Positions 1 to 64,000 of a stretch of 64,000 nucleotides of DNA are shown one piece after another. Positions within the stretch are counted from its first letter, which is position 1. Every line of letters begins with the position of its first letter. A program made the position numbers and the translations under genes. Below the pieces are notes generated by a model. The model worked only from the letters and a program-made list of their open reading frames with translations, had not been told where the DNA came from and made no database searches. The stretch is taken from positions 62,001 through 126,000 of the IMG/VR virus record IMGVR_UViG_3300044700_000691; one strand, 5' to 3'.

Positions 1-218
1 AGGGCTGGGTTAGCAAATATTTTTATTTTTTTGACCGCTTCAATATTGTTAAAAACTATTGCATCTAGTTTTAATAAAAATCTATCCATAAAGGCAGACA
101 CTCCAAGCATATATGGAGATACTGTTTTTTCAATAATCTTATCTTTATATGAAAACCCTAAATATAGGCGATTTTCTTTTCTCTCAATGGATTTTCTAAA
201 AATTGAATCTCTATGCAT
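1..218 (-). CDS. Hypothetical protein, 3'-truncated by the window edge (MHRDSIFRKSIERKENRLYLGFSYKDKIIEKTVSPYMLG...)
   Basis: ATG at 218-216 lies 2 nt after the TAA of the gp6-like gene and the frame is open to position 1. Not in the ORF track. Confidence 0.75.
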   Translation of the reverse strand, partial: MHRDSIFRKSIERKENRLYLGFSYKDKIIEKTVSPYMLGVSAFMDRFLLKLDAIVFNNIEAVKKIKIFANPA

Positions 219-220
219 AG

Positions 221-1888
221 TTAGTTTAATCTTGTTTCATCTCTAAAGAAGATGTTAATTGCACAAAGTTTATCATCTGACATTCCAGATTCATAAACGT
301 TGCCAGTTTTATCCCTAAAACCGCCTCTAATAATTGCAAACTCATTTGGCTTAATAATAATATCATTAAATGAATCTAGTCCATCCAGTGGCGCATTTAC
401 CATATTTGGATTGTTAATTGCAGATGCCTCATTAGCTTCACCGATAATTTGAATACTAACTGAATCGACTCCGCTAATTCCCTCTACTAGTTTAATTAAA
501 TCACTTTTTGGAATACGATCTTTACGCGTGTTATTAACAAAATAGGATCCTATTTGTTCAACGATTTGACCTTTAATTGAATCTTTATCGTAATCCGCAA
601 ATGTAACCAAGCTAATATTTAAAGCATATTTCTTTGGAATTGGATCTAGTAGTCTAACTGTGGTTGATATAAGTTCGGTTCCAGATTTTTTAATATATTT
701 TAATAATTCTGTTTTTTGGAATGCAGTTAACTTAAATCGATCCTCGATTAGGTTAAAGTAGTCAACTCCACGTGCAAATATTTTAGTAATATCTGGTACT
801 AAGAATATATTAATTACCCGATTGTCATCAGGATCTAGCGTAACCCTAACCGAAGAAAACATTTGTAGTTTTCTCATTAGGACTTCATAATTATCAACAT
901 TAACCAGTGCAAAGTTTTTACTTGCCTTTGGCGCAAGCAGTCTAGTTAAAGCTAGTGACTCTGGATCTGTTCCAAAATTTGGCGAATTTACACAGCTTAC
1001 TGTTACCATATCAGTAAGAGTTACCTCTTCACCTATTGTGTTTAGTGCAGTATCAGTAAATGTAAAAATTAATTCAGATAAGGCATCTGTAACAATATTA
1101 CCAACTGCACCTTCTGTTATTAAATATTCAACAATAATTTCAGCTCCAGTTGGTGGAATTTTTCCAAATGAACCATTTCCAAAATAGATATCAAGACCAT
1201 TAGTAATACCAGTTTTGCAAACATAACAGTTACCATTTCTTGGAATATCTAGCATTGATTGGTAATTTTCCCAGCGCTCTCCATTAACATAGACGTTAAC
1301 TAGGAACTGGTCAATTAAAAAGTTATTTGGATATCCTAACTGTAAACTTTGAAAAGCTTCTCCAGTACTACCAAAGGTTTGTTGCTGAAGTCTACCCTGT
1401 CTAATTGTAAAGTTTAAGCCAGTCGTACCTTTCATATCTAATCGAGCTTCGTCTCCTGGCATTTCCACTACATAATTTAATCCATTGTTTTCACAATTAA
1501 GATTCATGTATTTTGTAAAAATTAATCTATTGCCTGGAATTTTAGTAAAGTCTACTTTTAAACTTGGCTTAACCTGAATCGTGCCGACTGCTGATAGAGC
1601 TCGGCTGGGATTGTGTCCAGATAGTGAAGCTAGTGAATAGACTGAAGATGGGCGGTTTGCCTCATAAATATTAAGTTCAGTAATCGAGTCTTCTATATAG
1701 AATAAAATCAGCTCAGTTAAGTTATGTAAAACTATCAAAAGCTGACCAAACGGGGAAGCTAACGTAAAAATGTCGCCGCTCGTTTTAAATTTCTGTTGTA
1801 GAAACTGCACAGACTCCCTGTATAGTTCGGTAGCATTTGTGCTTAGCCCTTTAAAAAGCTTGTATGTTGGTGAAAGTGTTTCAGCCAT
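221..1888 (-). CDS. Baseplate wedge protein, T4 gp6-like
   Basis: Motifs typical of gp6-type wedge proteins: ANRPSSVYSLASLSGHNP, VYVNGERW, DIYFGNGSFGKIP..GAEIIVEYLITEGAVGN, GTDPESL..TRLLAP. Confidence 0.85.
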   Translation of the reverse strand: MAETLSPTYKLFKGLSTNATELYRESVQFLQQKFKTSGDIFTLASPFGQLLIVLHNLTELILFYIEDSITELNIYEANRPSSVYSLASLSGHNPSRALSAVGTIQVKPSLKVDFTKIPGNRLIFTKYMNLNCENNGLNYVVEMPGDEARLDMKGTTGLNFTIRQGRLQQQTFGSTGEAFQSLQLGYPNNFLIDQFLVNVYVNGERWENYQSMLDIPRNGNCYVCKTGITNGLDIYFGNGSFGKIPPTGAEIIVEYLITEGAVGNIVTDALSELIFTFTDTALNTIGEEVTLTDMVTVSCVNSPNFGTDPESLALTRLLAPKASKNFALVNVDNYEVLMRKLQMFSSVRVTLDPDDNRVINIFLVPDITKIFARGVDYFNLIEDRFKLTAFQKTELLKYIKKSGTELISTTVRLLDPIPKKYALNISLVTFADYDKDSIKGQIVEQIGSYFVNNTRKDRIPKSDLIKLVEGISGVDSVSIQIIGEANEASAINNPNMVNAPLDGLDSFNDIIIKPNEFAIIRGGFRDKTGNVYESGMSDDKLCAINIFFRDETRLN

Positions 1889-1908
1889 CTTGGCGAATTC
1901 TTTTTTAT

Positions 1909-1915
1909 TATTTAT
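1909..1915 (-). promoter_or_regulatory. Late promoter candidate ATAAATA for the gp6-like gene
   Basis: T4 late-promoter-like (TATAAATA) motif about 20 nt upstream of the start codon; the motif recurs across the window. Confidence 0.65.
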
Positions 1916-1996
1916 TAGGGATAATTGAACTTTGGAAAAGATTTTACGTCGCTCAAGACTAAATAGATAATTCTTTAGTATTATACTAAGAAATAT

Positions 1997-2463
1997 GGGG
2001 CTGTTTTGGCGTTTGACAAGCGGTCGTAGTTCTTTGAATGCAGGCGGAGTTAGTATTGGAAACTCTTTAATAACCTATACAAACAATAACTGACAATAAG
2101 TCAACTTGGACTTTCGAAGACGCAATGTCTTTCGTAGGTGCAGATTTAGCAGTAGCTGCCTAATCTCTCCCGTATCACTCATGGGACTTTAAGAAGAAGT
2201 GAAAGCCAAATCCAGGTGGCTCCCTTAATAGTCAAGGCTGACCTTGAGCATCTGATCGTGGACGATCTATACAGGGGGCGAAAGAGTTGGAGTAACAGGT
2301 CGGAGCTCTACTAAATAACTTCGAGACCGGGTTGTTTGAAAGTTTGGTTCCTACATACATCAAACTTTATATTTTGTCCGTTTAGAAAAATGGACTAAGC
2401 CTGTAAATGAATTCATTGAAGTAGCCGGATTGGACACGGGTTCGACTCCCGTCAGCTCCACCA
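1997..2463 (+). ncRNA. ssrA: Phage-encoded tmRNA (SsrA); tag ORF 2092-2163, (A)DNKSTWTFEDAMSFVGADLAVAA*
   Basis: 5' GGGGCTG pairs with 3' CAGCTCC-A-CCA, giving the G3.U alanine determinant. T-arm ACGGG-TTCGACT-CCCGT. Resume context AATAACT|GAC. Tag ends LAVAA-TAA. Pseudoknot-like pairings follow the tag. Confidence 0.95.
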
Positions 2464-2484
2464 CTGTAGTATTTTTCTAGGTGA

Positions 2485-2491
2485 ATAAATA
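2485..2491 (+). promoter_or_regulatory. Late promoter candidate ATAAATA for the gp15-like gene
   Basis: Motif ends 5 nt before the ATG at 2497. Confidence 0.6.
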
Positions 2492-2496
2492 ACCAT

Positions 2497-3246
2497 ATGA
2501 AGAATACAAATACTCAGGATATATTCCTACGTAATCTTACAATCTCCCTACTGGATCTATTAAATAGACAGTTGGAGATTGAATTATGGCGTGACGATCG
2601 CCCAGAAATTCATACAATTCCTTTTTACTTTAATCAAGGAACCGACGAAGGCTTTATGCAAGATTTCTTTATAGGAATTCCTTCTACCTGTAAAATTTCA
2701 CAAATGGCAGAAGGTAACTATGATCCTATTCCAAGAGGAATTATTACCTTAAGTTCATTTAATGTAAAATCTTCAGATCTTGTTAATAAGTATGTTAGAG
2801 GAACCTTTCAGCGCGATGAATTTGATGAAAATGATGCAAAGAAAAGTAAAGCCTATTCAGCAAGACTCTATTCCCTGCCACTTAAAGTAAACTTTGATGC
2901 AAAGATTATTGTAGATAATCTTAATAAAACATTTAAGGCAACTGAAAAACTATTTGATCTTTTCTATAGTAATCGAGTAATGTATTTTCAATATAGAGGA
3001 ATCAGGATCCCTGCTCTATTTGTTTTTCCAGATCAGGCAACAAATGATAAAGCCTACAAATTTTCTTACACTGACAATAATAAAATAACTATCACATTTC
3101 AAATTGAAATTGAGACCTACTTTCCAAGCTTTGATAAAACTACGGAAATGTATAGAGGAAATGTTATCGACCAAATCTTAATGAAGACTGTTGATAATGA
3201 TTCTGGTCAATTAGATGGTAAAACTTGGATAGACGGCACAGAATGA
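2497..3246 (+). CDS. Tail terminator / sheath stabiliser, T4 gp15-like
   Basis: Pattern FLRNLTISLLDLLN...IPFYF...PRGIITLSSF...PLKVNFDAKI...ITFQIEIETYFP follows the gp15 layout and size. Confidence 0.65.
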   Translation: MKNTNTQDIFLRNLTISLLDLLNRQLEIELWRDDRPEIHTIPFYFNQGTDEGFMQDFFIGIPSTCKISQMAEGNYDPIPRGIITLSSFNVKSSDLVNKYVRGTFQRDEFDENDAKKSKAYSARLYSLPLKVNFDAKIIVDNLNKTFKATEKLFDLFYSNRVMYFQYRGIRIPALFVFPDQATNDKAYKFSYTDNNKITITFQIEIETYFPSFDKTTEMYRGNVIDQILMKTVDNDSGQLDGKTWIDGTE

Positions 3247-4049
3247 TGAAATACCTATTAGAATACCGAAAATTTGTCCTTAATGAAGGAGGTAATGCCT
3301 TTCCTGAAACAGTTTCAGTTAAGCGCGAAGATATCCAAAGAATCGTTGCAGAGTTTAACGATAAGGTAGTCCAGGGAATACTTGGAAGCCAGCCTGGTGA
3401 ACCGATTGGTAGCTGGAAACAGAAACCTATTTCAGGCGATATTGATTGCCTGGTATACACAGATTTGGAACTTCCTAAAATTGTAGAACTATGCAAAGCT
3501 CAAGGAATTGATGCAAAAGCATTTTATGGTTTTAATATTGTGTCAACTAATTTTACGCCAACTGGTCATGAGCCAGTGCAAATTGATATTTTCGTAAGAC
3601 CTCAAACTGCAAATAAAGAGGCAACTGATATTTTCTATAAAAATATTGAAGAGGATCCAGATACAACTAAACACCGTGTCTATTTCCTGTTTACTGTATT
3701 AGATTCGCGAAAGGAAGATATTGAAGGCGATCCAGCTAGCCCTTCTAAATTTACAGGCTATATGTTAAGACCAGACGGTCTCTATAAGATTGTTAAAGAG
3801 ATGAAAAAGGTTAACTATAAAATTATGGATCGTCAATTAATAGCTGAGTCAGCAGAAGATATGGCTAAAGCAATTTTTGGTCAGCCTCTACCATTTAGCG
3901 AATGGAATACCTTTAAGAAAACTTTTGATCTTTTTATAAAGTCTCCGCTCTATCCAAATAAACAGGAGATTATAGTGGCCTACACTGAGAAATTAAAAGA
4001 AGAAGGATTACCTTTGCCAACTAGTGTTATGCTAGATTCTTACGTTTAA
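3243..4049 (+). CDS. Pol-beta superfamily nucleotidyltransferase with a putative head-targeting leader
   Basis: GS-x7-GDID motif (IGSWKQKPISGDIDCLV) with a third Asp in VQIDIF. N-terminus MKYLLEYRKFVLNE|GGNAF. Start moved to the ATG overlapping the upstream TGA. Confidence 0.7.
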   Translation: MMKYLLEYRKFVLNEGGNAFPETVSVKREDIQRIVAEFNDKVVQGILGSQPGEPIGSWKQKPISGDIDCLVYTDLELPKIVELCKAQGIDAKAFYGFNIVSTNFTPTGHEPVQIDIFVRPQTANKEATDIFYKNIEEDPDTTKHRVYFLFTVLDSRKEDIEGDPASPSKFTGYMLRPDGLYKIVKEMKKVNYKIMDRQLIAESAEDMAKAIFGQPLPFSEWNTFKKTFDLFIKSPLYPNKQEIIVAYTEKLKEEGLPLPTSVMLDSYV

Positions 4050-4678
4050 CCAATATAGTTAAGACCCTCACCAAAATCTAGGGCAATATCGAAGTTATAG
4101 AATTGGAATGATACTTCAAACGTATTAAATTTTGGCGCATTTTCATTATATGACAGTGAAATATTAGTCATGCCCGATAGAATTGGGTGATTAAATACAA
4201 TCGACGAAACTGCATAACCTTCATTATTTAGGAGAGTTAATCGGATTGGATCCATTGTAATACCCTGAGGATCTTGCACAAATGGTTTACCAACACCATT
4301 TAGAGACCTGCGTAAGTTAGTTGGTTCTAAATTACCTTGATCTAAATAGTTAAGCGCATTATCTAAAAAGATAAAATAATTTAGGTAAGCATCACTTAAC
4401 TTAAATTTGATTGTAAATTTACGTTCAAACATTTCAGCAATTGGCTTTGCACTATGAAACTCTTGCATTTTACCAAGAGGTCTTACTTGACTTACCATTG
4501 GCACAGTAAAGCCATTAAATGTAACTGACTGAATAGTCGATGCCATGAAATCTTCAATAGTCTCATACGGCATAATGAGGCTATTATAATATTTCTCGTA
4601 TTTCTTACTTATCTGCTTTGAGAAGAAAGTATCTGGGAAACTAATTAGGAATCCGTTTTGTCTTGCGCTTAGTATCAT
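4046..4678 (-). CDS. Tail tube terminator / tube-fold protein, T4 gp3-like
   Basis: Tube-fold pattern QSVTFNGFTV...FTIKFKLSDAYLNY...LTLLNNEG..SIVFNHP..MTNISLSY...FEVSFQFYNFDI. Confidence 0.65.
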   Translation of the reverse strand: MILSARQNGFLISFPDTFFSKQISKKYEKYYNSLIMPYETIEDFMASTIQSVTFNGFTVPMVSQVRPLGKMQEFHSAKPIAEMFERKFTIKFKLSDAYLNYFIFLDNALNYLDQGNLEPTNLRRSLNGVGKPFVQDPQGITMDPIRLTLLNNEGYAVSSIVFNHPILSGMTNISLSYNENAPKFNTFEVSFQFYNFDIALDFGEGLNYIG

Positions 4679-4684
4679 ATAGAT

Positions 4685-4691
4685 TATTTAT
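4685..4691 (-). promoter_or_regulatory. Late promoter candidate ATAAATA
   Basis: Just upstream of the ATG at 4678 and downstream of a terminator. Confidence 0.65.
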
Positions 4692-4702
4692 TTAGGCTAA
4701 CC

Positions 4703-4732
4703 AAAAAAGGCTGCACTTGCGTACAGCCTTTT
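4703..4732 (-). terminator. Rho-independent terminator
   Basis: Minus strand reads AGGCTGTAC-GCAA-GTGCAGCCT followed by a T run, after gene 4756-5205. Confidence 0.85.
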
Positions 4733-4755
4733 CTCAGTAGTAGTAGGGTTGGCAA

Positions 4756-5205
4756 TTATGCTTCTACAAACTTAAAGAATGTAGGGTAGTTATTACTACT
4801 TTTTACATCATTAAGTGTTTCCAATTTAATTGGATGATACGACAATTCCTTTTCTTGACTTAATAAGCCATTGAATTCGGTGTTAAATTCAGCAAATTTA
4901 GGATTCATTTTAGAAACCTCTTTACCGTCTTTGTCCATTTCCTTGATAACCATTTGTAGAGAAACTCCACCTTGGTCGTCAGCTGTGCCGTATTTTTTGA
5001 TCAGTTCCTCACGTTGTGCATCTAAGGTTTTTACCTCGGCTAACACAATGTCATTTAATTGATTAATCCAGTATTTAGCCACAAGACCAATTTCTTCGTC
5101 TAGGATACCGGTTTTTATCTTCTCTCCAGTTTGCTGGTTGATCAAGCCGCTAAGTTCGCTTTGTAGAGAGTAGATTTCAAAAAGTTTTACTGTTAAGTTC
5201 TTCAT
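4756..5205 (-). CDS. Hypothetical helical protein (149 aa)
   Basis: Intact ORF with its own upstream motif and downstream terminator. Confidence 0.7.
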   Translation of the reverse strand: MKNLTVKLFEIYSLQSELSGLINQQTGEKIKTGILDEEIGLVAKYWINQLNDIVLAEVKTLDAQREELIKKYGTADDQGGVSLQMVIKEMDKDGKEVSKMNPKFAEFNTEFNGLLSQEKELSYHPIKLETLNDVKSSNNYPTFFKFVEA

Positions 5206-5227
5206 GAAGTTGTTACTTTTTTGTTTC

Positions 5228-5254
5228 TTATACTATAGTTTTAGTATCAGGTTT
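5228..5254 (-). promoter_or_regulatory. Candidate early/middle promoter AAACC-N15-AGTATAA
   Basis: The same bipartite motif occurs upstream of the RuvC-like and groEL genes. Confidence 0.45.
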
Positions 5255-5262
5255 TATTTCAT

Positions 5263-5294
5263 AAAAAAAGGGGAATAAAAAATTTTCCCCTTTT
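5263..5294 (-). terminator. Rho-independent terminator (possibly bidirectional)
   Basis: Inverted repeat AAAAGGGGAA...TTCCCCTTTT with flanking A/T runs. Confidence 0.75.
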
Positions 5295-5312
5295 AAAGAT
5301 TAAAAAATCAGA

Positions 5313-5660
5313 TTACGGTAATTCTGGTTCAGCTGGAGGTGTAACTGGCTCAGGTGCCGCTGCTGGTGCGGGTTGAACCCATTCAGTATCTCTAACTAGA
5401 CCGGCTTTAGCCAATACAATATCAACAAATACCATATCATCAGTACCCCAAGTAGAGGTATCTTCTGACGTGCAGTTAATGTGCTTAGTCATAATTTGAA
5501 CAGCTGGGGTAGCTGGTGATCCTGGCATAGGATCTGTTTCATACAAATTAACAGTGGCAGAAGATCCGCCTGATGCTAAGTCATAGTGCATTAAGTGAAT
5601 AGTAGCAAATTCTGCAGTTTTGCCAAATCCGATAATCGATTCGATTTTTACTTTTAACAT
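5313..5660 (-). CDS. Hypothetical protein with a Pro/Ala-rich C-terminal tail, probably tail-fibre associated
   Basis: Intact ORF; ATG at 5660 preferred over the upstream TTG at 5669; preceded by ATAAATA at 5680-5686. Confidence 0.65.
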   Translation of the reverse strand: MLKVKIESIIGFGKTAEFATIHLMHYDLASGGSSATVNLYETDPMPGSPATPAVQIMTKHINCTSEDTSTWGTDDMVFVDIVLAKAGLVRDTEWVQPAPAAAPEPVTPPAEPELP

Positions 5661-5679
5661 TGTGAACAATATTTTTTAT

Positions 5680-5686
5680 TATTTAT
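5680..5686 (-). promoter_or_regulatory. Late promoter candidate ATAAATA
   Basis: Intergenic, correct orientation. Confidence 0.6.
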
Positions 5687-5692
5687 CTAGTA

Positions 5693-7024
5693 CTAAGCTA
5701 GTCCAAAACGGGTTTGGTACTTCTTAAAGTTTTGAGTAACTTCAGCTTGCGACAGGACTCGATTGTAAATTTTAGCAACTGGGATTTCTCCATTATATGG
5801 ACCAGTTGTAGCCCCATGCCTCTTTCCAAATATAATAACTGAATTAAAATTATAATTAAGGATTGGGTATGCGGTAGTGGTCAATATTAATTGGCCATTT
5901 CTATATAGCTTATAACTGTAATTAGAATATGTTGCAACTAGGTGCACAAACCCTGTAGTAGTTTCCTTTACCCCCGACCAAGCAGTTCTTTCAAATCCAG
6001 TTGACCCAAACCCCCAGCCTTGGCCAGTTTCATTGTATACAATTGTATCAAATGGCTCTCCACTTTCTCCCATTATTCCAATGACTCCTCCGGCTTGATG
6101 ATTTATATCATATACTCTAGTAACAGCTTCATACGTTTTATCTGTAATATTTGGTAAAAATACTCCAGTTTGACCATAGTCGTTTGTACCATCAAATATT
6201 ATTTGTGCATTTGCATCAAAAGAAACAGTTGATATATTAATTGTTGAATTTCCTGCCAAAGGTAAAAGACCCTGTGTTGCAGACCGAGTATAGGCTGAGC
6301 TATATTGAGTAGCATGTGGTTTTACTTCTAATTGAACGTCTGCTATTCTTAATTCGCCAGCGCCAACTGCATGTCCATAAAAATACATGGTTGGTCCACT
6401 ACCTAACTGACCATAGTCCTTGGCCATAAATGTGATAGATACCCTTTGCCAAGTATTAACCTCTGTATTATATCCATTTTGTAAGCCATCATGGAAATCA
6501 TTATAACCACGAGTGGGACTATAAGAATAGATCCCAACATGAGCGGCTCTGTCTAGATTCTCAACGTACTGTAACCAAGATATTGTGTAAAGTGTTCCAG
6601 CAATAATTCCTATACTATTTAGTGACGCTAAGCCTGTCCCAAAATATTTAGCTTGCCAAACGCCCGTTTCATTATACATTCTCACGACAGGCCGCTGTAT
6701 AATAGTATCAAATATCCAATAAGCATGTCTAGTATTATACCACTCAACTCCTGAGTTTGCAGTATTGATACCAGTGTTTAGGTAATATGAAATATCTCCG
6801 CCGTTTGTATTAAAAACTCGAATTGCGCCTGGATGATTGGCTGCTATATTACCTGTGCCAGATTCTGGCATATATGATTCGTATGACCCATCTAATCTGG
6901 CATTTTGATGATAAATGTGATTGGTAGTAGGCTCCCCTAAGTAAGAGTTAACTGTATCTATTGTGTCGTATGCAAAAATTAACCCGCTTGAAACTGATGC
7001 ACCAAATCCGTATTGTATTGCCAT
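5693..7024 (-). CDS. LamG/concanavalin A-like virion protein with an inserted carbohydrate-binding-like domain
   Basis: Start MAIQYG at 7024, directly after the upstream stop. Motifs GLIFAYD, FDGTNDY, HLVATY..LYRNG, GEIPVAKIYNRVLSQAEVTQNF. Confidence 0.8.
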   Translation of the reverse strand: MAIQYGFGASVSSGLIFAYDTIDTVNSYLGEPTTNHIYHQNARLDGSYESYMPESGTGNIAANHPGAIRVFNTNGGDISYYLNTGINTANSGVEWYNTRHAYWIFDTIIQRPVVRMYNETGVWQAKYFGTGLASLNSIGIIAGTLYTISWLQYVENLDRAAHVGIYSYSPTRGYNDFHDGLQNGYNTEVNTWQRVSITFMAKDYGQLGSGPTMYFYGHAVGAGELRIADVQLEVKPHATQYSSAYTRSATQGLLPLAGNSTINISTVSFDANAQIIFDGTNDYGQTGVFLPNITDKTYEAVTRVYDINHQAGGVIGIMGESGEPFDTIVYNETGQGWGFGSTGFERTAWSGVKETTTGFVHLVATYSNYSYKLYRNGQLILTTTAYPILNYNFNSVIIFGKRHGATTGPYNGEIPVAKIYNRVLSQAEVTQNFKKYQTRFGLA

Positions 7025-7025
7025 A

Positions 7026-7739
7026 TTATAATCCGTATCTTGTTTTCTGTACGTTAAAGTTTTGAAGGACTTCTTGCGCTGATAGAGCTCGGTTGTACAC
7101 TCTAAATTGAGAGAAAGATCCTTTATATGGAGCTCCGCCATTCGCATAAGTGCCTAACCCGTAACCATTACTACCCCTACCCATACCGCCATTGTGAAAA
7201 TTAAAATTAGAGGTTCCATCTACCCGAATTCCATTTACATAGGTATTTAAACTTCCTATGCTACTATTAGGTACGGTATCGGTAAATACCCAAGTAAAAA
7301 TGTTCCAAGTATTATTAACCCAACTTCCCATGCCGCCTGGATAATCTCCGCTTGGACTACCGGGAAAGTAGTGAGAGCCCATGCAGCTTGTATGACAATA
7401 AAACATAGGGCCGTAATTTCCATTAGTTCCCATTGATATAATTCCATATGATCCGCCTTGATCTAATCCATTATGATAAAACATTAGCTCTAAGGTAAAG
7501 CTAGAAAGTCCTCCAGTTAATGTAGAGTTTCCAATCCAATCGTTAGTGCCGTCTAGGGTTAATGCTTTAACACCGTTGATTGTTGTATAACTAATTCCAT
7601 TATACAAGGTACCATGATGGTTGCCGCCAGCTAAATCATACCAAGTAGAGCCGCTGCCCGGATATGAGTTAGTATCAGCTGCATCTAGCGCCAATACTAA
7701 GCCGGTTGTAATAATTTTAGGTGAGAAGTGTAAAGCCAT
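7026..7739 (-). CDS. LamG/concanavalin A-like virion protein (short form)
   Basis: GLVLALDAADTNSYPGSGSTWYDL...LDGTNDW...YVNG...FRVYNRALSAQEVLQNF. Confidence 0.85.
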   Translation of the reverse strand: MALHFSPKIITTGLVLALDAADTNSYPGSGSTWYDLAGGNHHGTLYNGISYTTINGVKALTLDGTNDWIGNSTLTGGLSSFTLELMFYHNGLDQGGSYGIISMGTNGNYGPMFYCHTSCMGSHYFPGSPSGDYPGGMGSWVNNTWNIFTWVFTDTVPNSSIGSLNTYVNGIRVDGTSNFNFHNGGMGRGSNGYGLGTYANGGAPYKGSFSQFRVYNRALSAQEVLQNFNVQKTRYGL

Positions 7740-7745
7740 ATAAGA

Positions 7746-7752
7746 TATTTAT
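7746..7752 (-). promoter_or_regulatory. Late promoter candidate ATAAATA
   Basis: Intergenic, 6 nt before the ATG at 7739. Confidence 0.6.
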
Positions 7753-7765
7753 TTGGCTTAAAAAA

Positions 7766-8113
7766 TTATTGAGGCCAATTAGCTTCAATTGGAGAAGACC
7801 ACTCCTCAGTTGCAAGAAGAGCAAGGATTTCCGAATGAGTTAATTCTGGATAAGAGTCACTCCAAACCGAAGGCCTGCCATAGGTTCCGGCTATGGTCGT
7901 AAAAGTCGATTCTTCCATAGATTCAGGATTTAACATTGTTGTGACAATATCTTCTTCGACTACTTGAATTTCATATTTAATAAATGTTTTGGTTCCATCT
8001 AGTGAATATCGTAGGGACTCTTGATTAAATTCTAAAACCTGATCGAAATTGATAGATTCGACTAGGGCAGATGGAATTATTAACCATCTTCTGTTTTCAA
8101 ATGGGGTTTGCAT
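7766..8113 (-). CDS. Small hypothetical protein within the LamG cluster
   Basis: Intact ORF (INFDQVLE...SLRYSLDGTKTFIKY...THSEILALLATEEW) with a TAATG overlap with the upstream gene. Confidence 0.7.
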   Translation of the reverse strand: MQTPFENRRWLIIPSALVESINFDQVLEFNQESLRYSLDGTKTFIKYEIQVVEEDIVTTMLNPESMEESTFTTIAGTYGRPSVWSDSYPELTHSEILALLATEEWSSPIEANWPQ

Positions 8114-9681
8114 TATAAATTAAATCTTTTTTTGTATGCTTTAAAGTTTTGAGATACCTCAGCCGCAGTTAGGGCTCTATTATAAAATTTAACAACATCG
8201 ATTAAACCTGCCCAATTATGCCCACCACCTGAGTATCTGGAACCTATACCACGATGGGTTGTACCAGAAGATAGTGTATTAACTGAACCAGTTGAAACTG
8301 ATGCTTCTAGGTTTCCATTTAGGTAAACGCTAACGGTTGAGCCATTCCAACTATATGCTACATGGTAATATCTATTTGCTGTAATGGTAGAGGTTGTTCT
8401 GGCTCCAGTAGTATGGCCGCCGTTTCCATCAAACCAATTTGATCCATTGTGTAAGTCTATTCCAAAAAAAGTTTGACCTCCATAATTGTATAGAGCAATC
8501 CAAGTACTTGCTTCTTGAATATAAAGCTGATTATAAGAACTTGGTAAAGAAGTCGGCTTACAAATAAATTCATAGGTGGCTCGAGTAAAGCCAGATTGTA
8601 AATTTGTTGATAGTGGTATATAGTCATTTGTTCCGTCAAAGGTAAGGGCACCCGCTGAATCAAATGAAACGTTTGCTACATCAAGTATGGCAGATCCAGC
8701 AACAGTAAGCAAAGATTGGGTTGAGCTTCTAGTTCCTGCAACAAATGGCGTTGGATGAGTATTTTTTTCAACCTGAATATTTGCTAAATCGTATTTGTCG
8801 AGTGCGCCTGGCCAAAAATATGAAATTACATTTTCATTAATTGGGGTAAATTGAAAAGACTGTCGTGTCCACACTCCAAGCGGGCCATGTGTATAACCGT
8901 GACCCCAACTCGTTGGGCTAACACTGCCATAATTATAATTTTGCATCGAACCATATGCATTAGCGGTTTGCTTGTTTAGTGCCCTTGTCCAAAATGAATA
9001 GGTATGAACCTGTCCAGGAACAACGACTGCATCTGGTCCATATGACATACCGTCTGCGCTCTCTGGACGGTGTGCATGTAATCGCATGCAATCAGTTTTT
9101 TGAGAAGGATAAAGATCAAATCCTCCAACTATAATTTCTTTTACTAATCCTGAGTTGGGTAGATGTGGAGGACCCCACCACTTAGTCGGAAACCCGCTAG
9201 AATTTACTGAAACCCGCTGATCTAACCAAAATGAATCATGTACTTTGTGTCCTCTTGTTGCAGGATTAATATAACCTTGATCCCCGCCTTGTGAGCCATT
9301 ATATTCATGTAAGCTAAATTGAGTGTTTGAAATTTTCTTAGCAAAGTAATTAACGCCAGCTGTTACCCCACCCCCTGTTGTTTGAGGAGTAATAACATCA
9401 AACGAATAAATTCCATGGGAACCAGCCGTTGTAATAATATTACCAGAAACGCTTGATATAGCTGGAATATCCCAATGTACTGCACAGCCATTATTTCCAC
9501 AATACTTATTTGTATTATAGGTGGCCCAACCGTTACCAAAAGTTGGATAACTGTTTACTTGAGGAGAGGGTATAGTATTTACAGCAGGCTCGCCCTTATA
9601 ACTATTAAAAAAATCTGCAACATCAAACGCAAATATTAATCCAGTTGAAATTTGTCCATTATATCCTTTACGACTTGGCAT
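8113..9681 (-). CDS. LamG/concanavalin A-like virion protein with inserted domains
   Basis: GLIFAFD..SYKGEP; QVEKNTHPTPFVAGTRS; FDGTNDY; YHVAYSWNGSTVSVYLNG; KFYNRALTAAEVSQNF. Confidence 0.85.
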   Translation of the reverse strand: MPSRKGYNGQISTGLIFAFDVADFFNSYKGEPAVNTIPSPQVNSYPTFGNGWATYNTNKYCGNNGCAVHWDIPAISSVSGNIITTAGSHGIYSFDVITPQTTGGGVTAGVNYFAKKISNTQFSLHEYNGSQGGDQGYINPATRGHKVHDSFWLDQRVSVNSSGFPTKWWGPPHLPNSGLVKEIIVGGFDLYPSQKTDCMRLHAHRPESADGMSYGPDAVVVPGQVHTYSFWTRALNKQTANAYGSMQNYNYGSVSPTSWGHGYTHGPLGVWTRQSFQFTPINENVISYFWPGALDKYDLANIQVEKNTHPTPFVAGTRSSTQSLLTVAGSAILDVANVSFDSAGALTFDGTNDYIPLSTNLQSGFTRATYEFICKPTSLPSSYNQLYIQEASTWIALYNYGGQTFFGIDLHNGSNWFDGNGGHTTGARTTSTITANRYYHVAYSWNGSTVSVYLNGNLEASVSTGSVNTLSSGTTHRGIGSRYSGGGHNWAGLIDVVKFYNRALTAAEVSQNFKAYKKRFNL

Positions 9682-9694
9682 ATCTTAAATTATT

Positions 9695-10915
9695 TTAACA
9701 GAGGTAGCATCCTCTATTTTCATATCTGATTCGGGTTCTGTTATAAATTTCTAATATCTCAGGTTGAGCTAGGACTCGATTATATGCCAAAGCCATTGGA
9801 ATTTCTCCAAGATATTTAGAGTGGTATTCGCCTCCTATCATTGGCTCAGATCCTAAGTAGGTTCCGCCATAAAATCCGGTATTTACACTGGCAACTTGCG
9901 AGCCGTTTAAATATAGTTTAAGTATACCATCGGTCGATCGTGTACAGGCTAGCATATTCCAACCAGTTGGCGTGCCGCCTCCACCTAGAAGATATTCACT
10001 AGTTCCATTATTGTTTGCAACCCAAGCCGCAATTCCACCATGATAATAACTCATTAACTTAAGGCCAGCTCTATAATCAGGCGATGTGCAAATTAAAGTT
10101 CTATGTGGAGCACCCGTATCGCCATACCACTCAAACCATGCAACTAGAGTTTGATTTTGTGATAAATTTGCGGCAGAAATACCGCTTACCGTTAACCAAT
10201 TATTTGTGCCGTCTAAATAGATTGTGCCATCGCTAAGATAGCCGGCTCTAGTTAAATCAATTTGACCTGTGCCAGTTACATCAAGTAAACCGCCGGTGGT
10301 GCTTCTTGATCCAAGTACAAGCGGCGTTGAAAATCCTTTTTGTTCAAGCTGAAAACCAAAATATGCGAGTTTTTCGCCAACAAAGTCGCCAGTATAGCTG
10401 CTCATATAGAGGCCATTTTCATTAGCTTGGGTTGTTACAGTAGCCGACAGTCTAATCCACTTATGTCTGGGCCAATTTAGGTAATTAGTAGATCCATTAT
10501 AGGCAAATGAGCCAAGCGAATTATTATTAACTGCAGTTCTAACATAAGGCGCAGATGCAAGGGTTGTTCCAGTAAAATAAAAATAAATTGAAAAACTATA
10601 TATTGTACTTGGGCTTACTGGAACAATTGAACTGCCTATATGCTGACTCCCAACTGCAGTTACGGTTGAACTAAAAACTTTAAGACCAGATGTATCGACA
10701 TTTGCAATTACGGGTTTAGCAATTGATGTGTCATTATCATTAAATGTGGTTGATCCACTGTTAGTCCACCAATTTGAGTTGGAATTTAGTGAAGGATTTC
10801 CCGCATACGCTAAATTTGTAGTAGGCGCCCCTAAATATGACGTATTTTTGTCATTTGTATCAAACGCAAAAATTAAGCCGCTTTCGTTATAATCTAATCC
10901 GCTTTTAATTGACAT
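9695..10915 (-). CDS. LamG/concanavalin A-like virion protein with an inserted CBM-like domain
   Basis: GLIFAFD..SYLGAPTTN; QLEQKGFSTPLVLGSRS; LDGTNNW; LYLNG; AYNRVLAQPEI. Confidence 0.85.
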   Translation of the reverse strand: MSIKSGLDYNESGLIFAFDTNDKNTSYLGAPTTNLAYAGNPSLNSNSNWWTNSGSTTFNDNDTSIAKPVIANVDTSGLKVFSSTVTAVGSQHIGSSIVPVSPSTIYSFSIYFYFTGTTLASAPYVRTAVNNNSLGSFAYNGSTNYLNWPRHKWIRLSATVTTQANENGLYMSSYTGDFVGEKLAYFGFQLEQKGFSTPLVLGSRSTTGGLLDVTGTGQIDLTRAGYLSDGTIYLDGTNNWLTVSGISAANLSQNQTLVAWFEWYGDTGAPHRTLICTSPDYRAGLKLMSYYHGGIAAWVANNNGTSEYLLGGGGTPTGWNMLACTRSTDGILKLYLNGSQVASVNTGFYGGTYLGSEPMIGGEYHSKYLGEIPMALAYNRVLAQPEILEIYNRTRIRYENRGCYLC

Positions 10916-10917
10916 AA

Positions 10918-11040
10918 TTATTGCTGTGTGGCAGAGTTTGCCTCGGCTTCAGAATAGTAAATACCAATTAAGTCGGCACCCTCTAGAACAAACCAGCATG
11001 GAGTGCCAGCTAAGTCAATTCCGGTTTCTACGTATTTCAT
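10918..11040 (-). CDS. Small hypothetical protein, 40 aa (MKYVETGIDLAGTPCWFVLEGADLIGIYYSEAEANSATQQ)
   Basis: ATGA overlap with the upstream gene and TAA 2 nt before the next ATG; it fills the gap exactly. Confidence 0.7.
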   Translation of the reverse strand: MKYVETGIDLAGTPCWFVLEGADLIGIYYSEAEANSATQQ

Positions 11041-11714
11041 CGACCGTGTCTATTTTTTTGTGCATTATAGTTTGCTAAAACTTCTTCGCCAGATAAGGCG
11101 CTATTATAAACCCTTATCGCAGAGATTCCGCCAGCAAATTGACGACCGTCGCCTTCCCATCCAACATTACAGTCACTATAGATATAACCAGCCGCTGCAT
11201 AAGTTGCAACAGTATTAACTAGAGTGCCGTTTACATATTGTTTTAGTGTATTGGTTCCTCTATCCCAAACCGACGCCAGGTGGTGCCAAGCTTGTCTGGC
11301 CATGGTTACGCCAGGTTCGTGATATCCTTGGTTTGTGGTTGCATACCAATAATTACTTAATTGTTGATTTCCTTTATTCCAACTTAGATAAGCATAGCCT
11401 TGAAAAATACAACCGCGATCTCCTCCACTTACTTCAGACGCAGCTGGATAAATCCAAGCCTCTAGTGTAAGTGAATTCATGTATTGGGCTGTACCAAATC
11501 TAATTACAAACCTGTCGCCGACCCCATCTAGATTAAAACACGTTGCACCGCCTAGTGTAGTATTAACTGGGCTGCCATAAATATCTGCATAGAATCCATT
11601 ACCGCTAATATCAGACCAAATTGCGCCAGATCCAGGGTAACTATTAACGTCACCTGCATCCAGGGCTAGGAGTAAATTTCGGGTAGTTATTCTTGGATTA
11701 TAGTGTAGTGCCAT
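11037..11714 (-). CDS. LamG/concanavalin A-like virion protein (short form)
   Basis: LLLALDAGDVNSYPGSGAIWSDISGNG...TLEAWIYP...WHHLASVWD..QYVNG...IRVYNSALSGEEV. Confidence 0.85.
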   Translation of the reverse strand: MALHYNPRITTRNLLLALDAGDVNSYPGSGAIWSDISGNGFYADIYGSPVNTTLGGATCFNLDGVGDRFVIRFGTAQYMNSLTLEAWIYPAASEVSGGDRGCIFQGYAYLSWNKGNQQLSNYWYATTNQGYHEPGVTMARQAWHHLASVWDRGTNTLKQYVNGTLVNTVATYAAAGYIYSDCNVGWEGDGRQFAGGISAIRVYNSALSGEEVLANYNAQKNRHGR

Positions 11715-11717
11715 AGA

Positions 11718-11969
11718 TTAAGGTTGAGCCGCTGCATTTTTTGCTTTATTGTGAAATAAGAGAGCATAGTACATAAAGGTATGAGTATAGATTCCATACT
11801 CTGGGGCACCAATATGAATTGGTCCGTTTTCACGTTCACAAATAAAGAATATAGTTGAGTTTACATCAACTATTCCAACGATTTTAAATCTGGAAACTGC
11901 TCCAATGTTGTAGTATGTGTCTAATTCATAGACAGCATCTTCGATTTGATATGTTTGTAAGTTTTGCAT
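11718..11969 (-). CDS. Hypothetical protein (83 aa)
   Basis: TAATG overlap with the upstream gene; fills the gap in the operon. Confidence 0.65.
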   Translation of the reverse strand: MQNLQTYQIEDAVYELDTYYNIGAVSRFKIVGIVDVNSTIFFICERENGPIHIGAPEYGIYTHTFMYYALLFHNKAKNAAAQP

Positions 11970-13285
11970 TATTCGAATCCTCCCATTTTTCTATTATGTG
12001 ATACAACTTCACCGATAACATAGGTGTGAGCTTGGTCAACTTCAATTTGAACTACTTCCATTTCTCCAATTGATTCAATCGATTCAATTTCGGCAAGTCC
12101 ATTTACTGTTTGTACTTTAGCACCTATCCATAGTTCGGATAGTGCAATAAAGCCCATACTTTCGGTTAAAAATTTGTGATTACTTGATACTTTAAGTTCT
12201 TGGCCTCCAATTACAGTACGGCTAACCATATTAGTTCCAGGATTAACTGCGGTCACCCTGTATGATCCCCATTCACCAGTTGTTTCGTGTTTAGTGTAAA
12301 CATAATCTCCAATAGTAAGCTCTCCAGCGGTCACCCAAGTATTAGGATTAATTAAGATTGGCATATCTGGAGTAGGGCAGAATGTTCCACATATTTGATT
12401 AAGATCTGCATATGCTCCATATAATTGAGATATTCCACAGAAAACAAGTTCTCCATAACAACACGAATACCCAGAGACAGGATTATCTAAACAGTCTCGA
12501 CCTTCCCAATATCCACTACCATCTGAAAAGAAATTATAACAGTTATTAGCAGGAGGTTGATATCCACATGTTGTAGAATTGCTTTCAGCCAGAGAAGAAT
12601 AGGTTCCATTACAACCATTTGAATAAGTATAGTAAAGATCAAATCCTGAGCAATAACTGCTTAGATAAGTTCCATTTGCTGGCGAACAGCAACAGCCGCC
12701 GCATGCAGTGGTACAACCTTGACTTACATCATAGGTTCCGCAGCTACCGTTTGCATATCGATAATAAAGAGTACACCCTGAACAAAATTGACTTAAGTAG
12801 GTGCCATTTGCTGGGCAGCCTGCGCTGGTCGTAATCGTTAAAATATTTGAATAACCCGAATAACCACCGGTTGAGGTACAGGTTATTCGCACTCTTATTA
12901 AATAGGTCATGCTTGAGGCAAGTCCACTAATAGTTCTGGTTGCTGAGCAGCCTCCAGAATCTGTGCTCCAGGTCGAACCGTCGTTTGCACTAGATTCAAC
13001 GTGCATAGTTGTACAATTTGAATAGCTAACATTAATTGTAATTGAACTTGATGTAACTGAATTACTGGAAATACTAGGAGCATTGCAGCAAGCAAACGTG
13101 TGATTATAGTTACGCCACTCAGATATTGAAGCTGGGTTAGCTGAAGAAGGAAAGCTTGGTGAGCACGAATTAATCGCAGCATAACTACCATTCTCAGCTG
13201 AGTCTAGACTAATATTTGTACCAGCTGCACGGCCAAGCTCTGTATTGATTTGGCTCATTGAAACCGTAGTCGCGCCTAGTGCCAT
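11969..13285 (-). CDS. Cys-rich tail-fibre-associated protein with an FN3-like domain and a C-terminal Hint domain (11993-12379)
   Basis: N-terminal SMSQINTELG...ISEW motif. FN3-like ISGLASSMTYLIRVR. Two PANGTYLS..CSG..LYY.Y.NG..GTY repeats. Hint block A (CPTPDMPIL), block B (SSNHKF) and blocks F/G (VVQIEVDQAHTY..VVSHN). Confidence 0.8.
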   Translation of the reverse strand: MALGATTVSMSQINTELGRAAGTNISLDSAENGSYAAINSCSPSFPSSANPASISEWRNYNHTFACCNAPSISSNSVTSSSITINVSYSNCTTMHVESSANDGSTWSTDSGGCSATRTISGLASSMTYLIRVRITCTSTGGYSGYSNILTITTSAGCPANGTYLSQFCSGCTLYYRYANGSCGTYDVSQGCTTACGGCCCSPANGTYLSSYCSGFDLYYTYSNGCNGTYSSLAESNSTTCGYQPPANNCYNFFSDGSGYWEGRDCLDNPVSGYSCCYGELVFCGISQLYGAYADLNQICGTFCPTPDMPILINPNTWVTAGELTIGDYVYTKHETTGEWGSYRVTAVNPGTNMVSRTVIGGQELKVSSNHKFLTESMGFIALSELWIGAKVQTVNGLAEIESIESIGEMEVVQIEVDQAHTYVIGEVVSHNRKMGGFE

Positions 13286-13286
13286 A

Positions 13287-16200
13287 TTATTCGCCTCTTA
13301 ATTTTTTAACCTCTAATTTAAGATCTTCTATTTGTGCCTGTTGCTCTTTAATAGCCTCAATTAAGAGTGCAGTCATGTTACCATAAGAAACATTATACAT
13401 TCCAGCGTTATCTTGATTTACAACTTCTGGAACAACTTCTAGCGTTTCTTGTGCAATAACTCCAATCTTAGTTCGAGTATCATCAGAATCAGTTCGGTTA
13501 TAAGAAACTCCACGTAGTGCTAAGGTTTTTGCTAGAGCATTTTCAATTGTATGTATATTGGTTTTAACTCTGGCATCTGAGTATGCTGTTACATCTCCAG
13601 CCATTGTAAGATTACCAGACATATCCATTTGCAATCTATTAGTAGATGCTGACCAACCACCAATGCGCATTACATTATCTGAGTCTAAACCAAAGTTTAC
13701 AGCATAATATCCCCCTCTATGAAAAGACATTATTGCACCACCACCATTATTTGAATATGCTTGTAAAGGAGCTGAATCTGTACTTGTATTTCTATTAGAT
13801 ACAAAATAATTTTGTCCTGTCCAACTATGACCATTACCTAATGAATTAGATATGCTGTTAGTATTACCTACTGTTTGAGATGCAATATTGTATGCTGTAA
13901 TAAATTCATAAAATGTACCATATGATGTAGATGTAGAAGCTTGAACACTTATTGCCATTCTTGGTGTACCATTTCTTAATGTATGTAAAGCACACATTTG
14001 AAGTACATCACCACCAGAATAACCATTAATCCAAAGTGTATCTGACCATACAGACCAAGCTCCTGTCATAGCAGCTTTTAATCCAATACCATTATTAAAA
14101 TATACTTGAGGATTAGTTTGTTGACCTCCAGCATAAGCTGTAGCTAAATATGTTGAATAACCACCAATATTTGTTTGGTCTCCAGTATTTGTACCAGAAG
14201 AAGAACCTGAATGGGAACCGCTAAAGTTTGATGAGGCAAAGGTTCCAGCTATCTGCATATTACCAGATGTAGCGTTTATTGCAGCTATTGGAGCATAAGA
14301 TATTCTACCCCAAGTAAATCCTCTACCTGCATCCCCATCATTCATTTGTGTTTTGATAGAATAATCATTAACCGGTCCATACTGATACAATGAAGATGAA
14401 CCCATACTAATTTTATAAGAATCCGATGACCAAAGCTTTAAACCATTACCTTCGCCTGGTGTCACATTATAGAAGGAGTTCTGATTACTTGCGTTTGGCG
14501 CGGAACCTGCGCTATTTGCATATCTTACACCAAGATCAGAAGGTTCAATCCAACCACTTCCTGAATATGCTCCATTATTATAAACGTATCTAGAGTAATC
14601 AACATAATTTCGACCTTCTCCTCTTGAAATAGCTACACGGGAACTAGCGTCAAACAGAGCCCCGGCATATAAATTATTAGCAGCTCTAACGTGTGAATCT
14701 CCATTGCCGACTGAAAATAATTCAGTTGCCATAGTAGAATCATCATAGAATCTAGTTCCACCATATCCAGTATTTGCTCCGATCTTAATTCCAGTGTGAT
14801 ATCCTATATGTAGATCTGGGTAAGGGTGACTCCAGCCTCCTCCACCTTGATAAATTGCATATGAGTGATTACTTGTGTTACCAGAATCTCCACCGACTCC
14901 AGTAAATCTTAGAACACGCAGAGTTCGATCTTCGTTATCTCTAAAATATGAAAAATTATTAATTTCAGTCTCAGTATAGTATCTGTCATCATGTGTATGT
15001 GAAGAAGCGGCCCATCCTCCGTAATTTCCTAAGTCATTTGAGAATTGAGAAAGAGCAGTTGGTCTACCTGTAACGCCGGTCCATGCAACATTGGTTGCAG
15101 TTGCAGCGTTTCCTGAAATATTTGTTTGATCACCAGTGTTTGTACCGCTTAAATTAGCTGCAAACCAGTTACCACTATTATCAGCATAAGCTCCCCAACT
15201 GTTAGATGAAGTTAAGAAACCGATTCTTCCACTATTACAGTGTATTCTTCTTGTAGTTTCATCTGTATCAGTCATGTAGATATCTGATGATGTACTATTA
15301 CCCACGGTTAGCGATCCATAAACTTGAACTCCTCCAGTATCTACTCTAACTCTCCAGCTATCTGTACTATCTAATAGTCCAAACCCTGCAGCATCTCCAT
15401 ACACTGATCCTTTAAGAGTACTTTCATGGTTAAGTCTAAATTGTAAGTGCACAACTGATCCGCCATTACCTGTAATACCCCATATAGAGCCTCCTCTTGA
15501 GTAAAAGTGATTTCCATTTGCCTGATTATAGAGACCAGTATTGTTTGAATTATTTCGGAACCAGCTGTTATTGTATAAGTCAGTAAAGGTTGGAGATGAT
15601 GAAGTTAGGAGAGCTTGGTTTAGATAACTAGATAACCAGGTTCCTCTGGTTCCAAAGTAAATATCGCCATTTACTAAGAAACTGCCATTTGTTCGTATAC
15701 CTGCATTAGGCGCATCTCCATAGAAATAGTAGGTTTCATTACCTACATAAATATTTGAGTCAAATCTAGCAGAACCTCCGCTATAAACCATTTTATTTCC
15801 GCGTACTCTTAGATAGGTACCGTCAGTCATAAACCAGCCGCCGCCCCAGCCAAAGGATAGGTCTTCATCTTTAAGGTAAGTTGAGGTACCTCGACCAAAC
15901 ACAATACCATCGTTATTGCCTAATAATTGAATTGAGCCATTTACATAAAGTCGGTTATTGGTTGGAACTCCAGTTGCACCAGAGTTATCAGAGGCAGTAT
16001 AAGAAAAATCAGTTGTTCCAAATCCAACCCGGCCGTCTTGGCCTACATAGATTGCATTTGTTCCAAACTTACCAATTTGTACAACATTGTTTGCAAATAC
16101 TTCAAGTACAGGTAAACCTGCAAGGGTATTTACGCTATATAGAGAATCTGAAAGATCATCAACTACTGTAAATAGTCGACCGTTAATTCCATTTACAGCA

Positions 16201-19200
16201 AAAGCTTCAGCTCCTTGGCTTGGGCTATTAATCGTTAAGGCACCGGTCATAGTGTCTCCGCTTACATTAACATATAAATTATCTGCAGTTGCTTGTGATA
16301 ATCCGCTTGAAGACAAAGTTACAGAGTTTCCGCCTGAAATACTTAGGGTATTTCCACTAAGGCTTAAGGTTTGACCATCAGTATTTGTGTCTGTATCAAT
16401 ATCATTAAATGCAGCAGTTAAGGTTGAACCATCACCTTGAGTTAAGGTTAAGGTTTTTGTACCAGTGCCGCTAAATGAAATTGCAGTAGGTCTCTTATCA
16501 TATGCAGTATTCCAGTTTGTTGAATTTCCTCCTGTTGCTGTGATAACTCCTACCGTCCAGATACCATAACCAATAGCTGTTTGGGTACTGCCATTAGCCA
16601 TAAATAGTGCTTGGTGTCCTAATCCAGATTTAGATTGTCCTCCTACATTTGTATGTGTCCATGCAATACCATAAAGAGATCCGGGAGAAGTACCATCGGC
16701 AGATACTTTGTAAGCATCTCCCATTGCAAATACACCCTGGTATCGATCGGAAGCATACAGGCCAACTATACCATTACCATAGTTATCGTCTATATAAAAA
16801 TTACCATTAGCTCGAGTTGCTCTTGCTGCAGTACCCGATACATTAATACTCCAAGTACCACTATTATAAACATAGGCAGTACCGTCTGAGTGTTTTAGTC
16901 TACCTCCATATATGTAAACGGTTCCGCCGCCATTACCAAAATACATATCACCACTTGAGTAATGATTAAAATACATTTGATAAACATTGCCTGCTCCACC
17001 TCTTGTGTCTATATGTAAATTACCGTTAGAAGTTCTAATACGAGCGTATGTTGTATCAGTCGACCAACCGCCAAGATGTAAAGCTGCCGCAGCACTATAT
17101 GAGCTAGCTCCGTATAGAATTAATGCAGTAGCATCACCATTTACAATTGTATTTGTAATATTTGTATAAACTCCATTTGTAACAGAACCGGCATTACCTG
17201 AAATATTAGTAACACTAGTTAAATATCCACTGTTATTAGTAAACTGAGAAATATTCATTGAACTTAGAGCGCCGGCTGTAGCTACAGTTTGTGAACCAAT
17301 GTTTGCTGAAGTTATTACAGCACTACCGTTCGCATACAATGTTCCGCCAATAGCAGCATAAGTATTTCCAGAAGTATCTATTTTAAATCTTTCTGTACCC
17401 CATCCATCTGAAGTTGAGTTATTATTTCTATAACCCATGTTTTGAGTAACACGAAAGTTATCATCATTAGAACAATATCCTACATTCCATCTAGTATCAT
17501 TACCTCCATATGAAAATTGAATAGATGGTCTATCAGAATCGGCAGTATTTATTCTATATCTAGCTACAATACCCCAAGAGTGATTACCTCTATCAGATTC
17601 AAAACTGTATGGAATAAAGTCTCCAGTTGCTGATTGTAAAGTTATCCATTTTCCAGATTGTCCATGGCTCGCTGTACCAACGTTACTTCTATGAAACTCA
17701 GAACCATCACTCCAATATTCATGACCCGCGCCTCCAGAAGGGGCTGCCGCTATATAGGTGTGACCATATATCCAGTTATCAGCGCCCGCTGTTGAAATAC
17801 CATTAGGAAAGAATGCAGAATCGGCAGTGTTCCAAGGATTTCCAGGACTTATGTAACCGCCTTTTGCATAGATAACATCTGTGCTAGGATTTACATAAAC
17901 GTGGGTTGTCCCATAAACATTATTACCAGAACCCCATAATAATTGATATGTTGAGTTTGAATTATTATCATAATTTATAGTTACTTGTGAAGATGTTCCT
18001 GCAATATTTGCATAGGCAACTCGTACACCAGCTGGAGTACCTGGAGAAACTTTAAGTTCCCAGTAACTACCACCATCATAGTTCATGTACATATAGTATG
18101 GAGCAGCTCCGCCGTAAACATAACTTCCATCACTAGCATATAATCGTGTAGAGTTTGTTGCGTAAGTAACAGATTGAGAACCAATATTACCGGTTGTGAT
18201 TAATCCTAAGTTTGATATAAAGTTTGCTGGAGTTTGATAACGCATATAGTCATCATCAGAACAATATATTTTATTTATACCACTTGAAAATGCTCCAGAA
18301 GTTGTGTTAATCCATCCCGCTTGAATATATCCATTGGCATCTGTTCTTACAATTTTGTTTACTTCATTGTTTCTACCACCGTGTACTGCTAACCCACCTG
18401 CTGTTGTAGCATTGCTTACAGACTGAGAGCCAATATTACCGGTTGTGATTGCGTCAGTAATGCCATAACCTGAAATTGTAGTTGGTTTACTGGTTAATGA
18501 AGCAAATGTATGCGAATGTGATATTGCTGCATATCTACCATCTAACAAAGATTGTTTCTTAGTTCGGAGACCATCTATACGTGATGAATTGACTGCAGCT
18601 AATCCTAATGGAGCAGGCGCAGGGACATCATATTGATTTGTACCTGACCAAGCATCATCATAAGATAATGTACTTGAACTATATAAAATGTCAGGTGAAC
18701 CGCTTTGATAAAAACCATTAATTGGTTGATCAGAAAATAGGTGATAAACTGCGCCACCTCCACGTAACATAAAGACATACCCCATTGAGTGGCTATATAT
18801 GAACATATCGGCGCATACGTTTGTATAAGATTCGTTAAATACTCGTAAACGATCTGCATATTCAGCACCGCCCCATCCACCAAAATTACCTTCCCAATCT
18901 AAGAGAAGACCTCCATGGTGAACACCTGTTCCAATTGGATCCCAAGGAGCAGGTTCACCATATCCGCGCTTAATAATAATTCTACGCCAAACATCCTGAT
19001 CTCCTCCCCAAAACTGAACAGCATAAAATCTGTCAGGGTCTCCATCAACTGTAATGTCAACAGAATATGGTAAGGTTGTAACGCCTAACATATTAGATAG
19101 GCCGTTAACTTTAGTCCCAGTTAATTGAGATCCACCTAGATATACACTGCTAAATGAAGGGGCACTGTCTGTTCTAACATTTTGATTTAGATAAGTAGAT

Positions 19201-20009
19201 AACCAATTTCCTCTAGTTCCCAAGTAAATATCTCCATTTGCTAAGAAATTACCATTGGTTCTGATACCAGAGTTTCCGGTATCGCCATAGAGGTAATACG
19301 AACCCTGTGAACCAACTGCTGCATTATTATAGCCAGGATAATATGGATGAGTTGAAAGTAGGTCTCCAGTTAGGGTTCCGCCTGAAAGTAATAAGTATCT
19401 ACCATCGTGGTTATGCGAAGGAAGACTTGTTAAATAACCCGCACTTGCATGGTTACCCCATCCGTATGCAGTGTTCCAATTTGAGGCATTATATCCAGAG
19501 GCAGAAATGGTACCAGTAATAGTTAAATTACCACCGTCCATGTCTAAAATTACGCGGCTTGTTCCTCCACCAACAAATTCAAAATCATTGTTATCACCAT
19601 TCCATCTTAAACCCCAGGCATTAGCAGCGGTTGCGTGCGAAGGATAATAATCTCCAGAGATACCCCAAATATCAAAGTTACCATCGCCTACATCTAAACC
19701 AACTATACCGCCAGGAAATCGTGGACGATTTGCTACCGCGGATGGAAATGTTATTTTTCCAGTTATTGTATCGCCAGCCTTTGAAACTTTACCTGCAAGT
19801 GAGCTCGTAAGTGTTGATGAAAAACTTGCATCATTTCCTAAAGCTGCTGCCAACTCATTAAGAGTATCTAGCGCGCCAGGGGCACCATTAATTAAGTTAT
19901 TAATTTGTGTTGTAACATAAGACGTTGTCGCAATGCTGTGAGCCGCTAGGTTTCCAGCATGGATCGCGCTGTGTCCAGCAATTGTAGTTCCTGATATTAA
20001 TTGTGCCAT
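13287..20009 (-). CDS. Long tail fibre (2240 aa) with a C-terminal peptidase S74 intramolecular chaperone (13287-13580)
   Basis: Gly/Asn/Ser/Thr-rich mosaic with ALDTLNELAAALGND repeat. C-terminus AY|SDARVKTNI...LRGVSY...GVIAQE...LLIEAIKEQQAQI. Confidence 0.9.
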   Translation of the reverse strand: MAQLISGTTIAGHSAIHAGNLAAHSIATTSYVTTQINNLINGAPGALDTLNELAAALGNDASFSSTLTSSLAGKVSKAGDTITGKITFPSAVANRPRFPGGIVGLDVGDGNFDIWGISGDYYPSHATAANAWGLRWNGDNNDFEFVGGGTSRVILDMDGGNLTITGTISASGYNASNWNTAYGWGNHASAGYLTSLPSHNHDGRYLLLSGGTLTGDLLSTHPYYPGYNNAAVGSQGSYYLYGDTGNSGIRTNGNFLANGDIYLGTRGNWLSTYLNQNVRTDSAPSFSSVYLGGSQLTGTKVNGLSNMLGVTTLPYSVDITVDGDPDRFYAVQFWGGDQDVWRRIIIKRGYGEPAPWDPIGTGVHHGGLLLDWEGNFGGWGGAEYADRLRVFNESYTNVCADMFIYSHSMGYVFMLRGGGAVYHLFSDQPINGFYQSGSPDILYSSSTLSYDDAWSGTNQYDVPAPAPLGLAAVNSSRIDGLRTKKQSLLDGRYAAISHSHTFASLTSKPTTISGYGITDAITTGNIGSQSVSNATTAGGLAVHGGRNNEVNKIVRTDANGYIQAGWINTTSGAFSSGINKIYCSDDDYMRYQTPANFISNLGLITTGNIGSQSVTYATNSTRLYASDGSYVYGGAAPYYMYMNYDGGSYWELKVSPGTPAGVRVAYANIAGTSSQVTINYDNNSNSTYQLLWGSGNNVYGTTHVYVNPSTDVIYAKGGYISPGNPWNTADSAFFPNGISTAGADNWIYGHTYIAAAPSGGAGHEYWSDGSEFHRSNVGTASHGQSGKWITLQSATGDFIPYSFESDRGNHSWGIVARYRINTADSDRPSIQFSYGGNDTRWNVGYCSNDDNFRVTQNMGYRNNNSTSDGWGTERFKIDTSGNTYAAIGGTLYANGSAVITSANIGSQTVATAGALSSMNISQFTNNSGYLTSVTNISGNAGSVTNGVYTNITNTIVNGDATALILYGASSYSAAAALHLGGWSTDTTYARIRTSNGNLHIDTRGGAGNVYQMYFNHYSSGDMYFGNGGGTVYIYGGRLKHSDGTAYVYNSGTWSINVSGTAARATRANGNFYIDDNYGNGIVGLYASDRYQGVFAMGDAYKVSADGTSPGSLYGIAWTHTNVGGQSKSGLGHQALFMANGSTQTAIGYGIWTVGVITATGGNSTNWNTAYDKRPTAISFSGTGTKTLTLTQGDGSTLTAAFNDIDTDTNTDGQTLSLSGNTLSISGGNSVTLSSSGLSQATADNLYVNVSGDTMTGALTINSPSQGAEAFAVNGINGRLFTVVDDLSDSLYSVNTLAGLPVLEVFANNVVQIGKFGTNAIYVGQDGRVGFGTTDFSYTASDNSGATGVPTNNRLYVNGSIQLLGNNDGIVFGRGTSTYLKDEDLSFGWGGGWFMTDGTYLRVRGNKMVYSGGSARFDSNIYVGNETYYFYGDAPNAGIRTNGSFLVNGDIYFGTRGTWLSSYLNQALLTSSSPTFTDLYNNSWFRNNSNNTGLYNQANGNHFYSRGGSIWGITGNGGSVVHLQFRLNHESTLKGSVYGDAAGFGLLDSTDSWRVRVDTGGVQVYGSLTVGNSTSSDIYMTDTDETTRRIHCNSGRIGFLTSSNSWGAYADNSGNWFAANLSGTNTGDQTNISGNAATATNVAWTGVTGRPTALSQFSNDLGNYGGWAASSHTHDDRYYTETEINNFSYFRDNEDRTLRVLRFTGVGGDSGNTSNHSYAIYQGGGGWSHPYPDLHIGYHTGIKIGANTGYGGTRFYDDSTMATELFSVGNGDSHVRAANNLYAGALFDASSRVAISRGEGRNYVDYSRYVYNNGAYSGSGWIEPSDLGVRYANSAGSAPNASNQNSFYNVTPGEGNGLKLWSSDSYKISMGSSSLYQYGPVNDYSIKTQMNDGDAGRGFTWGRISYAPIAAINATSGNMQIAGTFASSNFSGSHSGSSSGTNTGDQTNIGGYSTYLATAYAGGQQTNPQVYFNNGIGLKAAMTGAWSVWSDTLWINGYSGGDVLQMCALHTLRNGTPRMAISVQASTSTSYGTFYEFITAYNIASQTVGNTNSISNSLGNGHSWTGQNYFVSNRNTSTDSAPLQAYSNNGGGAIMSFHRGGYYAVNFGLDSDNVMRIGGWSASTNRLQMDMSGNLTMAGDVTAYSDARVKTNIHTIENALAKTLALRGVSYNRTDSDDTRTKIGVIAQETLEVVPEVVNQDNAGMYNVSYGNMTALLIEAIKEQQAQIEDLKLEVKKLRGE
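15012..15119 (-). repeat. 36-codon module shared with 22355-22462 (identical protein, 16 synonymous differences)
   Basis: Codon-by-codon comparison of ISGNAATATNVAWTGVTGRPTALSQFSNDLGNYGGW in both fibre genes. Confidence 0.9.
17218..17261. repeat. 44-bp repeat shared with 20952-20995 (1 mismatch), between the two fibre genes
   Basis: gttaaatatccactgttattagtaaactg(a/t)gaaatattcattga. Confidence 0.9.
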
Positions 20010-20014
20010 ATTAG

Positions 20015-23000
20015 TTATCTATTTTCAAGATTTTCAATTCTCTCGGTTAATTTTTTAATTATTTCATGCTGTTCTTGAATTGTCTTAATCAAGATTGGCG
20101 CGATACGAGTATAGTTAATACCATCAACTTGACCTTCACTATCATATTTAACTAATTCAGGATAGATTTCAGCAACCTCTTCCGCAATTAAACCAATTTC
20201 AGTTTCGCCAGTTCCACCAATTTTAACATAGTGAACTGGTCTTAGTTGTAAGACTTTATCTAGAGCTGGAGTTAGGGACTCAACTTGAGTTTTATATCTA
20301 ATAGATGATAATTCTATTAATCGATTTGCGATTGTTAGGGTTCCAGTATTACTTACTTCAAGTAAACGGTCTCCATCAATTGCACCTTGCCATATAACGA
20401 AATCATCCATTGTATTTGCACCACCGCCGACTCCACCGTCTGTATTTAGCACAAAATGGTGACCTCCTCTAGATTGGTATTCTAGCCAATAATTAGAGCC
20501 TGCTGCAAAACCTTCGCTTGGATAAGCTGCTGCTCGAATTATATTATAAAATCCGCCAGATCCGTCTCTAAATGCAAGTTCGCCGATGATATTTAAGTTT
20601 CCACTAAGGGTACCTCCACTTAGTGATAAGTAGTAGCTATCTGTAACCTGACTCCTAAAGTGACCAGGCGTAGATTTTCTTAAATAGTTATCACTTGTAT
20701 TTTGAGTCCAAATTTGACCAATAGTTGGGTTTTCTGAGTTACCAGCAGAAGCATTAAAATATGATCCTAAGACATAGTTTGAATAGATATTTCCGCTAGA
20801 GTCTCTTCGTACAATTGTATTTACGTTTGCTGCAGTATCTGAAGTATATCCATCCAATAAATCTGCGTCTAAACCAGAACCAGCTCCATCATTTCCTGCA
20901 TGCCAAGGCGTATATCCAAGAGCAGTAGTAACGTTTCCGCTTGTTATACTTGTTAAATATCCACTGTTATTAGTAAACTGTGAAATATTCATTGAGGTTA
21001 AAGCTCCGGCAGTGGTTGCAGTAGCAGCATTGCCGCTAATATTAGTTTGATCTCCTGTATTTGTACCAGAAGATGACCCACTAAAGTTAGTTGCACTTAT
21101 GGTGCCAGTAACAGAAAGGTTACCCCCACTAGTTAAAGATAATCTTCTAGCAGCGTTCCATTGAATAACAAAATCTGCACCAGCCGCCCCACCAGATCTA
21201 GTCATACCAAGTCTCCAGTGGTCGTTGTACCATTGATATTCATGACCAGAGACTAGGTCATTTGTGGTGTACGAAGATGGAATGTATACAGCAACCTCTC
21301 TTCCTTCACTACCGGTTATTGTTATTGGAGTTGACGTGGTTGCTCCTCTACCTGTTACACTCGCTAGAGTATCGGTTTCTGTATATCCAGTTATGTAACC
21401 TTGAGAAGTTACCCATGATTGAGTTGCTAATAGGTTTCCAGCTGCATACGGTACATATTTAAAATATGCAGTATTTGCAGTAGTTATTTCAAGCGCAACT
21501 ACAGTTGGATCATAGATATCACCATATCCAAGTTTAAAGCTATTTGTGTTAGCATTATTAGTCATTCCCATCGACCACATTGGTGCTCCTGTGTAATCCC
21601 AAGCAGTTCCTTGATATGTGCCCATGGCGGTCATAAACATTAGTGTTGCCTGATTCCCTGTTCCTTGTCGGCTAATGAATACTCTGGCAGTTCCTGTTTT
21701 AGCGCTAACATATAATTCTGGATTAGATCCAGCCAATTGAATTTGTGCTGGGTTAGCACTAATTGGAGAAATGTACAGATTTCCTGTCATTTCATCTCCA
21801 CCTATATTAACATATAGCCCGTCTGCTGTTGCTTGAGAAATTCCAGTTGATGCAAGCGTTACAGAGTTACCTCCTGAAATACTTAAGGTATTTCCAGAAA
21901 GACTAAGCGTTTGTGCATCAGTATTTGTATCAGTATCAATATCTGTCCAAGTTGCAGTTACTGTGCCTCCATCTCTTTGTGTAAGAGTTAGGGTTTTTGA
22001 AGTTGTTCCACTAACTGCAGCTGAAGTTATTGTATCATTATATGCAGAATTCCAATTCGCTGAAGTACCATGACTTGGCGTAGAAATTCCACTTGCATTA
22101 ATTACAATAGGCGCAGAAAAGGGTCCAATATTAACAGTATTATTAGCAAAGGCTTCGATTACAGGAAGACCTGCTACCGTATTTACTGAAAATAGAGAAT
22201 TTGAAAGATCATCACTTACTGTGAACAGTCTGCCATTAACTCCGTTTACTGCAAATAATTCCTGGCCGCTGGTTGAACCAGTAATTACTAAAGGCCCAGT
22301 CATTGTGTCGCCAGTTACATTAACATATAGCGGATTAGCTGCTGCTTGTGTTAACCAGCCGCCATAGTTTCCTAAGTCATTAGAGAATTGAGAAAGAGCA
22401 GTAGGTCTGCCTGTTACTCCAGTCCATGCTACATTCGTAGCGGTAGCAGCGTTTCCAGAAATACCAATTGCCCAAGTGCCGTTTTCCCAAACGTAATTGT
22501 AACCTGAACCAGTTTTTAAATTACCATCAGTTGCTAAATAAAATTTAAGAGCTCCAGATTGAGTAAACTTAATTTCTTCGTTTGAGTCATCTTGTGTACC
22601 AATTTCAAGGTAAGATCCTCCAGCCTGGTTGCCGGTTGATATAAATTTAATAAATGCGGCATCTGTATTTAATCCCCAAGTAAGTCCTAATCCAGATGTT
22701 GCACCAAAGGCAAGATTACCAGTCATTGTATCACCACTTTTAGAAACTTTGTTTCCTATTGATGTGGTAATTGTGGTAGCAAAATTAGCATCATTACCTA
22801 ATGCGGTAGCTAATTCGTTAAGTGTGTCTAGTGTACTAGGAGCCGATGCAACTAAGTTAGAAACAGCTGTGTTTACATAGGTTTGAGTTGCATATCCAGA
22901 AAGAGCGGAGGTTGTAATATAAGCTGGGCCATTGGTTAATTGGTTTAGGTTAGTTAAGTTACCAGCTGTCCATACTTGTGAGTTATCCCAATATAGCCTT

Positions 23001-25897
23001 TGGTCTACTCTCATTTCTAAGAACTTACCAACCACACCACTAATATGAAATGCTATACCGGTCGTTGTGTTGTTATAGGATTCAGTCCAAAGAGCAGCTG
23101 TTGTATAATCGCCGTCGCCTTGCGCTTTTCGAGCGTATAATCCGCCTGCAAATACAGAAGCAGTATTTGTGGTTGCACCACGTCCGGTTACACTAGCAAG
23201 AGTATCAGTTTCTGCATAAGATGTGATATAACCTGCTCCGTTTGTTAACTGATTGTTATTAGTAGGTATTGTTATAACTCCAGTTGTAGCGTTATATGCG
23301 CCACTGCCTGCCGTAAAGCTATGAGCAGCTCTAGCCAAAGCATCCGTATATTGTGTTATTGTAGAACTAATAGCACCAGTTGTATTGTTATAACTAATAC
23401 CTGTGCTTCCACTTAAAGAAGTTAAAGTAATATATGAGCTTGAATCAACGGAACCATCTGCTTTTAAGAATTGGGTACTGGTTCCTCCAGCTTTTACAAA
23501 TGAATTTGCTGTAAAATTACCAGATCCATAAATAGCTCCACTTGGATCAACATATGCTCTAACTGATCCGCCTGACATAAAATTAAGCCGGCCGTACATG
23601 GTTGAACCATCTCTATGAACAATAGGGAATTGATCAATACCTTCGCCATTATCAATTGCGATATTAACGGTTTGTAGATTGACGCCTAAACCAGCTTGAG
23701 GAGTGAATGTAATTTCCCATGTATCAATGAAGTTTGCTCCACCACATGGAATTTTCCAAAATGCAAACTGACCAGTTATGCTTATGTCAGATCCAGTGAA
23801 TGGGCCATAATACACACCGCTTGTATTTCTTACTCTAACCGTAACGTTAGCGGGCGGATAGTTTACCCAGAATCCAAGATAAACGTTACCACTTGAATAA
23901 ACTGCATTTTCTCCATTATTTAATCGGTAGGTTCTAACCCAAGTACTCCCGGCATTTGGATAAGTTCCAGTATAAGAATCAGTTTGTGTATATCGGTTAC
24001 TTCCACCAAATAATAACTCTTTTATAATTACCGGGTTAACTGTAATAGTTTTTCCAGAGAACACACTTTGGGTAATATAATCGCCATATGTAACTGCATT
24101 AGTAATACCATATCCAGCAAGAGTAGTAGGATTAGATCCTGCTGTAACTCGGCCTTTTGCATCAACTGTTACTGATTTATAAGTAGAAGCAGTAACTCCA
24201 GTATTTGATAATGCAGTTGAAATTGAGGTTGTTCCAGATCCAGTAATATCACCGCTTAGTGTTATTGTTTGGTTTCCGGTAATATATGTATTTGTATCTA
24301 GTGACCAAGTATTTGCAGCAGTTTTCTTTAAGAATCCGCTGGTTGCTGCAAGTGCAGCAATTGCATCTAAATCTCCGTCCCATGCCTGAACGTCAGTTCC
24401 AATTACAACTCCTAAGTTAGTTCTACCGTAACCCTTTTGGGTTGCAGTAAGACCTTGTGTATTAATATCAACTCTTAGTCTATTACCCAAGGCGGTAGAT
24501 ACGGTAGTTGAGAATGAAGCGTCGTTTCCTAATGCTGCAGCAAGTTCGTTTAGAGTATCTAATGCAGCTGGCGAGCTTGCTACTAAATTAGAAACAGCTG
24601 TGTTTACATAGGTTTGAGTTGCATAACCTTGTGTTGCGTGATTACCCCATCCGTATGCTGTATTCCAATTGTTTACATCGGTTTGTGTAAAGTTTCCGGT
24701 TGTCCATGCATCAACATATGAAGAATAAGGACTAGTTGAACCCCAAGTTTGTTGCCAAATGCGCATTCCAATACCAGATTTCTTGAACATGATAAGGTTA
24801 TCTGTTCCACCAGACGAATCTGTATAAGAACGCATGTGTATAAAATCTGCGTATGGAGAATTGTTATCATTAGTCCATGACGTAAAACCAAATTTCATTT
24901 GGCCAGCTGTCAGTTCACTGGGAGATATTGTTCGGTTATCTTCTCTAATTAAAGTTCCAGCATATCCTGAAATATTTGTAACAGAAGTTAAATAGCCTGC
25001 GGTAGCGTGATTACCCCATCCGTATGCTGTATTCCAATTAGATTTTTCAGTTGTTGTAATTGACTTAACATGAGAAGGTACAGTCGGATCAGTTTCTGTA
25101 TAGGAAGTAATATAATTTGGAGTCCAATTAACCCATTGCGATCCATTAAATTGTAATAGCTGATTAGTAGCAGCCGATGTTATTGTAACATCAGTTAAGC
25201 TGTCTAAGTTTGTTGGAATTGAAATATTAGTTGCAGATACGGCAGTAACCAAACCTTTGGCATTAACTGTAATTACAGGAACTGCTGTCGCTGAACCAAA
25301 TTGGCCAACGTTTGAGTTAACTGTCGCTAGGGCTAAACCTATATTGCCGTTTGCTGTTAATGGTGAGTTTGCAATTGTAAAGTCTGCACCAGTAATTCCA
25401 ACTGAAGTTAAGGGCGGGGTTACTGTATTATAACCAATCGTCCACCAATAAGTTGTACCATCATAGTAAACTCCTAAGACATCAGTTGCATTTGCAGCTG
25501 GACTTGCAGTATAGGTACCGCCGCCAACAATTGAACTTGAGCCTGGCAGGGTTAGGGTTCGGCTACCAGCTGCATCTTGTTTAACCAAGATTAAACCAGT
25601 ATCGCCAGTTTCCATATTGGAAAGTACTAACGTTCTAGCTCCAGCGAGGGTTACCTTTGCATTTGCTCCAGAGTTAAAGTCCCAAGTAATAGCTGCGCCA
25701 TCAGTCAGGGTTTGCTGAGCCATTGTAACCTTACCATTAACCTTAAGATTGCCGGCAACTGTGAATTTTTTAGTCGCCTGTAGAGTTAATGTAAGATTGC
25801 CATTATCATCATGCTGTAGATACGGTTTGTTCGACGTAGTATTACCTATGAATTCTAATAAACCGGATGCGGGAGTTATCTTGACCGTTTGCGCCAC
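20015..25897 (-). CDS. Long tail fibre (1960 aa, GTG start) with a C-terminal peptidase S74 chaperone (20015-20308)
   Basis: Fibre repeats (VTVDAKGRVTAG, LDTLNELAAALGND, GSGLDADLLDG). C-terminus L|SSIRYKTQV...LRPVHY...GLIAEEV...LIKTIQE. Confidence 0.9.
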   Translation of the reverse strand: MAQTVKITPASGLLEFIGNTTSNKPYLQHDDNGNLTLTLQATKKFTVAGNLKVNGKVTMAQQTLTDGAAITWDFNSGANAKVTLAGARTLVLSNMETGDTGLILVKQDAAGSRTLTLPGSSSIVGGGTYTASPAANATDVLGVYYDGTTYWWTIGYNTVTPPLTSVGITGADFTIANSPLTANGNIGLALATVNSNVGQFGSATAVPVITVNAKGLVTAVSATNISIPTNLDSLTDVTITSAATNQLLQFNGSQWVNWTPNYITSYTETDPTVPSHVKSITTTEKSNWNTAYGWGNHATAGYLTSVTNISGYAGTLIREDNRTISPSELTAGQMKFGFTSWTNDNNSPYADFIHMRSYTDSSGGTDNLIMFKKSGIGMRIWQQTWGSTSPYSSYVDAWTTGNFTQTDVNNWNTAYGWGNHATQGYATQTYVNTAVSNLVASSPAALDTLNELAAALGNDASFSTTVSTALGNRLRVDINTQGLTATQKGYGRTNLGVVIGTDVQAWDGDLDAIAALAATSGFLKKTAANTWSLDTNTYITGNQTITLSGDITGSGTTSISTALSNTGVTASTYKSVTVDAKGRVTAGSNPTTLAGYGITNAVTYGDYITQSVFSGKTITVNPVIIKELLFGGSNRYTQTDSYTGTYPNAGSTWVRTYRLNNGENAVYSSGNVYLGFWVNYPPANVTVRVRNTSGVYYGPFTGSDISITGQFAFWKIPCGGANFIDTWEITFTPQAGLGVNLQTVNIAIDNGEGIDQFPIVHRDGSTMYGRLNFMSGGSVRAYVDPSGAIYGSGNFTANSFVKAGGTSTQFLKADGSVDSSSYITLTSLSGSTGISYNNTTGAISSTITQYTDALARAAHSFTAGSGAYNATTGVITIPTNNNQLTNGAGYITSYAETDTLASVTGRGATTNTASVFAGGLYARKAQGDGDYTTAALWTESYNNTTTGIAFHISGVVGKFLEMRVDQRLYWDNSQVWTAGNLTNLNQLTNGPAYITTSALSGYATQTYVNTAVSNLVASAPSTLDTLNELATALGNDANFATTITTSIGNKVSKSGDTMTGNLAFGATSGLGLTWGLNTDAAFIKFISTGNQAGGSYLEIGTQDDSNEEIKFTQSGALKFYLATDGNLKTGSGYNYVWENGTWAIGISGNAATATNVAWTGVTGRPTALSQFSNDLGNYGGWLTQAAANPLYVNVTGDTMTGPLVITGSTSGQELFAVNGVNGRLFTVSDDLSNSLFSVNTVAGLPVIEAFANNTVNIGPFSAPIVINASGISTPSHGTSANWNSAYNDTITSAAVSGTTSKTLTLTQRDGGTVTATWTDIDTDTNTDAQTLSLSGNTLSISGGNSVTLASTGISQATADGLYVNIGGDEMTGNLYISPISANPAQIQLAGSNPELYVSAKTGTARVFISRQGTGNQATLMFMTAMGTYQGTAWDYTGAPMWSMGMTNNANTNSFKLGYGDIYDPTVVALEITTANTAYFKYVPYAAGNLLATQSWVTSQGYITGYTETDTLASVTGRGATTSTPITITGSEGREVAVYIPSSYTTNDLVSGHEYQWYNDHWRLGMTRSGGAAGADFVIQWNAARRLSLTSGGNLSVTGTISATNFSGSSSGTNTGDQTNISGNAATATTAGALTSMNISQFTNNSGYLTSITSGNVTTALGYTPWHAGNDGAGSGLDADLLDGYTSDTAANVNTIVRRDSSGNIYSNYVLGSYFNASAGNSENPTIGQIWTQNTSDNYLRKSTPGHFRSQVTDSYYLSLSGGTLSGNLNIIGELAFRDGSGGFYNIIRAAAYPSEGFAAGSNYWLEYQSRGGHHFVLNTDGGVGGGANTMDDFVIWQGAIDGDRLLEVSNTGTLTIANRLIELSSIRYKTQVESLTPALDKVLQLRPVHYVKIGGTGETEIGLIAEEVAEIYPELVKYDSEGQVDGINYTRIAPILIKTIQEQHEIIKKLTERIENLENR
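22857..22894. repeat. Exact 38-bp direct repeat with 24588-24625
   Basis: ttagaaacagctgtgtttacataggtttgagttgcata, encoding YATQTYVNTAVSN. Confidence 0.9.
24636..24670. repeat. Exact 35-bp direct repeat with 25005-25039; a diverged copy lies near 19447-19481
   Basis: gcgtgattaccccatccgtatgctgtattccaatt, encoding NWNTAYGWGNHA. Confidence 0.9.
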
Positions 25898-25918
25898 GTA
25901 TGTAATAGACTATTTGAA

Positions 25919-26347
25919 TTATTTATTCATGTCTATCTCAATTTGTAATGGTTTAACATCTTTACGTTCAGCCTGCACTAAATAAAAAAAAGTTGGCTTG
26001 TGCGAGCCTGCTACTTCAAAATAAGTATCAGTAATATGTTTAATCCACAACGATTGAGATTTACCGAATGGTGTAATTGTAACTGTGATTGAGTCCGCAT
26101 TTGCTAAGCTTGCCCAATATTCTGGAAAAAAGATACGTTTAGCTTCACTCTTTCCTCTAAGGTAGATGCCATGTTCGGGGCCTTCTAAGTTACCGTGCGC
26201 AAGTTTAAAACCTGGCTTGGTTGGATGGTCAATTAAGAACTGCTTGGTAACAGCTGAAAAATTACCATTATGACTAATATCTCCAGACGTTTCGTTATAC
26301 GTCATGTGAGTACTGATATTAACTTGTTTTAGTTTAACTTGAGCCAT
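25919..26347 (-). CDS. Short fibre-associated protein with a fibre C-terminal/chaperone-like domain
   Basis: KQFLIDHPTKPG.KLAHGNLEGPEHGIYLRG...PEYW...ITVTITP...FFYLVQAERKDV, a motif usually seen at phage fibre C-termini. Confidence 0.6.
   Translation of the reverse strand: MAQVKLKQVNISTHMTYNETSGDISHNGNFSAVTKQFLIDHPTKPGFKLAHGNLEGPEHGIYLRGKSEAKRIFFPEYWASLANADSITVTITPFGKSQSLWIKHITDTYFEVAGSHKPTFFYLVQAERKDVKPLQIEIDMNK
25920..25926 (-). promoter_or_regulatory. Late promoter candidate ATAAATA for the fibre operon
   Basis: Overlaps the stop of the upstream gene, about 22 nt before the GTG at 25897. Confidence 0.55.
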
Positions 26348-26373
26348 TTATGAGTTTGTATCTTTTCTATAGA

Positions 26374-26381
26374 TATTTATA
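26374..26381 (-). promoter_or_regulatory. Late promoter TATAAATA (exact T4 consensus)
   Basis: Intergenic, downstream of a terminator and upstream of 26347. Confidence 0.7.
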
Positions 26382-26405
26382 CTCCAAGTTTTGACTTTGA
26401 ATAAT

Positions 26406-26430
26406 AAAAAAGCCTCCATAAAGGAGGCTC
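26406..26430 (-). terminator. Rho-independent terminator
   Basis: Minus strand reads AGCCTCC-TTTAT-GGAGGCT followed by a T run. Confidence 0.85.
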
Positions 26431-26458
26431 TTATTTAAAAAAATATTTAGTAGTTAAA

Positions 26459-27925
26459 TTAAGCTACTCTATAAGTAATTTCGATTTCATCAGATGCTTC
26501 TAGAGCATAAGGTAATCCTGTTACTCGAACTACTGTGTTTGCGCCCTGTGGCCATACCCAGTTTGTAGTTTTCTTTAACATTACTCCGTTTACTGTAACT
26601 GAAAATACCTCGGCAGCAGCTGTTATCGTAATATCAGTATTACCTGAGGCTGCGGTTGTATATGAAGTTGCTTGGTGAACGTTTAGTGCATTATTACTAA
26701 CGGTTAAGGTAAGTGTATTTGTTGTACCAGGAGCAGCACCGCCGGTTGCAGCAAAGGTTAAACCTTGACCAGTTGCAAAATCTAAAGTATCTGTATCTAA
26801 ATCTAAACTAGACGCAGTAGCACCTTCGGCGCTGATACTTAACTGACTAGCAGCTCCAATTAAGGTTTTAAGATTAGCAAATGTAATTTTTTGGTTGGTT
26901 GCACCATTTGCGGTTACACCAGCAATAAAATCAGAATCTGCAATTGTAGAAACTGTACTTAATTCAGAAAGATCTAAATTAATAGTTAAGGTTCCAGCGC
27001 TATATGCTGTATCGATTCCGTTTGTTCCACCTGCAATTGTTAAAGTTCCGCCTAGTGCAATATTACTACTTCCAGAGTCTCCAGCAAAGGTAATAAACTC
27101 ATTTAAAATCATGGCATTGGTAATACCATTGGCTTTAACGTATAGTGCATCATTGGCATCAATACCAATTGAAGAGTCGTCGTAGTTTACATTAAATTTG
27201 GTACCAGTTCTTGTTAAACCTACGCCAGCTTCAGCAACACCGGCTGCAGAGAATTGAGTAAATTCAAGTTCAACCAGTCCAGCTGGGTTATTAGTAAAGT
27301 CATATAAACCAGCAGCTCCAGTCTGGCCGCTAATTGCTCCGTTCGGTGAACTTAATACCCAACCTGTGTCGCCATATACTGTTCCTTGCTCAACAAAGGT
27401 AAATAATCCGCCAGAAACTTCTCCAATATTTGCAGTTACGTTATCAGCATCTTCGGATCTAATTAATTGACCGGCTTGATATACGTAAATACCGTTTACC
27501 TTACGGCGAGCACCGGTTTGTTGAATTGCAATTAGGACACGATCACCGTCAGTAATGGTAATACCGTCAAGTACAAGCAACCCGATGACAGCCTGTGTGG
27601 TAATCGCTGTATACACATTACCGTCATCTGCGTCGACCCCGTCTAGCTGGCTGTTAGTAGTTATCGCTGGAGTACCGCCTGCTGCTGCAACGTATGTGCG
27701 ATAAACTGCCACTACTGATTTTTTTATATCTAATCCAGTTGCAACCGAATCGACATATTCTTTGTTTGCGGCTTGACTTCCAGATACTGGTAAGCTACTT
27801 ATTACTAAGTTTGCAGCAGGTGTGGTAATTGTACCAGTAGTTAACGTAACTGAACCAGTTGCGCCGCTCAGCTTAGTTAGTGAAACTGACGTATCTTGTA
27901 GTTGTTTACCTTTAATTAGTGCCAT
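26459..27925 (-). CDS. Virion structural protein (fibre or decoration type)
   Basis: AANKEYVDSVATGLDIK, LDGITITDGDRVL, NGIYV, TFVEQGTVYGDTGWV and FTQFS..G...AG.GLT motifs, typical of a widespread phage fibre/decoration family. Has its own promoter and terminator. Confidence 0.7.
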   Translation of the reverse strand: MALIKGKQLQDTSVSLTKLSGATGSVTLTTGTITTPAANLVISSLPVSGSQAANKEYVDSVATGLDIKKSVVAVYRTYVAAAGGTPAITTNSQLDGVDADDGNVYTAITTQAVIGLLVLDGITITDGDRVLIAIQQTGARRKVNGIYVYQAGQLIRSEDADNVTANIGEVSGGLFTFVEQGTVYGDTGWVLSSPNGAISGQTGAAGLYDFTNNPAGLVELEFTQFSAAGVAEAGVGLTRTGTKFNVNYDDSSIGIDANDALYVKANGITNAMILNEFITFAGDSGSSNIALGGTLTIAGGTNGIDTAYSAGTLTINLDLSELSTVSTIADSDFIAGVTANGATNQKITFANLKTLIGAASQLSISAEGATASSLDLDTDTLDFATGQGLTFAATGGAAPGTTNTLTLTVSNNALNVHQATSYTTAASGNTDITITAAAEVFSVTVNGVMLKKTTNWVWPQGANTVVRVTGLPYALEASDEIEITYRVA

Positions 27926-27951
27926 TGTTTATAAAGTCTTTTTATTTAAGT

Positions 27952-27958
27952 TATTTAT
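27952..27958 (-). promoter_or_regulatory. Late promoter candidate ATAAATA
   Basis: Intergenic, upstream of 27925. Confidence 0.65.
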
Positions 27959-27977
27959 TTGTTGATTGTTCAGTAAT

Positions 27978-28904
27978 TTATGCAAGCGTAACTGTGCCTC
28001 CGCTAAAATATTCAAGCAGAATAAGATCAGTGGTTTCTAATCCATGTTCTAAATATGCAGGCCTCGTATAAAGTGAATCTCCTGCCTGCACTTGAGCTAA
28101 TAATAATTGATTTATACCACCAGTTCGGCTAAAAAAGAAAGGAGACGTATTTGAATCTGTTAAGAGTCGTCTTACTCCATTTATACTTATACACACAGTT
28201 GAATCTATATGAATTGCTTTAGTAATTGCAGAGTTTGATGCTAGTGAATAGCTGCCAGTATTTGAAGTATATGACACTTGATTAGCATTGCCTTGTTCAG
28301 CACTTGGAGTAATTGGCGCAACTAGACTTGGAATAACTCGAATATGGCCTCGCATTACGCTTTGGTGAGCTGTACATACATAGAAAAGATCGTCTGGCGC
28401 GTCAAATGGAACTGTCCATAAGATATAGCCGCCGCTACCTTGAGTATTTGTACCGGCACCGCTAGTCGGCATGCCAACTGAATAGGCTGTGCCATTTGCA
28501 CTTCGGATTTGCAGAGTGTGACCTATACTTGAGGCAACTTTAAATTTGTAAATATTTCCTCTAAAAACATAAATCGTTGGATTTGCATTATTACCACTAT
28601 TAAAATCAGCGGCTTCATTAACTAACCATGCAGTATTTTGAAGATGTGCAACAAAAGTTAATAAGTTAGCATTGGTTGGTGAAAATTCAATAAGATCTGC
28701 ATCCAATACTCCGTCCTTAAACCAATACATTTGGTTATCAACACCATTGGCGATTCGGACCTGCATGGTTGGGAATCGAATAGCTTGTGGAATATTAGCT
28801 AATGCTTCAGTTGTTGTTGCATATGGCCCAGAGTACCCGTCGACTGGAACCGGGTTAACTGGTGTAATACCATACGGTAATTGAAGTCCTGGTGTAAAAC
28901 TCAT
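27978..28904 (-). CDS. Virion protein with a cupredoxin-like domain
   Basis: NPTIYVFRGNIYKF...GHTLQI...WTVPFDAPDDLFYVCTAHQSVMRGHIRV supplies an H, C, H, M ligand set. Confidence 0.65.
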   Translation of the reverse strand: MSFTPGLQLPYGITPVNPVPVDGYSGPYATTTEALANIPQAIRFPTMQVRIANGVDNQMYWFKDGVLDADLIEFSPTNANLLTFVAHLQNTAWLVNEAADFNSGNNANPTIYVFRGNIYKFKVASSIGHTLQIRSANGTAYSVGMPTSGAGTNTQGSGGYILWTVPFDAPDDLFYVCTAHQSVMRGHIRVIPSLVAPITPSAEQGNANQVSYTSNTGSYSLASNSAITKAIHIDSTVCISINGVRRLLTDSNTSPFFFSRTGGINQLLLAQVQAGDSLYTRPAYLEHGLETTDLILLEYFSGGTVTLA

Positions 28905-28906
28905 GG

Positions 28907-31138
28907 TTATGCGATAGTTATTTGGTGACGGTGATCTGCACTATATGGAATAGCATTGGTCAGCGTGTATATTTTATATGCAACCGGTGTTCCTCCTCCA
29001 TCATTAACATTAAATGTTGAAAGTGTATAATTTGCTGTGATATTTGCGTTTAGTGCATCTAGGTCTAATACTTGAGTTAGGGACATTGTTGCAGGAATGG
29101 CTACTGTAAATATTGTTTGAGCTGCTCCTGTATTTAGGGTAAATGTATTACCAGCATCAGTAAATCTTTTGCCAGATAAGGCTCTAACTCCAGCTGAATT
29201 AGATGGCGCGCTTGCACTAGGTCCATAGAATACCACGTATTTGTAAGTTATGTTATATGAAGCAGTTGCAGTTGTATAAGAATCTGTAACAGAAACTCGA
29301 TAAATTGCGCTAGTTGCTGATGATGTAATTGACGTATCAGTAAAGTTAGTAAATGATCCGCCGGCTGCCACTAGGGATCCAGCTGTTCCGATATTTGTGT
29401 AAGATCCACCATTAAATGAAACTGCATATTGGAATCCACTAATTGGAACATATAGTCGGTTTCTGGAAGTAGATCCCTGTAAAACAGATGAGGTATTACC
29501 GCGTTCTCTAATTTGATTACTTTCAATTGATAGTGAAAGAGTCGAAGCTGGCGCGCTAAATGAAATACTTGGTGATTGATAAGATTGCGGAGTAATTGTT
29601 AAAGTTGCAGTTGCGGTAGCTCCAGCACTATCTGTTACGATATATTGATAATTAAAAGGTTGAGTATTAAAAGCCGAATCTGTTAGAGTGTGTGTATATG
29701 TAGTTGCACCCGTAGTTGACGTTAAGGTAGTCCATGTACCAGAATTATTACGTCTCCACTGTAAAACAGCAGTTGCCGTAGTTGCACCAAGTGTATTAAT
29801 GGTTTTAGCAAAGACTAGCACGTTTGAAATTGCAGTTTGATTAAATAAGATACTGGTAGAGGAACTTAGGGACACGGTAGGAGCAATTGGTTCCTGTGCA
29901 ATAAGGTTAAACACCTCTTCAGCAGTTTTACCCGCTGCGGGAATTGTGTCGCCAGATATAAATCGTCCAACTGTTTTACCATTTGGTAAACTTACAAAAA
30001 CGTCTGCTGAAAATGTAGGTGGCGAAATCGGTCTTACAAAAACAGTTACCTTATCGCTAGATGGATCAGCTACTGCTAAAATTGATGAACTTAAATTAGC
30101 TGGACCTTCCTTGAAATCAAGTTGCTCCATTTTAGTTAAGATCGTTGCAGGCTCGGTTGATGCAATATCGGTTCCATCATTACTTATAGTAAAGGCTGAA
30201 ACTGAATTAAGGGCCTCAGTATCAATTCCAATTGAAACCTGTTTTGTAGTTGAATTAAAATTAATATTAATTCCACCCTCTCCAGCAATTCTGATTATAT
30301 CATTAATAGAAGCAGCTTCAAATTGAATTGCGCCGCTTGCGCTTGCAATTTTAGAAAAACCTGGAGTTTGAACAGGCGAGTTAATAGTTACCTTATTGGT
30401 TGCACCATTAAATGCAACAGTAGTATCACCAGTACCTTCAATTCTAAATGTACTTTGTGGACCGCTTGCACTTAATTGAATATTACCAAGTGCATTTGCA
30501 ATTTGACTAAACGAATTAGTTGAAACATTTGCTGAGCTAATTATAACCCGCTTGGTTACGGCATCTAGACTTACTGTGGTTCCACCCTGACCCTCAAAAC
30601 CAAGGGTATCAGTTGCACTACTTGCACCAAATATTACAGTTCCTTGAGAATTTGCAATTCCAGTAAAAGCTGTTCCGACTGGGCCGCTTGCGGCTTGGCC
30701 GCTAGATAGTTTTACCCAACCGTTATTTTGAGTATATCCATAAAATCCCTCTCCAGCTGGAGCGGTATTATTTGCATAGATAACATCTCCAATAAGACCG
30801 GCTGCACTGAGCTTACCAGTATTATCCTGTAATCTAAGTAAAGGTGTTTGAAATAGGTTAGCAAGGGCAGATTGGGTTGTTAATACGCCATCTGCATCGA
30901 CCTGCATTTTAATAGAGCCGTTTTGTACGACCCTGATAGTAGAACTTGCTGTAATACCAACTGCTGCAATCTGGTTAACCGAAATATTGTTATTGGTCTC
31001 ATCAAATGAGATTGCAGTTAAAAACGCTTGGATAGCCGCCTGTAAGTTATCAAAATTCTGGTTAGACGTCGATATACTCGAGCTTAAGCTTGAATCAGAT
31101 AAATCGGTAATGTTTGTTAAGTTAGAATAGACTCCCAT
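28907..31138 (-). CDS. Virion structural protein with three internal repeats and Ig-like C-terminal domains
   Basis: Three F..IA...G....A........G.G...V/I repeats; Thr/Ser-rich beta domains; N-terminal SNQNFDNL motif. Confidence 0.6.
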   Translation of the reverse strand: MGVYSNLTNITDLSDSSLSSSISTSNQNFDNLQAAIQAFLTAISFDETNNNISVNQIAAVGITASSTIRVVQNGSIKMQVDADGVLTTQSALANLFQTPLLRLQDNTGKLSAAGLIGDVIYANNTAPAGEGFYGYTQNNGWVKLSSGQAASGPVGTAFTGIANSQGTVIFGASSATDTLGFEGQGGTTVSLDAVTKRVIISSANVSTNSFSQIANALGNIQLSASGPQSTFRIEGTGDTTVAFNGATNKVTINSPVQTPGFSKIASASGAIQFEAASINDIIRIAGEGGININFNSTTKQVSIGIDTEALNSVSAFTISNDGTDIASTEPATILTKMEQLDFKEGPANLSSSILAVADPSSDKVTVFVRPISPPTFSADVFVSLPNGKTVGRFISGDTIPAAGKTAEEVFNLIAQEPIAPTVSLSSSTSILFNQTAISNVLVFAKTINTLGATTATAVLQWRRNNSGTWTTLTSTTGATTYTHTLTDSAFNTQPFNYQYIVTDSAGATATATLTITPQSYQSPSISFSAPASTLSLSIESNQIRERGNTSSVLQGSTSRNRLYVPISGFQYAVSFNGGSYTNIGTAGSLVAAGGSFTNFTDTSITSSATSAIYRVSVTDSYTTATASYNITYKYVVFYGPSASAPSNSAGVRALSGKRFTDAGNTFTLNTGAAQTIFTVAIPATMSLTQVLDLDALNANITANYTLSTFNVNDGGGTPVAYKIYTLTNAIPYSADHRHQITIA

Positions 31139-31158
31139 CTAGGCCCAGTTGTTTTAGT

Positions 31159-31165
31159 TATTTAT
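31159..31165 (-). promoter_or_regulatory. Late promoter candidate ATAAATA
   Basis: Intergenic, upstream of 31138. Confidence 0.65.
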
Positions 31166-31184
31166 TATCCCAAACTGGATTTGC

Positions 31185-32495
31185 TTAAAGAGCAATCTCA
31201 GTCTTAGAATCTTTAGTTGCGTGGTATGAAAGTGGTGATCCTACAACAAGACACTCAGTTAAATCCGCTGAAACTTGCATGTTTGGTTGACCTTTAATTG
31301 TTGATTGCTGAATTGTATTAACGCCAGATTGGTTAAAGTTGCAATTAGATAGAGTTGAGTATCTAATATCATTTTTATCAAAAATTGTACACTCTAAAAG
31401 TCTAGAACTTCTAACTTTACAGTTGACTAGTGTACAGTCAGAAAGTTCAGCTTGAATTGAAGACTCCATAAAAATAATATTTGATAGATTAAAACCATTT
31501 TTTATTCGACCTTCTAAAACTTCAACTTGATTTGTTTCTGAATTATAATTTACACGGCCTCTAACAAGTCCGCCATATGTTACCAGGTCAAAAAGTTTTT
31601 CCCTAACCAGATTAAACTTAGCACCAAGTATTTCTGGCCTTGAATCTAGATCCATTGATAATTTAATAAGTGGAAATTTAGTTTCAAAGGTTGCATAAGA
31701 TTTCAAGGCAGTTAAGTGTGACTTTTGTTCGGTTAAGATCTCTTTAATTTTTTCGCGATCTCTATCTGAATAGATTGAATTTGATTTTAAGGTTGAAAAA
31801 AGAGACTCTATTACCAGGTTTAATAATTCAACGGCTTGGGTATTTCTCTTTTCGTAATCCTTTCCACCAATATACTTTATAGTTACAAAACCTTCACTAA
31901 TTCTGTCGAAATTAATTCCAAACTGTTTTGATCTGGGAAAGCTAAATTCCATTTGTGAAGAATAGCTGCCAGACGGCACCGCAGCCTCGGCTATAAATTT
32001 ATTTTTTGGGTATATTAAATTTATAGAGTGTTTATAGATTTTACTTGAGCGAATCTCCTGTGGCCATAATTCAAAGGCTTTAGCTTCATTAAAATTAAGT
32101 AAAAATTTAAATTTATTTAGCTGAGGAATTCTTGCTCCTTCATTCATTTTAGAGAAACCTAAATCAATTTTAACTTTACACAATTCGTTAGTGTACCCGT
32201 TATCTTCAATAAACTTAAATGATTTAAGAAGAGCATTGACTCCTTCATAATAATAGACTGGGCCAATTGTCATTCGCTTCATTTTAAATCCGTTATTATA
32301 GAGATTGGTTAGTCTTGCTCCATTTTCCTGTAAAGGTTTCCAAGCATCTTTAGTTGCGCCAACCTCAATTTCTCTGTGTAGTGCAGATTTGGCTTTTTCT
32401 GCAAGCTGCTGAATTGATTTATTTGAAAAGAAATCAACTGTAAGCACAAATTGTGCGGATTCTACCTGTTCCCTGTTTTTAATGTCTAGTATCAT
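31185..32495 (-). CDS. Amidoligase (COOH-NH2 ligase)-like protein with a degenerate active site and a C-terminal beta-helix-like region
   Basis: Scaffold motifs GP..Y, GYTNELC, KQFGINF and YIGGKDYE are retained, but the catalytic E/H/R positions are replaced. Pentapeptide-like repeats at the C-terminus. Confidence 0.6.
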   Translation of the reverse strand: MILDIKNREQVESAQFVLTVDFFSNKSIQQLAEKAKSALHREIEVGATKDAWKPLQENGARLTNLYNNGFKMKRMTIGPVYYYEGVNALLKSFKFIEDNGYTNELCKVKIDLGFSKMNEGARIPQLNKFKFLLNFNEAKAFELWPQEIRSSKIYKHSINLIYPKNKFIAEAAVPSGSYSSQMEFSFPRSKQFGINFDRISEGFVTIKYIGGKDYEKRNTQAVELLNLVIESLFSTLKSNSIYSDRDREKIKEILTEQKSHLTALKSYATFETKFPLIKLSMDLDSRPEILGAKFNLVREKLFDLVTYGGLVRGRVNYNSETNQVEVLEGRIKNGFNLSNIIFMESSIQAELSDCTLVNCKVRSSRLLECTIFDKNDIRYSTLSNCNFNQSGVNTIQQSTIKGQPNMQVSADLTECLVVGSPLSYHATKDSKTEIAL

Positions 32496-32503
32496 AGTTT
32501 ATG

Positions 32504-34567
32504 TTATCTGTTTATACCAATATAAGGAATATTTAATCTTGGACGGCAGTTATCAATTATACGTAAAATTGATTCATCTTTAATGAATAACTGACTAATT
32601 ACAAAATCATGGTCCTCCTCTTGAACCATTGTATTAAAGAGTCTTATATTTGCAATATCAATTGGTGATGATACTAGTCTAAAGTTTTCGTTAATTGAAA
32701 AACTAAATGAACTTGCACCAGTCAAGGTTTTCGCTGAAGTATGGATTTGAGAAATATCATTAAAATTATTTAAATTCGCTGGATCCTGATTAAATCCATA
32801 TATAGTTAGGGCAGTTTGTTTAAATTGACTAGAGACTGGCACAAATATTGCATACCACTTATCAATTTCTAATCTAACTGTATTAAATTGAGTTAAGGTC
32901 GAATTTATTTCAAGCCTAATTGAAACGTTTTTATCAGTTGAATTATTAATTGCAATTGAAGTACCATCTAACTTTAATCCTTGTGATAAATTATTATCGT
33001 ATGCATCAATAAAACTAATTGAATCGGTTAGGGCATTAATTTTAAATAGCGCAAAGTAAGTCATATTAGATTTGTCTTCTCCTAATTTTCCAATTTCATT
33101 ATAGACAACACTATAGTCTCTGGTTAAAATATGTACACGGCCATTTGTATCTGGCTCAAACGCTAATTGGTTTGGTGTAAAGAAATTAGAGTCAGCATAT
33201 CTGTCAATTTTAATATATCGGCCAAGCAGTGGATCGTTTGAATTATATGGGCCTCTAATTTTAATTGGAGCGCCATTACTTAAGTCATATGTTGTTAATT
33301 TATAGCCAGCCCATAAGGAAAATAGTTCAGATTCTTCATATGCAATTAAGGTATATTTAGTTGCAGCATCTTCATATTTAACCGAATCCTTTGTAAAATT
33401 TGAGGTTTTTGGTGTAACTGTAATAGGTAAACTTGGCACACTCTTACTTTCATAATAATATTGAATTAGTGGAGAATAGTTGTAGGTTAGGGTCAATTGC
33501 TTGATTTTAAGATCTGGGTGTAGTGCCTTACGGGTTTCATCAAAACGGGTTGAAATCGTTTTAAATTGCTGAGGCATTGTTGCATCCTTAACTTCGTCAA
33601 TCATTTGATCTGCAAATAATTCATCTGTGCTGGTAATAATATTATCCAAGAAAGTTCGGTCTTCCGCTTTCATCATCATATCAATATTTGGCTGAAACTT
33701 AACCAATTGAATTTTCCAATAAACTGGCTCCTGCATAATTCCACGATATAGGTATGTACCCTGAATCTCGTACATTCTGTTAGTTAATGGAAAATAGAGG
33801 AAATCCTTTTTGCGAGGATTCGACGCTGCGCCAAAGATCGTTTGGAAATATTGGTTATCAATATGGATTTCGAATGGCATTTCAAAATCCACACCAAACT
33901 CTGCGTATGTAGGCTTATTATCTGGAAATTTATTTCCGGGTACAAGCACCTTAATGCATTTTCTGCTAATTGTTTTGAATAGAGTCCACTCCTTGAACAC
34001 GTAGTCCGCAGAGTCTCTATCTGGTTCGGTTTTAAAGTAAACAACCTCATGTCCAAATAATTTGTTAGTATTAAAGCTTAATTGTTTAAAAATATTTACA
34101 GCCTGGTCTGCAGCATATGGATTAAACGACATGGTGCCAGTTGAAATAAGAGCTGGACAAACCTCATCGCTACAAACTATGCTTGGTGTAAATAGGCTTG
34201 GAACAGAATCTGCTGCAACAATTTTAAATTTAATTTCATTTACAACAATTGGATTAGTAAGCTGATTCCTAGTTGTATTATTGTATTCATATTTTAATTC
34301 AACAAATAGATCAGCATTATTAAAAGCAAGTGCGGCAATGTCTGCAATATCGTACCACAGAGACCAGTTTCCACGATCTGTCGAATATCTAAATTTTTTA
34401 CTTAGATAGTTTTGGTTATTGCCATTTAAGTCAACATCGTCAGTAAAACTTGTAATCGAATAGGCTCCCGGTAAAGGATCCTTTGTTGAAAATAGTCTAT
34501 AGTTACTGCTGAATGTCAGACTTGATTTGGAAGTCTCCGGAATAAGCTTTAGGGTAACTGTCTGCAT
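32504..34567 (-). CDS. Neck / head-closure protein, T4 gp14-like, with N- and C-terminal extensions
   Basis: FGHEVVYF, FGVDFEMPFEIHID...F, PRKKDFLYFPLTNRMYEI and YWKIQLVKF match gp14-type motifs. Confidence 0.7.
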   Translation of the reverse strand: MQTVTLKLIPETSKSSLTFSSNYRLFSTKDPLPGAYSITSFTDDVDLNGNNQNYLSKKFRYSTDRGNWSLWYDIADIAALAFNNADLFVELKYEYNNTTRNQLTNPIVVNEIKFKIVAADSVPSLFTPSIVCSDEVCPALISTGTMSFNPYAADQAVNIFKQLSFNTNKLFGHEVVYFKTEPDRDSADYVFKEWTLFKTISRKCIKVLVPGNKFPDNKPTYAEFGVDFEMPFEIHIDNQYFQTIFGAASNPRKKDFLYFPLTNRMYEIQGTYLYRGIMQEPVYWKIQLVKFQPNIDMMMKAEDRTFLDNIITSTDELFADQMIDEVKDATMPQQFKTISTRFDETRKALHPDLKIKQLTLTYNYSPLIQYYYESKSVPSLPITVTPKTSNFTKDSVKYEDAATKYTLIAYEESELFSLWAGYKLTTYDLSNGAPIKIRGPYNSNDPLLGRYIKIDRYADSNFFTPNQLAFEPDTNGRVHILTRDYSVVYNEIGKLGEDKSNMTYFALFKINALTDSISFIDAYDNNLSQGLKLDGTSIAINNSTDKNVSIRLEINSTLTQFNTVRLEIDKWYAIFVPVSSQFKQTALTIYGFNQDPANLNNFNDISQIHTSAKTLTGASSFSFSINENFRLVSSPIDIANIRLFNTMVQEEDHDFVISQLFIKDESILRIIDNCRPRLNIPYIGINR

Positions 34568-34587
34568 TACAGATGGCGCTTTCTTTT

Positions 34588-34594
34588 TATTTAT
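34588..34594 (-). promoter_or_regulatory. Late promoter candidate ATAAATA (divergent pair, minus strand)
   Basis: Upstream of 34567. Confidence 0.6.
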
Positions 34595-34621
34595 CCAAGT
34601 TTAGCCTGGTCGCTAACTTAA

Positions 34622-34628
34622 ATAAATA
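34622..34628 (+). promoter_or_regulatory. Late promoter candidate ATAAATA (divergent pair, plus strand)
   Basis: Upstream of 34648. Confidence 0.6.
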
Positions 34629-34647
34629 TCAATAAAGATTCGGCACC

Positions 34648-35448
34648 ATGAAGACTAACCTAAATGTGCCAGTCCTGGATCCACTATGGCTGGCAAATTC
34701 TAAATATGTTGACCTTGAATATTATAATTACGTTATGCTTGGTGCTAAACAAAAGTATCTTGCGGATCTTAAAGCTGGATCTTTTACTAGATTCCACGAA
34801 ATCCTATTTCACTACCTAAATTTAAATACAGTTATTGTTGATAGGGGCGTTTTCGACTCTGCCTATAATTTTAAAAAGGACGATCGTCACGTAATGGAAA
34901 TTATTGCATCTTTAACCCGAAACCGGGAAGAGTATGGCGGAGAAATCTTAAGAATGTCCTCAACCATTCTAGCAGAAGTTCTTACTGAATATTTAGATAT
35001 TATGTTAGATCGACTAGCCTATACTCGACTCTACTTTAATTCAGCAAAATTTCACAAGTTAGATTCGATTTATGTTGCAACTACACAAAATAGAGCTAAA
35101 CTTAATCACATTTGGAAAATTACCAAAGAGAAAGGTGTACCCTTTATGATTAAAGCAAATCACCTAATTGAAATAAACGAATTTTCATGTGAAGACGGCG
35201 AATTTAGCGAACTATTAGGTCAAGTTAAGCCAGAAATTACAGATTTTTCAGCTAAGAAAAATGTCATGGTATTATCTTCAGTAAAGAAAATTAAAGACGA
35301 AACTCTATTTGAACTAGCGTTAGCTACAATTGTTGCTAATAAACTTCTGAATCACTCTAGTGGCTTCAATTCAAACATCTTATTGGATATTAAGTCCATG
35401 TTAGAAAGAGGCCAGGTGATCCCGTATAAGCTTAGATCCTTAACTTAA
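34648..35448 (+). CDS. Hypothetical protein (266 aa)
   Basis: Intact ORF filling the gap between minus-strand genes, with its own promoter motif. Confidence 0.75.
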   Translation: MKTNLNVPVLDPLWLANSKYVDLEYYNYVMLGAKQKYLADLKAGSFTRFHEILFHYLNLNTVIVDRGVFDSAYNFKKDDRHVMEIIASLTRNREEYGGEILRMSSTILAEVLTEYLDIMLDRLAYTRLYFNSAKFHKLDSIYVATTQNRAKLNHIWKITKEKGVPFMIKANHLIEINEFSCEDGEFSELLGQVKPEITDFSAKKNVMVLSSVKKIKDETLFELALATIVANKLLNHSSGFNSNILLDIKSMLERGQVIPYKLRSLT

Positions 35449-35451
35449 TTG

Positions 35452-36492
35452 TTATTGGAAATATTGGAACATGGTATTGTAACCACCGCCAGAAGATTCA
35501 GAGTATTGACCAGAACCTCCACTGCTGTAACTGCTGTAACTGTTGCCGCCGCTGTATGTATAAGTTTGGCTCGTAACAGGTGCAGTATAGCTAAACACTA
35601 AGTCAATCTCAGTAATAGTTGTGTTGCCTACACTAATTGCATCTGCAAGTTCTTGAGTAAATGGTTGACTCGTTGAAGTTGTACTAACTGGTAAAGGCGA
35701 CTTCTTTTGCCAATATGAAAACGAATATCCAGAAGGAAGAGATGAAGATATTGATACACTTACATTTTGACCACTTGTAAATTGTCTAATAATTTGATTA
35801 GAGTTACCCGATTGCGGGCTACCCGAAGCTCCGTTTAGCGTAATTGTAATATATTGAGATAGTGTACTCGATGAAATTGACGACAAGTTTGTTTTAAGCA
35901 GATTTACTTTAAAAATACCTCCATTATATGTAGCAGCTGATGCAGATGCTCCAACTGCTGGGGCATAGTTTGCAGAAATAATTCTCCAAGTATAGGTCTG
36001 AGGAGTAGCTAAGGCACGTGATGTACGTTGACACTGAACTACCACTGAATTAATTGGTAAATTTGCAACGGTTGTAATTGCCGCGCTAGTTGAAGGCAGG
36101 GCCGATAGTGTAACTACAGTTGTTTCGGTTCCTCCACTTGTAAATTTAACAGCAAGGGTCGAACTTTTTTGGTTAGTCAAAACATATGTTCTGTGTAGAA
36201 CGCTTGCAGTAGGCGATGGTAAAGTAATACCAGTAATTGCACTAGTTGATCCAACATATACTCCATAATGACCGTTAGTTAACTCTAATAGGCCTGATTT
36301 TTCACTGCCGAAGTATGCAACATTCGGTAAGCTTAGCGATCCATTAAGCATGAAGTGCGAAGTTGGATTAGAAAGAACTGCATCCATGGTTGCATCTTCA
36401 TAATAGTTAAATTTTCCAGCCGCCATTCTGCCATCTCTGGTAACGGTAAACTTAACTGCTTTAAGTATATTTGATAAACTTAATGTTTTCAT
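35452..36492 (-). CDS. Hypothetical Ser/Thr-rich virion protein
   Basis: Last gene of a long late operon; beta-rich composition; Gly/Ser/Tyr-rich tail. Confidence 0.6.
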   Translation of the reverse strand: MKTLSLSNILKAVKFTVTRDGRMAAGKFNYYEDATMDAVLSNPTSHFMLNGSLSLPNVAYFGSEKSGLLELTNGHYGVYVGSTSAITGITLPSPTASVLHRTYVLTNQKSSTLAVKFTSGGTETTVVTLSALPSTSAAITTVANLPINSVVVQCQRTSRALATPQTYTWRIISANYAPAVGASASAATYNGGIFKVNLLKTNLSSISSSTLSQYITITLNGASGSPQSGNSNQIIRQFTSGQNVSVSISSSLPSGYSFSYWQKKSPLPVSTTSTSQPFTQELADAISVGNTTITEIDLVFSYTAPVTSQTYTYSGGNSYSSYSSGGSGQYSESSGGGYNTMFQYFQ

Positions 36493-36506
36493 GTGTTATG
36501 TATATT

Positions 36507-38120
36507 TTATACTGATTCGTTTGAATTTGATCCGGAGTTAGTATCAACTAGAGCTGGATCATTTGAATATGCAACAAAGTGCATGCTACCATCTCGGGTT
36601 GTAATAAAAGCTGAACCTGTTCCAGACGTACCTGCCGGACTATCATCTCTATATGTAAAGTTCATATTTCCATTATCATCAAAATATGAATTAAATCCTA
36701 AATAACTTGCGAGGCCAGCCGCTGTTGCAGCACTACCAGTAACACTTAAATTTGGCTGCCTTGGTACAAATAATTCGGTTAGCCCGCTACCAGACAAAGG
36801 TAAACTATTTTTGGTCATTGTTCCAAGGTTAACTTGGTCTGCCAAATATCGGGTATCGGAAACTGCCGATGCTATACTCTTAGTTCCATATACAGTTAAT
36901 GATGAATTGGGGGTACCTCCAACACCAAGAGCAGTTGTTTTTTCAGTTGCGCCAAATCGCTTAGCGATAATTTTCTTAGTATCGCCTAACGCGGTTCCAA
37001 ATACTCCAATTGAAATATCACCAGTTGCACAAATATCAAATGCAGCTTTTGTAATAAGATATGACGCATTTGAAGAATTTATTCCAAGCGAAAGACGAGT
37101 TTTACCAGAAGCAGTTGCGCGTTCAAGCAAAAGTCCATTTATATCAAATACCGCGTCGTTTTCGGCAAAGCTTTTAATTGCAGAAGATCCTCCAGTATAT
37201 AGCGTAACTCCATTGTGGGCTGAGCCGTCCATTTGAGATGCTCTAAACTTAAAGGCTGATGTTGCACCATTAACTGAATTAGTATACGATGAATCTCCAC
37301 CTACATTAAATTCTGAAAGAAAGTAAGAAACAGATGGACTCGCTGACGTATTGTTTATTAGCGCATGTTTTATTCTAAGATTATTCTCAGAAAAACTCAT
37401 TTGGTGCTGACCGTTTGGTAACTTGTATAGCGAACCTAATTGAATATGATAACGACTTGCAGATTCATCTGAGGTAGTTACAAAATTTGAATATATTGTT
37501 GTAATTGCTTTACTAACATCAGTAATTAGTGCATCAACACTTCCGTTTGCAACAAAGTTAGCTTGGTATTTGTCTAAATCAAAGTTATTTAAAAATAGGG
37601 TTGAGTTATTATAAGTTGATGCAGAACTTCCATAATTTATTCCATCCGGGTTGACGACAGCTAAGTCTGCTCCAGCATTTTTTAAAAATCTTACTATTCC
37701 ATAATTTTTCTTTTTAGTACTTGCAGTAAAGGTAGTATCAGTGTCACTAATTGTAAATAATTGTTTATTTAAAAAGAACTCAGTCGATACTGCTAAAAGA
37801 TCGTTTATGTTAAATATTTGAGACCACGCGGTTGCCGTTTTATTATAAAATATACCGCCGGTTGTAATAAAAATATCGTCAACTATTGCGGTTGTGTTGG
37901 TGGTTTGGTCTGATCCACTAAATATTCTAGAGCCCTTTGCTCCTCTAGGTCCAACTTGACCAGCTGGGCCGATTCCGCCTATCGCACCGGCAGGGCCGCT
38001 TGGGCCAATATCGCCTATTCCTAATTCAATTAACTTAGTAAAGTTAAAATTTAGTTTGTCTGACAATACGGCTTGGCTATCTGTTGTAAAAACCTCTTTA
38101 AGATTTAATTGTGCTGGCAT
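36507..38120 (-). CDS. Virion fibre-like protein with a short collagen-like (G-X-Y) segment
   Basis: GDIGPSGPAGAIGGIGPAGQVGPRGAKGSR after the N-terminal KLNFNFTKL motif. Confidence 0.65.
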   Translation of the reverse strand: MPAQLNLKEVFTTDSQAVLSDKLNFNFTKLIELGIGDIGPSGPAGAIGGIGPAGQVGPRGAKGSRIFSGSDQTTNTTAIVDDIFITTGGIFYNKTATAWSQIFNINDLLAVSTEFFLNKQLFTISDTDTTFTASTKKKNYGIVRFLKNAGADLAVVNPDGINYGSSASTYNNSTLFLNNFDLDKYQANFVANGSVDALITDVSKAITTIYSNFVTTSDESASRYHIQLGSLYKLPNGQHQMSFSENNLRIKHALINNTSASPSVSYFLSEFNVGGDSSYTNSVNGATSAFKFRASQMDGSAHNGVTLYTGGSSAIKSFAENDAVFDINGLLLERATASGKTRLSLGINSSNASYLITKAAFDICATGDISIGVFGTALGDTKKIIAKRFGATEKTTALGVGGTPNSSLTVYGTKSIASAVSDTRYLADQVNLGTMTKNSLPLSGSGLTELFVPRQPNLSVTGSAATAAGLASYLGFNSYFDDNGNMNFTYRDDSPAGTSGTGSAFITTRDGSMHFVAYSNDPALVDTNSGSNSNESV

Positions 38121-38122
38121 CT

Positions 38123-41100
38123 TTAGATAAATTTCATTTTTGGTTCAATTATTAAACTTAATCGACCGGTTGTTTTTAAGGGAATTCTTAATTGAACAGA
38201 TCGTCCGTCTTTAATATTTATTTGGACTCCTTCTAGTTTCTTGTACCCTAACGCATAGCGCTCTGCCGCGGTTTTGGTAATAATTTCAAGGCCAGTCGGC
38301 TGGCTCTTATCTTCTATGTACCAGAATACAAGTTGGTCAATTGCATAGTTAGGTAAAATGTTCTCGATTGCATACTGTTTAACGTATGACGAAAAATCGT
38401 ATGATCCAAGTATTTCTGGATTTCTAGCAGTTGTATCAATATCAAAGCTGCCTGAAATTTGAGATTCTAGGCCTAATGATAAGACCTTTGCTGCAAAAAC
38501 ATTAGTTAAGTTTATATCAACTTGAGAGTCGCTAGTGTTTACTTTGTATAAAACGTCAGCCTCTCTATTAATATAGTCAGCCGAAATCGATGGAAACTCC
38601 AGTATTTCGCTAGAAGAAAGTGAATCTATTTCAATAGACGTCGGTAGCGAGGCAAGTTTAGCCATAAAATAAGAATCTTCGGCTATACGTCGGGTGCCGT
38701 ATGCTGGAATAGAATCAGTTTTATTAATATATTCTAAATGGAAGCCATAGTCCCAATTTGATGCAAGTAAATAAAGGTCACCGTTTGAGATTGGAGTTTC
38801 TCCAATTAATTCAAAGATTGGTTTATACTTATCGTTACCTTCCAGCTCTAGAATTTTCTTTTCTGAAACTTTGATATGTTCAAATCCTTTTACTTCAAAG
38901 AATCGATTTGCGTTTGGATTAAATTTGCAATTTGCGTCTTTAACTATTTCTAAATTTAAAGTTGTATCTGGCATAAATGCGGTAACTTCTCTAAAAATAG
39001 GAGAATAGGTTGAACCGTGTCTTCTTAGGAAAACCGGATTTTGTAAATACGATTCAGTTGCAGTATAGCCAACTAAGTTGGATGCCTGTCTTTTACTTGT
39101 AGTTTCGGCTTGCGTTAATTGTAGATTAACTGGTGAAACAGTTGGTATCTTTAATTTTTCAACAATGGTAGCCTCTTCAATTTCAATATAAAACTCATTT
39201 GTTGTTTTTACTCCGTTTGAATAGGTAGTATAGGTTACATTATCTCGGCCTCTATCAATTGATCGCTTAAACTCATTGAAACTTAATCTCTTAAATAATC
39301 CTTTGTAATAAGATTCTCCTCCAAGCAAAAGGGCAAAGTTTACTGATTCCCAATAACTAGTATCAAACGCAGGGATAGTTGATTCTCTTTTAATAATTTT
39401 ATCAATATTAAAGGTTGTTGCACCTGAAACAGTTTGTGCAGTTGGAATACCGGTAAATGCAAGTTCGCCAATTCCAGAGTCAGATCTCATTACAACACCA
39501 CTTGGCAAAATCTCCGAAATACCAGATTCATTTGATAATCTATAGATAGTTTGCTTAATTATTCTAAGAAGTTTTTTGTTTGCATCTCCTGGATAAGCTA
39601 AAATATTAAAGACTGAATTTGTTTCTGATGCCAGTACTTGTGCATTTGGATAGGTATATCCGGTGTCGCCAGTAGCTGTATTTTTTAATTCTAAAATATC
39701 AATAACGTTTAATAAAGTAGTACCTGCATAAGCTACCCGGTTTTGTGTAGCAAGCGCATGGCTAATATCCGATTGATAAAAATTAATAGGCGCCGCCGAA
39801 TTTTTTTGGAAAAATTTGACAGTAACGGCTGACCCAGTTGAGGTCGCAGCTGCCGATAACGTAACTTTAGTTATAAGTTGGCCGTTTGCATCAAGCGCAG
39901 CATTATTAACGCTAACTACATAGGCATTGGCCGGAATACCAGTGCCTGTTACATAGACTTTATTTGACGCATTATAGTTTAAACCAGTTGAATCACCATA
40001 CGATGCTAATTCTAAATTTGTATCGGCTTGTAAATATAGGTCAGCTGAACCTGATGTAATAGCGGCAGGCCGACTTTGATTTGATATATTTGATACAATT
40101 GCCTTGGACAAGGTTACGGCTGTGCCATTAACTGAATTGACTCTGGTTCCAGGCTTACTCCATCCAACAATTTCAACTTCAGATCCAATTAAAATTGAGG
40201 TGGCTGGCGCTGAGCTTAGCGTGATAATCGAAGAACCTCCTTCTACACTAGCAGTTACAGCTGGACTGAGAGCACTTCCAATTATTGTAGTTTGGTTAAC
40301 AAATGATTCTTTAATACTGTTTGATGTAATAATTCGGTTTTTAATAAATGGATATAAACTTAGTCCAGCTACACCATATGCATTATTTTCAGTTGTCGTA
40401 ATTCCTTGTGAAGTTCCTCCAGGAAGAGTAATAGTAGTTAAGGCTTGACCTTCTCCACTTGACAGGAGTCCATTTGAATTAATTGGAAAATCTAGCGTAA
40501 ATTCTTCTGGATTAGCTGTACCAAATACTTTAATTATAGTGGAGTCTTTATACGATAACATACTATTAACGCTAACTTTATTAATCTCGTCAGCTATTTG
40601 AATATCCGAGCCTTTATCTAACGAAAATACAAATGGTAACCCTCTGTCTCCATATCCAGCCGGCCTTGATAAATCTAAACTATTTACTAGATTTATGCTA
40701 CTGTAACTGTTAGCTAGTGTATTATACTTTTTGTTTTTTGCATAATACATAAAGGCTAACGTAATATCAGAAATTGATAGAATCCCGTTAGCCGTACTAA
40801 TTTGATTTATATTAAGTTTATAGTCAGAAAATGAAGCTGGCATATTATTGAATACATGCTGTTCATTTTGAGAAAGGCCGCCGGTTTTAGTTACAAGTAA
40901 TTCGGTTGGACTGGACACCAATGCATTTGATTTACGGCTAACTCTTAATTCAACTATTAACGTAATAAATTTAAAGTCTCGTGATTCAATAAATTTAAAT
41001 TGAATAGGATTTTCACCAGAGTATGGTGTCTCTTCTATTACCTTTAGGATTGACGTAAAACGATAATTATTAAAACGATTGGATTCTCTAACATATTTAA

Positions 41101-44100
41101 GAGCGCCGGATAATTCTTGTTCCACTGTATCTTGCACGACCTCTTTAAATACAAACTTAATTCCTTTAAATATAGATTTAGCAATGCCAGACACAGAGTC
41201 TTTTTTAATTTGGGAAAATCTATATTGCGTTCTTGCACAAGGCGTCATAACTCCATTATTTAAATAACTTGGAGTAAAAATAAAGTAGTCCTCAAAATAT
41301 CCAGCTTGCGTTACAGCTAGTGTTGGGTTAAACGGCGTATCAAAATATAGTTTGTTTTGAGACGCGGCAGTTATGTCATTAATATAATCATATAGAGATT
41401 CAATATAAAACCACTCATGCGTCATTAAACTTGAATCTGGCTCAACTTTATTTGGCTCGGGTGAAAAATTATTTACACCAAAAACTAAATCCGCATTTAA
41501 CCGATACGGGTTTGATCTTGAATCAAGGGAACCGTCTGCTCCCCATTTACAGATGTACTTAACCAATCGGTTTTTTCCAGCATTTTCAATTAAAAATCTT
41601 TCGTAATTTGAGTCGTACTCTGATGTAATTTTTCCGCTTGTAAATCTATCTCGATAAATGTATGATACTGTTTTAGAAGGAGAAACTTCAGCATAGTCTG
41701 ACGTGATTGTAAAAAATCCTTTAAAATCTAAAATATCTGGAGTATTATCAGCAAGCTCAACATCATAAGTAGGTGTTGTTAGTGATAGTGCTGGAATTAC
41801 AAACGGATCTCCGTTTATCGCTTCAAATTTAACAACCGTTGGTAGTACTGTTTTTTCAATTAAATCTCCATCACTATATGTAGACGTTCCAATTTTAATA
41901 CTACCATTTAAAACTCGATATGCAGATTTTCCTAGGTTAATCATATTAATTCCTTCTGGAATAAATGCAGATTTCCAGACATCACTTAATTGAGTAGACG
42001 CGTATTGGCTATCAGTATGGTCAAAATCAAAATCTTTAATTGGGATAATTGATAATGCACTAATTGTTGGTTTATATTTCTTTTTAATTTGAACTAGTCC
42101 AAATTTTAAAAGAGCTTCTGTGCCGTTTTCTGTTAATACGTTTATATTATTATCGTAATAGTCTACTGCTTTAATTTTATCAGCTTCGCTAGTAAATGTA
42201 TTGGTGTTTATGTAATCTATACTCTTAACAATATTTTCAATTTCAACCCAACCAGAAGGCGATTGTACTAGAATATCTGCCTTATTTGTATGTAATTTAT
42301 TGAAATATTGGCCTTCAACTGAAATATGCGAGGATAGTGCTGAGCCAGGCTTAAAATTAACTACTTGACATCCAATTATGTCAGTTTGGTCTAAATTTCC
42401 TATACCAAACGTTAGGGTTTTTACTCCAGCTTCTGCAATCAAAGTACCAAATAAGTAGTTAATTTGATTAATACTGGGTGAAGCTTCGCCATATACAATA
42501 TAATCGCTATTAGTTAAATCGATAGTTGTACTAGAACTTGTTCCAAGTAGGTCGGCTGCCGTTTTCTTAAAAATTGGCTCGTCTGATATAGTTATCTTAA
42601 GGTCACTACTGGCTGGAATATATTGGGCAGCATATTCTAATGAAACATTACCTTCGGTATTTACAACAATAAATATTCGGTTTTGATAAGAAAATGCTTT
42701 AAATCCACTGTTTTGTATAGCGTTAATTGCTTCGGTTATCGACTCTGCAATTTTTTGTAATTGAGTCGCTAGATCTTCCTGCTGTACAACATTAATACTA
42801 TAGTAAAATTGATCTGGCCCATATTCATTGTATAGAGCAAGCGCTCCAAGTAGAGTCGACCCATTATATGAAAAATTAGATACCGCAGTAAGTGTTTCAA
42901 ATCTCTTAGAATTTTGATTAGTCGCTTTTCCATTTGGATAATAAATTCTAAGTTGATCTAGGTGGTTTGGGATTGCGTCAATTGAAATTTCAATAAATGA
43001 TTGGATTCCACCTTCTGTATAATCGGCAGAGTCTTCCATAAATGTTTCAGTTGGACCGTGTAGTAGAGACAAATCTATTGATTTACTCGAAATCTTTAAT
43101 TTTGAATCTAAAATATTTGCTTGCGTAACTTTATGTAAGTTACCTAACTTATCTTCAAGTGTGATAATACCAGCTCCATCTAATTCAGACAATGCAGAAG
43201 AAACCGACGCTGGAATTGCATGAAATTTTAAGTCTAATCCATTTTCATTAGTTTGGGTAAATGGTGTTTGCGCATATTCATATGTGTTAGGATCAGTAAT
43301 GGTTGGAGAATTTAATGCAAGCGCAGCATGATCGCTTAAGTCAAAATCTAGCTCGGCTAACTCTACAGTATTACAGTAAATTCCAAAATATCTATTAAAT
43401 TCAAAGTCGTCTGACGTGTCGTCAAATAGAAATTCTAGATTTAGAATATTTGGATAAATTACAGAGTTTCTCTCATAACCTAGAGTTACATATTCTTCAA
43501 AGTCAGTAATAGTTTTACCGCCTATAATTAAGTCTTGTAGGTTTTCAAATTTTTCAGTGTAACAGCCAACTTTATAGGCAACTCCCGAATATGATGCAAG
43601 CAAGCCTCTGTTAAATGGAAAGTTTAGTGTAGTCGACGGAAATAACGGATTGCTCTGCATCTTTTTAAGATACGTACCGATATGCGAGTCTACTCCTAAG
43701 TCAAAGGTTTTTATAATTTGAGCACCATCCAGTATGCTTTTTAAATGTCCAGCCTTGGCATATGGATAGCTTGCTTTGGTTTCCGAAATTGGCAAGTGAC
43801 TTGCCCCGGGGATTTTAAAAATTACAAATTTTTCTGGGACCTCTTTATTTAAATATATTGGCGCAAAGTACTTGAACTTTTCAGAATAATTCTTTGATAT
43901 ACAGTATCGCGCGCCTGAAAAATATTCAGAAAAATCGTATTGGTCAGCAAAATTTGATGATGTTGAATCCAGTGCGACATTTGTTTTTACGCCAAATACA
44001 ATTGATTCTGGCGTATTTCCATTACTAAAAAATCTATATAGATTTGAATCATGATTAGACGTTGGGTCAATTGGATAGGCTTTATACTTATCATTTGCTA

Positions 44101-44245
44101 ATTCAGAGCTTGCCTCAATTGATTCAAAATATAAATTTTGGTTAGCATCTACCACTAACTTAATATTCCCTGTAAGTTTAGGGTTAGTTCTAACTAATCC
44201 AAATGATGTGTCAAAAGGTGTAATCTTTTTATAAGATAATGCCAC
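38123..44245 (-). CDS. Very large hypothetical protein, probably virion/baseplate (2040 aa, GTG start)
   Basis: Long intact ORF in a late operon; no catalytic motif recognised. Confidence 0.6.
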   Translation of the reverse strand: MALSYKKITPFDTSFGLVRTNPKLTGNIKLVVDANQNLYFESIEASSELANDKYKAYPIDPTSNHDSNLYRFFSNGNTPESIVFGVKTNVALDSTSSNFADQYDFSEYFSGARYCISKNYSEKFKYFAPIYLNKEVPEKFVIFKIPGASHLPISETKASYPYAKAGHLKSILDGAQIIKTFDLGVDSHIGTYLKKMQSNPLFPSTTLNFPFNRGLLASYSGVAYKVGCYTEKFENLQDLIIGGKTITDFEEYVTLGYERNSVIYPNILNLEFLFDDTSDDFEFNRYFGIYCNTVELAELDFDLSDHAALALNSPTITDPNTYEYAQTPFTQTNENGLDLKFHAIPASVSSALSELDGAGIITLEDKLGNLHKVTQANILDSKLKISSKSIDLSLLHGPTETFMEDSADYTEGGIQSFIEISIDAIPNHLDQLRIYYPNGKATNQNSKRFETLTAVSNFSYNGSTLLGALALYNEYGPDQFYYSINVVQQEDLATQLQKIAESITEAINAIQNSGFKAFSYQNRIFIVVNTEGNVSLEYAAQYIPASSDLKITISDEPIFKKTAADLLGTSSSTTIDLTNSDYIVYGEASPSINQINYLFGTLIAEAGVKTLTFGIGNLDQTDIIGCQVVNFKPGSALSSHISVEGQYFNKLHTNKADILVQSPSGWVEIENIVKSIDYINTNTFTSEADKIKAVDYYDNNINVLTENGTEALLKFGLVQIKKKYKPTISALSIIPIKDFDFDHTDSQYASTQLSDVWKSAFIPEGINMINLGKSAYRVLNGSIKIGTSTYSDGDLIEKTVLPTVVKFEAINGDPFVIPALSLTTPTYDVELADNTPDILDFKGFFTITSDYAEVSPSKTVSYIYRDRFTSGKITSEYDSNYERFLIENAGKNRLVKYICKWGADGSLDSRSNPYRLNADLVFGVNNFSPEPNKVEPDSSLMTHEWFYIESLYDYINDITAASQNKLYFDTPFNPTLAVTQAGYFEDYFIFTPSYLNNGVMTPCARTQYRFSQIKKDSVSGIAKSIFKGIKFVFKEVVQDTVEQELSGALKYVRESNRFNNYRFTSILKVIEETPYSGENPIQFKFIESRDFKFITLIVELRVSRKSNALVSSPTELLVTKTGGLSQNEQHVFNNMPASFSDYKLNINQISTANGILSISDITLAFMYYAKNKKYNTLANSYSSINLVNSLDLSRPAGYGDRGLPFVFSLDKGSDIQIADEINKVSVNSMLSYKDSTIIKVFGTANPEEFTLDFPINSNGLLSSGEGQALTTITLPGGTSQGITTTENNAYGVAGLSLYPFIKNRIITSNSIKESFVNQTTIIGSALSPAVTASVEGGSSIITLSSAPATSILIGSEVEIVGWSKPGTRVNSVNGTAVTLSKAIVSNISNQSRPAAITSGSADLYLQADTNLELASYGDSTGLNYNASNKVYVTGTGIPANAYVVSVNNAALDANGQLITKVTLSAAATSTGSAVTVKFFQKNSAAPINFYQSDISHALATQNRVAYAGTTLLNVIDILELKNTATGDTGYTYPNAQVLASETNSVFNILAYPGDANKKLLRIIKQTIYRLSNESGISEILPSGVVMRSDSGIGELAFTGIPTAQTVSGATTFNIDKIIKRESTIPAFDTSYWESVNFALLLGGESYYKGLFKRLSFNEFKRSIDRGRDNVTYTTYSNGVKTTNEFYIEIEEATIVEKLKIPTVSPVNLQLTQAETTSKRQASNLVGYTATESYLQNPVFLRRHGSTYSPIFREVTAFMPDTTLNLEIVKDANCKFNPNANRFFEVKGFEHIKVSEKKILELEGNDKYKPIFELIGETPISNGDLYLLASNWDYGFHLEYINKTDSIPAYGTRRIAEDSYFMAKLASLPTSIEIDSLSSSEILEFPSISADYINREADVLYKVNTSDSQVDINLTNVFAAKVLSLGLESQISGSFDIDTTARNPEILGSYDFSSYVKQYAIENILPNYAIDQLVFWYIEDKSQPTGLEIITKTAAERYALGYKKLEGVQINIKDGRSVQLRIPLKTTGRLSLIIEPKMKFI

Positions 44246-44267
44246 GTGTTTCTACTTAATTTTTATA

Positions 44268-47200
44268 TTACATAAAATTAGTTAGAGAAGAGTTCAGTGA
44301 TAAATTAAATGCTGAGCTTCTAAGAATATCAGTTAAATCTGATATGTAAACTCCGCCTCCGCCTGATCCGCCGTGTGGCGTAAATATAGTTGGCGAAGTA
44401 ATAATTGTATCACGCTGATGCTTACCACTAACCTGTATATCGAACTCAAATAATCCACTCTTAGTGTAAATATCAAGTCCAATAATTTTTGTATATGTAA
44501 TATTAGTTAATTTTTGACCGGTTGACCAACCTCCAATTTCACCGATTTTATCAGTGGTTCTAAATTGGAAAACTATTGGAACTGTTATTGAAGCAGCAGA
44601 TCCAGCAGAAACCGTTCTTTTTGACGATCTTGAGTTTGATCCATCTACTGAAATAGAGGCATATGATTGCGGCATCATAAATAAGTACGATCCGCAGGTT
44701 TTTGCACCAATTAGATAATCATCGCCAGTCCCAAATCCAATTTTAATTGGAAAAGTATTTAGCGCTGAATATAATACGTCGCTATATGCATAAGGCGATT
44801 CTGGGGTTACCCTTTCCGCTTGTGCATAGTATGGAACTCCAAATTCATTGGTTCCTGCTTCTGCGCTTGTGTTAAAGTGAACCGCGTGAGAAAAAGGTAA
44901 ATATACTTGACTTGTATTTGTGATAGCATTTCCTGAAACTTCGTATGGTGCGCTTGCACTAAGGCCTAAGAAATTATTACCATTGAATGAACCGTTTCCT
45001 AAGTTTTTAAGGAATGGGTGATCTTTATGAATACAGAATTCAGTAAGGGTTCCACCTCCAGCCGGAACGCCGCCGCTAAGGCTGCCATTCCAAACATCAA
45101 GAGCTCCTGCTGCTCCAGGAATAGATGGAATATAGTGTCCACCCATATAGTTAGGTTTTCCAGGGACTACGTTTACCGTATCAGTAAATTTATAGTTTTG
45201 GTTAGTTGCATAAGATGACACATTGATACTAGACGTTGAAGCAGATTGGTCTAGCATATCTCCAAAATAGAGACGTTTACTATTATCTGCGTTAAAGTAT
45301 CTAGCATAAATATATTGGCTTTTTACTTGGGATGATTGATAGCCGGTTCTTTGTGTAAATGCAGCAAAGCCTGCTCTAGAAACTCCATTTAAATTAATTG
45401 GAGCTTTATCGTATCTTAAATATGTATTGTATTGAGTATCAGTATTTGCACCTGGGAAAGATGTTGGTGCAGCCACTCCAATTCCTCCGCCTAAGGTTGA
45501 AATTAATTCAAGCGGGGTTTGTGAAGCATTTCTAATCTTAACTTGATATTCTTTAGATACAACTTTACCTTTATCTAAAGAACCGTCTGTTAATTTAGCA
45601 GAGTCTACATAATATCCAGCAAACAAATCAACGGTTTGACCATTTGTAACCTGTACTTCGCTACCCTCTGGGGTAATTATGCTAATAATAAGTTCAGCTG
45701 TTGCGGTAGAAAGAGACGCTTGAATTGCTGAAAGAGACTCTGATATTTCTTTTAACTTATCGTATAAAGAAATAGCGGTGCCGTCTGCTAAAAAGAATCC
45801 TGACGCAACCGCATCTGTTGTATGTGAATAATACTTATCTTTACTAGTAAAGGCGGTAGATAGGTGAAGATCTAATCCTCTAGCATTTAATTCTTCCTGT
45901 AGGGAAATTCTGCTCTCGTCTGCCATTGCCTGCTGAGCAATAAGGGTATTTTCTTCTGCTGATTGAATATTTGATGGAAAGTCTATTGTAATAGCGTCAG
46001 ACCACTCTGATTCAACTGGATTATCTGGAAAACCTGCTTCAGAAAGAGATTTAATTTTAATTTCAACAGATTCACCTTTTCTAATTGCAATATCCAATTG
46101 ATTAATATTAACTGATTCCGGATCTGCAACATTTTCCTCAGTCCATTCGTAAAGACCAGTTGTTGAGTTATATGTCTTTTGCTTAGCCTTTGTTAAAGTC
46201 TCTGTCCATGGAGAAAAATAGCCAGTTCTTTGAGTTCCAGCTGCATCTGTAAATGTAATAGGGTCGGCAGCGGCTGCATCTTTGTTTAAACTTAGATACC
46301 TATATGCAATTTTGAACTGAACTGTTTTTTGTAAGCCGTACGGCGAATCAATATCAGCTGGAATTTCCCAAAATCCTCTAACTCGATATTTAGGGGAAAC
46401 GCTAAATTCTGGTGAAGTTTTTACGTTTAGGGAAAGTTCTTTAACTACTGTAGATAATTGAGAAAATGACTGCGATCTTGCTGAAGTTTTATTATTTAAA
46501 TCAGATTGTGCTTTAAGTCGAATTGCATCATTTTGATTACCTGATGAGTTAATTGTCTTTTTAAGAGTATCAATAGATTTGTCCAATTCTCTTAATTGAG
46601 AATTAATTGATTCCTTTTGTGAAACTAGAGTTTTTACCGTAGACGCAGAGTCCGTATTAGTTACGTGTGAATCTATTTGTAAAACTTTAAAATTTGCTGA
46701 ACTAAGCGTTGGTGCATTTGGCTGAAATCCTAGAGAATTCGGCAATTTCTTTTCCTTTGCGAATGATAAAAATAATAGGCCAAAGTCTGCAACAAAATTA
46801 TTGTAGTATTCGTTTAGCGTTAAATTTTGACCGCTTTGTAGAGTAATTTGCAATTCATTTGTGTAAATTCCAAATCCGTTTGAAATAAAATCAACAGTTA
46901 AGTCCATTTTTGAACTTATTGGTTTTATAAAAATTACTTCGCGTTCGTTATATCCAATGTTTACAGCAAGGGTTGGAGATCTATATAGTTCAGGTTTAAT
47001 TCTTAAGTTTTCAAAAAGAACAATTCCATCTGATCCAAATACTCTTTTTAAAATAACTGATTTATCTTTAGTATCAACTGACTCAACTAGATATTCTGAA
47101 TTTTCTTCAGTTATTACTCTAGCGCCAACCGATAATTCTCTTCGCTGTGCAGCTGGAGTAGATCCAGTTACATCGGTGTATTCTAATTTATCAAGAACGT

Positions 47201-47942
47201 ATTTTACTTTACTGTAACTTAGGATTTCGCCGTTAATAGTTTCAGGCACAGTTATTTCAGAAATAGTTTGAACTTTAAACGTTCCACGATATCTGTTAAT
47301 TGCTCCAGGTAAATCTACAATATTGGTATCTTCAAAATAAGAAATTCCAGCATTTACTAAATCATTTAATAGAGTTGTGTAATTAACGGAATTTTTACCT
47401 TTGTAATTATTATTAAAAAATGTAATTAAGTCAGTATCTTCTCCAACATTTACAATAACTCTTCTAATTTCAAACTTAGAAATATCATCTGATACATAAT
47501 TAGTTACGTCAATTGGAACATATAGTAGTGGGCTAAGGAAACTCTCAAAAAACCAGTTATTTTTGGTTTTAAATCTGGTTGGTAAACCTAAACTAGCATC
47601 TCCGATTTTTTCAAGATCTGAAATAGTTTTAGTTATGTCGTTAAGCTCAAATCGTTTAACGTTGCCTTGATCGTCCTTAACTCCAATTGTATTACCGTTT
47701 GCGTTAAGAAGAGTCTTAAATTTAGTATCGATTTCTTCAATACGACCATTCATATATCCAATTGATGGAATTGGAATAGTTGTACTTAAAGTTGGATCAT
47801 CTGCATCGATTCGAGTAACTTCAACTTGGCTAGAATTTGTAGTTAGAGCCTGATTCATTTTTGAAATAAGCTCTTGTGCGTTAGCGGTTTGTACGCCAAG
47901 CGAATTTAAGATCTCTGATAAAGAATTAGTTCCTTCAGCCAT
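44268..47942 (-). CDS. Large hypothetical virion protein with a central coiled coil (1224 aa)
   Basis: Intact ORF; heptad segment KESINSQLRELDKSIDTLKK. Confidence 0.6.
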   Translation of the reverse strand: MAEGTNSLSEILNSLGVQTANAQELISKMNQALTTNSSQVEVTRIDADDPTLSTTIPIPSIGYMNGRIEEIDTKFKTLLNANGNTIGVKDDQGNVKRFELNDITKTISDLEKIGDASLGLPTRFKTKNNWFFESFLSPLLYVPIDVTNYVSDDISKFEIRRVIVNVGEDTDLITFFNNNYKGKNSVNYTTLLNDLVNAGISYFEDTNIVDLPGAINRYRGTFKVQTISEITVPETINGEILSYSKVKYVLDKLEYTDVTGSTPAAQRRELSVGARVITEENSEYLVESVDTKDKSVILKRVFGSDGIVLFENLRIKPELYRSPTLAVNIGYNEREVIFIKPISSKMDLTVDFISNGFGIYTNELQITLQSGQNLTLNEYYNNFVADFGLLFLSFAKEKKLPNSLGFQPNAPTLSSANFKVLQIDSHVTNTDSASTVKTLVSQKESINSQLRELDKSIDTLKKTINSSGNQNDAIRLKAQSDLNNKTSARSQSFSQLSTVVKELSLNVKTSPEFSVSPKYRVRGFWEIPADIDSPYGLQKTVQFKIAYRYLSLNKDAAAADPITFTDAAGTQRTGYFSPWTETLTKAKQKTYNSTTGLYEWTEENVADPESVNINQLDIAIRKGESVEIKIKSLSEAGFPDNPVESEWSDAITIDFPSNIQSAEENTLIAQQAMADESRISLQEELNARGLDLHLSTAFTSKDKYYSHTTDAVASGFFLADGTAISLYDKLKEISESLSAIQASLSTATAELIISIITPEGSEVQVTNGQTVDLFAGYYVDSAKLTDGSLDKGKVVSKEYQVKIRNASQTPLELISTLGGGIGVAAPTSFPGANTDTQYNTYLRYDKAPINLNGVSRAGFAAFTQRTGYQSSQVKSQYIYARYFNADNSKRLYFGDMLDQSASTSSINVSSYATNQNYKFTDTVNVVPGKPNYMGGHYIPSIPGAAGALDVWNGSLSGGVPAGGGTLTEFCIHKDHPFLKNLGNGSFNGNNFLGLSASAPYEVSGNAITNTSQVYLPFSHAVHFNTSAEAGTNEFGVPYYAQAERVTPESPYAYSDVLYSALNTFPIKIGFGTGDDYLIGAKTCGSYLFMMPQSYASISVDGSNSRSSKRTVSAGSAASITVPIVFQFRTTDKIGEIGGWSTGQKLTNITYTKIIGLDIYTKSGLFEFDIQVSGKHQRDTIITSPTIFTPHGGSGGGGVYISDLTDILRSSAFNLSLNSSLTNFM

Positions 47943-50071
47943 TATCGTATTCTATCTATTTTAAAGTCCAAGGTTAAAGAATTTATACAAATGATTTCGA
48001 AAATAGGTCGATTATCGCTGGACCAGCCGTAATCTGTTAATATTCCTATTCTTGTGTTGTATGCTTGAGTAACACTAGAAAAATCTAAATTTGTAGATCT
48101 AGCTAATGCATCAGTTGATAGTGTAATACTATATCCGTTTGTTAAAACTGGATCTGCAAATACTAATCTTAACACTTGGCCTTTTTTCCATTGAGTTAAG
48201 GTATCGTTAATTTTTAAAACCAGATTTCCAGTTAGGGTATGTGAATTCCCAGATTTTTCATGTCTATAATAATTACTAAATGGTACTAGAGGAATTGATT
48301 GAGCTAGCGCAATATCAAAGATTGGGCTTGTTTCAAAATTGTAATCTGGTGTTTCATTGTTGACAACGATTTGGTTACTGATTCCTCGGCTAATTCCTAT
48401 CCCCGATCCGCTTTTTACAACATCTGTATTATATGCAACTTCAAGAGAAGTCTTTCCTGCTACAAAATTTGTAAGTTGACCTTCGACGTTTGTGATTTTC
48501 TCAATAACGTTTTTAGTATTTAAAAATAGCGCGCTATTTGCAAGTAGAGCTTTTTCTAAGCTCGAAAGTCTTGATTCTATATCAGAAGTTTTGCTAGTAG
48601 TTAATAGACTTGACTTAACTTTTTCCCAGTCAGTTTGTAATTGAGTAAATTGGGTTAATTTAGCCTCCTGATTAATTGCAACTGTTTGGAAACGATTCAT
48701 TAAGTCTGTAAAAAGCTCTAAACTGAATCCAGCGTTTGCATTAATATTTTTAATTGGTTCTACCGCAACATCTTCAATTGAAGTATCGAATTTTACGTTA
48801 AGTTTAAATGCATAAGAGTTACCATTAATTTTACTTAATGGATCTGGCTTGTATTTAGCTAGTCTTGGTATTTCAAATTCTAAACCGTTTGGTTGAATTT
48901 TATTTAAGAAAAGTACACCATATAAATTCTTAGCTTTTAATACTTTAGTTACTGGATCAATTACATCATAATAAACAAGAACTGTGTTAAAATCAAAGTT
49001 TTTATTTTGAACATTAATGTCATTAAGTCCAGAGAAGGCTGTTTTTGCGTTTTGTGTTGCCACTAAATAATCAGTAAGCGAAAAGTCTACACATACTCCA
49101 TCTAACGTTGATCTAGTATAATTAATAGTTGTAGTTACGCCGCTATTAGTTTTACTCTTTTTGATTTTCTTATTAACAGCTGTATTATATTTCCAAGTAG
49201 CAGAAGGTGCATCATAAGTACCATCAGTATAGTATGAGTTATTTAAGGTTCCTTGAAACCAGTTTTGCGCGGTATATGTAGAACCTGCGTATGGAGCTTG
49301 CTCCAAAAGCACAGTTGAATCATCTAAATCATAAAATGCATTTAAGCTTAATCCTTGTGGGTGAGTATCACTATAGTGACGACCAACAATAGTTTCACGG
49401 TCTTCAGGTAAATCTGGACTGTGTGTAACTGTCATATTTGGCTTATAATTAGAGTCATCTATTGATTTAAATAGAATATATGGAGTTGACCCTACATTAT
49501 TTGGAACATGTAGGTAAAGTTCGCTATATGAATTTTCTTTACCTTTATATGAGTTAACAATATCGATTTCACCAATATATTGTACGACTTTGCTGTATGA
49601 TGAGCCAACTGCTTCGTCCTCTTCTGTAAAAATTCCAGTAGTAGAGGTTTCTAACGTATTAGCGCCTCTCCAACGAATAGCGCCAGCTTCCTTTAACCAT
49701 TTCCAAAAAACCCTCTCTGATACGTTAAGCGGTAATTCTCTATTATATGAATCCTGAGAAATCAATAGGGCTTCTAGATTCAAAGCGTAGTTTTGAAAAC
49801 TTTGAGCTAAGTTGTAATTTTGATTGCTTTGGTTATAAAGACCAGGATCAGTCATTAATGTTTCACCTTGAGCTTTAAAAAATAGCTTATTATCTGAAGG
49901 AGTTCCATCTGGTGTTCCAACATTAGGTAAATTTAAAAGCACAAAGTTAGAAAACTTAAATTGATTACCACTATTATTAAATGATAAAGTTAAGTCTTCT
50001 AATGAACTCTGGAAAGTGTAAAATATACCCTTTCTAGTTGTTATTGGTTTTATAATAGGAGCAACTGCCAT
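47942..50071 (-). CDS. Hypothetical virion protein (709 aa)
   Basis: Intact ORF with a TAATG overlap with the downstream gene. Confidence 0.6.
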   Translation of the reverse strand: MAVAPIIKPITTRKGIFYTFQSSLEDLTLSFNNSGNQFKFSNFVLLNLPNVGTPDGTPSDNKLFFKAQGETLMTDPGLYNQSNQNYNLAQSFQNYALNLEALLISQDSYNRELPLNVSERVFWKWLKEAGAIRWRGANTLETSTTGIFTEEDEAVGSSYSKVVQYIGEIDIVNSYKGKENSYSELYLHVPNNVGSTPYILFKSIDDSNYKPNMTVTHSPDLPEDRETIVGRHYSDTHPQGLSLNAFYDLDDSTVLLEQAPYAGSTYTAQNWFQGTLNNSYYTDGTYDAPSATWKYNTAVNKKIKKSKTNSGVTTTINYTRSTLDGVCVDFSLTDYLVATQNAKTAFSGLNDINVQNKNFDFNTVLVYYDVIDPVTKVLKAKNLYGVLFLNKIQPNGLEFEIPRLAKYKPDPLSKINGNSYAFKLNVKFDTSIEDVAVEPIKNINANAGFSLELFTDLMNRFQTVAINQEAKLTQFTQLQTDWEKVKSSLLTTSKTSDIESRLSSLEKALLANSALFLNTKNVIEKITNVEGQLTNFVAGKTSLEVAYNTDVVKSGSGIGISRGISNQIVVNNETPDYNFETSPIFDIALAQSIPLVPFSNYYRHEKSGNSHTLTGNLVLKINDTLTQWKKGQVLRLVFADPVLTNGYSITLSTDALARSTNLDFSSVTQAYNTRIGILTDYGWSSDNRPIFEIICINSLTLDFKIDRIR

Positions 50072-50092
50072 TTTGCGCTCAGGGTTTTATTT

Positions 50093-51115
50093 TTAAATGT
50101 TATAGATGGCGTTTGAAGCACCAGTTACAACAAGTCTTGATTGATTTGCTCCCCAACTTGCAGGAAGGTTTGCACTATTTTTAACTGTTCCAACATTCAT
50201 TAAGGTAACAGAAGATGTAAATAGGTTACTACTTAATCCAACTGCCCATTGTGAAGCTAGTGTAGTATGAGTTGAATCTAATCCAACTGCATCTTGGTCT
50301 AACACTGCAAAGTTTTGTCCAATTACTCTAATTTTATGAGTTGCTGAATTGGTTGTAGCAAAGGTTTCGTATACTCCACTTACATGTGTAACAGTTCCAC
50401 CAGATGTATAGGTGACAGCTCTTACCATAATTGTAAATTCTTGACCGCTTCGTACCGGAGAAGTGGCGTCATTTATAAGAACAATATCAATACCGTCTGT
50501 AATTGTACTCTGGAAAGCAGATCCGCTATAGAATGAGCTTGCATCAAGAGTTAATATAATTAATGATTTACTAGTTGCAGTTAGAGTAACTTCGGCTTTT
50601 GCTCGGTTTGCACCAGCTACCGCAACCAGGGTTTTGGTAACATCTTCTCGGCTATTAGAGAAACTTCCTGTGATATTTACGGATCCAACTAAATTGGACT
50701 GGCCGTTTGTTGTAATTGCACCAGTAAAGGTTGATGTACCAGAGATTGCTAGACCTGCTGATGAAATCGATGCATTTGCTACAAGTAGACCTGTTGTAAT
50801 TTTACCAACGGTTGCACTGTTAACTGTATCAGTTTCAAATTTAATTAAATCTGCAGTACCGTTTGCATTTTTAAAATACAACTGGCCATTTTGAATGGTT
50901 AGTACTTTAGTTTTTAACTCTGTTAATGGAGTTAAGGTTGTGTCCGGGTCAACTCCGATCTTTTTATCAGAAAGGTCGATTTTTAAGTTGTTAATTAGAT
51001 CTTCTACTTTACTCTTAAGCAATCCGGTATTGCTATTAGAGATAATACGCATATCTGATACATACGTAGTTTCTAGAATTTCTTGTGTTGATAGTGATAG
51101 TGCAACAAAAGCCAT
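50093..51115 (-). CDS. Hypothetical virion fibre-like protein (340 aa)
   Basis: First gene after a late promoter motif; beta-repeat-like segment ISGTSTFTGAITTNG. Confidence 0.6.
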   Translation of the reverse strand: MAFVALSLSTQEILETTYVSDMRIISNSNTGLLKSKVEDLINNLKIDLSDKKIGVDPDTTLTPLTELKTKVLTIQNGQLYFKNANGTADLIKFETDTVNSATVGKITTGLLVANASISSAGLAISGTSTFTGAITTNGQSNLVGSVNITGSFSNSREDVTKTLVAVAGANRAKAEVTLTATSKSLIILTLDASSFYSGSAFQSTITDGIDIVLINDATSPVRSGQEFTIMVRAVTYTSGGTVTHVSGVYETFATTNSATHKIRVIGQNFAVLDQDAVGLDSTHTTLASQWAVGLSSNLFTSSVTLMNVGTVKNSANLPASWGANQSRLVVTGASNAIYNI

Positions 51116-51136
51116 TTGTTTTATTCTATTTTTTGT

Positions 51137-51143
51137 TATTTAT
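51137..51143 (-). promoter_or_regulatory. Late promoter candidate ATAAATA
   Basis: Context GCTAATAAATAACAAAAA is nearly identical to the site at 57616. Confidence 0.7.
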
Positions 51144-51209
51144 TAGCAGAGTGTTAGCTTGCAAATAATAGCCGATTAGCCTTCTTGTACTAACAAAACA
51201 GAAACTGGC

Positions 51210-52034
51210 TTATATAGTACTTAAATTTATCTCTGTTCCATTATTTCTGTTAATAATAGTACCATCTGCTAAGATTTCGTAATCATCAAAATTAATATCA
51301 ATCATTTGGGCATCTGCTCGTAGAGAGTTTTTAGCTAAACTTGAAGTGATTGGTCTAGAGTTTAAACTACTTTCAATATAGTCAATATAGTCGTCTTTGG
51401 CCATTACTTTAACGAATCTTCTTTCTGGAAGAGGGTGTTCATTTCCCCAAAGATCAATAACGGTTCCGGATATTTCATATTCACCAACTTCGTCAAATCT
51501 CCAAATAAAAGTCCAGCCTGCTTCAACCTCTGCCATTGTAACCGGAGAAGAACCCGATGTAACATTGACAAGTTTCCATAACACTGTAGATTTTCCCATG
51601 ACTTCTCTTGCAGAGATAAACACTGGAAGATGTTTGGGAACAGTTAGACGATCTGTCGCAATTTTTAATTCAGAAATATCTAGTGAATTTTTAGTAAAAA
51701 ATGAAGGAATGAATCCTACCTGTTTTCCGTCTTTATATGAAATATACCCAAGATTTTTCCAATATTCTGGTTCATGCACCTTTCTAAGTACCTCAACACC
51801 ATTTTCAATAAACTTTCTTCCGTAAATCTGATCGTTAAGCGGGGCATACACCATAAGGTTTTCGACGTCAAACGCTGGTATAATTCCATACAATTTTAGT
51901 TGCTCAAGATTTGACATTTGCTCCTTAGAGTAGGTGTCAACCGGCTCATAATAAGAATACTTATTATTTGAACTAAATACAACATTGGCACTAGGTAAGC
52001 CAATTGCAGATATGTTAACGTAGGTGATTGGCAT
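51210..52034 (-). CDS. Hypothetical virion protein with a PKD/Ig-like segment
   Basis: WKLVN...FIWRFDEVGEYEISGTVIDLWGN. Confidence 0.55.
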   Translation of the reverse strand: MPITYVNISAIGLPSANVVFSSNNKYSYYEPVDTYSKEQMSNLEQLKLYGIIPAFDVENLMVYAPLNDQIYGRKFIENGVEVLRKVHEPEYWKNLGYISYKDGKQVGFIPSFFTKNSLDISELKIATDRLTVPKHLPVFISAREVMGKSTVLWKLVNVTSGSSPVTMAEVEAGWTFIWRFDEVGEYEISGTVIDLWGNEHPLPERRFVKVMAKDDYIDYIESSLNSRPITSSLAKNSLRADAQMIDINFDDYEILADGTIINRNNGTEINLSTI

Positions 52035-55000
52035 TAATTGTGGTTAATTTTTAATTTAGCAGATCTAACTCCAATTGAGTTTGGTTGAACTCTAATTTTT
52101 ACGTTATATGTATCGCTAGGGTTAATATCAATACTATTAATTGCGCTAACCTCAGTTTCAGTTTGACCAGATGTTAATACCAGTTTAAATTCATCTGAGT
52201 CTTGGTCTAGTGTTATTGTCTGTATTGCAAGTTTACTAGAGGAGCCTGTGTTTGTAATTGGTATAGTTAGGTCTCTGCTTGCGCCAACCTCAGTTGAATT
52301 AAAAACAATAGGGGCGTTAGCGGATCCGACGGTAAAACTTGGAGCAGCTACTAAGATTGATACATTGACTCTATTTGATGAGGTGCCGCTTGATCCAAGT
52401 ACTCTAAATGTAAACAGATCAGTTCCAGTATAGTCCTGGTTTGGAATATATCTAATTACGTAATTATTAAAGGTTACTGTTCCTTGGGTTGGGTTTGCTG
52501 TTATATTAAGTCCGTTAAATATTGACCCATTTAAATTAACAAAAGACAGTGTATTAATATCTACATATAGGTTTCTGCCTACGGTTTGTTGAGGCACCTG
52601 CGATAAAATTGGAGATGCAGCTTGTATAATAAGCGATCTGGTTGAAGATGTTGTTTGAATAACACCTGTACTATTGTTTGTTCCAGTTACAGTAATATCA
52701 TATGTGCCAGCGGCAACGGCAGTATATGTTATTGGATTATTATTTGTACCTGACCCTAAACTTGATGTAATAACATAATTATTAACATATTCAGAAGCAG
52801 CACTAAATGTGATATTTGAGCCGCTGCTGATTGGATTTGCAAATATCTGTAAATTTGCAAAATCTATAACTGGCATAGGAGGCAATACTGTTACTGGAAT
52901 CTGTTTAGTAAAACTATTTAGTAGCGAATAATTTTTAAATGGTGAATTATAGATCACGGTTAAGGTTGGTGTAACCTGTTGATTGTCATTGGCAATTACC
53001 CATGTTGCAGTAAATGATCTACTTACATTGTTTGGTATAAAGCTAGCCGAAAGTGTTGTGCCGCTTTGGCTAACAGCAACACTATATAGACCGTCTGTTG
53101 CAAATTCAGGAATCCACTCTGGTGAGTCCGGCTGGGTCGTAACTTGAACCATCGAAGCTATTCCTTGTCTTAATTGAGTATACGATAAATTTATATCGGA
53201 AACTGGGCGACCTATTACCAGCTCTCTATTTACGCTAAATTCAGATCCGTCTTGAAACAAACCAGACAAGACTATTCGATAATAACCAGGAACACTTGGC
53301 CTAAATGCAAGGGAGGTTAAATCTGCTGCATATTGATAATACGTCCACATTTCTGGAGCTTGAATTGATGCAAGGTCAGTTGTTCCGTTGACTATTGCAA
53401 ACGGTTTCCATATAGTATCACTTGGACTATATTTTCTTTCTACCGCCCAGGTTAGAGTAGTTAAATTAACCTGTTGTAGAGTAGTCGTTAACTGATATAC
53501 ACCAGGCCTCGGATCTTCGCTCGTAGGGTCAAACGTTGAAATATAAGATCGGTTTGAATTTGCAGCAGAATTTGTAATAAATCTATATGATTCAGCTGAT
53601 TCATTACTTTCAGATAAAGCAATTGTTGTTAACCCTAATTGGGCTAAATTAGTACCAGCTGCAATACCTGCTGTGTTGACCGATACTGCGGCTGAATATA
53701 AAAAGGTGAGCCCATCGTCTCTTTGAGCATAGGCTTTTGCATAATACTGAGTATTTGCAGTAAGGCCGGCCAATTGACTGATTAAGGCAGCTGGACTAAT
53801 ATTTGGTGCAAGAACGCCTGTTTCGACTTTAACTACACCAGCCGCGCCATCTACTAAATTGGTAGAGTTACCCAGTTTAAATAAAAGACCATATCTAGTG
53901 TAGATATCGCCGGAACTATTAGTAAATGTTGAGCTTAGGGTAGCGCCGGTTTGAGTTAGGTTACTTATAATTGGAGTTGATATATTACTATTATTACTAA
54001 GGGTAGTAAATGTCGTAATTTGAGATGTACCATTTCCAGTTGAGTTAGTTGCGACTGCATCCACTGTATATTGAGTAAGCGGAGTTAATCCAGTAAACTG
54101 CACAGAAATTCCAAGATTAAAGCTTGTTATGGCTATACTTGATACTAAAACTGAATTTTGATATAGCCTAAATCTTACTGCTGTTACATCACTGCCGCCG
54201 TTATTTGAAATTGTTGTGGTTACAGTTGCAGTACTTGCAGTTATTGCACTAACCGTTGGTGTAGTTAAGGTAGCAACCGTTCCGGTTGATGTCGGCGTAC
54301 ATGCTGTATATTCAATCGTTGCACCACATGGAGTGCCTGTTCCAGACGCTGGTGTTATTACATATCGCGTTTGAAATCTTTGATATGATCCGTTTCTTAG
54401 TTGGCATGGAGAAAATGCGCCAGCCACCCAAGTTTCTTGAGTTGCACCATAACCCCAATTACTTAGCACACAATTTACTGGCGTCGAAGCTGGCGCACAT
54501 GCTGAATCGCTAGTACAGGTTGAGGTGCCGCCGGCTACTATAATTCCATATGATCCTGGGTCAAATATAGGTTCACCGTATAATAATATAGTTGGTGTAG
54601 TTGATGAACACATATATAGTGTTCTGACATTGCCTGAAGTCGTGTAAATTGACCAGTTTGATGCAAATACTTGAGAAGTGAATTGGTCGCCGACTGGAGT
54701 ATACCGAAATTCTACATCCGATAGTGAATTATCCACTGTGTTAATTGCAATTGAATAACACATTGACTCGGGTTGATTGCCAATATATCCAGGAGAACAA
54801 TCATCATCCGCTGTACATGGAGAAGAACCTCCAGTTAAGGTCATGCCGTATTCTGAGAAATTTGAAATTTGACCAGATACTAAAAGAACTGGTTCACTTT
54901 GTCCAGATGCACAAAAATAATAGGTATTTCCTTCTGGGCCCATTGATGCTTCCATATACATTTGGTCCAATTGAATAGAAATTGGTTGTGGTTCTCCAGG

Positions 55001-55081
55001 TTGAGTATACACTAAAGTTTTTCCAAATCTTTCAACTGAATCTGGTATAGTTAATTGATAACAAAAAGCGAATACTGACAT
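52034..55081 (-). CDS. Multi-domain adhesin-like virion protein: two Cys-rich repeats, TSP1-like domain, FN3 domains and Ig-like domains
   Basis: Two C..GG.S.CT.D..C repeats. TSR-like VNCVLSNW..SPC..QTRYVITPASGTGTPC..C. FN3-like TGLTPLTQYTVDAVATNSTG and AGLTANTQYYAKAYA. Big_9-like YIPNQDYTGTDLFTFRV. Confidence 0.7.
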   Translation of the reverse strand: MSVFAFCYQLTIPDSVERFGKTLVYTQPGEPQPISIQLDQMYMEASMGPEGNTYYFCASGQSEPVLLVSGQISNFSEYGMTLTGGSSPCTADDDCSPGYIGNQPESMCYSIAINTVDNSLSDVEFRYTPVGDQFTSQVFASNWSIYTTSGNVRTLYMCSSTTPTILLYGEPIFDPGSYGIIVAGGTSTCTSDSACAPASTPVNCVLSNWGYGATQETWVAGAFSPCQLRNGSYQRFQTRYVITPASGTGTPCGATIEYTACTPTSTGTVATLTTPTVSAITASTATVTTTISNNGGSDVTAVRFRLYQNSVLVSSIAITSFNLGISVQFTGLTPLTQYTVDAVATNSTGNGTSQITTFTTLSNNSNISTPIISNLTQTGATLSSTFTNSSGDIYTRYGLLFKLGNSTNLVDGAAGVVKVETGVLAPNISPAALISQLAGLTANTQYYAKAYAQRDDGLTFLYSAAVSVNTAGIAAGTNLAQLGLTTIALSESNESAESYRFITNSAANSNRSYISTFDPTSEDPRPGVYQLTTTLQQVNLTTLTWAVERKYSPSDTIWKPFAIVNGTTDLASIQAPEMWTYYQYAADLTSLAFRPSVPGYYRIVLSGLFQDGSEFSVNRELVIGRPVSDINLSYTQLRQGIASMVQVTTQPDSPEWIPEFATDGLYSVAVSQSGTTLSASFIPNNVSRSFTATWVIANDNQQVTPTLTVIYNSPFKNYSLLNSFTKQIPVTVLPPMPVIDFANLQIFANPISSGSNITFSAASEYVNNYVITSSLGSGTNNNPITYTAVAAGTYDITVTGTNNSTGVIQTTSSTRSLIIQAASPILSQVPQQTVGRNLYVDINTLSFVNLNGSIFNGLNITANPTQGTVTFNNYVIRYIPNQDYTGTDLFTFRVLGSSGTSSNRVNVSILVAAPSFTVGSANAPIVFNSTEVGASRDLTIPITNTGSSSKLAIQTITLDQDSDEFKLVLTSGQTETEVSAINSIDINPSDTYNVKIRVQPNSIGVRSAKLKINHN

Positions 55082-55082
55082 A

Positions 55083-57599
55083 TTATAGTTGAGTTACTTT
55101 TACGGTAAAATTATTTGTATTTGAACTTTCTTTTGCGGTTGCATATACTTGATTATTTACCGCACGATATCTAAATTTAGAAATTGCACTATGCGTTGAA
55201 ATATTTAATTGATCAACTAAATTGGTAACGCTAATATAGCTAGGCACCGTATATGGATCATGTAGACCCAATCTAATTTTGTAACCTATTGTCGGAGCCG
55301 CAATTGAAAATCCTTGTAAAAAATCAGATTGATAAGATAATTGATAGAATTTTGTATGAAATAGGTCTCCAATTTTAGCATCAGCCAGATCACTCATTCT
55401 AGGTTTTAGCGAGTTGTCGCCTACTCCCCAACTATAAGAGTAATCTGAAGTTAAGGTAGAGTCGCCCAATTCTTTGTATTGACCAGTTAATTTATCCTTT
55501 ATTTTGGCACTAGTTGGTGAAGTATTATTACTAAAATTTGCGGAATAGTATGCCCAATCAAAAAGTTCCTTTTCTAAATCGATTGCCCCTATTTTTTGTG
55601 TAAATGACGCAATTGTTACGTTTGGGTTAAACATATAACTGCCTCCCATATCTCCAACTGTAACATTGGTTAAATCTTTAAATTGATATGAAAATTTATC
55701 AGAAGTTCTGGTAAATCCAATAGTTGATGCTATTGTTGGTTTTACGGTAAACTTAATAAAGTCTACTGAAATACCTGCAAATTGGTCATACACTCTTAAT
55801 TCAATTAAGTAGTCTCCAACATAGGGTAAAAAGTGAACAATTTGATTAAAATCATAGATTGATCCACGGAAACTCCACTTATATGGGTTAGGTGCATTTT
55901 TGGTAATAATCCACTCAGCATCAACTAAATTTAAATATGTTATAATATCTCTAACCTTAGCTCCTTCTGTTTCTAAGTCTGCAAATGTGATTCCGTCATA
56001 GTCCATTATTTTATATTTAGGCAGGTTTGCTGTTAATATAATTGGACATGCAAGTTGTTCTTTAACGTTAACTTCTCCATTTGACCAGTAATAGGCCCTA
56101 CCGTGTTTTTTCCACTCTTCGGTTTGTACTTGATTATAGAAAACCTCAACCGCACTAATTAATGCTAATTGTTGAGTTGCTGAATAGTGTTGTTGGTTAT
56201 CGTATGGATTAGCAATTGCAGAAAATACTCCACTTTTATTTTTACCAGTGTTAAACGAATATTTAGGAAAGCCTGTTAAAATTTTAGTTGGATCAGTTGA
56301 ATCAGCTTCAGCTGAATAAAATATTGGTCGAATATCTCTAATATAAGGAACCGCAATGGTTGAACCTGGAAAATCAACCGCTGCTTTAATTTTAGTATTA
56401 ATATCAATACTTCTTGATTGTACGTCGTCTGACCAATATCTAATATTGAATTTTTCAAAAAATATAAACTCGCCAATAATATCTCGAACTACTACATGAA
56501 TAGGTAAAATTTCGCGTTTTACCTTTTTGGCAAGGCCGTCTAATTTATAGAAAATTTCAGCTGGGGTAAAGTCAGTGGTTTCAATTACTTCTGGTAAGCC
56601 ATCTTCATCGTAATTATCTGTGGCTTTAGTAAACTGATAGCATAGGGCAATAAATGAGGTCTTTTTAAATTGACCCGAATCTAAAACCGCACCACCGGTT
56701 GAAACATATACCATGTCATCGATTTTGCCGTCATCTAAAAAGTCTGTTATGTTAACTAGCGCAAATTGGTTTAGTGCAGCAGACGAATTATTGGTGTTTT
56801 GCCAAAATTCCTTAACGTCTAGTGTATCTTTATAACCAAATAGGTTTATAAAATTGCTTAAGCCTTTGTAGGTTCCAACATATGGAAAAACCTGATCCCT
56901 ATTTACAAGAAGCTGTTTTCTGGCTTGGTCGATTTGAGTCCAATCTGGTAGGGCCTCTTTAATATCATAATCCTTTAGTAATTGGGCGTCGTCTTTATGG
57001 AAAGATATTCCAAAATTTTCTAGCCACATTCTATATCTAGAGTCCTCGTCTTCGCCCTCACCATAATAGTCAAGTTCTAGGATTTTAGTTCGGCTTAAAA
57101 CCGATCCACTAGAAAGCGTTTCATGGTAGGCTATTAGTTTTCTCTGGTAAATCGATTCTTCAATTGGAGAAAAAGCAACGTTAATTTGTAGGGGTAAATT
57201 TATATCAAGTTGAGAAGAAGATCCATTTGAATAATCCGAATGATTAATAATAACCTGGTTAACCTTTTCAATATAAGGAGTATCTACATTACTGTTGCCG
57301 GTTATATCCTGTTTAACTAAATATAAAAAGAATGCCTCGTCGGTTGAGTCAGCTGTTTCCCATTTAACAACAATTCTTTCATTTTGAGAAAGTTTAGGAA
57401 ATTTATAACTGTTAGAGTCCTTTTCTACTAAAAAAATCTGGCGGCTGTCATATAATCCAACTGAAACTGAATTAATGTATTCTCGGCCGTACCACCAAGA
57501 GATAGTATCAGAAGAACCTGTCTCCTGGTTGAACTTAGTTGTTTGAAGGTTATAGTTTTCACCAAACTTATCAAAAAATATGAGATTAGTCAGTTGCAT
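55083..57599 (-). CDS. Large virion/baseplate-associated protein
   Basis: Intact ORF, first after a late promoter motif; YVGTYKGLSNFINLFGY resembles baseplate wedge/tail-sheath-initiator segments. ATG at 57599 preferred over the TTG at 57602. Confidence 0.55.
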   Translation of the reverse strand: MQLTNLIFFDKFGENYNLQTTKFNQETGSSDTISWWYGREYINSVSVGLYDSRQIFLVEKDSNSYKFPKLSQNERIVVKWETADSTDEAFFLYLVKQDITGNSNVDTPYIEKVNQVIINHSDYSNGSSSQLDINLPLQINVAFSPIEESIYQRKLIAYHETLSSGSVLSRTKILELDYYGEGEDEDSRYRMWLENFGISFHKDDAQLLKDYDIKEALPDWTQIDQARKQLLVNRDQVFPYVGTYKGLSNFINLFGYKDTLDVKEFWQNTNNSSAALNQFALVNITDFLDDGKIDDMVYVSTGGAVLDSGQFKKTSFIALCYQFTKATDNYDEDGLPEVIETTDFTPAEIFYKLDGLAKKVKREILPIHVVVRDIIGEFIFFEKFNIRYWSDDVQSRSIDINTKIKAAVDFPGSTIAVPYIRDIRPIFYSAEADSTDPTKILTGFPKYSFNTGKNKSGVFSAIANPYDNQQHYSATQQLALISAVEVFYNQVQTEEWKKHGRAYYWSNGEVNVKEQLACPIILTANLPKYKIMDYDGITFADLETEGAKVRDIITYLNLVDAEWIITKNAPNPYKWSFRGSIYDFNQIVHFLPYVGDYLIELRVYDQFAGISVDFIKFTVKPTIASTIGFTRTSDKFSYQFKDLTNVTVGDMGGSYMFNPNVTIASFTQKIGAIDLEKELFDWAYYSANFSNNTSPTSAKIKDKLTGQYKELGDSTLTSDYSYSWGVGDNSLKPRMSDLADAKIGDLFHTKFYQLSYQSDFLQGFSIAAPTIGYKIRLGLHDPYTVPSYISVTNLVDQLNISTHSAISKFRYRAVNNQVYATAKESSNTNNFTVKVTQL

Positions 57600-57615
57600 C
57601 AACTTGGCTTTTTGT

Positions 57616-57622
57616 TATTTAT
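57616..57622 (-). promoter_or_regulatory. Late promoter candidate ATAAATA
   Basis: Intergenic, upstream of 57599. Confidence 0.7.
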
Positions 57623-57640
57623 TAGCCAGGAAATGGCAAG

Positions 57641-58060
57641 TTAGATCGTGTAGATTTCGCTCTCGCCAGAGTGGCTTAGTGAAATCGTAATTATCTTTTC
57701 GCCTTTTCCAATATGCTTATAGATCTTTTTATATTCTTTAGCATATCCGTTTTTTGAGATTTGTGTAAAGTAGGCAAATGCATTATTTGATTTCTCTTCA
57801 TTAAAGTTTCGCCAGTATCGCAAAAGGTCCAATTGCGCGGATTGAATACAGTCCTCGCGGTCTAGCGGATTTTTAAATACTAGTTTTTGGATAGCACGGT
57901 TTGACAACAGGATAAAATATTCAATTGCTTTTGGAGAAAGCTCCCCCTTTGTGTGCTGGTAGCCAGTTTCTTCATTTAAGTACCCGTGTTTGCATCGGAT
58001 AATTTCGTTAGTAAAGTCTCTATTATTAATATAGAACTTTGGGTCTTTAATTCTTGCCAT
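57641..58060 (-). CDS. Late-transcription sigma factor, T4 gp55-like
   Basis: YINNRDF, REDCIQSA...YWRNFNEEKSNNAFAYFTQI are hallmark gp55 motifs. Confidence 0.85.
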   Translation of the reverse strand: MARIKDPKFYINNRDFTNEIIRCKHGYLNEETGYQHTKGELSPKAIEYFILLSNRAIQKLVFKNPLDREDCIQSAQLDLLRYWRNFNEEKSNNAFAYFTQISKNGYAKEYKKIYKHIGKGEKIITISLSHSGESEIYTI

Positions 58061-58722
58061 TACGTTAGTGCTTGGTAAATTTTTAATACGCTTAAATACG
58101 AATCAACTAGATCGGGAAATGGTGATTTAATCTCAGATGATGTGACTAGTTCTGTTCTATATTTATTTAAGCATTTAGCTAAAGCTGAGTCTCTGGCTGC
58201 ATCTATTTTGGGGTCTTCGATAAATTGATTAAATACATCAAATTTATTAGCATTACCCTTTGCTCCTATTGCATTCTTTAGTTCCGAAGGTGAAAATATA
58301 AAAAGTCCAGATAAATTCTTATCTAAAAGGCGGTCTGCTATAGTTTTCTTTAAGATTCCAGTAGTTTGAACAATATCGACTAAAGAATTACCCTTAGCGC
58401 CATATGCAAAACCTTCAATTCCTACAATAATAGGCTTTTGTATAACTTTAGTTAAAACCGTATCAATTAAAGTATTGACTAATATAATCTGATTTTGTAA
58501 TTTCTTACGTTCAGTGTCTGAATAGCTTGCTCCTTTATTATTCTTTTCTCCTAAATTAACAATATGGATATCTGGAAACTCTAGGTTAATACCTTCTAAG
58601 AAGTGAAGATATGATTTACTTAATTTGGTGTTTGTGACAGCAACCCATTTAAAAGTCTTGAAGTCATGACTGATACAAGCAGCTGGGAAGTTAATAGAGA
58701 AGTCAAATCCTATAATAGTCAC
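58060..58722 (-). CDS. RuvC-like Holliday junction resolvase (GTG start)
   Basis: IIGFDFS, IEGFAYG, PSELK...KGNANK and DLVDS give the RuvC-type catalytic pattern. Confidence 0.75.
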   Translation of the reverse strand: MTIIGFDFSINFPAACISHDFKTFKWVAVTNTKLSKSYLHFLEGINLEFPDIHIVNLGEKNNKGASYSDTERKKLQNQIILVNTLIDTVLTKVIQKPIIVGIEGFAYGAKGNSLVDIVQTTGILKKTIADRLLDKNLSGLFIFSPSELKNAIGAKGNANKFDVFNQFIEDPKIDAARDSALAKCLNKYRTELVTSSEIKSPFPDLVDSYLSVLKIYQALT

Positions 58723-58743
58723 ATACTTAGGTAATTTGCTATA

Positions 58744-58770
58744 CTTTACTGAAAAATTTATAAAAGGTTT
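58744..58770 (-). promoter_or_regulatory. Candidate early/middle promoter AAACC-N15-AGTAAAG for the RuvC-like/gp55-like operon
   Basis: Same bipartite motif as at 5228-5254 and 59644-59669. Confidence 0.4.
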
Positions 58771-58821
58771 CTAAAACCTTATTCCAAATCACTATAAAAT
58801 AAGGGAAAGGTTTGGGAGGGT

Positions 58822-58891
58822 GTCAGACTGATACTTAGTGACTCTATTCTCTTTATTTTTAAAAATAAAGAATTAAGAGTCTCAATCTGAC
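58822..58891. repeat. 70-nt imperfect inverted repeat with a 22-bp perfect palindromic core (58850-58871)
   Basis: GTCAGACTGA/TCAATCTGAC, GACTCT/AGAGTC and TCTTTATTTTT/AAAAATAAAGA arms. Confidence 0.8.
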
Positions 58892-58936
58892 CAAAACTTA
58901 AGAATCTTTAGTATATTGTTTTTAAATTATTAAGCA

Positions 58937-59686
58937 ATGTTTACACAACAGCAAATTTCCAAGATGGTCTTTTTTGATATCGAGACCTCAACTACTACCC
59001 AAGCGGTAGATTCATTAAGCCCCGCCCTACAGAGTCAGTGGCATAAGCGAGCCGACTACCTTCGTGATACTCTTTCACAAAAATATCCAGATAATAAGAC
59101 CCTAAGCGATGAGGATCTTTTTACACAGAAAGCTGCACTTCAAGCAGAGTTCGGTCGAATAGTCTGTATCAGTTTTGGTCGTATTGTTTATAGAGACGGC
59201 GAACCTACCTTTAGTGTAGCTGCTATTTCAGGAAAAAACGAAGAAGAGCTTTTACTTAAAGCACAAAAATCTATTTCTAAAATATTTGCAACAGGCGGAG
59301 TCTTAGTTGGTCATAATATTAAAAGATTCGATATTCCTTATCTATGTAAACGACTATTAATTAATGGTCTTGCTATTCCTGATGAATTACACTTTCATAA
59401 TAAAAAACCTTGGGAAATCCCTATGCAAGATACAATGGACGTTTGGTCATTTGGTGCTTGGCAAGAGGGATTTGCTTCACTAGATCTTATCTGTGGAGTC
59501 TTAGACATTCCGTCACCTAAAGGAGCTATGCGAGGCGAAGAAGTGCCAGCTGCATTTTGGCAAGGTCGACTTACTGAAATTGCTACTTATAATATGGAGG
59601 ACGTTATTGCCCTCGGCCGTATTATATTAAAGGTCTCTGGACTAAACTTGTTCGAGGAAGAGAGTATAACAAGAAATACTATATAA
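58937..59686 (+). CDS. PolB-type standalone 3'-5' exonuclease (DnaQ fold)
   Basis: ExoI FFDIET, AEFGRIVCIS, ExoII GHNIKRFDIPY, KKPWE..DT..W.FG, SLDL....L.IPSPK, ExoIII YNMEDV. Confidence 0.85.
   Translation: MFTQQQISKMVFFDIETSTTTQAVDSLSPALQSQWHKRADYLRDTLSQKYPDNKTLSDEDLFTQKAALQAEFGRIVCISFGRIVYRDGEPTFSVAAISGKNEEELLLKAQKSISKIFATGGVLVGHNIKRFDIPYLCKRLLINGLAIPDELHFHNKKPWEIPMQDTMDVWSFGAWQEGFASLDLICGVLDIPSPKGAMRGEEVPAAFWQGRLTEIATYNMEDVIALGRIILKVSGLNLFEEESITRNTI
59644..59669 (+). promoter_or_regulatory. Candidate early/middle promoter AAACT-N14-AGTATAA for groEL
   Basis: Lies within the 3' end of the exonuclease gene, about 32 nt before the groEL ATG. Confidence 0.4.
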
Positions 59687-59701
59687 AAATATTTAAACAT
59701 A

Positions 59702-61294
59702 ATGTCAAAAACAATAATTTTTGATGCTGATGCAAGAAACCGATTAAAAGTTGGTGTTGATACATTAGCCAATTCAGTAAAAGTAACAATGGGTCCAGGT
59801 GGACGTAATGTCGTTATCGCAAGAGATGGCGGTTTAGCTGTTACAAAGGACGGAGTTTCCGTTGCTAGAGAAGTAGTATTATCTGATCATATTGCTGATG
59901 TTGGTGCGCAAATGGTAAAACAGGTTGCACACAAAGTTGCGCAGTTAGCCGGCGATGGTACAACCACGGCAACAGTATTAACTCAAGAAATTTTCAATAG
60001 AGGATTAAAAGCAGTTGCGACAGGAGCCAACCCAATCGAATTAAAAAGAGGTATGGATGCTGCTTTAACTGAAATAGTTGCAGCGCTAAGCCAATCATCA
60101 ATTCCAGTTAAAGATCTTACTCACATTCATCAAGTTGCAACAATTTCTGCAAATAACGATGAATCTATGGGTGCTTTAATTACTCAATGTATGGAGGCAG
60201 TTGGATTTGATGGAATTATTACGGTTGAGCAAAGTAAATCAGCTGAAACCTATGTTGATATAGTAGAAGGAATGCAATTTAAATCAGGCTACCTATCACC
60301 ATATTTTATTAATTCTAACGAAAAACCTCAAGTTGAATTTGAAAACGCCCTAATCTTATTAGTAGATGGTAAAGTTTCTGTGCTAAATGATATTGTACAG
60401 TTCTTAGAATATTCAAATCAAAAGGGTCGTCCACTATTAGTTATTTCTGAAAGTGTAGACGGCGATGCTTTAAATACAATGGTTCTTAATAAATTAAGAG
60501 GAACAATTAAAGCAGCAGCGGTTAGAGCTCCAGGCTTTGGAGAATTACGTAAAGAAAACCTAGACGATATTGCAATCCTAACTGGCGCCAAAACCGTCTC
60601 TGAACGAGAGGGTTATTCATTAGCTGAAACCATTGCTTCTGAAGTATTAGGTTCAGCCACTAAAGTTATTGTTACAGCAGACTCTACTACAATTATTGGT
60701 GGAGAAGGCCTGCAAGACTCGATTAAAGAGCGTATTTCAGATATTAATGCTCAAATTGAAAACAGCACAAACGAATCAGCAACCCTAATTCTTAAAGAGC
60801 GTATTGCTAGAATAGATGGTGGAGTTGCTATTATTAAAGTAGGAGCCCACTCTGAAATTGAAATGCGTGAGAAAATTGACCGCATTGACGATGCAATAGG
60901 TGCAACCAGAGCGGCAGTTGAAGAAGGTATTGTTGTAGGCGGTGGAGTTGCACTTTGTAAAATTGCTGAAGAATTAACACCAACTATTGCTCAAACCCAA
61001 AACTTTGAACATAGACTAGGTCGTACAATCTTATTAGAATCATGTCTAGCACCATTTAGAGTTATTTTAACTAATGCAGGAGAGTCACCAGATGCAATTC
61101 TTTCAGAAATGAAGAATAGAGGTCAGGAATATAATGTAAAAACCAGAGAATATTGTAATTTTATTGACTCAGGTATTATTGATCCAGCTAAAGTAGCCAG
61201 AGTAGCTATTGAAAATGCAGTTTCGATTGCATCTATGATGCTTACAACTGAGGTCTTAATGGTACAAGACCCACCTACAGAAACTAAGGCGTAA
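59702..61294 (+). CDS. groEL: Phage-encoded chaperonin GroEL (Cpn60)
   Basis: VKVTMGPGGRNV, TKDGVSVA, AGDGTTTATVL, EGMQFKSGYLSPYF, APGFGE.RK, GGVAIIKVGA, GIIDPAKV. Confidence 0.97.
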   Translation: MSKTIIFDADARNRLKVGVDTLANSVKVTMGPGGRNVVIARDGGLAVTKDGVSVAREVVLSDHIADVGAQMVKQVAHKVAQLAGDGTTTATVLTQEIFNRGLKAVATGANPIELKRGMDAALTEIVAALSQSSIPVKDLTHIHQVATISANNDESMGALITQCMEAVGFDGIITVEQSKSAETYVDIVEGMQFKSGYLSPYFINSNEKPQVEFENALILLVDGKVSVLNDIVQFLEYSNQKGRPLLVISESVDGDALNTMVLNKLRGTIKAAAVRAPGFGELRKENLDDIAILTGAKTVSEREGYSLAETIASEVLGSATKVIVTADSTTIIGGEGLQDSIKERISDINAQIENSTNESATLILKERIARIDGGVAIIKVGAHSEIEMREKIDRIDDAIGATRAAVEEGIVVGGGVALCKIAEELTPTIAQTQNFEHRLGRTILLESCLAPFRVILTNAGESPDAILSEMKNRGQEYNVKTREYCNFIDSGIIDPAKVARVAIENAVSIASMMLTTEVLMVQDPPTETKA

Positions 61295-61341
61295 TTAAAT
61301 TATGCTGCAGTCTTCGTTAAATAAAAAAAAGAAGACTTACT

Positions 61342-64000
61342 TTGTCAGAAATAGACATTCTCATTGACCAAATTCGTTGCGAACTAAGAGAAAACCCCTT
61401 CTTTACTGAAGGGGATCTTGCAGCTTTAGACGATTGCCTCCCAACGTCAGATCAAATTGAAACTGCTCAAAAGGAAGAAATTACTCAACTAGTAACTGAA
61501 GACCCTTGCGCTAAAAAGACAATCGATGCGGTAAATGCGGAATTAGAAAAAAATGATGCTAAACTAAAAGCAGCAGTTAAGTCTAAATATGTAATTTCAA
61601 GATTAAACGAATTACGGGATCTTCTATATCCAGCTGAGTATTTTTATAAAACACGTCAAGAATTTTTTAATTTAGTCGTTAAAGAACTTGATGCTAGATT
61701 TACGGTTCCTGCCGCTGCTCCATCTTTTACTACAGTCCTAAATAAATTTGAATATAACTCCTATAAATTTAACGTTGCTGCAACCACAACTACAATATCT
61801 GAAATAGACAAACTAAATGCAGATATTAAAGACCAAATTGAAGCATATTTTAGTAAAAAACCAACGGGCGTAGGTTCAATCGGCAGAATCTCTCCAATTG
61901 CATATTCTTATAATTCAACAAACCCAACCTTTTTAATAACTTTACCGGGAAAATCTGGGTTCACGGTTAAATCTTCAGAAAATCAAAAAACCGGCAAAGT
62001 CGATCAATTTGGTAATTCTGAAACTAAACAGGTTACAGTTAATATTAAAATATCGCCTGAGGATGCTGTGTATGAAACACAAGCTAAAGTTTTTCAAAAA
62101 AGAAAGTTAGAAGTTGTTAAATTTGCATCACAGCTATATACTGATACAGCAGCAACTGATATTTTATATCCATTTACTGGCTCACTTGCCGAATTTTATA
62201 AAAAGATTGAGGATCCTTTAAAATTATTTACGCTACAGGAAAAAGGTTTAACCACAAGTTCAGCTAACGTTGATAAAAAATTAAAAAAAGAAGGCCTTGA
62301 CGGAATAGTTAAAGAAAAAAGATCAAATGGTACAGAGGAACAGTTCTATATTGAAAATACTGAAAAGTATCAGCAGTTTTATGAAAATCTTGAGCCTAAG
62401 ATTGAAGCTCGTATTGAAGTAGAGCGTCAGAAATTTAGAAAAGACTTAGTTAGCTCTGGTAAATTTTTAAAATTATCAAATCTTGCCAAAAAACAGGTAT
62501 TTGATGTTGTTAATAATGGTAATATAGAGGCAAAACCTACTGAAAAACTTATTGTAAATGGAGTAGAGGTTTTACCAAGCGAATATGGGCAAAATGCTAG
62601 AACTGCAATTAAAAACAGCTCAGCTGAAGTATTAGGTTTAATTAAAGACATTGAAACCCGAATCGCTAAGATAAAGGAGGCAAATTCGCCAAAACCAGAC
62701 GATTTAGCCAAAGCTCTTGCGGCAACTGGCTGTGTTCCGCCTGATGAAGGCCCCTGTAAAAAATTAGCAAAAGCCGGCTCTGACCCATTGGGTTACAAAT
62801 CAATGACCGTGCAGCCAACTGAAGCTAATCCAGATTATACATGTGGCTGTTATTGGAAAGAGGTAACTAAACACCTAAATAAGCTAAACCTATTACCTAT
62901 TCCAGATATTATGCGCCTACCCGCATTAAGATATTGGCCAGTTGGATTAATTATCCCAACTCCATATCCAATTAGAATTCCACTACCTCAAATTTGGTTT
63001 CATATAGTAACCTTAAACTTACCATTTGGTACTCTAGTTATTTGGTATGTACAGTGTGGAATCGTTCCATCACCAATTGTTATGTACATTGGACCAGATG
63101 GAAAAAAGATTATCCTATTAAGTTTTAGAGCACTACAAGGTCAATTTGATCCAGTTGGATATACACTAGATGAAGCCAGCGTTTCTCCATTAGGAATAAA
63201 CCAAACATCAATTGGAAAACCTAGCGGAACTGGCGCAAAGACAATTACGTTTGGTAATATCATGGTAAATGCTAAATTGCAAAAAGTAGCAAAAGTTGCA
63301 GCACAAGCGCAAGCCTTATTGGAATTAGCGGATCCTGGTAAATTAATGCCAAACGGTTTTAATATTCCATTTAAACCAGGCGAAAAACCAGACTGGAAAA
63401 CTGGAGATGAAGATTTTTTAGATACTGCAACTGCTTCCTTAAATGATTTTACCGTATTTGTTAAAAATATTAATCGCACAATTTGCGTTAAAATAGATGA
63501 ACTTGGAGATTTTGAATTACCTAATTTTTCAATCGCATTAAAAAGCGCCCAAGACTCTGCTAAAAATCGACAAACTACGCTAGCCGGCCTTCCGTATAAT
63601 TTTGATCAAGCCTGGCTAAACTGCGATCCAGGTAATCTTTATTCAAATATTCCATCTAACTTCTCACACTCAAACTTAAATATTGATTCTAATGAATGTA
63701 AAGAAATGGTATTATCTCTTTCGCTAGATTTAGATAAATTTTTAGATAAACTTAAACTTGGAACCTATACCATTCCAAAAGACAAGGGCAAATCAATTAA
63801 ACCTGAAGCCATGCTTGATGGAGTAATTGATTCTGTTATGGAGTATATGTCAAGAACAAACTTTGGAAAAGCCAAATCTATCAACTTTAATAAGAAGTTT
63901 AGAAAAGCAATGCGAGATTTAGATTTAAATGCCGCAATTGATGCAGCCGCAGCTAAAGTTGATATAACTAAAGTCGAAAGTGTAACCGCATTTAAGAAAA
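61342..64000 (+). CDS. Large hypothetical protein, truncated at the window end (TTG start; MSEIDILIDQIRCELRENPFF...)
   Basis: Frame read as open from 61342 to the end (>880 codons); absent from the ORF track because it has no stop. Pro-rich hydrophobic segment RYWPVGLIIPTPYPIRIPLPQIW. Confidence 0.75.
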   Translation, partial: MSEIDILIDQIRCELRENPFFTEGDLAALDDCLPTSDQIETAQKEEITQLVTEDPCAKKTIDAVNAELEKNDAKLKAAVKSKYVISRLNELRDLLYPAEYFYKTRQEFFNLVVKELDARFTVPAAAPSFTTVLNKFEYNSYKFNVAATTTTISEIDKLNADIKDQIEAYFSKKPTGVGSIGRISPIAYSYNSTNPTFLITLPGKSGFTVKSSENQKTGKVDQFGNSETKQVTVNIKISPEDAVYETQAKVFQKRKLEVVKFASQLYTDTAATDILYPFTGSLAEFYKKIEDPLKLFTLQEKGLTTSSANVDKKLKKEGLDGIVKEKRSNGTEEQFYIENTEKYQQFYENLEPKIEARIEVERQKFRKDLVSSGKFLKLSNLAKKQVFDVVNNGNIEAKPTEKLIVNGVEVLPSEYGQNARTAIKNSSAEVLGLIKDIETRIAKIKEANSPKPDDLAKALAATGCVPPDEGPCKKLAKAGSDPLGYKSMTVQPTEANPDYTCGCYWKEVTKHLNKLNLLPIPDIMRLPALRYWPVGLIIPTPYPIRIPLPQIWFHIVTLNLPFGTLVIWYVQCGIVPSPIVMYIGPDGKKIILLSFRALQGQFDPVGYTLDEASVSPLGINQTSIGKPSGTGAKTITFGNIMVNAKLQKVAKVAAQAQALLELADPGKLMPNGFNIPFKPGEKPDWKTGDEDFLDTATASLNDFTVFVKNINRTICVKIDELGDFELPNFSIALKSAQDSAKNRQTTLAGLPYNFDQAWLNCDPGNLYSNIPSNFSHSNLNIDSNECKEMVLSLSLDLDKFLDKLKLGTYTIPKDKGKSIKPEAMLDGVIDSVMEYMSRTNFGKAKSINFNKKFRKAMRDLDLNAAIDAAAAKVDITKVESVTAFKK

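What the first reader, a model, noticed from the sequence alone, without database searches (positions are those of the whole stretch)
1997..2463. Phage tmRNA that is oversized and encodes an unusually long tag peptide
Seen: a 467-nt tmRNA whose tag ORF has 23 codons, (A)DNKSTWTFEDAMSFVGADLAVAA. Known: bacterial tags are typically about 10 residues (e.g. E. coli ANDENYALAA), and the terminal LAA/AA is the ClpX signal. Inference: the extra amphipathic WTFEDAMSFV segment may recruit a different adaptor or protease, or let the phage re-route rescued polypeptides. The phage copy could also back up a host tmRNA attacked by defence nucleases. No smpB is present in the window, so host SmpB is presumably used.
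Basis: partly seen in the sequence, partly recalled or inferred. Interest (0 to 1): 0.6.

Follow-up and report, generated by a model that had tools for sequence, protein, structure and literature searches.

The report
Phage tmRNA with conserved long tag
A 217-kb freshwater phage carries its own ribosome-rescue RNA (tmRNA) whose 23-codon tag is real and belongs to a family of 23-26-codon tags shared by at least 150 uncultured phage contigs, so these phages appear to set the fate of unfinished proteins with a signal more than twice the usual length.

Summary
Window 1997-2463 (+) is a complete tmRNA (Rfam RF00023, 104.6 bits, E 8e-40). It lies inside the structural-gene block of a 216,815-bp phage contig that has no smpB.

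ARAGORN reports "Tag not identified" here, and its guessed ORF lies in the pseudoknot region. The covariance alignment, the U-5/A-4 context and homology all put the resume codon at GAC 2092. That gives DNKSTWTFEDAMSFVGADLAVAA, 23 codons, stop 2161-2163.

The main new result is that the long tag is not a peculiarity of this phage. Two degenerate-pattern scans of IMG/VR returned 112 and at least 120 contigs. From these I extracted 152 complete tmRNAs (360-474 nt, median 384), all with 23-26-codon tags of one architecture: [A/D/G]x-E-x-S-[ST]-[FMW]-T-F-[ED]-D-x-M-x-F-[VI]-G-A-D-[YL]-A-[VIL]-A-A.

- Variation is concentrated at third codon positions, so the peptide is under selection.
- Only the window's subgroup is oversized (464-468 nt), because of an expanded pseudoknot domain.
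- Contigs from RNA libraries cover the gene.

The tag reads as an ordinary ClpX-type C-terminus plus a conserved acidic-aromatic extension whose partner is unknown. Long tags also occur in other phage tmRNAs (Bxz1, LR756504).

The host clade could not be identified or scanned, so mimicry of a host tag is not excluded.

The parts
1997..2463 (+). Complete one-piece tmRNA gene (ssrA), 467 nt
   Evidence: RF00023 104.6 bits, E 8.3e-40, full model; ARAGORN
1997..2003 (+). Acceptor stem, 5' strand GGGGCTG. It pairs with 2453-2459 (CAGCTCC). G1999.T2457 is the G3.U70 alanine identity pair.
   Evidence: Pairs. Across relatives, positions 4-7 change in a compensatory way (GGGCCGG/CCGGTCC, GGGGTCG/CGACTCC, GGGGCAT/ATGCTCC) while G1-G3 and the G.U stay fixed.
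2046..2080 (+). Pseudoknot 1: stems GGAGTT/AACTCT and GTATTGG/CCTATAC
   Evidence: Rfam alignment; pair 50-70 alternates G.U and G-C among relatives
2087..2091 (+). Frame-setting context TAACT just before the resume codon (U at -5, A at -4)
   Evidence: Read. The same U-5/A-4 is present in 142 of 152 family members. Role of E. coli U85/A86: PMC1168896, PMC2481249.
2092..2160 (+). Tag reading frame, 23 codons: DNKSTWTFEDAMSFVGADLAVAA (resume codon GAC)
   Evidence: Homologous tags called by ARAGORN in relatives. Coding-type substitution pattern.
2161..2163 (+). Stop codon TAA of the tag frame, in the 3' strand of helix 5
2142..2166 (+). Helix 5 (AGATT..AATCT with inner GCAG/CTGC), enclosing the end of the tag frame
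   Evidence: RNAalifold pairs 146-170 and 153-163; predicted only
2167..2394 (+). Pseudoknot domain (PK2-PK4 region), expanded. It holds most of the roughly 85 extra nucleotides compared with 380-384-nt relatives that carry the same tag type.
   Evidence: Alignment with L091, L028, L102 and L124. Compensatory changes within the subgroup, e.g. TCGGAG/CTTCGA to TCAGAG/CTCTGA in L004 and AAAGTTTG/CAAACTTT to CTGAT/ATCAG. The detailed fold was not solved.
2436..2452 (+). T arm (stem ACGGG/CCCGT, loop TTCGACT)
2460..2463 (+). Discriminator A plus encoded CCA. Several close relatives have ACTA or ACTC instead, so there CCA must be added after transcription.
1943..1971 (+). Weak sigma-70-like promoter match (TTTACG-17-GATAAT), 26 nt upstream of the mature 5' end
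   Evidence: Consensus match only: 4 sites found against 2.0 expected in shuffles.
221..1888 (-). Baseplate wedge gene, divergent neighbour of the tmRNA. The arrangement is conserved in all window-type contigs and in L028, L032 and L080, whose protein is only about 50% identical.
   Evidence: phrog_219 E 3e-29; synteny
2497..3246 (+). Downstream neighbour, 249 aa, no family match. Conserved next to the tmRNA in the window's subgroup.

Best explanation
This is a working, phage-encoded tmRNA.

The gene is transcribed from the phage genome. The RNA is trimmed like a tRNA and charged with alanine by the host AlaRS through its G3.U pair. Host SmpB and EF-Tu bring it into stalled ribosomes. Translation then resumes at GAC 2092, so the unfinished protein receives Ala plus 23 residues and the ribosome is released at UAA 2161.

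The tag has two parts. The last six or seven residues (A-D-L-A-V-A-A here, mostly A-D-Y-A-V-A-A in relatives) form an ordinary ssrA-type C-terminal degron for a ClpXP-like host protease. Before it lies a conserved acidic-aromatic segment (S-T-[FMW]-T-F-E-D-A-M-x-F-V-G) that is the hallmark of a large family of freshwater phage tmRNAs. It most likely gives a second contact for an adaptor or another AAA+ protease.

For the phage, which also carries its own tRNAs and a GroEL, the gain would be more ribosome-rescue capacity and faster clearance of truncated proteins during infection.

Shown: the gene, its frame, the family, selection on the peptide, absence of smpB, and contigs over the gene in RNA libraries.
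Inferred: charging, use of host SmpB, proteolysis, and the role of the extension.
For: Gene and frame:
- Full-length RF00023 match.
- G3.U kept while the rest of the acceptor stem covaries.
- Resume codon set by the CM alignment, U-5/A-4 and homology.

Family and selection:
- 112 contigs found with the core pattern.
- At least 120 contigs found with a pattern covering only G-A-D-Y-A-V-A-A-stop, and every one carries the same upstream core.
- 152 complete genes, all with tags of 23-26 codons.
- In the set not selected on the core, diversity at codon positions 1/2/3 is 0.19/0.10/0.39. S, T, F, M and D are invariant or nearly so, with variable third positions.
- Nucleotide identity of the tag (0.75) equals that of the tRNA-like 3' end (0.76) and exceeds that of the pseudoknot domain (0.63).

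Phage origin:
- The gene is flanked by baseplate and tail genes, 64 kb into a 217-kb contig.
- Synteny holds down to about 50% identity of the neighbouring protein.

Partners and expression:
- No SmpB, ClpP, Lon_C or SspB in the contig.
- In four metatranscriptome runs, contigs cover the gene. One is an exact 307-nt contig (2010-2293) with k-mer depth 760, against 14-21 for exact contigs in the flanks.
Against: - No experiment supports any step.
- The host is unknown, so host proteases and adaptors are assumed.
- The RNA evidence rests on assembled contigs. The tool warns that these cannot prove transcription or rank expression, and they give no RNA ends.
- No candidate partner for the extension was found in the contig or in conserved neighbours; the commonest neighbouring protein cluster is in only 30 of 152 loci.
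- A host clade with the same tag would make the extension a matter of mimicry rather than a phage-specific device. I could not scan bacterial genomes with the tag pattern.
- The contig is 84% complete, so a missing smpB or protease gene cannot be ruled out for this phage.
Confidence: 0.6

Rival explanations
1. Host mimicry. The host clade's own tmRNA encodes the same long tag. The phages copied the gene from their hosts, and the extension serves the host's normal adaptor and protease system, with nothing specific to phages.
For: In bacteria, tags are typically conserved within clades while the RNA body drifts, which is the pattern seen here. Phage tmRNAs tracking host lineages have been reported (PMC9004378).
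Against: - The phage's structural kin are huge phages of Bacteroidota (Lak, LR7565xx, Tenacibaculum pT24), and the SmpB of one relative sits nearest Bacteroidota clusters.
- The native Bacteroides tag is the 9-residue GETNYALAA.
- The motif strings occur in no paper of the library.
- Gene position is inherited within a phage lineage.
- Unrelated long acidic tags occur in other phage tmRNAs whose hosts have short tags. Bxz1 has 25 codons, against about 12 for mycobacteria (the host figure is from my own knowledge).
Confidence: 0.2
2. The extension is only a spacer or a by-product. What matters is the length of the mRNA-like region or its RNA structure, for example for fitting SmpB or the ribosome, and only the last residues act as a degron.
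For: Part of the tag frame can pair in predicted folds. Tag length is tightly kept at 23-26 codons.
Against: A spacer would not keep S, T, F, D, M, F and G invariant while third positions vary. The predicted pairing inside the frame has no covariation support (1 compensatory pair among 129).
Confidence: 0.1
3. Decoy or inhibitor. The RNA mainly titrates host SmpB or occupies stalled ribosomes to shut down host trans-translation, and tagging is secondary.
For: A TLD-only tmRNA in phage DS6A and inhibition by TLD fragments are discussed in PMC4131195. No smpB is present in this phage.
Against: The whole mRNA-like domain, the stop codon and the peptide sequence are conserved under coding-type selection, which a decoy would not need.
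Confidence: 0.05
4. The real tag is short, because translation resumes at a downstream in-frame codon such as GCA 2122 or GCA 2140.
For: ARAGORN picks short C-terminal pieces (ADLAVAA, AEYAVAA) in a few relatives.
Against: - The CM alignment places the resume codon at 2092.
- The spacing from PK1 and the U-5/A-4 context fit only this site.
- Residues upstream of those alternative starts are as conserved as the rest, with variable third positions.
- In some members, in-frame stops lie two to four codons upstream of the proposed start, which bounds the frame (L027, L031, L124).
Confidence: 0.03
5. Host gene caught on a viral contig: a prophage attachment site in ssrA, or an assembly chimera.
For: tmRNA genes are common prophage integration sites (PMC9004378).
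Against: - The gene is complete and lies 64 kb from one contig end and 152 kb from the other.
- It sits between baseplate and tail genes.
- The same junctions occur in 15 independent contigs from different samples.
- The locus is present in DNA and RNA runs from 14 studies.
Confidence: 0.02

Closest known systems
Bacterial one-piece tmRNA (SsrA, Rfam RF00023), e.g. E. coli
   Same: tRNA-like domain with G3.U, long helix 2, PK1 before the resume codon, U-5/A-4 context, G-initial resume codon, tag ending in A-V-A-A, stop codon in helix 5, and a downstream pseudoknot domain.
   Different: It is encoded by a phage with no smpB beside it. It is 467 nt against about 350-363 nt. It has 23 codons against 10. 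The resume codon is Asp (GAC), which is rare but known (PMC1168896). The pseudoknot domain is expanded.
Mycobacteriophage Bxz1 (cluster C) tmRNA
   Same: Phage-encoded, large (435 nt), with a long acidic-hydrophobic tag of 25 codons, ATDTDATVTDAEIEAFFAEEAAALV.
   Different: No sequence relation of the tag. Bxz1's tag ends in ALV rather than AVAA. Its gene lies in a tRNA array. Its host is an actinobacterium.
tmRNAs of huge phages (Al-Shayeb et al. 2020; LR756500, LR756502, LR756504)
   Same: These are the closest structural-gene kin of this phage. LR756504 has a 357-nt tmRNA with a 24-codon tag, DNVNSFEQSILNELFAPVEMAVAA. LR756502 holds a divergent tmRNA-like gene with a 29-codon frame ending GDLAVA and a 43-nt block 95% identical to the window's.
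   Different: Their tags lack the TFEDAM-FVGA core. LR756500 has an ordinary 10-codon tag, GNNAEMRMAA. The paper reports that tmRNAs are present but does not analyse their tags.
Mycoplasma tmRNA tag (27 residues, read by Lon)
   Same: A long tag in which the added length carries recognition by a protease other than ClpXP (PMC8403727, citing Gur and Sauer 2008 and Ge and Karzai 2009).
   Different: Mycoplasmas lack ClpXP and their tag lost the LAA end. Here the canonical YAVAA/LAVAA end is kept, so the extension comes on top of a ClpX-type signal rather than replacing it.
E. coli / Caulobacter SspB-assisted ssrA tags
   Same: Two-part logic: an upstream segment binds an adaptor and the C-terminal residues bind ClpX. 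The Caulobacter tag also ends in FAVAA (from my own knowledge).
   Different: No SspB gene in the phage. The upstream motif is unrelated in sequence and about twice as long. No adaptor has been identified.
Two-piece tmRNA of pelagiphage-like Melnitz (PMC9004378)
   Same: A phage-encoded tmRNA of an aquatic myovirus. That paper estimates that 2.3% of phage genomes carry one.
   Different: Melnitz's is circularly permuted and linked to a riboswitch. This one is one-piece, and no riboswitch was found (one search gave only the tmRNA in the window).

Membership tests
tmRNA (RF00023) | Sequence and structure match to the covariance model above the curated threshold, over the full length | tested here: met
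   104.6 bits against 47, E 8.3e-40, model positions 1-374
tmRNA (RF00023) | tRNA-like domain: 7-bp acceptor stem with G3.U70, T arm, discriminator A, and CCA | tested here: met
   Pairs 1-7 with 457-463 including G3.U; T stem-loop ACGGG-TTCGACT-CCCGT; ACCA encoded. The acceptor stem covaries across the family with G3.U fixed.
tmRNA (RF00023) | Pseudoknot 1 followed by a single-stranded leader with U-5/A-4 and a G-initial resume codon | tested here: met
tmRNA (RF00023) | Short reading frame without a start codon or Shine-Dalgarno sequence, ending in hydrophobic residues (..AA) and a stop codon in helix 5 | tested here: met
   DNKSTWTFEDAMSFVGADLAVAA*; helix 5 is predicted only
tmRNA (RF00023) | Partner protein SmpB available | tested here: not met
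   No PF01668 match in the 216,815-bp contig, so host SmpB is needed. This concerns the system rather than the RNA's family membership. One relative (G001) does encode SmpB.
tmRNA (RF00023) | Alanine charging and trans-translation activity | not testable with these tools
   Needs biochemistry or genetics
tmRNA (RF00023) | Expressed as a stable RNA | tested here: inconclusive
   Contigs from four metatranscriptome runs cover the gene, with far higher k-mer depth than exact flank contigs. The tool warns that contigs cannot prove transcription or show RNA ends.
Long-tag phage tmRNA family defined here (TFEDAM-FVGA core) | Tag of 23-26 codons with S-[ST]-[FMW]-T-[FW]-[ED]-[DS]-x-M-x-F-[VI]-G-A followed by [DE]-[YL]-A-[VIL]-A-A | tested here: met
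   The window's tag fits at every position
ClpX-type ssrA degron | Free C-terminus ending in a non-polar L/V-A-A | tested here: met
   ..LAVAA-stop. Recognition by ClpX itself was not tested.
SspB-dependent tag | An SspB adaptor present and an AANDENY-like upstream motif | tested here: not met
   No PF04386 match in the contig, and the motif is unrelated. A host adaptor cannot be checked because the host is unknown.

The most novel reading that the evidence does not exclude
Long acidic-aromatic tags are a phage adaptation that arose repeatedly: this family, Bxz1, LR756504, and the L127/L128 type. In this reading the conserved extension is a handle read by a dedicated partner, either a host factor used differently during infection or a phage protein not yet recognised. 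The phage, rather than the host, would then decide what happens to the products of ribosomes stalled during infection. That could mean faster recycling, escape from competition for ClpXP, or a fate other than degradation.
Probability: 0.3. Interest if true: 0.75.

Novelty: new variant of a known kind. Interest (0 to 1): 0.5.

Why it matters
tmRNA tags are the textbook example of a degradation signal, and their length and sequence report which proteases and adaptors read them.

Here at least 150 uncultured freshwater phage contigs, many over 100 kb, share a tag more than twice the usual length. Its extra segment is as conserved as the tRNA-like part of the RNA.

That makes a concrete question testable: do phages retune protein quality control during infection, and through which partner? 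It also gives a short, well-defined peptide to test as a degron or bait.

There is a practical point as well. ARAGORN mis-reports or fails to report the tag for this subgroup and misses related genes in huge phages, so surveys that rely on it under-describe phage tmRNAs.

Tried and rejected
- ARAGORN's printed tag (VKADLEHL...) was rejected. The program itself says 'Tag not identified', and the stretch behaves as structural RNA.
It returned only a Sedimenticolaceae MAG with an ordinary ANDDNYALAA tag and gave no lead to the host. As a result, bacterial genomes could not be scanned with the tag patterns.
- The window tmRNA found nothing in cultured or deposited phages by blastn except a 43-nt block in LR756502.
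- The one metagenome scan fished a tmRNA seen as a loose end in the RNA runs, in the hope that it was the host's. It turned out to be another phage-type tmRNA, inside a tRNA array, with a different 26-codon tag.
- A Bacteroidetes-type promoter motif (TAnnTTTG) is not enriched in the genome: 310 observed against 304 expected. It gives no host signal.
- The promoter and terminator scan around the gene gave nothing above chance.
- A search for a conserved protein neighbour as candidate partner found no cluster in more than 30 of 152 loci, and the top clusters have no informative Pfam match.
- ClpP, Lon_C, SspB and SmpB are absent from the contig.
- RNAalifold on the ten near-identical copies gave a nested fold with almost no covariation. 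I did not derive a full pseudoknot model of 2167-2394.
- Complex prediction was not used, because the tag is shorter than the 30 residues the tool needs.
- The literature search for the motif strings found nothing.

Full report
**1. What is there**

ARAGORN and Infernal against Rfam both find one tmRNA at window 1997-2463 on the + strand. It is 467 nt and matches RF00023 over the whole model (104.6 bits, threshold 47, E 8.3e-40). It is the only Rfam match at gathering score in the 64 kb.

The window is bases 62001-126000 of a 216,815-bp IMG/VR virus record, estimated 84% complete, with 35.9% G+C. The gene sits between a baseplate wedge gene (221-1888, minus strand, phrog_219, E 3e-29) and unannotated ORFs that are followed by tail-tube and virion-protein genes. 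It is therefore inside the phage's structural block. It is neither at a contig end nor at a prophage junction.

**2. The tag**

ARAGORN prints VKADLEHLIVDDLYRGRKSWSNRSELY but adds "Tag not identified". That stretch lies in the pseudoknot region, and between close relatives it changes in the loop of a hairpin, GATCG-TGGA-CGATC to GATCG-TAGT-CGATC.

The Rfam alignment instead puts the consensus resume codon on GAC 2092 with high posterior probability. Several things support this start:
- T2087 and A2088 lie at -5 and -4, the positions of E. coli U85/A86 that set the frame (PMC1168896, PMC2481249).
- The spacing from pseudoknot 1 is the same as in the consensus.
- Asp resume codons are known from other tmRNAs (PMC1168896).

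**3. Relatives**

A degenerate pattern for the first 12 codons found 11 IMG/VR contigs. Nine of them hold full-length tmRNAs about 97% identical to the window's. The only two changes in their tag frame are synonymous GCA to GCT.

A pattern for the core T-F-E-D-A-M-x-F-V-G-A then found 112 contigs. To avoid selecting on the core, I scanned with a pattern for G-A-D-Y-A-V-A-A-stop alone.

In all, 152 complete tmRNAs were extracted from 191 sources.
- All tags are 23-26 codons long (50, 81, 8 and 3 for the 142 members where the resume codon could be placed), with 50 distinct sequences.
- Resume codons are GAC, GCA, GGC, GCT, GTA and GAT, all G-initial.
- A G-initial codon with U-5/A-4 lies in frame with the core in 142 of 152.
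- In many of these relatives ARAGORN itself calls the long tag, for example AEELSSFTFEDAMAFVGADYAVAA, DVELSTMTFEDAMAFVGADYAVAA and DEKSTFTFEDAMSFVGADLAVAA. The last is plainly homologous to the window's.

**4. Selection on the peptide**

I used the set chosen only by the C-terminal pattern, 51 distinct sequences of the 16 codons before G-A. In the 12 core codons, diversity at codon positions 1, 2 and 3 is 0.19, 0.10 and 0.39. Ser, Thr, Phe (51 of 51), Met (50 of 51) and Asp (48 of 51) stay fixed while their third positions vary.

In the set chosen only by the core pattern, the C-terminal D-Y-A-V-A-A shows the same third-position pattern. In some members, in-frame stops lie two to four codons upstream of the resume codon.

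Between family members the 16 unselected codons are 75% identical at the nucleotide level. That compares with 76% for the last 75 nt (helix 2, T arm, acceptor), 69% for the 5' part and 63% for the pseudoknot domain.

The RNA scaffold is also under selection. Acceptor-stem positions 4-7 change in a compensatory way while G1-G2-G3.U stay fixed.

**5. Size**

The family ranges from 360 to 474 nt with a median of 384. Only the window's subgroup (12 genes, plus one other gene of 474 nt) exceeds 460 nt.

Alignment with 380-384-nt relatives that carry the same tag type shows where the extra nucleotides lie. About 85 of them fall between helix 5 and the last conserved block, that is in the PK2-PK4 domain, window 2167-2394. 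"Oversized" and "long tag" are therefore separate traits. The long tag is family-wide; the large size belongs to this lineage.

For scale, a 2005 survey gives about 350 nt as typical and 425 nt as the longest, with mRNA-like domains of 48-126 nt (PMC1168896).

**6. The phage, its host and its habitat**

The baseplate protein's best matches are uncultured huge phages: LR756500 at 35%, the Prevotella Lak phages, and LR756501-4. Next come Sphingomonas phage PAU and Tenacibaculum phage pT24. The phage also encodes a GroEL.

One 294-kb family member encodes SmpB, whose nearest Atlas clusters are phage and Bacteroidota. This points weakly to Bacteroidota hosts, and the native Bacteroides tag is the 9-residue GETNYALAA. 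The host was not established, however. A Bacteroidetes promoter motif is not enriched, and I could not scan bacterial genomes with the tag patterns.

The DNA occurs in freshwater and lake metagenomes from 14 studies.

The position of the tmRNA, 109 nt from the start of the baseplate gene, is kept in all window-type contigs. It is also kept in three contigs whose baseplate protein is only about 50% identical. In 62 of the 152 loci the gene lies within 1 kb of a tRNA gene instead.

**7. Partners**

The contig has no SmpB, ClpP, Lon_C or SspB. Three complete relatives of 237-271 kb also lack SmpB. No protein cluster neighbours the tmRNA in more than 30 of the 152 loci.

**8. Expression**

In four metatranscriptome runs, assembled contigs cover the gene. 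The clearest case is in run X15. An exact 307-nt contig at 2010-2293 has k-mer depth 760, while exact contigs at 1533-1942 and 2738-3151 have depths of 21 and 14.

The tool cautions that contigs cannot prove transcription, rank genes or show RNA ends. I therefore treat this as suggestive only.

**9. Other phage tmRNAs**

| Phage or locus | tmRNA length | Tag | Codons |
|---|---|---|---|
| Mycobacteriophage Bxz1 | 435 nt | ATDTDATVTDAEIEAFFAEEAAALV | 25 |
| Bacillus phage G | 309 nt | AKLNITNNELQVA | 13 |
| LR756504 | 357 nt | DNVNSFEQSILNELFAPVEMAVAA | 24 |
| LR756502 (tmRNA-like, missed by both programs) | not determined | ...GDLAVA frame | 29 |
| LR756500 | 413 nt | GNNAEMRMAA | 10 |
| L127/L128 (metagenome, in a tRNA array) | 383 nt | GESYIDADGNIVLNGQSVEFADLELA | 26 |

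Long, acidic, hydrophobic tags without basic residues thus recur in phage tmRNAs, though not in all of them. No paper in the library contains the motif strings of the present family. Earlier papers note that phage tmRNAs exist without analysing their tags (PMC7162821, PMC9004378, PMC4131195).

**10. Interpretation**

The gene is a functional phage tmRNA that depends on host SmpB and AlaRS. Its tag keeps a canonical ssrA-type end ([DE]-[YL]-A-[VL]-A-A). It adds a conserved extension of about 16 residues that must have a binding partner, given how it evolves. What that partner is remains open.

The main alternative is that an unidentified host clade has the same tag and the phages mimic it. The other rivals are all contradicted by the data above: a downstream resume codon, a spacer role, a decoy role, and host DNA on a viral contig.

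**11. Verdict**

This is a new variant of a known kind: a phage tmRNA family with a conserved extended tag. Interest is moderate, and higher if the extension proves to be a phage-specific handle.

Noticed in passing
L015 about 1216-1596 (+) = LR756502.1 about 231980-232360: A tmRNA-like gene in a 642-kb huge phage that ARAGORN and cmscan both miss. It has a GGGGGTG...CACCTCCAC acceptor with G3.U, U-5/A-4 plus a GAC resume context, and a 29-codon frame DNVSEVGTREDIVSALQNNMISVGDLAVA. It shares a 43-nt block 95% identical to the window's tmRNA. The T arm appears to be replaced by a plain long hairpin.
   Followed up: partly
L127 6324-6706 (+); L128 4051-4433 (-): Another phage-type tmRNA (383 nt) inside a tRNA array (Leu-taa, tmRNA, Ser-tga, Met-cat). 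It matches the window's PK1 stretch (about 2038-2081) closely in RNA-run contigs but encodes an unrelated 26-codon tag, GESYIDADGNIVLNGQSVEFADLELA, that does not end in AA.
   Followed up: partly
L209 1495-1938 (-) (IMG/VR contig of 294,034 bp, handle G001): One member of the long-tag family encodes its own SmpB (146.5 bits), while three complete relatives do not. Its nearest Atlas clusters are phage and Bacteroidota.
   Followed up: partly
window 59702-61294 (+): Phage-encoded GroEL chaperonin (phrog_5725, E 1e-148), about 47-49% identical to the GroELs of Vibrio, Bacteroides and Flavobacterium phages.
   Followed up: partly
window 4756-5205 (-): Small ORF (149 aa, phrog_1401, unknown function) covered by exact metatranscriptome contigs with much higher k-mer depth (286, 133, 45, 48) than its neighbours. 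It may be a very highly expressed phage gene.
   Followed up: no
window 5693-10915 (-): Four consecutive ORFs (484, 237, 522 and 406 aa) share a C-terminal domain (phrog_24074, 8510, 17347), so they look like a paralogous set of virion or fibre proteins. The first two overlap by 122 nt.
   Followed up: no
window 13287-25897 (-) and 38123-47942 (-): Very large ORFs (2240, 1960, 2040 and 1224 aa) in the structural block. Not annotated here.
   Followed up: no
G000:C1:201767-216566 (outside the window): Six tRNA genes (Ser-tga, Leu-tag, Arg-tct, Pro-tgg, Leu-taa, Met-cat) cluster at the far end of the contig, away from the tmRNA.
   Followed up: no
L219 1272-1844 (-) = LR756501.1 about 718159-718731: A strong group I intron match (RF00028, 96 bits) directly abuts a weak tmRNA match (21 bits) in the 735-kb phage. 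This may be an intron-interrupted or degenerate tmRNA gene.
   Followed up: no
window 2461-2463 compared with L005, L006, L008, L010, L011, L013: The window's copy encodes the 3' CCA, whereas very close relatives have ACTA or ACTC, so CCA encoding flips within a 97%-identical group.
   Followed up: no
window 2083/2208 (RNA runs X15, X16): Contigs join 2083 to 2208 and skip 124 nt (tag, helix 5, PK2). This most likely reflects a related tmRNA with a different middle part rather than a processed form. The letters between the two sides are not known.
   Followed up: no

What the first reader, a model, noticed from the sequence alone, without database searches (positions are those of the whole stretch)
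3243..4049. Late-expressed nucleotidyltransferase with a possible capsid-targeting leader, next to the tmRNA
Seen: intact pol-beta NTase motifs (GS..GDID..QID), translational coupling to the gp15-like gene behind a late promoter motif, and an N-terminus MKYLLEYRKFVLNE|GG. Known: T4-type prohead proteases cleave after Glu in short leaders of internal head proteins. Inference: the enzyme may be packaged and injected with the DNA. Possible roles are tRNA/tmRNA 3'-end repair, nucleotidylation of host proteins, or interference with nucleotide-signalling defences. Its substrate is unknown.
Basis: partly seen in the sequence, partly recalled or inferred. Interest (0 to 1): 0.6.

Follow-up and report, generated by a model that had tools for sequence, protein, structure and literature searches.

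The report
Phage Pol X-like enzyme with cleavable leader
This late gene of a freshwater T4-like phage encodes a small enzyme shaped like the core of family X DNA repair polymerases, from an undescribed phage-only family that is probably carried inside the virus particle after a short leader is cut off.

Summary
The ORF (3243-4049, +, 268 aa) is real and conserved.

**What was shown**
- The predicted fold (pLDDT 94) is the palm plus thumb of family X DNA polymerases. The eight best PDB matches are all Pol X enzymes, including minimal ASFV Pol X.
- The catalytic residues G56/S57, D66, D68 and D115 are conserved across the family.
- Pfam and PHROGs do not describe the family. It has 335 clusters and is almost only viral. 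It is not RlaP, a CCA-adding enzyme or a CD-NTase.
- Elsewhere the domain is fused or adjacent to RNA-ligase-like, HIGH-nucleotidyltransferase and Nudix domains. That points to 3'-end extension or gap filling before ligation.

**Leader idea: partly supported**
- 147 of 151 relatives with anything in front of the domain have [LIV]-x-E directly before an invariant Gly-Gly. Another 14 start at M-GG.
- The phage encodes a T4-type prohead protease.
- Leaderless homologues were detected in purified virions of phages Atu_ph07 and PA5oct.
- Against it, the leader does not match this phage's own strict T4-like capsid-targeting motif.

Cleavage, packaging and substrate remain untested. The tmRNA linkage is conserved, but nothing shows it is functional.

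The parts
1997..2463 (+). Phage tmRNA gene ending in an encoded CCA. It is conserved upstream of the operon in relatives.
   Evidence: ARAGORN. Rfam RF00023 at 104.6 bits, full model. Present on the same strand 0.8-1.9 kb upstream of the homologous gene in 12 of 14 related loci. Far deeper than the flanking genes in four metatranscriptome runs.
2484..2491 (+). AATAAATA motif, a T4-late-promoter-like element 6 nt before the gp15-like start codon.
   Evidence: 10 of 14 window occurrences lie within 30 nt upstream of an ORF start in sense orientation. The exact T4 motif TATAAATA is rare (2 against 11.9 expected).
2497..3246 (+). gp15-like tail sheath stabiliser / tail completion gene, first gene of the two-gene unit.
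   Evidence: 53% identical to the L005 homologue, which matches PF16724 T4-gp15_tss at E 9.8e-6, 25.4 bits. The window protein itself has no Pfam or PHROG hit.
3243..4049 (+). Pol X-like nucleotidyltransferase ORF (268 aa, 30.6 kDa, pI 5.2).
3243..3287 (+). N-terminal leader, residues 1-15, ending L-N-E. The proposed cleavage is between E15 (3285-3287) and G16 (3288-3290).
   Evidence: Lowest-confidence part of both models (pLDDT 26-52; 63-66). The [LIVMF]-x-E|GG junction is present in 147 of 151 relatives that have sequence before GG, and 14 relatives start at M-GG or M-SG.
3300..3602 (+). Palm subdomain (about residues 20-120) with G56-S57 (3408-3413), D66 and D68 (3438-3446), and Q113 and D115 (3579-3587).
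   Evidence: G56, D66, D68, Q113 and D115 are invariant in 84 diverse relatives and in 53 fusion proteins. The family profile aligns its GS...SGDxD with that of pol beta.
3603..3917 (+). Thumb-like subdomain (about residues 121-225): two helices, a four-stranded sheet and a helix.
   Evidence: Model residues 20-225 align with pol beta 142-335, that is palm plus thumb up to pol beta's C-terminus (Z 10.8, 170 residues, rmsd 3.9). They also align with ASFV Pol X over 158 of its 176 residues (Z 9.6).
3918..4046 (+). C-terminal helical extension (about residues 226-268), absent from Pol X structures.
   Evidence: Helices 224-233, 240-253 and 264-267. Barely covered by the structural matches. Not searched on its own.
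4046..4678 (-). Convergent tail-tube-like gene whose stop overlaps the ORF's stop by 4 nt. It has its own AATAAATA motif at 4685-4692.
   Evidence: phrog_45 tail tube, E 1.8e-4. Motif. The same neighbour is present in relatives.

Best explanation
**Shown or strongly supported**
- The ORF encodes a catalytically intact nucleotidyltransferase of an uncurated, essentially phage-only family.
- Its fold is the palm plus thumb of family X DNA polymerases. It resembles the minimal Pol X of African swine fever virus, with an added C-terminal helical tail.
- It is co-transcribed and translationally coupled with a gp15-like tail gene, behind a motif that precedes many structural genes of this phage.

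**Inferred, moderate support**
- The first 15 residues are a propeptide.
- The phage's T4-type prohead protease removes it after the L-N-E site, leaving an N-terminal Gly-Gly.
- The mature enzyme stays in the virion and enters the host with the DNA.

**Inferred, weaker**
- In the cell it adds one or a few nucleotides to a 3' end, or fills a short gap in damaged DNA or RNA (phage or host).
- A phage ligase then seals the break. This would be the nucleotide-restoring step of an end-repair pathway, in the way RlaP serves RNA ligases.
For: **Fold**
- AlphaFold2 pLDDT is 88 and 93.8.
- Foldseek matches pol lambda, beta and mu at E about 5e-6, probability 1.00.
- VIA-align: the top eight hits are all family X enzymes (Z 9.6-10.8, 158-190 residues over model residues 2-234). 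All other nucleotidyltransferases match only about 90 palm residues at Z 8.7 or less.
- 10 of 84 relatives weakly hit PF14792 DNA_pol_B_palm.
- The catalytic residues are invariant.

**Family**
- 335 clusters at E <= 1e-3 among 1.84 billion representatives.
- ESM Atlas neighbour clusters are 92-100% viral.

**Late operon**
-.

**Propeptide**
- The junction statistic and the 14 leaderless members come.
- P3 composition is L 89, I 37, V 18, which fits the T4 gp21 rule L/I-x-E (PMC9026906).
- The genome has an S77 protease fused to a scaffold that carries seven [LIV]-x-E repeats.
- The leader is the only low-confidence segment of the model.

**Virion association of the family**
- Atu_ph07 gp65 (32.16 kDa) gave 10 unique peptides and 36.8% coverage.
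- PA5oct EST35_0231 scores 80 bits against the family profile. It is annotated as a structural protein by ESI-MS/MS from CsCl-purified virions.

**Ligase link**
- Among 53 long relatives, partners are DUF6267 (6), RNA_ligase (2, plus weaker hits), CTP_transf_like (11) and NUDIX (2).
- Adjacent KxDG ligase-like genes occur in Atu_ph07 (gp66) and PA5oct (0228).
- The window's genome has two RNA-ligase-family genes and a DNA ligase.
Against: - No activity, substrate, cleavage or virion data exist for this protein or for any leader-bearing member.
- The leader fails the strict targeting heptad [YF][STQ]E[FYH][LIV]xE. That heptad occurs 11 times in the genome against 0.11 expected, only in the scaffold and at four small-protein N-termini.
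- Both virion-detected homologues lack a leader, and Lak phage (S77-positive) also has a leaderless copy.
- The h-x-E-GG motif is also present at 32 internal junctions in fusion proteins. It could therefore be a structural element of the domain rather than a protease site.
- Some fusion genes lie in replication or metabolism neighbourhoods, not structural ones.
- The Atu_ph07 virions were only PEG-purified, and the list contains likely contaminants such as ribonucleotide reductase.
- The protein is acidic (pI 5.1-5.2), unlike the basic T4 internal proteins.
- Sequence-level links to Pol X are below curated thresholds.
- No ligase gene is adjacent in this phage.
Confidence: 0.5

Rival explanations
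1. The enzyme and fold are as above, but it is a cytoplasmic late enzyme that is neither cleaved nor packaged. In this reading the N-terminal segment and its h-x-E-GG motif are an intrinsic structural or regulatory element of the domain, for example a helix capped by Glu before a Gly-Gly turn. The enzyme would tidy nicks and gaps in replicated phage DNA, or damaged RNA, late in infection.
For: - The h-x-E-GG motif is kept at 32 internal junctions of multidomain proteins.
- The leader consensus is shared across very different phages instead of following each phage's own targeting motif.
- It fails this genome's strict heptad.
- Fusion genes lie next to DNA_pol_A, RecA and nucleotide-metabolism genes.
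- The protein is acidic.
Against: - 14 members, including three from complete phage genomes, start exactly at GG. They lack the hydrophobic residue and the Glu, so those residues are not needed by the domain.
- The segment is the only low-confidence part of the models.
- P3 is almost only L, I or V, as in T4 protease sites.
- Two homologues are virion-proteome hits.
Confidence: 0.3
2. It is a tRNA/tmRNA 3'-end (CCA) repair or maturation enzyme serving the adjacent phage tmRNA.
For: - The order tmRNA, gp15-like gene, nucleotidyltransferase is conserved in 12 of 14 related loci.
- The tmRNA is abundant in RNA libraries.
- Jumbo phages are known to carry CCA-adding enzymes and RlaP for RNA end repair (PMC7824862).
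Against: - The tmRNA gene already encodes its CCA end.
- Two related loci have the enzyme with no tmRNA within 10 kb.
- Atu_ph07, PA5oct and Lak copies are not next to a tmRNA.
- The CCA-adding enzyme matches only the palm (Z 6.5, 85 residues).
- There is no PF01743 or PF10127 match to this ORF.
- The linkage can be explained by general synteny of the structural module.
Confidence: 0.08
3. It is an injected effector that nucleotidylates host molecules (MenT-like tRNA blocking, or protein AMPylation), or that makes or mimics signalling nucleotides to interfere with CBASS-type defence.
For: - Homologues are virion-associated.
- MenT1 and several CD-NTases appear among the structural matches (Z 6-7.6).
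Against: - Those matches cover only the shared palm (about 90-97 residues) and rank below all family X enzymes.
- The thumb and the recurrent ligase partners point to polynucleotide 3' ends as substrate.
- No Pfam hit to those families was found.
Confidence: 0.07

Closest known systems
Family X DNA polymerases, especially the minimal Pol X of African swine fever virus (PDB 5hr9) and the pol beta palm-thumb core (PDB 4rpx, 3lqc)
   Same: - Palm plus thumb architecture over model residues 20-225.
- GS...SGDxD and xDx catalytic motifs with the same spacing as pol beta.
- Like ASFV Pol X, it has no 8-kDa or fingers domain.
- Viral family X enzymes are also known as ligase fusions (PgV PolX, PMC5537341, title and abstract seen).
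   Different: - Sequence similarity is below every curated threshold.
- It has an N-terminal leader followed by an invariant GGxAF segment.
- It has an extra beta hairpin pair in the thumb and a 45-residue helical tail.
- Template dependence and sugar preference are unknown.
- The host range is phages, not eukaryotic viruses or cells.
RlaP (PF10127), the RNA-ligase-associating pol-beta nucleotidyltransferases
   Same: - It is a pol-beta superfamily enzyme repeatedly linked to RNA-ligase-family genes in phages.
- RlaP adds one or two NMPs to damaged RNA 3' ends before ligation (PMC12776372; PMC7824862). This is the working model adopted here.
   Different: - PF10127 does not match this ORF or its genome.
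- Atu_ph07 carries a separate RlaP elsewhere in its genome.
- This family has a Pol X-type thumb and an N-terminal junction motif.
T4 internal proteins and Alt: head-packaged proteins with N-terminal propeptides cut by gp21
   Same: - A short N-terminal leader ends in L/I-x-E before a small residue.
- The genome has an S77 protease, a scaffold and a gp23-type capsid protein.
- The T4 targeting sequence is MKTYQEFIAE, with key residues 4, 7, 8 and 10 (PMC8442874, PMC9026906). The family consensus MKYLLEF..F.L.E is loosely similar.
   Different: - It is not a match to the strict heptad used by this phage's own four candidate internal proteins.
- The protein is acidic rather than basic.
- The gene lies in the tail module.
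- Packaging is not shown for any leader-bearing member.
Polyvalent proteins of phages and conjugative elements (PMC5512222)
   Same: Some relatives are 1,500-2,400-residue proteins that combine this domain with HIGH nucleotidyltransferase, Nudix and kinase domains. One is followed by a zincin-like peptidase gene.
   Different: The window protein is a single-domain, stand-alone version. Whether the large relatives are delivered with the DNA was not tested.

Membership tests
Pol-beta superfamily nucleotidyltransferases | hG[GS] motif, then [DE]h[DE]h, then a third acidic residue on a neighbouring strand, within the alpha-beta palm fold. | tested here: met
   G56-S57, D66-I-D68 and D115 are present and are invariant in 84 and 53 relatives. 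Palm matches to many superfamily members have Z 6-10.8.
Family X DNA polymerases | Palm followed by the Pol X-type thumb (C-terminal subdomain). | tested here: met
   On predicted models only. The top eight PDB matches are all family X, with 158-190 residues aligned through pol beta's C-terminus and Z 9.6-10.8. Foldseek E is about 5e-6.
Family X DNA polymerases | Match to the curated sequence models (PF14792 palm, PF14791 thumb) at their thresholds. | tested here: not met
   P0001 has no Pfam hit at E <= 1. 10 of 84 relatives hit PF14792 only weakly, best E 0.0012. The family profile against PDB pol beta gives E 1.
Family X DNA polymerases | 8-kDa lyase and fingers (helix-hairpin-helix) domains. 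| tested here: not met
   The protein starts at the palm, with only 15-20 residues before it. ASFV Pol X also lacks these domains, so this does not exclude a minimal Pol X.
Family X DNA polymerases | Template-directed gap-filling DNA synthesis. | not testable with these tools
   Needs primer-extension assays.
RlaP (PF10127) | Match to PF10127. | tested here: not met
   There is no match in G000 or G001 at E <= 0.1. Atu_ph07's RlaP lies at 154923-155339, not at its copy of this family.
RlaP (PF10127) | Genomic association with RNA ligases. | tested here: inconclusive
   This is met for the wider family through fusions and adjacent genes. In this genome the ligase genes are 105-145 kb away.
CCA-adding enzymes / poly(A) polymerases (PF01743) | Head domain plus neck, body and tail domains for tRNA binding. 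| tested here: not met
   P0001 has no Pfam hit. PDB 1miv aligns over 85 palm residues only, Z 6.5.
CD-NTases (cGAS/DncV-like) | Palm plus the CD-NTase helical C-terminal lobe. | tested here: not met
   CdnC, CdnD, CdnE and CdnG match about 92-98 residues at Z 6.1-7.2, below all Pol X hits.
T4-type head-packaged proteins with a capsid-targeting propeptide | Short N-terminal leader ending in L/I-x-E, in a phage with an S77 prohead protease. | tested here: met
   The leader ends at L13-N-E15. PF03420 scores 50 bits in the genome. The junction is conserved family-wide.
T4-type head-packaged proteins with a capsid-targeting propeptide | Leader resembles the targeting sequence used by the same phage's internal proteins. 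| tested here: not met
   The strict heptad is found in four small ORFs and seven scaffold repeats, but not in this ORF.
T4-type head-packaged proteins with a capsid-targeting propeptide | Presence in virions in processed form. | not testable with these tools
   Indirect evidence only: leaderless homologues appear in the virion proteomes of Atu_ph07 and PA5oct.

The most novel reading that the evidence does not exclude
A whole phage-specific family of minimal Pol X-like enzymes may work as protease-activated virion cargo. In this reading, whatever precedes the domain (a short leader or entire upstream domains) is removed by a T4-type prohead protease at the near-invariant [LIV]-x-E|GG junction. 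Leaderless members would reach the same end by Met removal. The free N-terminal Gly-Gly would be required for activity, for example as a lyase-type amine nucleophile or a substrate clamp. The enzyme would then be ejected with the genome to restore nucleotides at damaged DNA or RNA ends for a phage ligase to seal.
Probability: 0.25. Interest if true: 0.75.

Novelty: new variant of a known kind. Interest (0 to 1): 0.6.

Why it matters
Three points would matter if the reading holds.

- **Injected enzymes.** Few enzymes are known to travel inside phage heads; T4 Alt and virion RNA polymerases are examples. A packaged, repair-type polymerase would be a new class of injected enzyme. It would suggest that some phages repair or process nucleic-acid ends from the first moments of infection, possibly as a counter to host nucleases.

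- **A large undescribed family.** The family has 335 clusters at 50% identity, is almost wholly viral, and is absent from Pfam and PHROGs. It includes members in the isolated phages Atu_ph07 and PA5oct, which are available for bench tests. Its near-invariant [LIV]-x-E|GG junction is a directly testable prediction about prohead-protease processing.

- **A compact scaffold for biochemistry.** It gives a 250-residue Pol X-like core without a fingers or 8-kDa domain.

Tried and rejected
- **Sequence searches with the window protein.** Pfam, PHROGs and phmmer against the PDB gave nothing usable. A profile of the 27 close homologues against the PDB gave only chance hits.
- **Phage genome collection.** tblastn of the window protein found nothing at E <= 1e-5, and megablast of the region found only 43 nt of the tmRNA.
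- **Related loci.** The search for related loci failed with the diverse alignment. It also found nothing with three distant leader-bearing members. I therefore could not test whether leader-bearing members occur only in phages with S77 proteases.
- **Contigs of the closest leaderless relatives.** P0031, P0033 and the leader-bearing P0037 lie on contigs too short to inform.
- **Complex prediction.** Protease domain with residues 1-45 gave no answer (score 0.01, controls not run). This is neither for nor against binding.
- **Ligase partner in this genome.** DUF6267 and the N-terminal part of a ligase fusion found nothing in the window's genome. BLASTP of the genome's 964-residue ligase-domain protein against fusion P0056 showed no similarity. 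My eyeballed HIGH-like motif in that protein was not confirmed by Pfam and is not used.
- **RlaP, CCA-adding and CD-NTase membership.** All rejected.
- **Literature.** No paper mentions DUF6267.
- **RNA-library evidence.** Contigs identical to the ORF exist in three studies, but contigs cannot show transcription, strand or timing.
- **Genetic code.** Another code (table 15) was named only for the Lak phage locus, where the S77 match itself contains in-frame TAG codons.
Full report
**Setting**

The window is bases 62001-126000 of a 216,815-bp viral record with 36% G+C, estimated 84% complete. DNA nearly identical to the region occurs in freshwater metagenomes from many studies. The genome encodes a gp23-type major capsid protein and a T4-type S77 prohead protease. 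The protease is fused to a long scaffold protein. The window itself is mostly tail and fibre genes.

**Observation check**

- ORF 3243-4049 (+) gives 268 residues.
- Its ATG overlaps the TGA of ORF 2497-3246.
- The upstream ORF is 53% identical to a positional homologue that passes Pfam's T4-gp15_tss threshold. "gp15-like" is therefore fair.
- The promoter-like motif is AATAAATA. Its total count in the window is not above chance, but 10 of 14 copies sit within 30 nt upstream of ORF starts in the right orientation. The exact T4 motif is rare.
- A tmRNA lies at 1997-2463.

**Conservation and synteny**

A word-based search found 27 metagenomic homologues of 259-267 residues at 41-98% identity, none named. 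In the alignment the leader consensus is MKYLLEF..F.L.E. It is followed by invariant E15, G16, G17, A19 and F20 (N18 in all but two), then the catalytic motifs and several thumb motifs.

In long contigs carrying the 87% and 46-47% identical homologues the gene order is the same: gp6-like baseplate gene on the opposite strand, then tmRNA, gp15-like gene, this gene, then a convergent tail-tube-like gene. ARAGORN finds the tmRNA in 12 of 14 related loci.

**Fold**

- With the 27-sequence alignment AlphaFold2 gave pLDDT 88, with residues 1-16 below 50.
- With 84 diverse relatives it gave pLDDT 93.8 and pTM 0.87. Residues 1-20 were the only weak segment, at 63-66.
- Foldseek against the PDB returned pol lambda, mu, beta and TdT at E about 5e-6.
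- An exhaustive structural scan put eight family X polymerases on top in both models. Z was 9.6-10.8 with 158-190 aligned residues.
- Pol beta 142-335 aligns with model residues 20-225. ASFV Pol X aligns over 158 of its 176 residues.
- Terminal uridylyltransferases, poly(A) polymerases, MenT1, CD-NTases, CCA-adding enzyme and aminoglycoside nucleotidyltransferases matched only about 85-100 palm residues at Z 8.7 or less.

At sequence level the link is weak but points the same way. The family profile aligns its GS...SGDxD with that of pol beta at E 1. Ten of 84 relatives hit PF14792 weakly.

From memory, and therefore only a lead, family motifs FYK, YMLRPDG and the FG..P...W segment resemble pol beta's YFTGS region, YTIRPLG and the C-terminal Pol X signature.

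**The wider family**

A profile search of 1.84 billion cluster representatives gave 335 hits at E <= 1e-3. The nearest ESM Atlas clusters are 92-100% viral. BFVD's best match is an uncharacterised Atu_ph07 protein. G56, D66, D68, Q113 and D115 are invariant in stand-alone members and in fusions. PHROGs and Pfam have no model for the family.

Among 53 long relatives the partner domains were as follows:

| Partner domain | Members |
|---|---|
| CTP_transf_like | 11 |
| DUF6267 (carries a KxDG motif) | 6 |
| RNA_ligase | 2, plus several weaker hits |
| NUDIX | 2 |
| APH | 2 |

RlaP (PF10127) does not match this ORF or its genome, and Atu_ph07 has a separate RlaP.

**The junction**

I located the start of the domain in 177 sequences with a local profile search.

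- 115 N-terminal leaders (5-33 residues, median 14) have [LIVMF]-x-E immediately before the Gly-Gly.
- 32 internal junctions have the same motif.
- 14 proteins begin M-GG or M-SG.
- Only 4 leaders lack the motif, and three of those have it displaced by 1-4 residues or carry the aliphatic residue one position further upstream.
- P3 is L 89, I 37, V 18, F 2, M 1.

T4 gp21 cuts after L/I-x-E. The T4 targeting sequence is the first ten residues of IPIII, with residues 4 and 7 needed for targeting and 8 and 10 for processing (PMC9026906). The sequence MKTYQEFIAE is given in PMC8442874.

Leaderless genes are real. In Atu_ph07 a stop lies 11 codons upstream of the M-GG start. The Lak-B5 and PA5oct copies start MSG. 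The hydrophobic residue and the Glu therefore travel with the leader and are dispensable for the domain. This favours a processing site over a structural element, but it does not prove it.

**Virion evidence from homologues**

- The family profile finds one copy in Atu_ph07, at 51340-52173.
- By order and by calculated masses of seven neighbouring genes, it is gp65, 32.16 kDa.
- The published virion ESI-MS/MS table lists gp65 with 10 unique peptides and 36.8% coverage (PMC6102473 supplement). That preparation was PEG-purified and includes probable contaminants.
- PA5oct EST35_0231 is a full-length member (80 bits, E 4e-26).
- GenBank annotates it as a structural protein found by ESI-MS/MS. The virions were CsCl-purified (PMC7318152).
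- In both phages a KxDG ligase-like gene lies next to it or two genes away: gp66, with RNA_ligase at E 0.002, and EST35_0228.
- Atu_ph07, PA5oct and Lak all have S77-type proteases.

**This phage's own targeting signal**

The heptad [YF][STQ]E[FYH][LIV]xE occurs 11 times in the genome against 0.11 expected. Seven copies form a 14-residue repeat in the scaffold. Four lie 6-7 residues after the start of small ORFs of 95-141 residues, for example ...YTEFITE|A. That is a close copy of the T4 signal.

The ORF under study is not among them. Its leader is only loosely similar, with aromatic residues, an acidic residue and then [LIV]-x-E. This is the main internal evidence against simple capsid targeting by the same route.

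**Function**

The Pol X-type thumb and the recurrent ligase partners make a polynucleotide 3' end the most likely substrate. Nucleotide restoration before sealing is the most likely role, as predicted and recently shown for RlaP on RNA (PMC7824862; PMC12776372).

The genome has the following ligase-related genes:
- an Rnl2-type ligase next to a P-loop kinase;
- a 964-residue protein with an RNA-ligase domain;
- an ATP-dependent DNA ligase.

DNA versus RNA, templated versus untemplated, and phage versus host targets cannot be decided here.

**tmRNA and expression**

The tmRNA linkage is conserved. However, the gene already encodes its CCA end, and the linkage is absent in two relatives and in the distant phages. 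I treat it as synteny. Contigs from four metatranscriptome runs (three studies) match parts of the ORF exactly, and the tmRNA is far deeper in those runs. Contigs cannot show transcription or timing.

**Verdict**

The enzyme is best described as a minimal Pol X-like nucleotidyltransferase of a new, phage-restricted family.

Noticed in passing
G000:C1:11533-11958(+), 154089-154442(-), 167233-167520(-), 204895-205275(-); scaffold repeats at C1:156979-157315(-) (all outside the window): Four small ORFs (95-141 aa) start with a near copy of the T4 capsid-targeting sequence (for example MNNILTYTEFITE|A). The same heptad is repeated seven times with a 14-residue period in the scaffold. There are 11 hits against 0.11 expected. 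These ORFs are candidate internal (ejected) proteins of this phage.
   Followed up: partly
G000:C1:about 156300-158300(-) (loci L001, L002): The S77 prohead protease and the scaffold are one open frame of about 650-680 residues. G001 has the same arrangement (674 aa), and PA5oct gp152 is annotated likewise.
   Followed up: partly
window 1997-2463: The tmRNA is 467 nt here, against 369-383 nt in more distant relatives. RNA-library contigs of a variant lack 124 nt (2084-2207). ARAGORN's tag peptide for this copy looks implausible, whereas relatives end in the usual ...LAA. The RNA is hundreds of times deeper than the neighbouring genes in metatranscriptomes.
   Followed up: partly
window 1909-1916, 2484-2491, 4685-4692, 7746-7753, 25920-25927, 27952-27959, 31159-31166, 34621-34628, 51137-51144, 57616-57623: AATAAATA lies 6-26 nt upstream of ten ORF starts in sense orientation. 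It is probably this phage's late promoter or a start-region motif. Three sites have an identical 6-nt spacing to the ATG.
   Followed up: partly
MF403008.1 44090-50592 (locus L035 91-6593): Atu_ph07 gp56-gp63 are eight consecutive proteins, seven of 29-31 kDa and one of 41 kDa. All are in the published virion proteome. Their N-termini share M[RK][WL]xQL[TNIL]E, which is an L-x-E site, so this looks like a targeting propeptide array in a jumbo phage.
   Followed up: no
window 5693-7147, 7026-7739, 8113-9681 (all -): Three neighbouring ORFs share a C-terminal motif (...YNR.L...EV.QNF....R.GL). The corresponding genes in a related contig hit Laminin_G_3, so they are probably a set of fibre or receptor-binding paralogues. 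Two of the ORFs overlap by about 120 nt as listed.
   Followed up: no
window 13287-20009, 20015-25897, 38123-44245 (all -): There are three very large ORFs (2240, 1960 and 2040 aa) in the structural region. They were not analysed.
   Followed up: no
G000:C1:209585-211189 and C1:170664-173558 (loci L039, L047): The genome carries RNA-repair-type genes. One is an Rnl2-type ligase with an OB-fold domain, next to an AAA_33 P-loop kinase. The other is a 964-residue protein whose first 235 residues are an RNA-ligase domain.
   Followed up: partly
locus L003 8772-9227: In the 87%-identical relative, an RNaseH_like (PF04308) gene sits between the tmRNA and the gp15-like gene. The window has no gene at that position.
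   Followed up: no
locus L054 16732-17256: A 2243-residue relative combines this domain with CTP_transf_like and kinase-like parts. It is followed by a small ATLF/M90-like zincin peptidase gene, which may be an alternative processing protease for the large fusion proteins.
   Followed up: no

Follow-up and report, generated by a model that had tools for sequence, protein, structure and literature searches.

A putative self-excising, BIL-like Hint domain in the C-terminal tail of a phage fibre-module protein

Residues 303–431 of a 438-aa fibre-associated protein from an uncultured freshwater jumbo phage probably form a type-A-BIL-like Hint domain that excises itself from the C-terminal tail of a Cys-rich, FN3-containing fibre-module protein; we put the probability of this reading at about 0.72. 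The Hint fold is confidently predicted, the catalytic residues are invariant across a large metagenomic family, and a Lys residue that follows the terminal His-Asn almost everywhere appears to belong to the same functional unit. The gene lies on the minus strand of a window of 64,000 nucleotides. A preliminary description placed it directly after a tail fibre gene, in agreement with the Peptidase_S74 domain carried by the preceding open reading frame. The features of the gene and its surroundings are as follows.

11718..11969, minus strand: downstream 83-aa ORF, whose ATG overlaps the Hint-gene stop
11969..13285, minus strand: whole gene, encoding the 438-aa precursor (N-extein 1–302, Hint 303–431, tail 432–438; stop codon at 11969–11971)
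11972..11992, minus strand: C-flank tail RKMGGFE, residues 432–438, with the stop codon next
11993..11998, minus strand: terminal His430-Asn431, block G
11993..12379, minus strand: predicted BIL-type Hint autoprocessing domain, residues 303–431 (129 aa), with no endonuclease and no room for one
12020..12031, minus strand: block F, A-H-T-Y, residues 419–422, nearly invariant in the family
12164..12175, minus strand: block B, S-S-N-H, residues 371–374
12377..12379, minus strand: Cys303, residue 1 of the Hint domain and block A nucleophile, which opens a CPTP motif
12380..12544, minus strand: variable last Cys-containing subdomain and linker G-T-F, residues 248–302
12545..12820, minus strand: two Cys-rich repeats, residues 156–247
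12821..13087, minus strand: FN3-like beta-sandwich, residues 67–155 (pLDDT 83–91; FN3 fold matches)
13088..13285, minus strand: conserved N-terminal module, residues 1–66, common to many otherwise different metagenomic proteins
13287..20009, minus strand: upstream 2240-aa fibre with a C-terminal Peptidase_S74 intramolecular chaperone at residues 2144–2197
35452..36492, minus strand: 346-aa ORF, a Hint-less orthologue (71% identity) of the fibre-module protein P0091

The open reading frame, the 129-aa domain and the positions of Cys1, the SSNH block and the terminal His-Asn were all re-derived exactly as previously described, and the Arg reported at +1 and the reported lack of an endonuclease agree with the RKMGGFE tail and the length of the domain. 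About 45 full-length orthologues are 67–92% identical to the protein, and many further metagenomic matches cover residues 2–90 only. This widely distributed N-terminal module is what the preliminary description called a fibre-associated motif, and model confidence is low for it. The FN3-like domain recognized in the preliminary description is supported by fold matches; the sole PHROGs match is a weak one to the FN3-type phrog_4971 at residues 77–155. The N-terminal part had also been called very Cys-rich, and 24 Cys residues are indeed counted in the N-extein, the last of which (Cys299) lies four residues before Cys1, the only Cys in the Hint domain. Tandem copies of the repeat unit of residues 156–247 are also found in proteins that reach about 2500 aa in length, and the adjoining subdomain (residues 248–302), which has the highest pN in the gene, has homologues in the P0268–P0273 family. 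Beyond the Hint domain, Arg432 occupies +1 and the conserved Lys433 occupies +2 (codon 11987–11989) in a seven-residue tail that lacks Cys, Ser and Thr and is disordered in the AF2 model (pLDDT 42).

Identification of the Hint domain draws on a PDB sequence match, family profiles and predicted structure. The single sequence falls below Pfam cut-offs, with 18.8–22.2 bits for PT-HINT (cut-off 27.7) and 16.1 bits for Intein_splicing (cut-off 35.8), and an NCBIfam search gives weak intein matches only. PT-HINT (PF07591) is the best Pfam family and is matched by 57 of 78 family segments; relatives exceed its cut-off with 45.3 (P0134), 43.7 (P0155) and 35.9 bits (P0141). The best single-sequence match from phmmer against the PDB is the Clostridium thermocellum BIL domain 2LWY (E 3.3e-5). 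A profile of the 78 family sequences matches the gp41-1 intein best (1.3e-13), followed by 2LWY (2.4e-11) and Tetrahymena BIL2 (2e-10). The AF2 model has a pLDDT of 84–93 over residues 303–431, and with it Foldseek retrieves BIL2, 2LWY, gp41-1 and NpuDnaB at E values of about 1e-8 and target TM scores of 0.80–0.88. From the PDB match, profiles and modelling together, the predicted Hint fold is secure. The domain shares the fold, the residue-1 nucleophile of block A and the T/SxxH His of block B with the HINT superfamily, and its terminal His-Asn, the lack of Cys, Ser or Thr at +1, its variable site and the missing endonuclease are those of type A BILs. A pretoxin Hint was considered and rejected since the domain is followed by seven residues only and not by a toxin. 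Where BUBL-type BILs are flanked by ubiquitin-like domains, this Hint has a Cys-rich subdomain on one side and the 7-aa tail on the other.

Conservation within the family is concentrated on the residues expected to be catalytic. Cys1, the block-B His374 and the terminal His-Asn are invariant in all 78 family segments. Among 43 Hint-bearing orthologues, +1 is Arg in 29, Gly in six, Lys in four, Val in two, and Ala and Thr in one each, and a single tail (1/43) has Cys, Ser or Thr anywhere. Lys follows His-Asn at +1 or +2 in all 43 orthologues, specifically at +2 in every one, and at +1 or +2 in 70 of 75 other family representatives; the same holds for 120/120 proteins of the sister P0274 family and for all 52 viral loci examined. 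In P0274-family proteins, a folded FN3 domain forms the C-flank. Hint-less tails carry Lys at the matching place in only 3 of 40 cases. This pattern suggests that Lys after His-Asn acts as part of the functional unit. Among seven orthologous genes, Hint dN/dS is about 0.16 and Hint pN (0.092) is the lowest of all gene regions, which indicates that the domain is under purifying selection. Its pS is also lower (0.39 versus 0.52–0.63 elsewhere in the gene), which could result from recombination or constraint. The tail beyond Lys433 is variable, with a dN/dS of about 1.4 over few sites. The original view of a genuine Hint domain without a +1 nucleophile is thus upheld and can be narrowed to a selectively maintained domain of the BIL kind with a terminal His-Asn.

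The protein had been described as ending in a Hint domain, a wording that its orthologues correct. Forty syntenic orthologues without the domain end 2–12 aa past the last Cys in tails such as GKKGGGGIV and GKPGFEQIK. Flanks of Hint-bearing genes, for example GTF|Hint|RKPGGIV and GGDPG|Hint|KKLEEIM, are alike when joined (median 10 aa versus 8 aa for Hint-less tails). These comparisons indicate that the Hint domain is an insertion into a short, variable, Gly-rich C-terminal tail and not an appendage. The extein tree needs at least four gains or losses, and loss is verified for P0045, a Hint-less allele that is nested in a Hint clade and complete in L003. Some other orthologues carry, at this very site, a Hint domain of a different and unrelated lineage; Hints of the two lineages are 27.6% identical and the exteins 60%, and the extein tree marks the second lineage as an independent gain. 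The Hint domain is therefore dispensable for folding and for the core role of its host protein, as the 40 Hint-less orthologues and the nested loss demonstrate. Retention is nevertheless high in places: the domain is kept in 41 of 43 clade A sequences and occurs in every member seen of the P0274 family, a pattern that suits a useful module under domestication better than a parasite whose presence is tolerated. RNA-library contigs span both Hint junctions without a joint, so that removal at the RNA level is rejected and any removal of the domain would be post-translational.

Synteny of the S74 fibre and the Hint gene is kept in L004, L012 and L017, and Hint domains are found repeatedly in fibre modules beside S74 fibres. 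The order of S74 fibre, Hint-gene orthologue and 84-aa ORF is found with both Hint-bearing and Hint-less alleles; the 83-aa downstream ORF of the window, which has no family match, likewise accompanies alleles of both kinds. No homing endonuclease was found near the Hint gene. In the related phage L013, P0091 carries a Hint domain of the same lineage nine residues before its end. The lineage therefore appears, from sequence comparison, to persist and to pass by recombination from the C-terminal tail of one fibre-module protein to that of another.

Far from being a singular device, the domain belongs to a very large metagenomic family that comprises hundreds to thousands of proteins; a search at E<1e-3 gave more than 1200 matches. 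Megablast and tblastn searches of INPHARED with the Hint gene yield no match, and other family Hints used as queries there retrieve nothing but remote canonical inteins, for instance those of terminases. No characterised phage example was found in 50,697 deposited phage genomes, and a pattern scan of 185k species genomes with one family Hint as query gave no match. The 216.8-kb genome to which the window belongs has no further Hint domain and no paralogue of the N-extein, which in the ESM Atlas matches one unnamed viral cluster only.

In the favoured reading, an N-S acyl shift at Phe302-Cys303 would produce a thioester, as the invariant Cys1 and block-B His suggest, and cyclisation of Asn431, to which the invariant His-Asn points, would cut the Asn431-Arg432 bond. 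The thioester would then be resolved by an amine of the C-flank or by water hydrolysis. The amine could be the α-amine newly exposed on Arg432, which is the route proposed for type A BILs, or, by analogy with Tetrahymena BIL2, the ε-amine of the conserved Lys433; from conservation of this Lys we infer that it has a role in processing. The mature product would consist of residues 1–302, either free or bearing the seven-residue tail, and would be close to what Hint-less orthologues encode directly. Such a domain would be tolerated in the tail because the host protein stays nearly whole even when the cleaved ends are not ligated. A bolder version of this chemistry, which we regard as doubtful, treats the “C...HN-(x)K” unit as a splicing cassette that is complete in itself, nucleophile included. 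The Lys ε-amine would act first, attacking the Cys1 thioester ahead of Asn cyclisation, and departure of the Hint domain would leave an isopeptide bond between N-extein and C-flank. The unit would then represent a hitherto unrecognised, Lys-dependent splicing class that is common among the tail-module proteins of large aquatic myoviruses and has become fixed in certain groups, such as the P0274 family.

Other explanations must be weighed against self-excision within the molecule. Hedgehog-like activation would pass the Phe302 thioester to an outside nucleophile, such as a Lys on another virion protein, a small molecule or a group on the host surface, and so anchor the protein covalently. It draws on the missing +1 nucleophile, on the extreme C-terminal position of the Hint domain in 35 of 71 family representatives, about half, whose tails are ≤15 aa, on its recurrence in fibre modules beside S74 fibres, and on the ability of BIL2 to conjugate its N-flank to other proteins (PMC8616854). 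This chemistry would need neither an invariant His-Asn nor a flanking Lys, which Hog domains lack, and the phage domain has no sterol or adduct recognition region. The invariant His-Asn and near-universal Lys suggest instead that the thioester is resolved intramolecularly, through cleavage on the C-terminal side and perhaps ligation, and they weaken the earlier suggestion of covalent attachment to an outside target. Moreover, 40 syntenic orthologues do without the domain, the thioester would form as the protein folds in the cell, well ahead of any encounter with a host surface, and no partner is evident; such transfer is improbable. A domesticated maturation module, in which timed self-cleavage would serve assembly (the C-terminus might, for instance, stay masked until the protein docks) in parallel with the upstream S74 chaperone, is a somewhat better candidate that we still consider unlikely. 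Long-term retention in clade A under purifying selection, fixation in the P0274 family and two independent gains at one site all favour it, and they have to be set against Hint-less orthologues in the same genomic slot, one of them nested in a Hint clade, and the P0091 orthologue of this genome, which has no Hint domain.

The remaining alternatives fare worse than excision by a BIL-like domain. A decaying, inactive relic or a removable folding aid without any chemistry might be expected to score below Pfam thresholds and to be dispensable in orthologues, as this domain does and is, but invariant catalytic residues, the lowest amino-acid divergence in the gene (dN/dS about 0.16) and a confident AF2 model make it very improbable. 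The cleavable folding aid put forward in the preliminary description is likewise contradicted by the 40 Hint-less syntenic orthologues and at least one nested loss. A canonical class 1 mini-intein, which would splice by transesterification to a +1 Cys, Ser or Thr, has a negligible chance of being correct despite the presence of blocks A, B, F and G and the best profile match to gp41-1. Canonical splicing is impossible because the terminal His-Asn is followed by no +1 nucleophile: +1 is Arg, RKMGGFE has no Cys, Ser or Thr, and only one of the 43 orthologue tails has any. The site is a variable tail and not, as for class 1 inteins, a conserved site of a conserved, essential enzyme; this candidate was therefore rejected.

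BIL-type Hint domains have so far been studied in secreted proteins of bacteria and at a single ciliate locus; these results extend them to structural proteins of phage virions. They also define a large, unstudied family by a simple signature, His-Asn followed by Lys, that leads to a direct mechanistic prediction. If Lys is the nucleophile, the family would represent a new class of protein splicing and provide a ligation tool that needs no Cys, Ser or Thr at the junction. If it is not, the case would show how Hint domains without a nuclease persist: in a C-terminal tail, a cut that is not followed by ligation does no harm.

Among known systems, type A BILs are the closest counterpart. They end in His-Asn, lack a +1 nucleophile, mostly cleave, and can splice through the freed α-amine (PMC4031507, PMC7664689; Amitai 2003, Dassa 2004 and Aranko 2013 as cited therein). 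The phage domain shares with them, as exemplified by Clostridium thermocellum BIL4 (2LWY), the Hint fold, N-terminal Cys, block-B His and terminal His-Asn, the lack of both a +1 Cys, Ser or Thr and an endonuclease, and residence in variable regions of non-conserved proteins. It differs in its host, a phage tail-fibre-module protein instead of a bacterial secreted protein, in its CPxP start, near-universal +1/+2 Lys and strong tendency to lie no more than 15 residues from the C-terminus, and in that the 438-aa protein scores below the PT-HINT cut-off. BIL2 of the Tetrahymena thermophila BUBL locus (PDB 6Y75/6TMM), in which a Lys ε-amine resolves the thioester to an isopeptide (PMC8616854), is the top Foldseek match (E 2.4e-8, TM 0.80), with about 17% sequence identity to the phage Hint. 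BIL2 is eukaryotic, its flanks are ubiquitin-like domains with Met-Gln at +1/+2, and its nucleophilic Lys lies inside the downstream domain. Pretoxin Hints of polymorphic toxins provide the best Pfam family (PT-HINT, PF07591), whereas the domain described here is part of a structural module of the virion. Class 1 mini-inteins such as gp41-1 (PDB 6QAZ) and NpuDnaB have the fold and four splicing blocks in common with it; theirs are a +1 Ser or Cys, conserved sites in replication proteins and splicing by transesterification. The Peptidase_S74 chaperone, one of which is encoded in the neighbouring gene, offers an analogy only: it is also a self-cleaving C-terminal domain of a fibre protein, but its fold and Ser-Lys dyad protease chemistry are unrelated and it is required for trimer folding, whereas orthologues of the present protein can dispense with the Hint domain.

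The gene that the preliminary description placed at window 11969..13285 is a real open reading frame on the minus strand and translates to 438 residues. The positions it assigned to the Hint landmarks within residues 303-431 and to the end of the protein are exact in the translated frame:

Window 12377-12379, minus strand: Cys303, the first residue of the Hint (Cys1)
Residues 371-374, minus strand: S-S-N-H
Window 11993-11998, minus strand: His430-Asn431, the end of the Hint
C-terminal end of the protein, minus strand: RKMGGFE, the tail after the Hint

The FN3-like domain, the Cys richness of the N-extein (24 cysteines in residues 1-302, while the Hint has Cys1 alone) and the S74 fibre gene immediately upstream are likewise confirmed. 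The Hint gene ends in a TAA stop that shares bases with the ATG of a conserved downstream 83-aa frame (window 11966-11972), where a Hint-less allele at the related locus L003 has a 19-nt spacer. The source record is a 216.8-kb IMG/VR virus with an estimated completeness of 84%, and the nearest relatives of its T4-type baseplate wedge gene are in uncultured jumbo phages and Lak phages (33-35% identity). The window also encodes two giant fibres in succession (2240 and 1960 aa), both with a terminal Peptidase_S74 (13287-25897, minus strand), a cluster of three LamG-domain proteins downstream of them (8113-11714, minus strand) and a phage GroEL (59702-61294, plus strand). The Hint gene occurs in sequencing runs from freshwater and lake metagenomes. 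Contigs from freshwater metatranscriptome libraries carry it without differences (window 11600-13500 compared), one contig alone covering 11600-13442, and a 100% identical copy is present in a separate 84.5-kb record (IMGVR_UViG_3300046805_000617, locus L006).

Several lines of evidence uphold the Hint fold that had been claimed for this domain. The HMM search suggested for checking it gives Pfam scores below cut-off for the single sequence (PT-HINT 18.8 bits, Intein_splicing 16.1 bits); relatives, unlike the window protein itself, pass the PT-HINT cut-off. Among PDB sequences, phmmer matches 2LWY, a bacterial intein-like (BIL) domain from Clostridium thermocellum, at E 3.3e-5, and a 78-segment family profile recovers the gp41-1 intein (1.3e-13), 2LWY (2.4e-11) and Tetrahymena BIL2 (2e-10). 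An AlphaFold2 model from 75 homologues has a pLDDT of 84-93 across residues 303-431 and resembles BIL2, 2LWY, gp41-1 and DnaB mini-inteins (Foldseek E about 1e-8, target TM 0.80-0.88).

The protein was initially described as ending in a Hint domain, but the Hint is an insertion rather than an appendage, because Hint-less orthologues keep similar short tails. In the protein database, full-length orthologues number about 45 (67-92% identity); about 40 others, of 300-316 aa, lack the Hint and stop 2-12 residues beyond the last conserved Cys with tails such as GKKGGGGIV, GKPGFEQIK, IGGGLEQIN and SGGGFEQV. Hint-bearing junctions read C-GTF/Hint/RKPGGIV, C-GTGQ/Hint/RKIEQEF and C-GGDPG/Hint/KKLEEIM (slashes mark Hint boundaries). 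Once joined, the flanks measure a median of 10 aa versus 8 aa for Hint-less tails, and a loose G-[FLI]-[EIV] motif is common to both. At L003 the DNA encodes a complete Hint-less gene with its stop codon and retains a downstream 84-aa frame, and the order S74 fibre, Hint gene, small frame is the same with either allele.

An exhaustive profile-free search returned 1225 matches at E<1e-3, and the Hint part alone matches more than 90 distinct cluster representatives, which are 130-1784 aa long. Across aligned family segments Cys1, the block-B His and the terminal His-Asn never vary, while a starting CPxP and block-F AHTY are nearly invariant. Of 75 non-orthologous members, 38 have a Lys at +1 from the terminal Asn and 33 at +2; 70 have it at one or both positions. 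The same residue marks the orthologues and the P0274 family (more than 650 proteins with a 167-aa N-part, Hint, THN/KGG and FN3):

Lys at the start of the C-terminal flank
Hint-bearing orthologues: 43 of 43, at +2
P0274 family proteins: 120 of 120 among those listed, at +1
P0274 family viral loci: 52 of 52 examined, at +1
Hint-less orthologue tails: 3 of 40, within the first 4 residues

Near-universal after the Hint and rare in Hint-less tails, the Lys thus travels with the Hint. The tail after the last Hint is at most 15 residues in 35 of 71 representatives. Some proteins have tandem Hints 4-7 residues apart (HN/KLDS/C, HN/LVGKGGG/C) and others polyprotein-like arrays with basic linkers (HN/KRRRP...). 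Two or three Hints are present in P0161, P0166, P0184 and P0194 (L020, L021), P0134 (L017:6001-11355), P0140 and P0141. Where the context was examined, it is a tail or fibre module on a large viral contig; P0340 (L022) is flanked by LamG proteins and sheath and tube genes on a 238-kb myovirus contig, and the P0134 gene comes directly after an S74 fibre gene. Searching 50,697 deposited phage genomes yielded no member, nor did a pattern scan yield one in bacterial and archaeal species genomes. Family N-flanks are frequently poly-Gly, as in most members other than the window protein, whose flank is C-G-T-F-C (window 12377-12391, minus strand), with Cys299, the last extein Cys, four residues ahead of Cys303. 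The extein has 24 cysteines, and a Cys299-Cys303 disulfide could be a redox trap that slows the acyl shift.

A maximum-likelihood tree of 83 N-exteins has two clades and implies no fewer than four events of gain or loss of the Hint. In one clade 41 sequences carry the Hint and 2 nested ones lack it; the other contains 38 Hint-less sequences plus P0048 and P0049, with a Hint at the equivalent site. Between P0048 and the window protein the Hints are 27.6% and the exteins 60% identical, whereas inside the first clade Hints are better conserved than exteins (P0041: 73.6% and 64.3%), so two lineages were acquired independently at one site. The P0048-type lineage recurs in three further settings: P0268-P0273, with a different N-terminus, a last Cys subdomain that is homologous, and RKIGFE or RKPGFE tails; P0282/P0283, with a KIPCP tail; and the P0274 family, where it is present in 120 of 120 proteins among those listed and in 52 of 52 viral loci examined (L022:8001-9272, with the LamG, sheath and tube neighbours named above, and L026-L078). 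A window-lineage Hint (51% identical) also lies 9 residues from the end of P0091, a 458-aa fibre-module protein of a related phage (L013:5041-6417), whose 346-aa window orthologue (35452..36492, minus strand; 71% identical) lacks it and has a different C-terminal tail. Compared with L007:1527-2840, the window gene is a mosaic: synonymous divergence falls from 0.53 in the N-terminal module to 0.06 in the FN3 part and to 0 in the Hint, which indicates recombination within the gene. Nei-Gojobori estimates for seven orthologous genes give a Hint dN/dS of about 0.16, and non-synonymous divergence is lowest in the Hint (pN 0.092 versus 0.15-0.34 in extein regions), which rules out a relic. Synonymous divergence is also lower there (0.39 versus 0.52-0.63), a pattern consistent with spread by recombination or with additional constraint; the tail past the Lys is free to evolve, as judged from very few sites.

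BIL domains lack a +1 nucleophile; type A BILs retain the terminal His-Asn, form the N-terminal thioester and cut the C-terminus by Asn cyclisation, giving mainly cleaved products, although the freed alpha-amine can ligate the flanks by attacking the thioester (PMC4031507; PMC7664689). By analogy with these relatives, a thioester would form at Phe302-Cys303, Asn431 would cyclise, and a C-flank amine or water would resolve the thioester. The bias towards C-terminal tails is expected of a mostly cleaving element, since an insertion would survive selection only where losing the C-flank does no harm. RNA-library contigs run through both Hint junctions without a joint, so any Hint removal would be post-translational, with the caveat that such libraries may contain DNA. 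In Tetrahymena BIL2 a Lys epsilon-amine resolves the thioester to an isopeptide (PMC8616854). Lys at +2 comes after a hydrophobic or small residue, and its occurrence at either position would suit a long, flexible side chain that extends into the active site better than a function bound to the alpha-amine at +1; Lys-dependent isopeptide splicing by the family is unlikely. P0027, the sole orthologue with Thr at +1 (tail TKEGIY), might splice canonically.

The preliminary description envisaged a Hint that attaches the C-terminus covalently to another partner or aids folding. Hint-less orthologues in the equivalent slot, the nested loss and the lack of a Hint in the window's P0091 orthologue make the Hint dispensable for the core function of its host protein, which weakens both a folding aid and an obligatory attachment device. 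Transfer of the thioester to an outside nucleophile is quite improbable and would leave the invariant His-Asn and the Lys unexplained. Long retention in one N-extein clade and fixation in the P0274 family keep a domesticated maturation module viable, though doubtful.

By its defining features, the window domain is a type-A-BIL-like Hint in predicted working and class. A canonical intein is rejected by the +1 Arg and variable insertion site, a pretoxin Hint by the missing toxin domain, a Hog domain by the lack of an adduct-recognition region and the invariant His-Asn, and a BUBL-type BIL by the absence of ubiquitin-like flanks. What is new is the setting in viral structural proteins, the Lys that marks the family, the bias towards the terminus and how large and diverse the family is.
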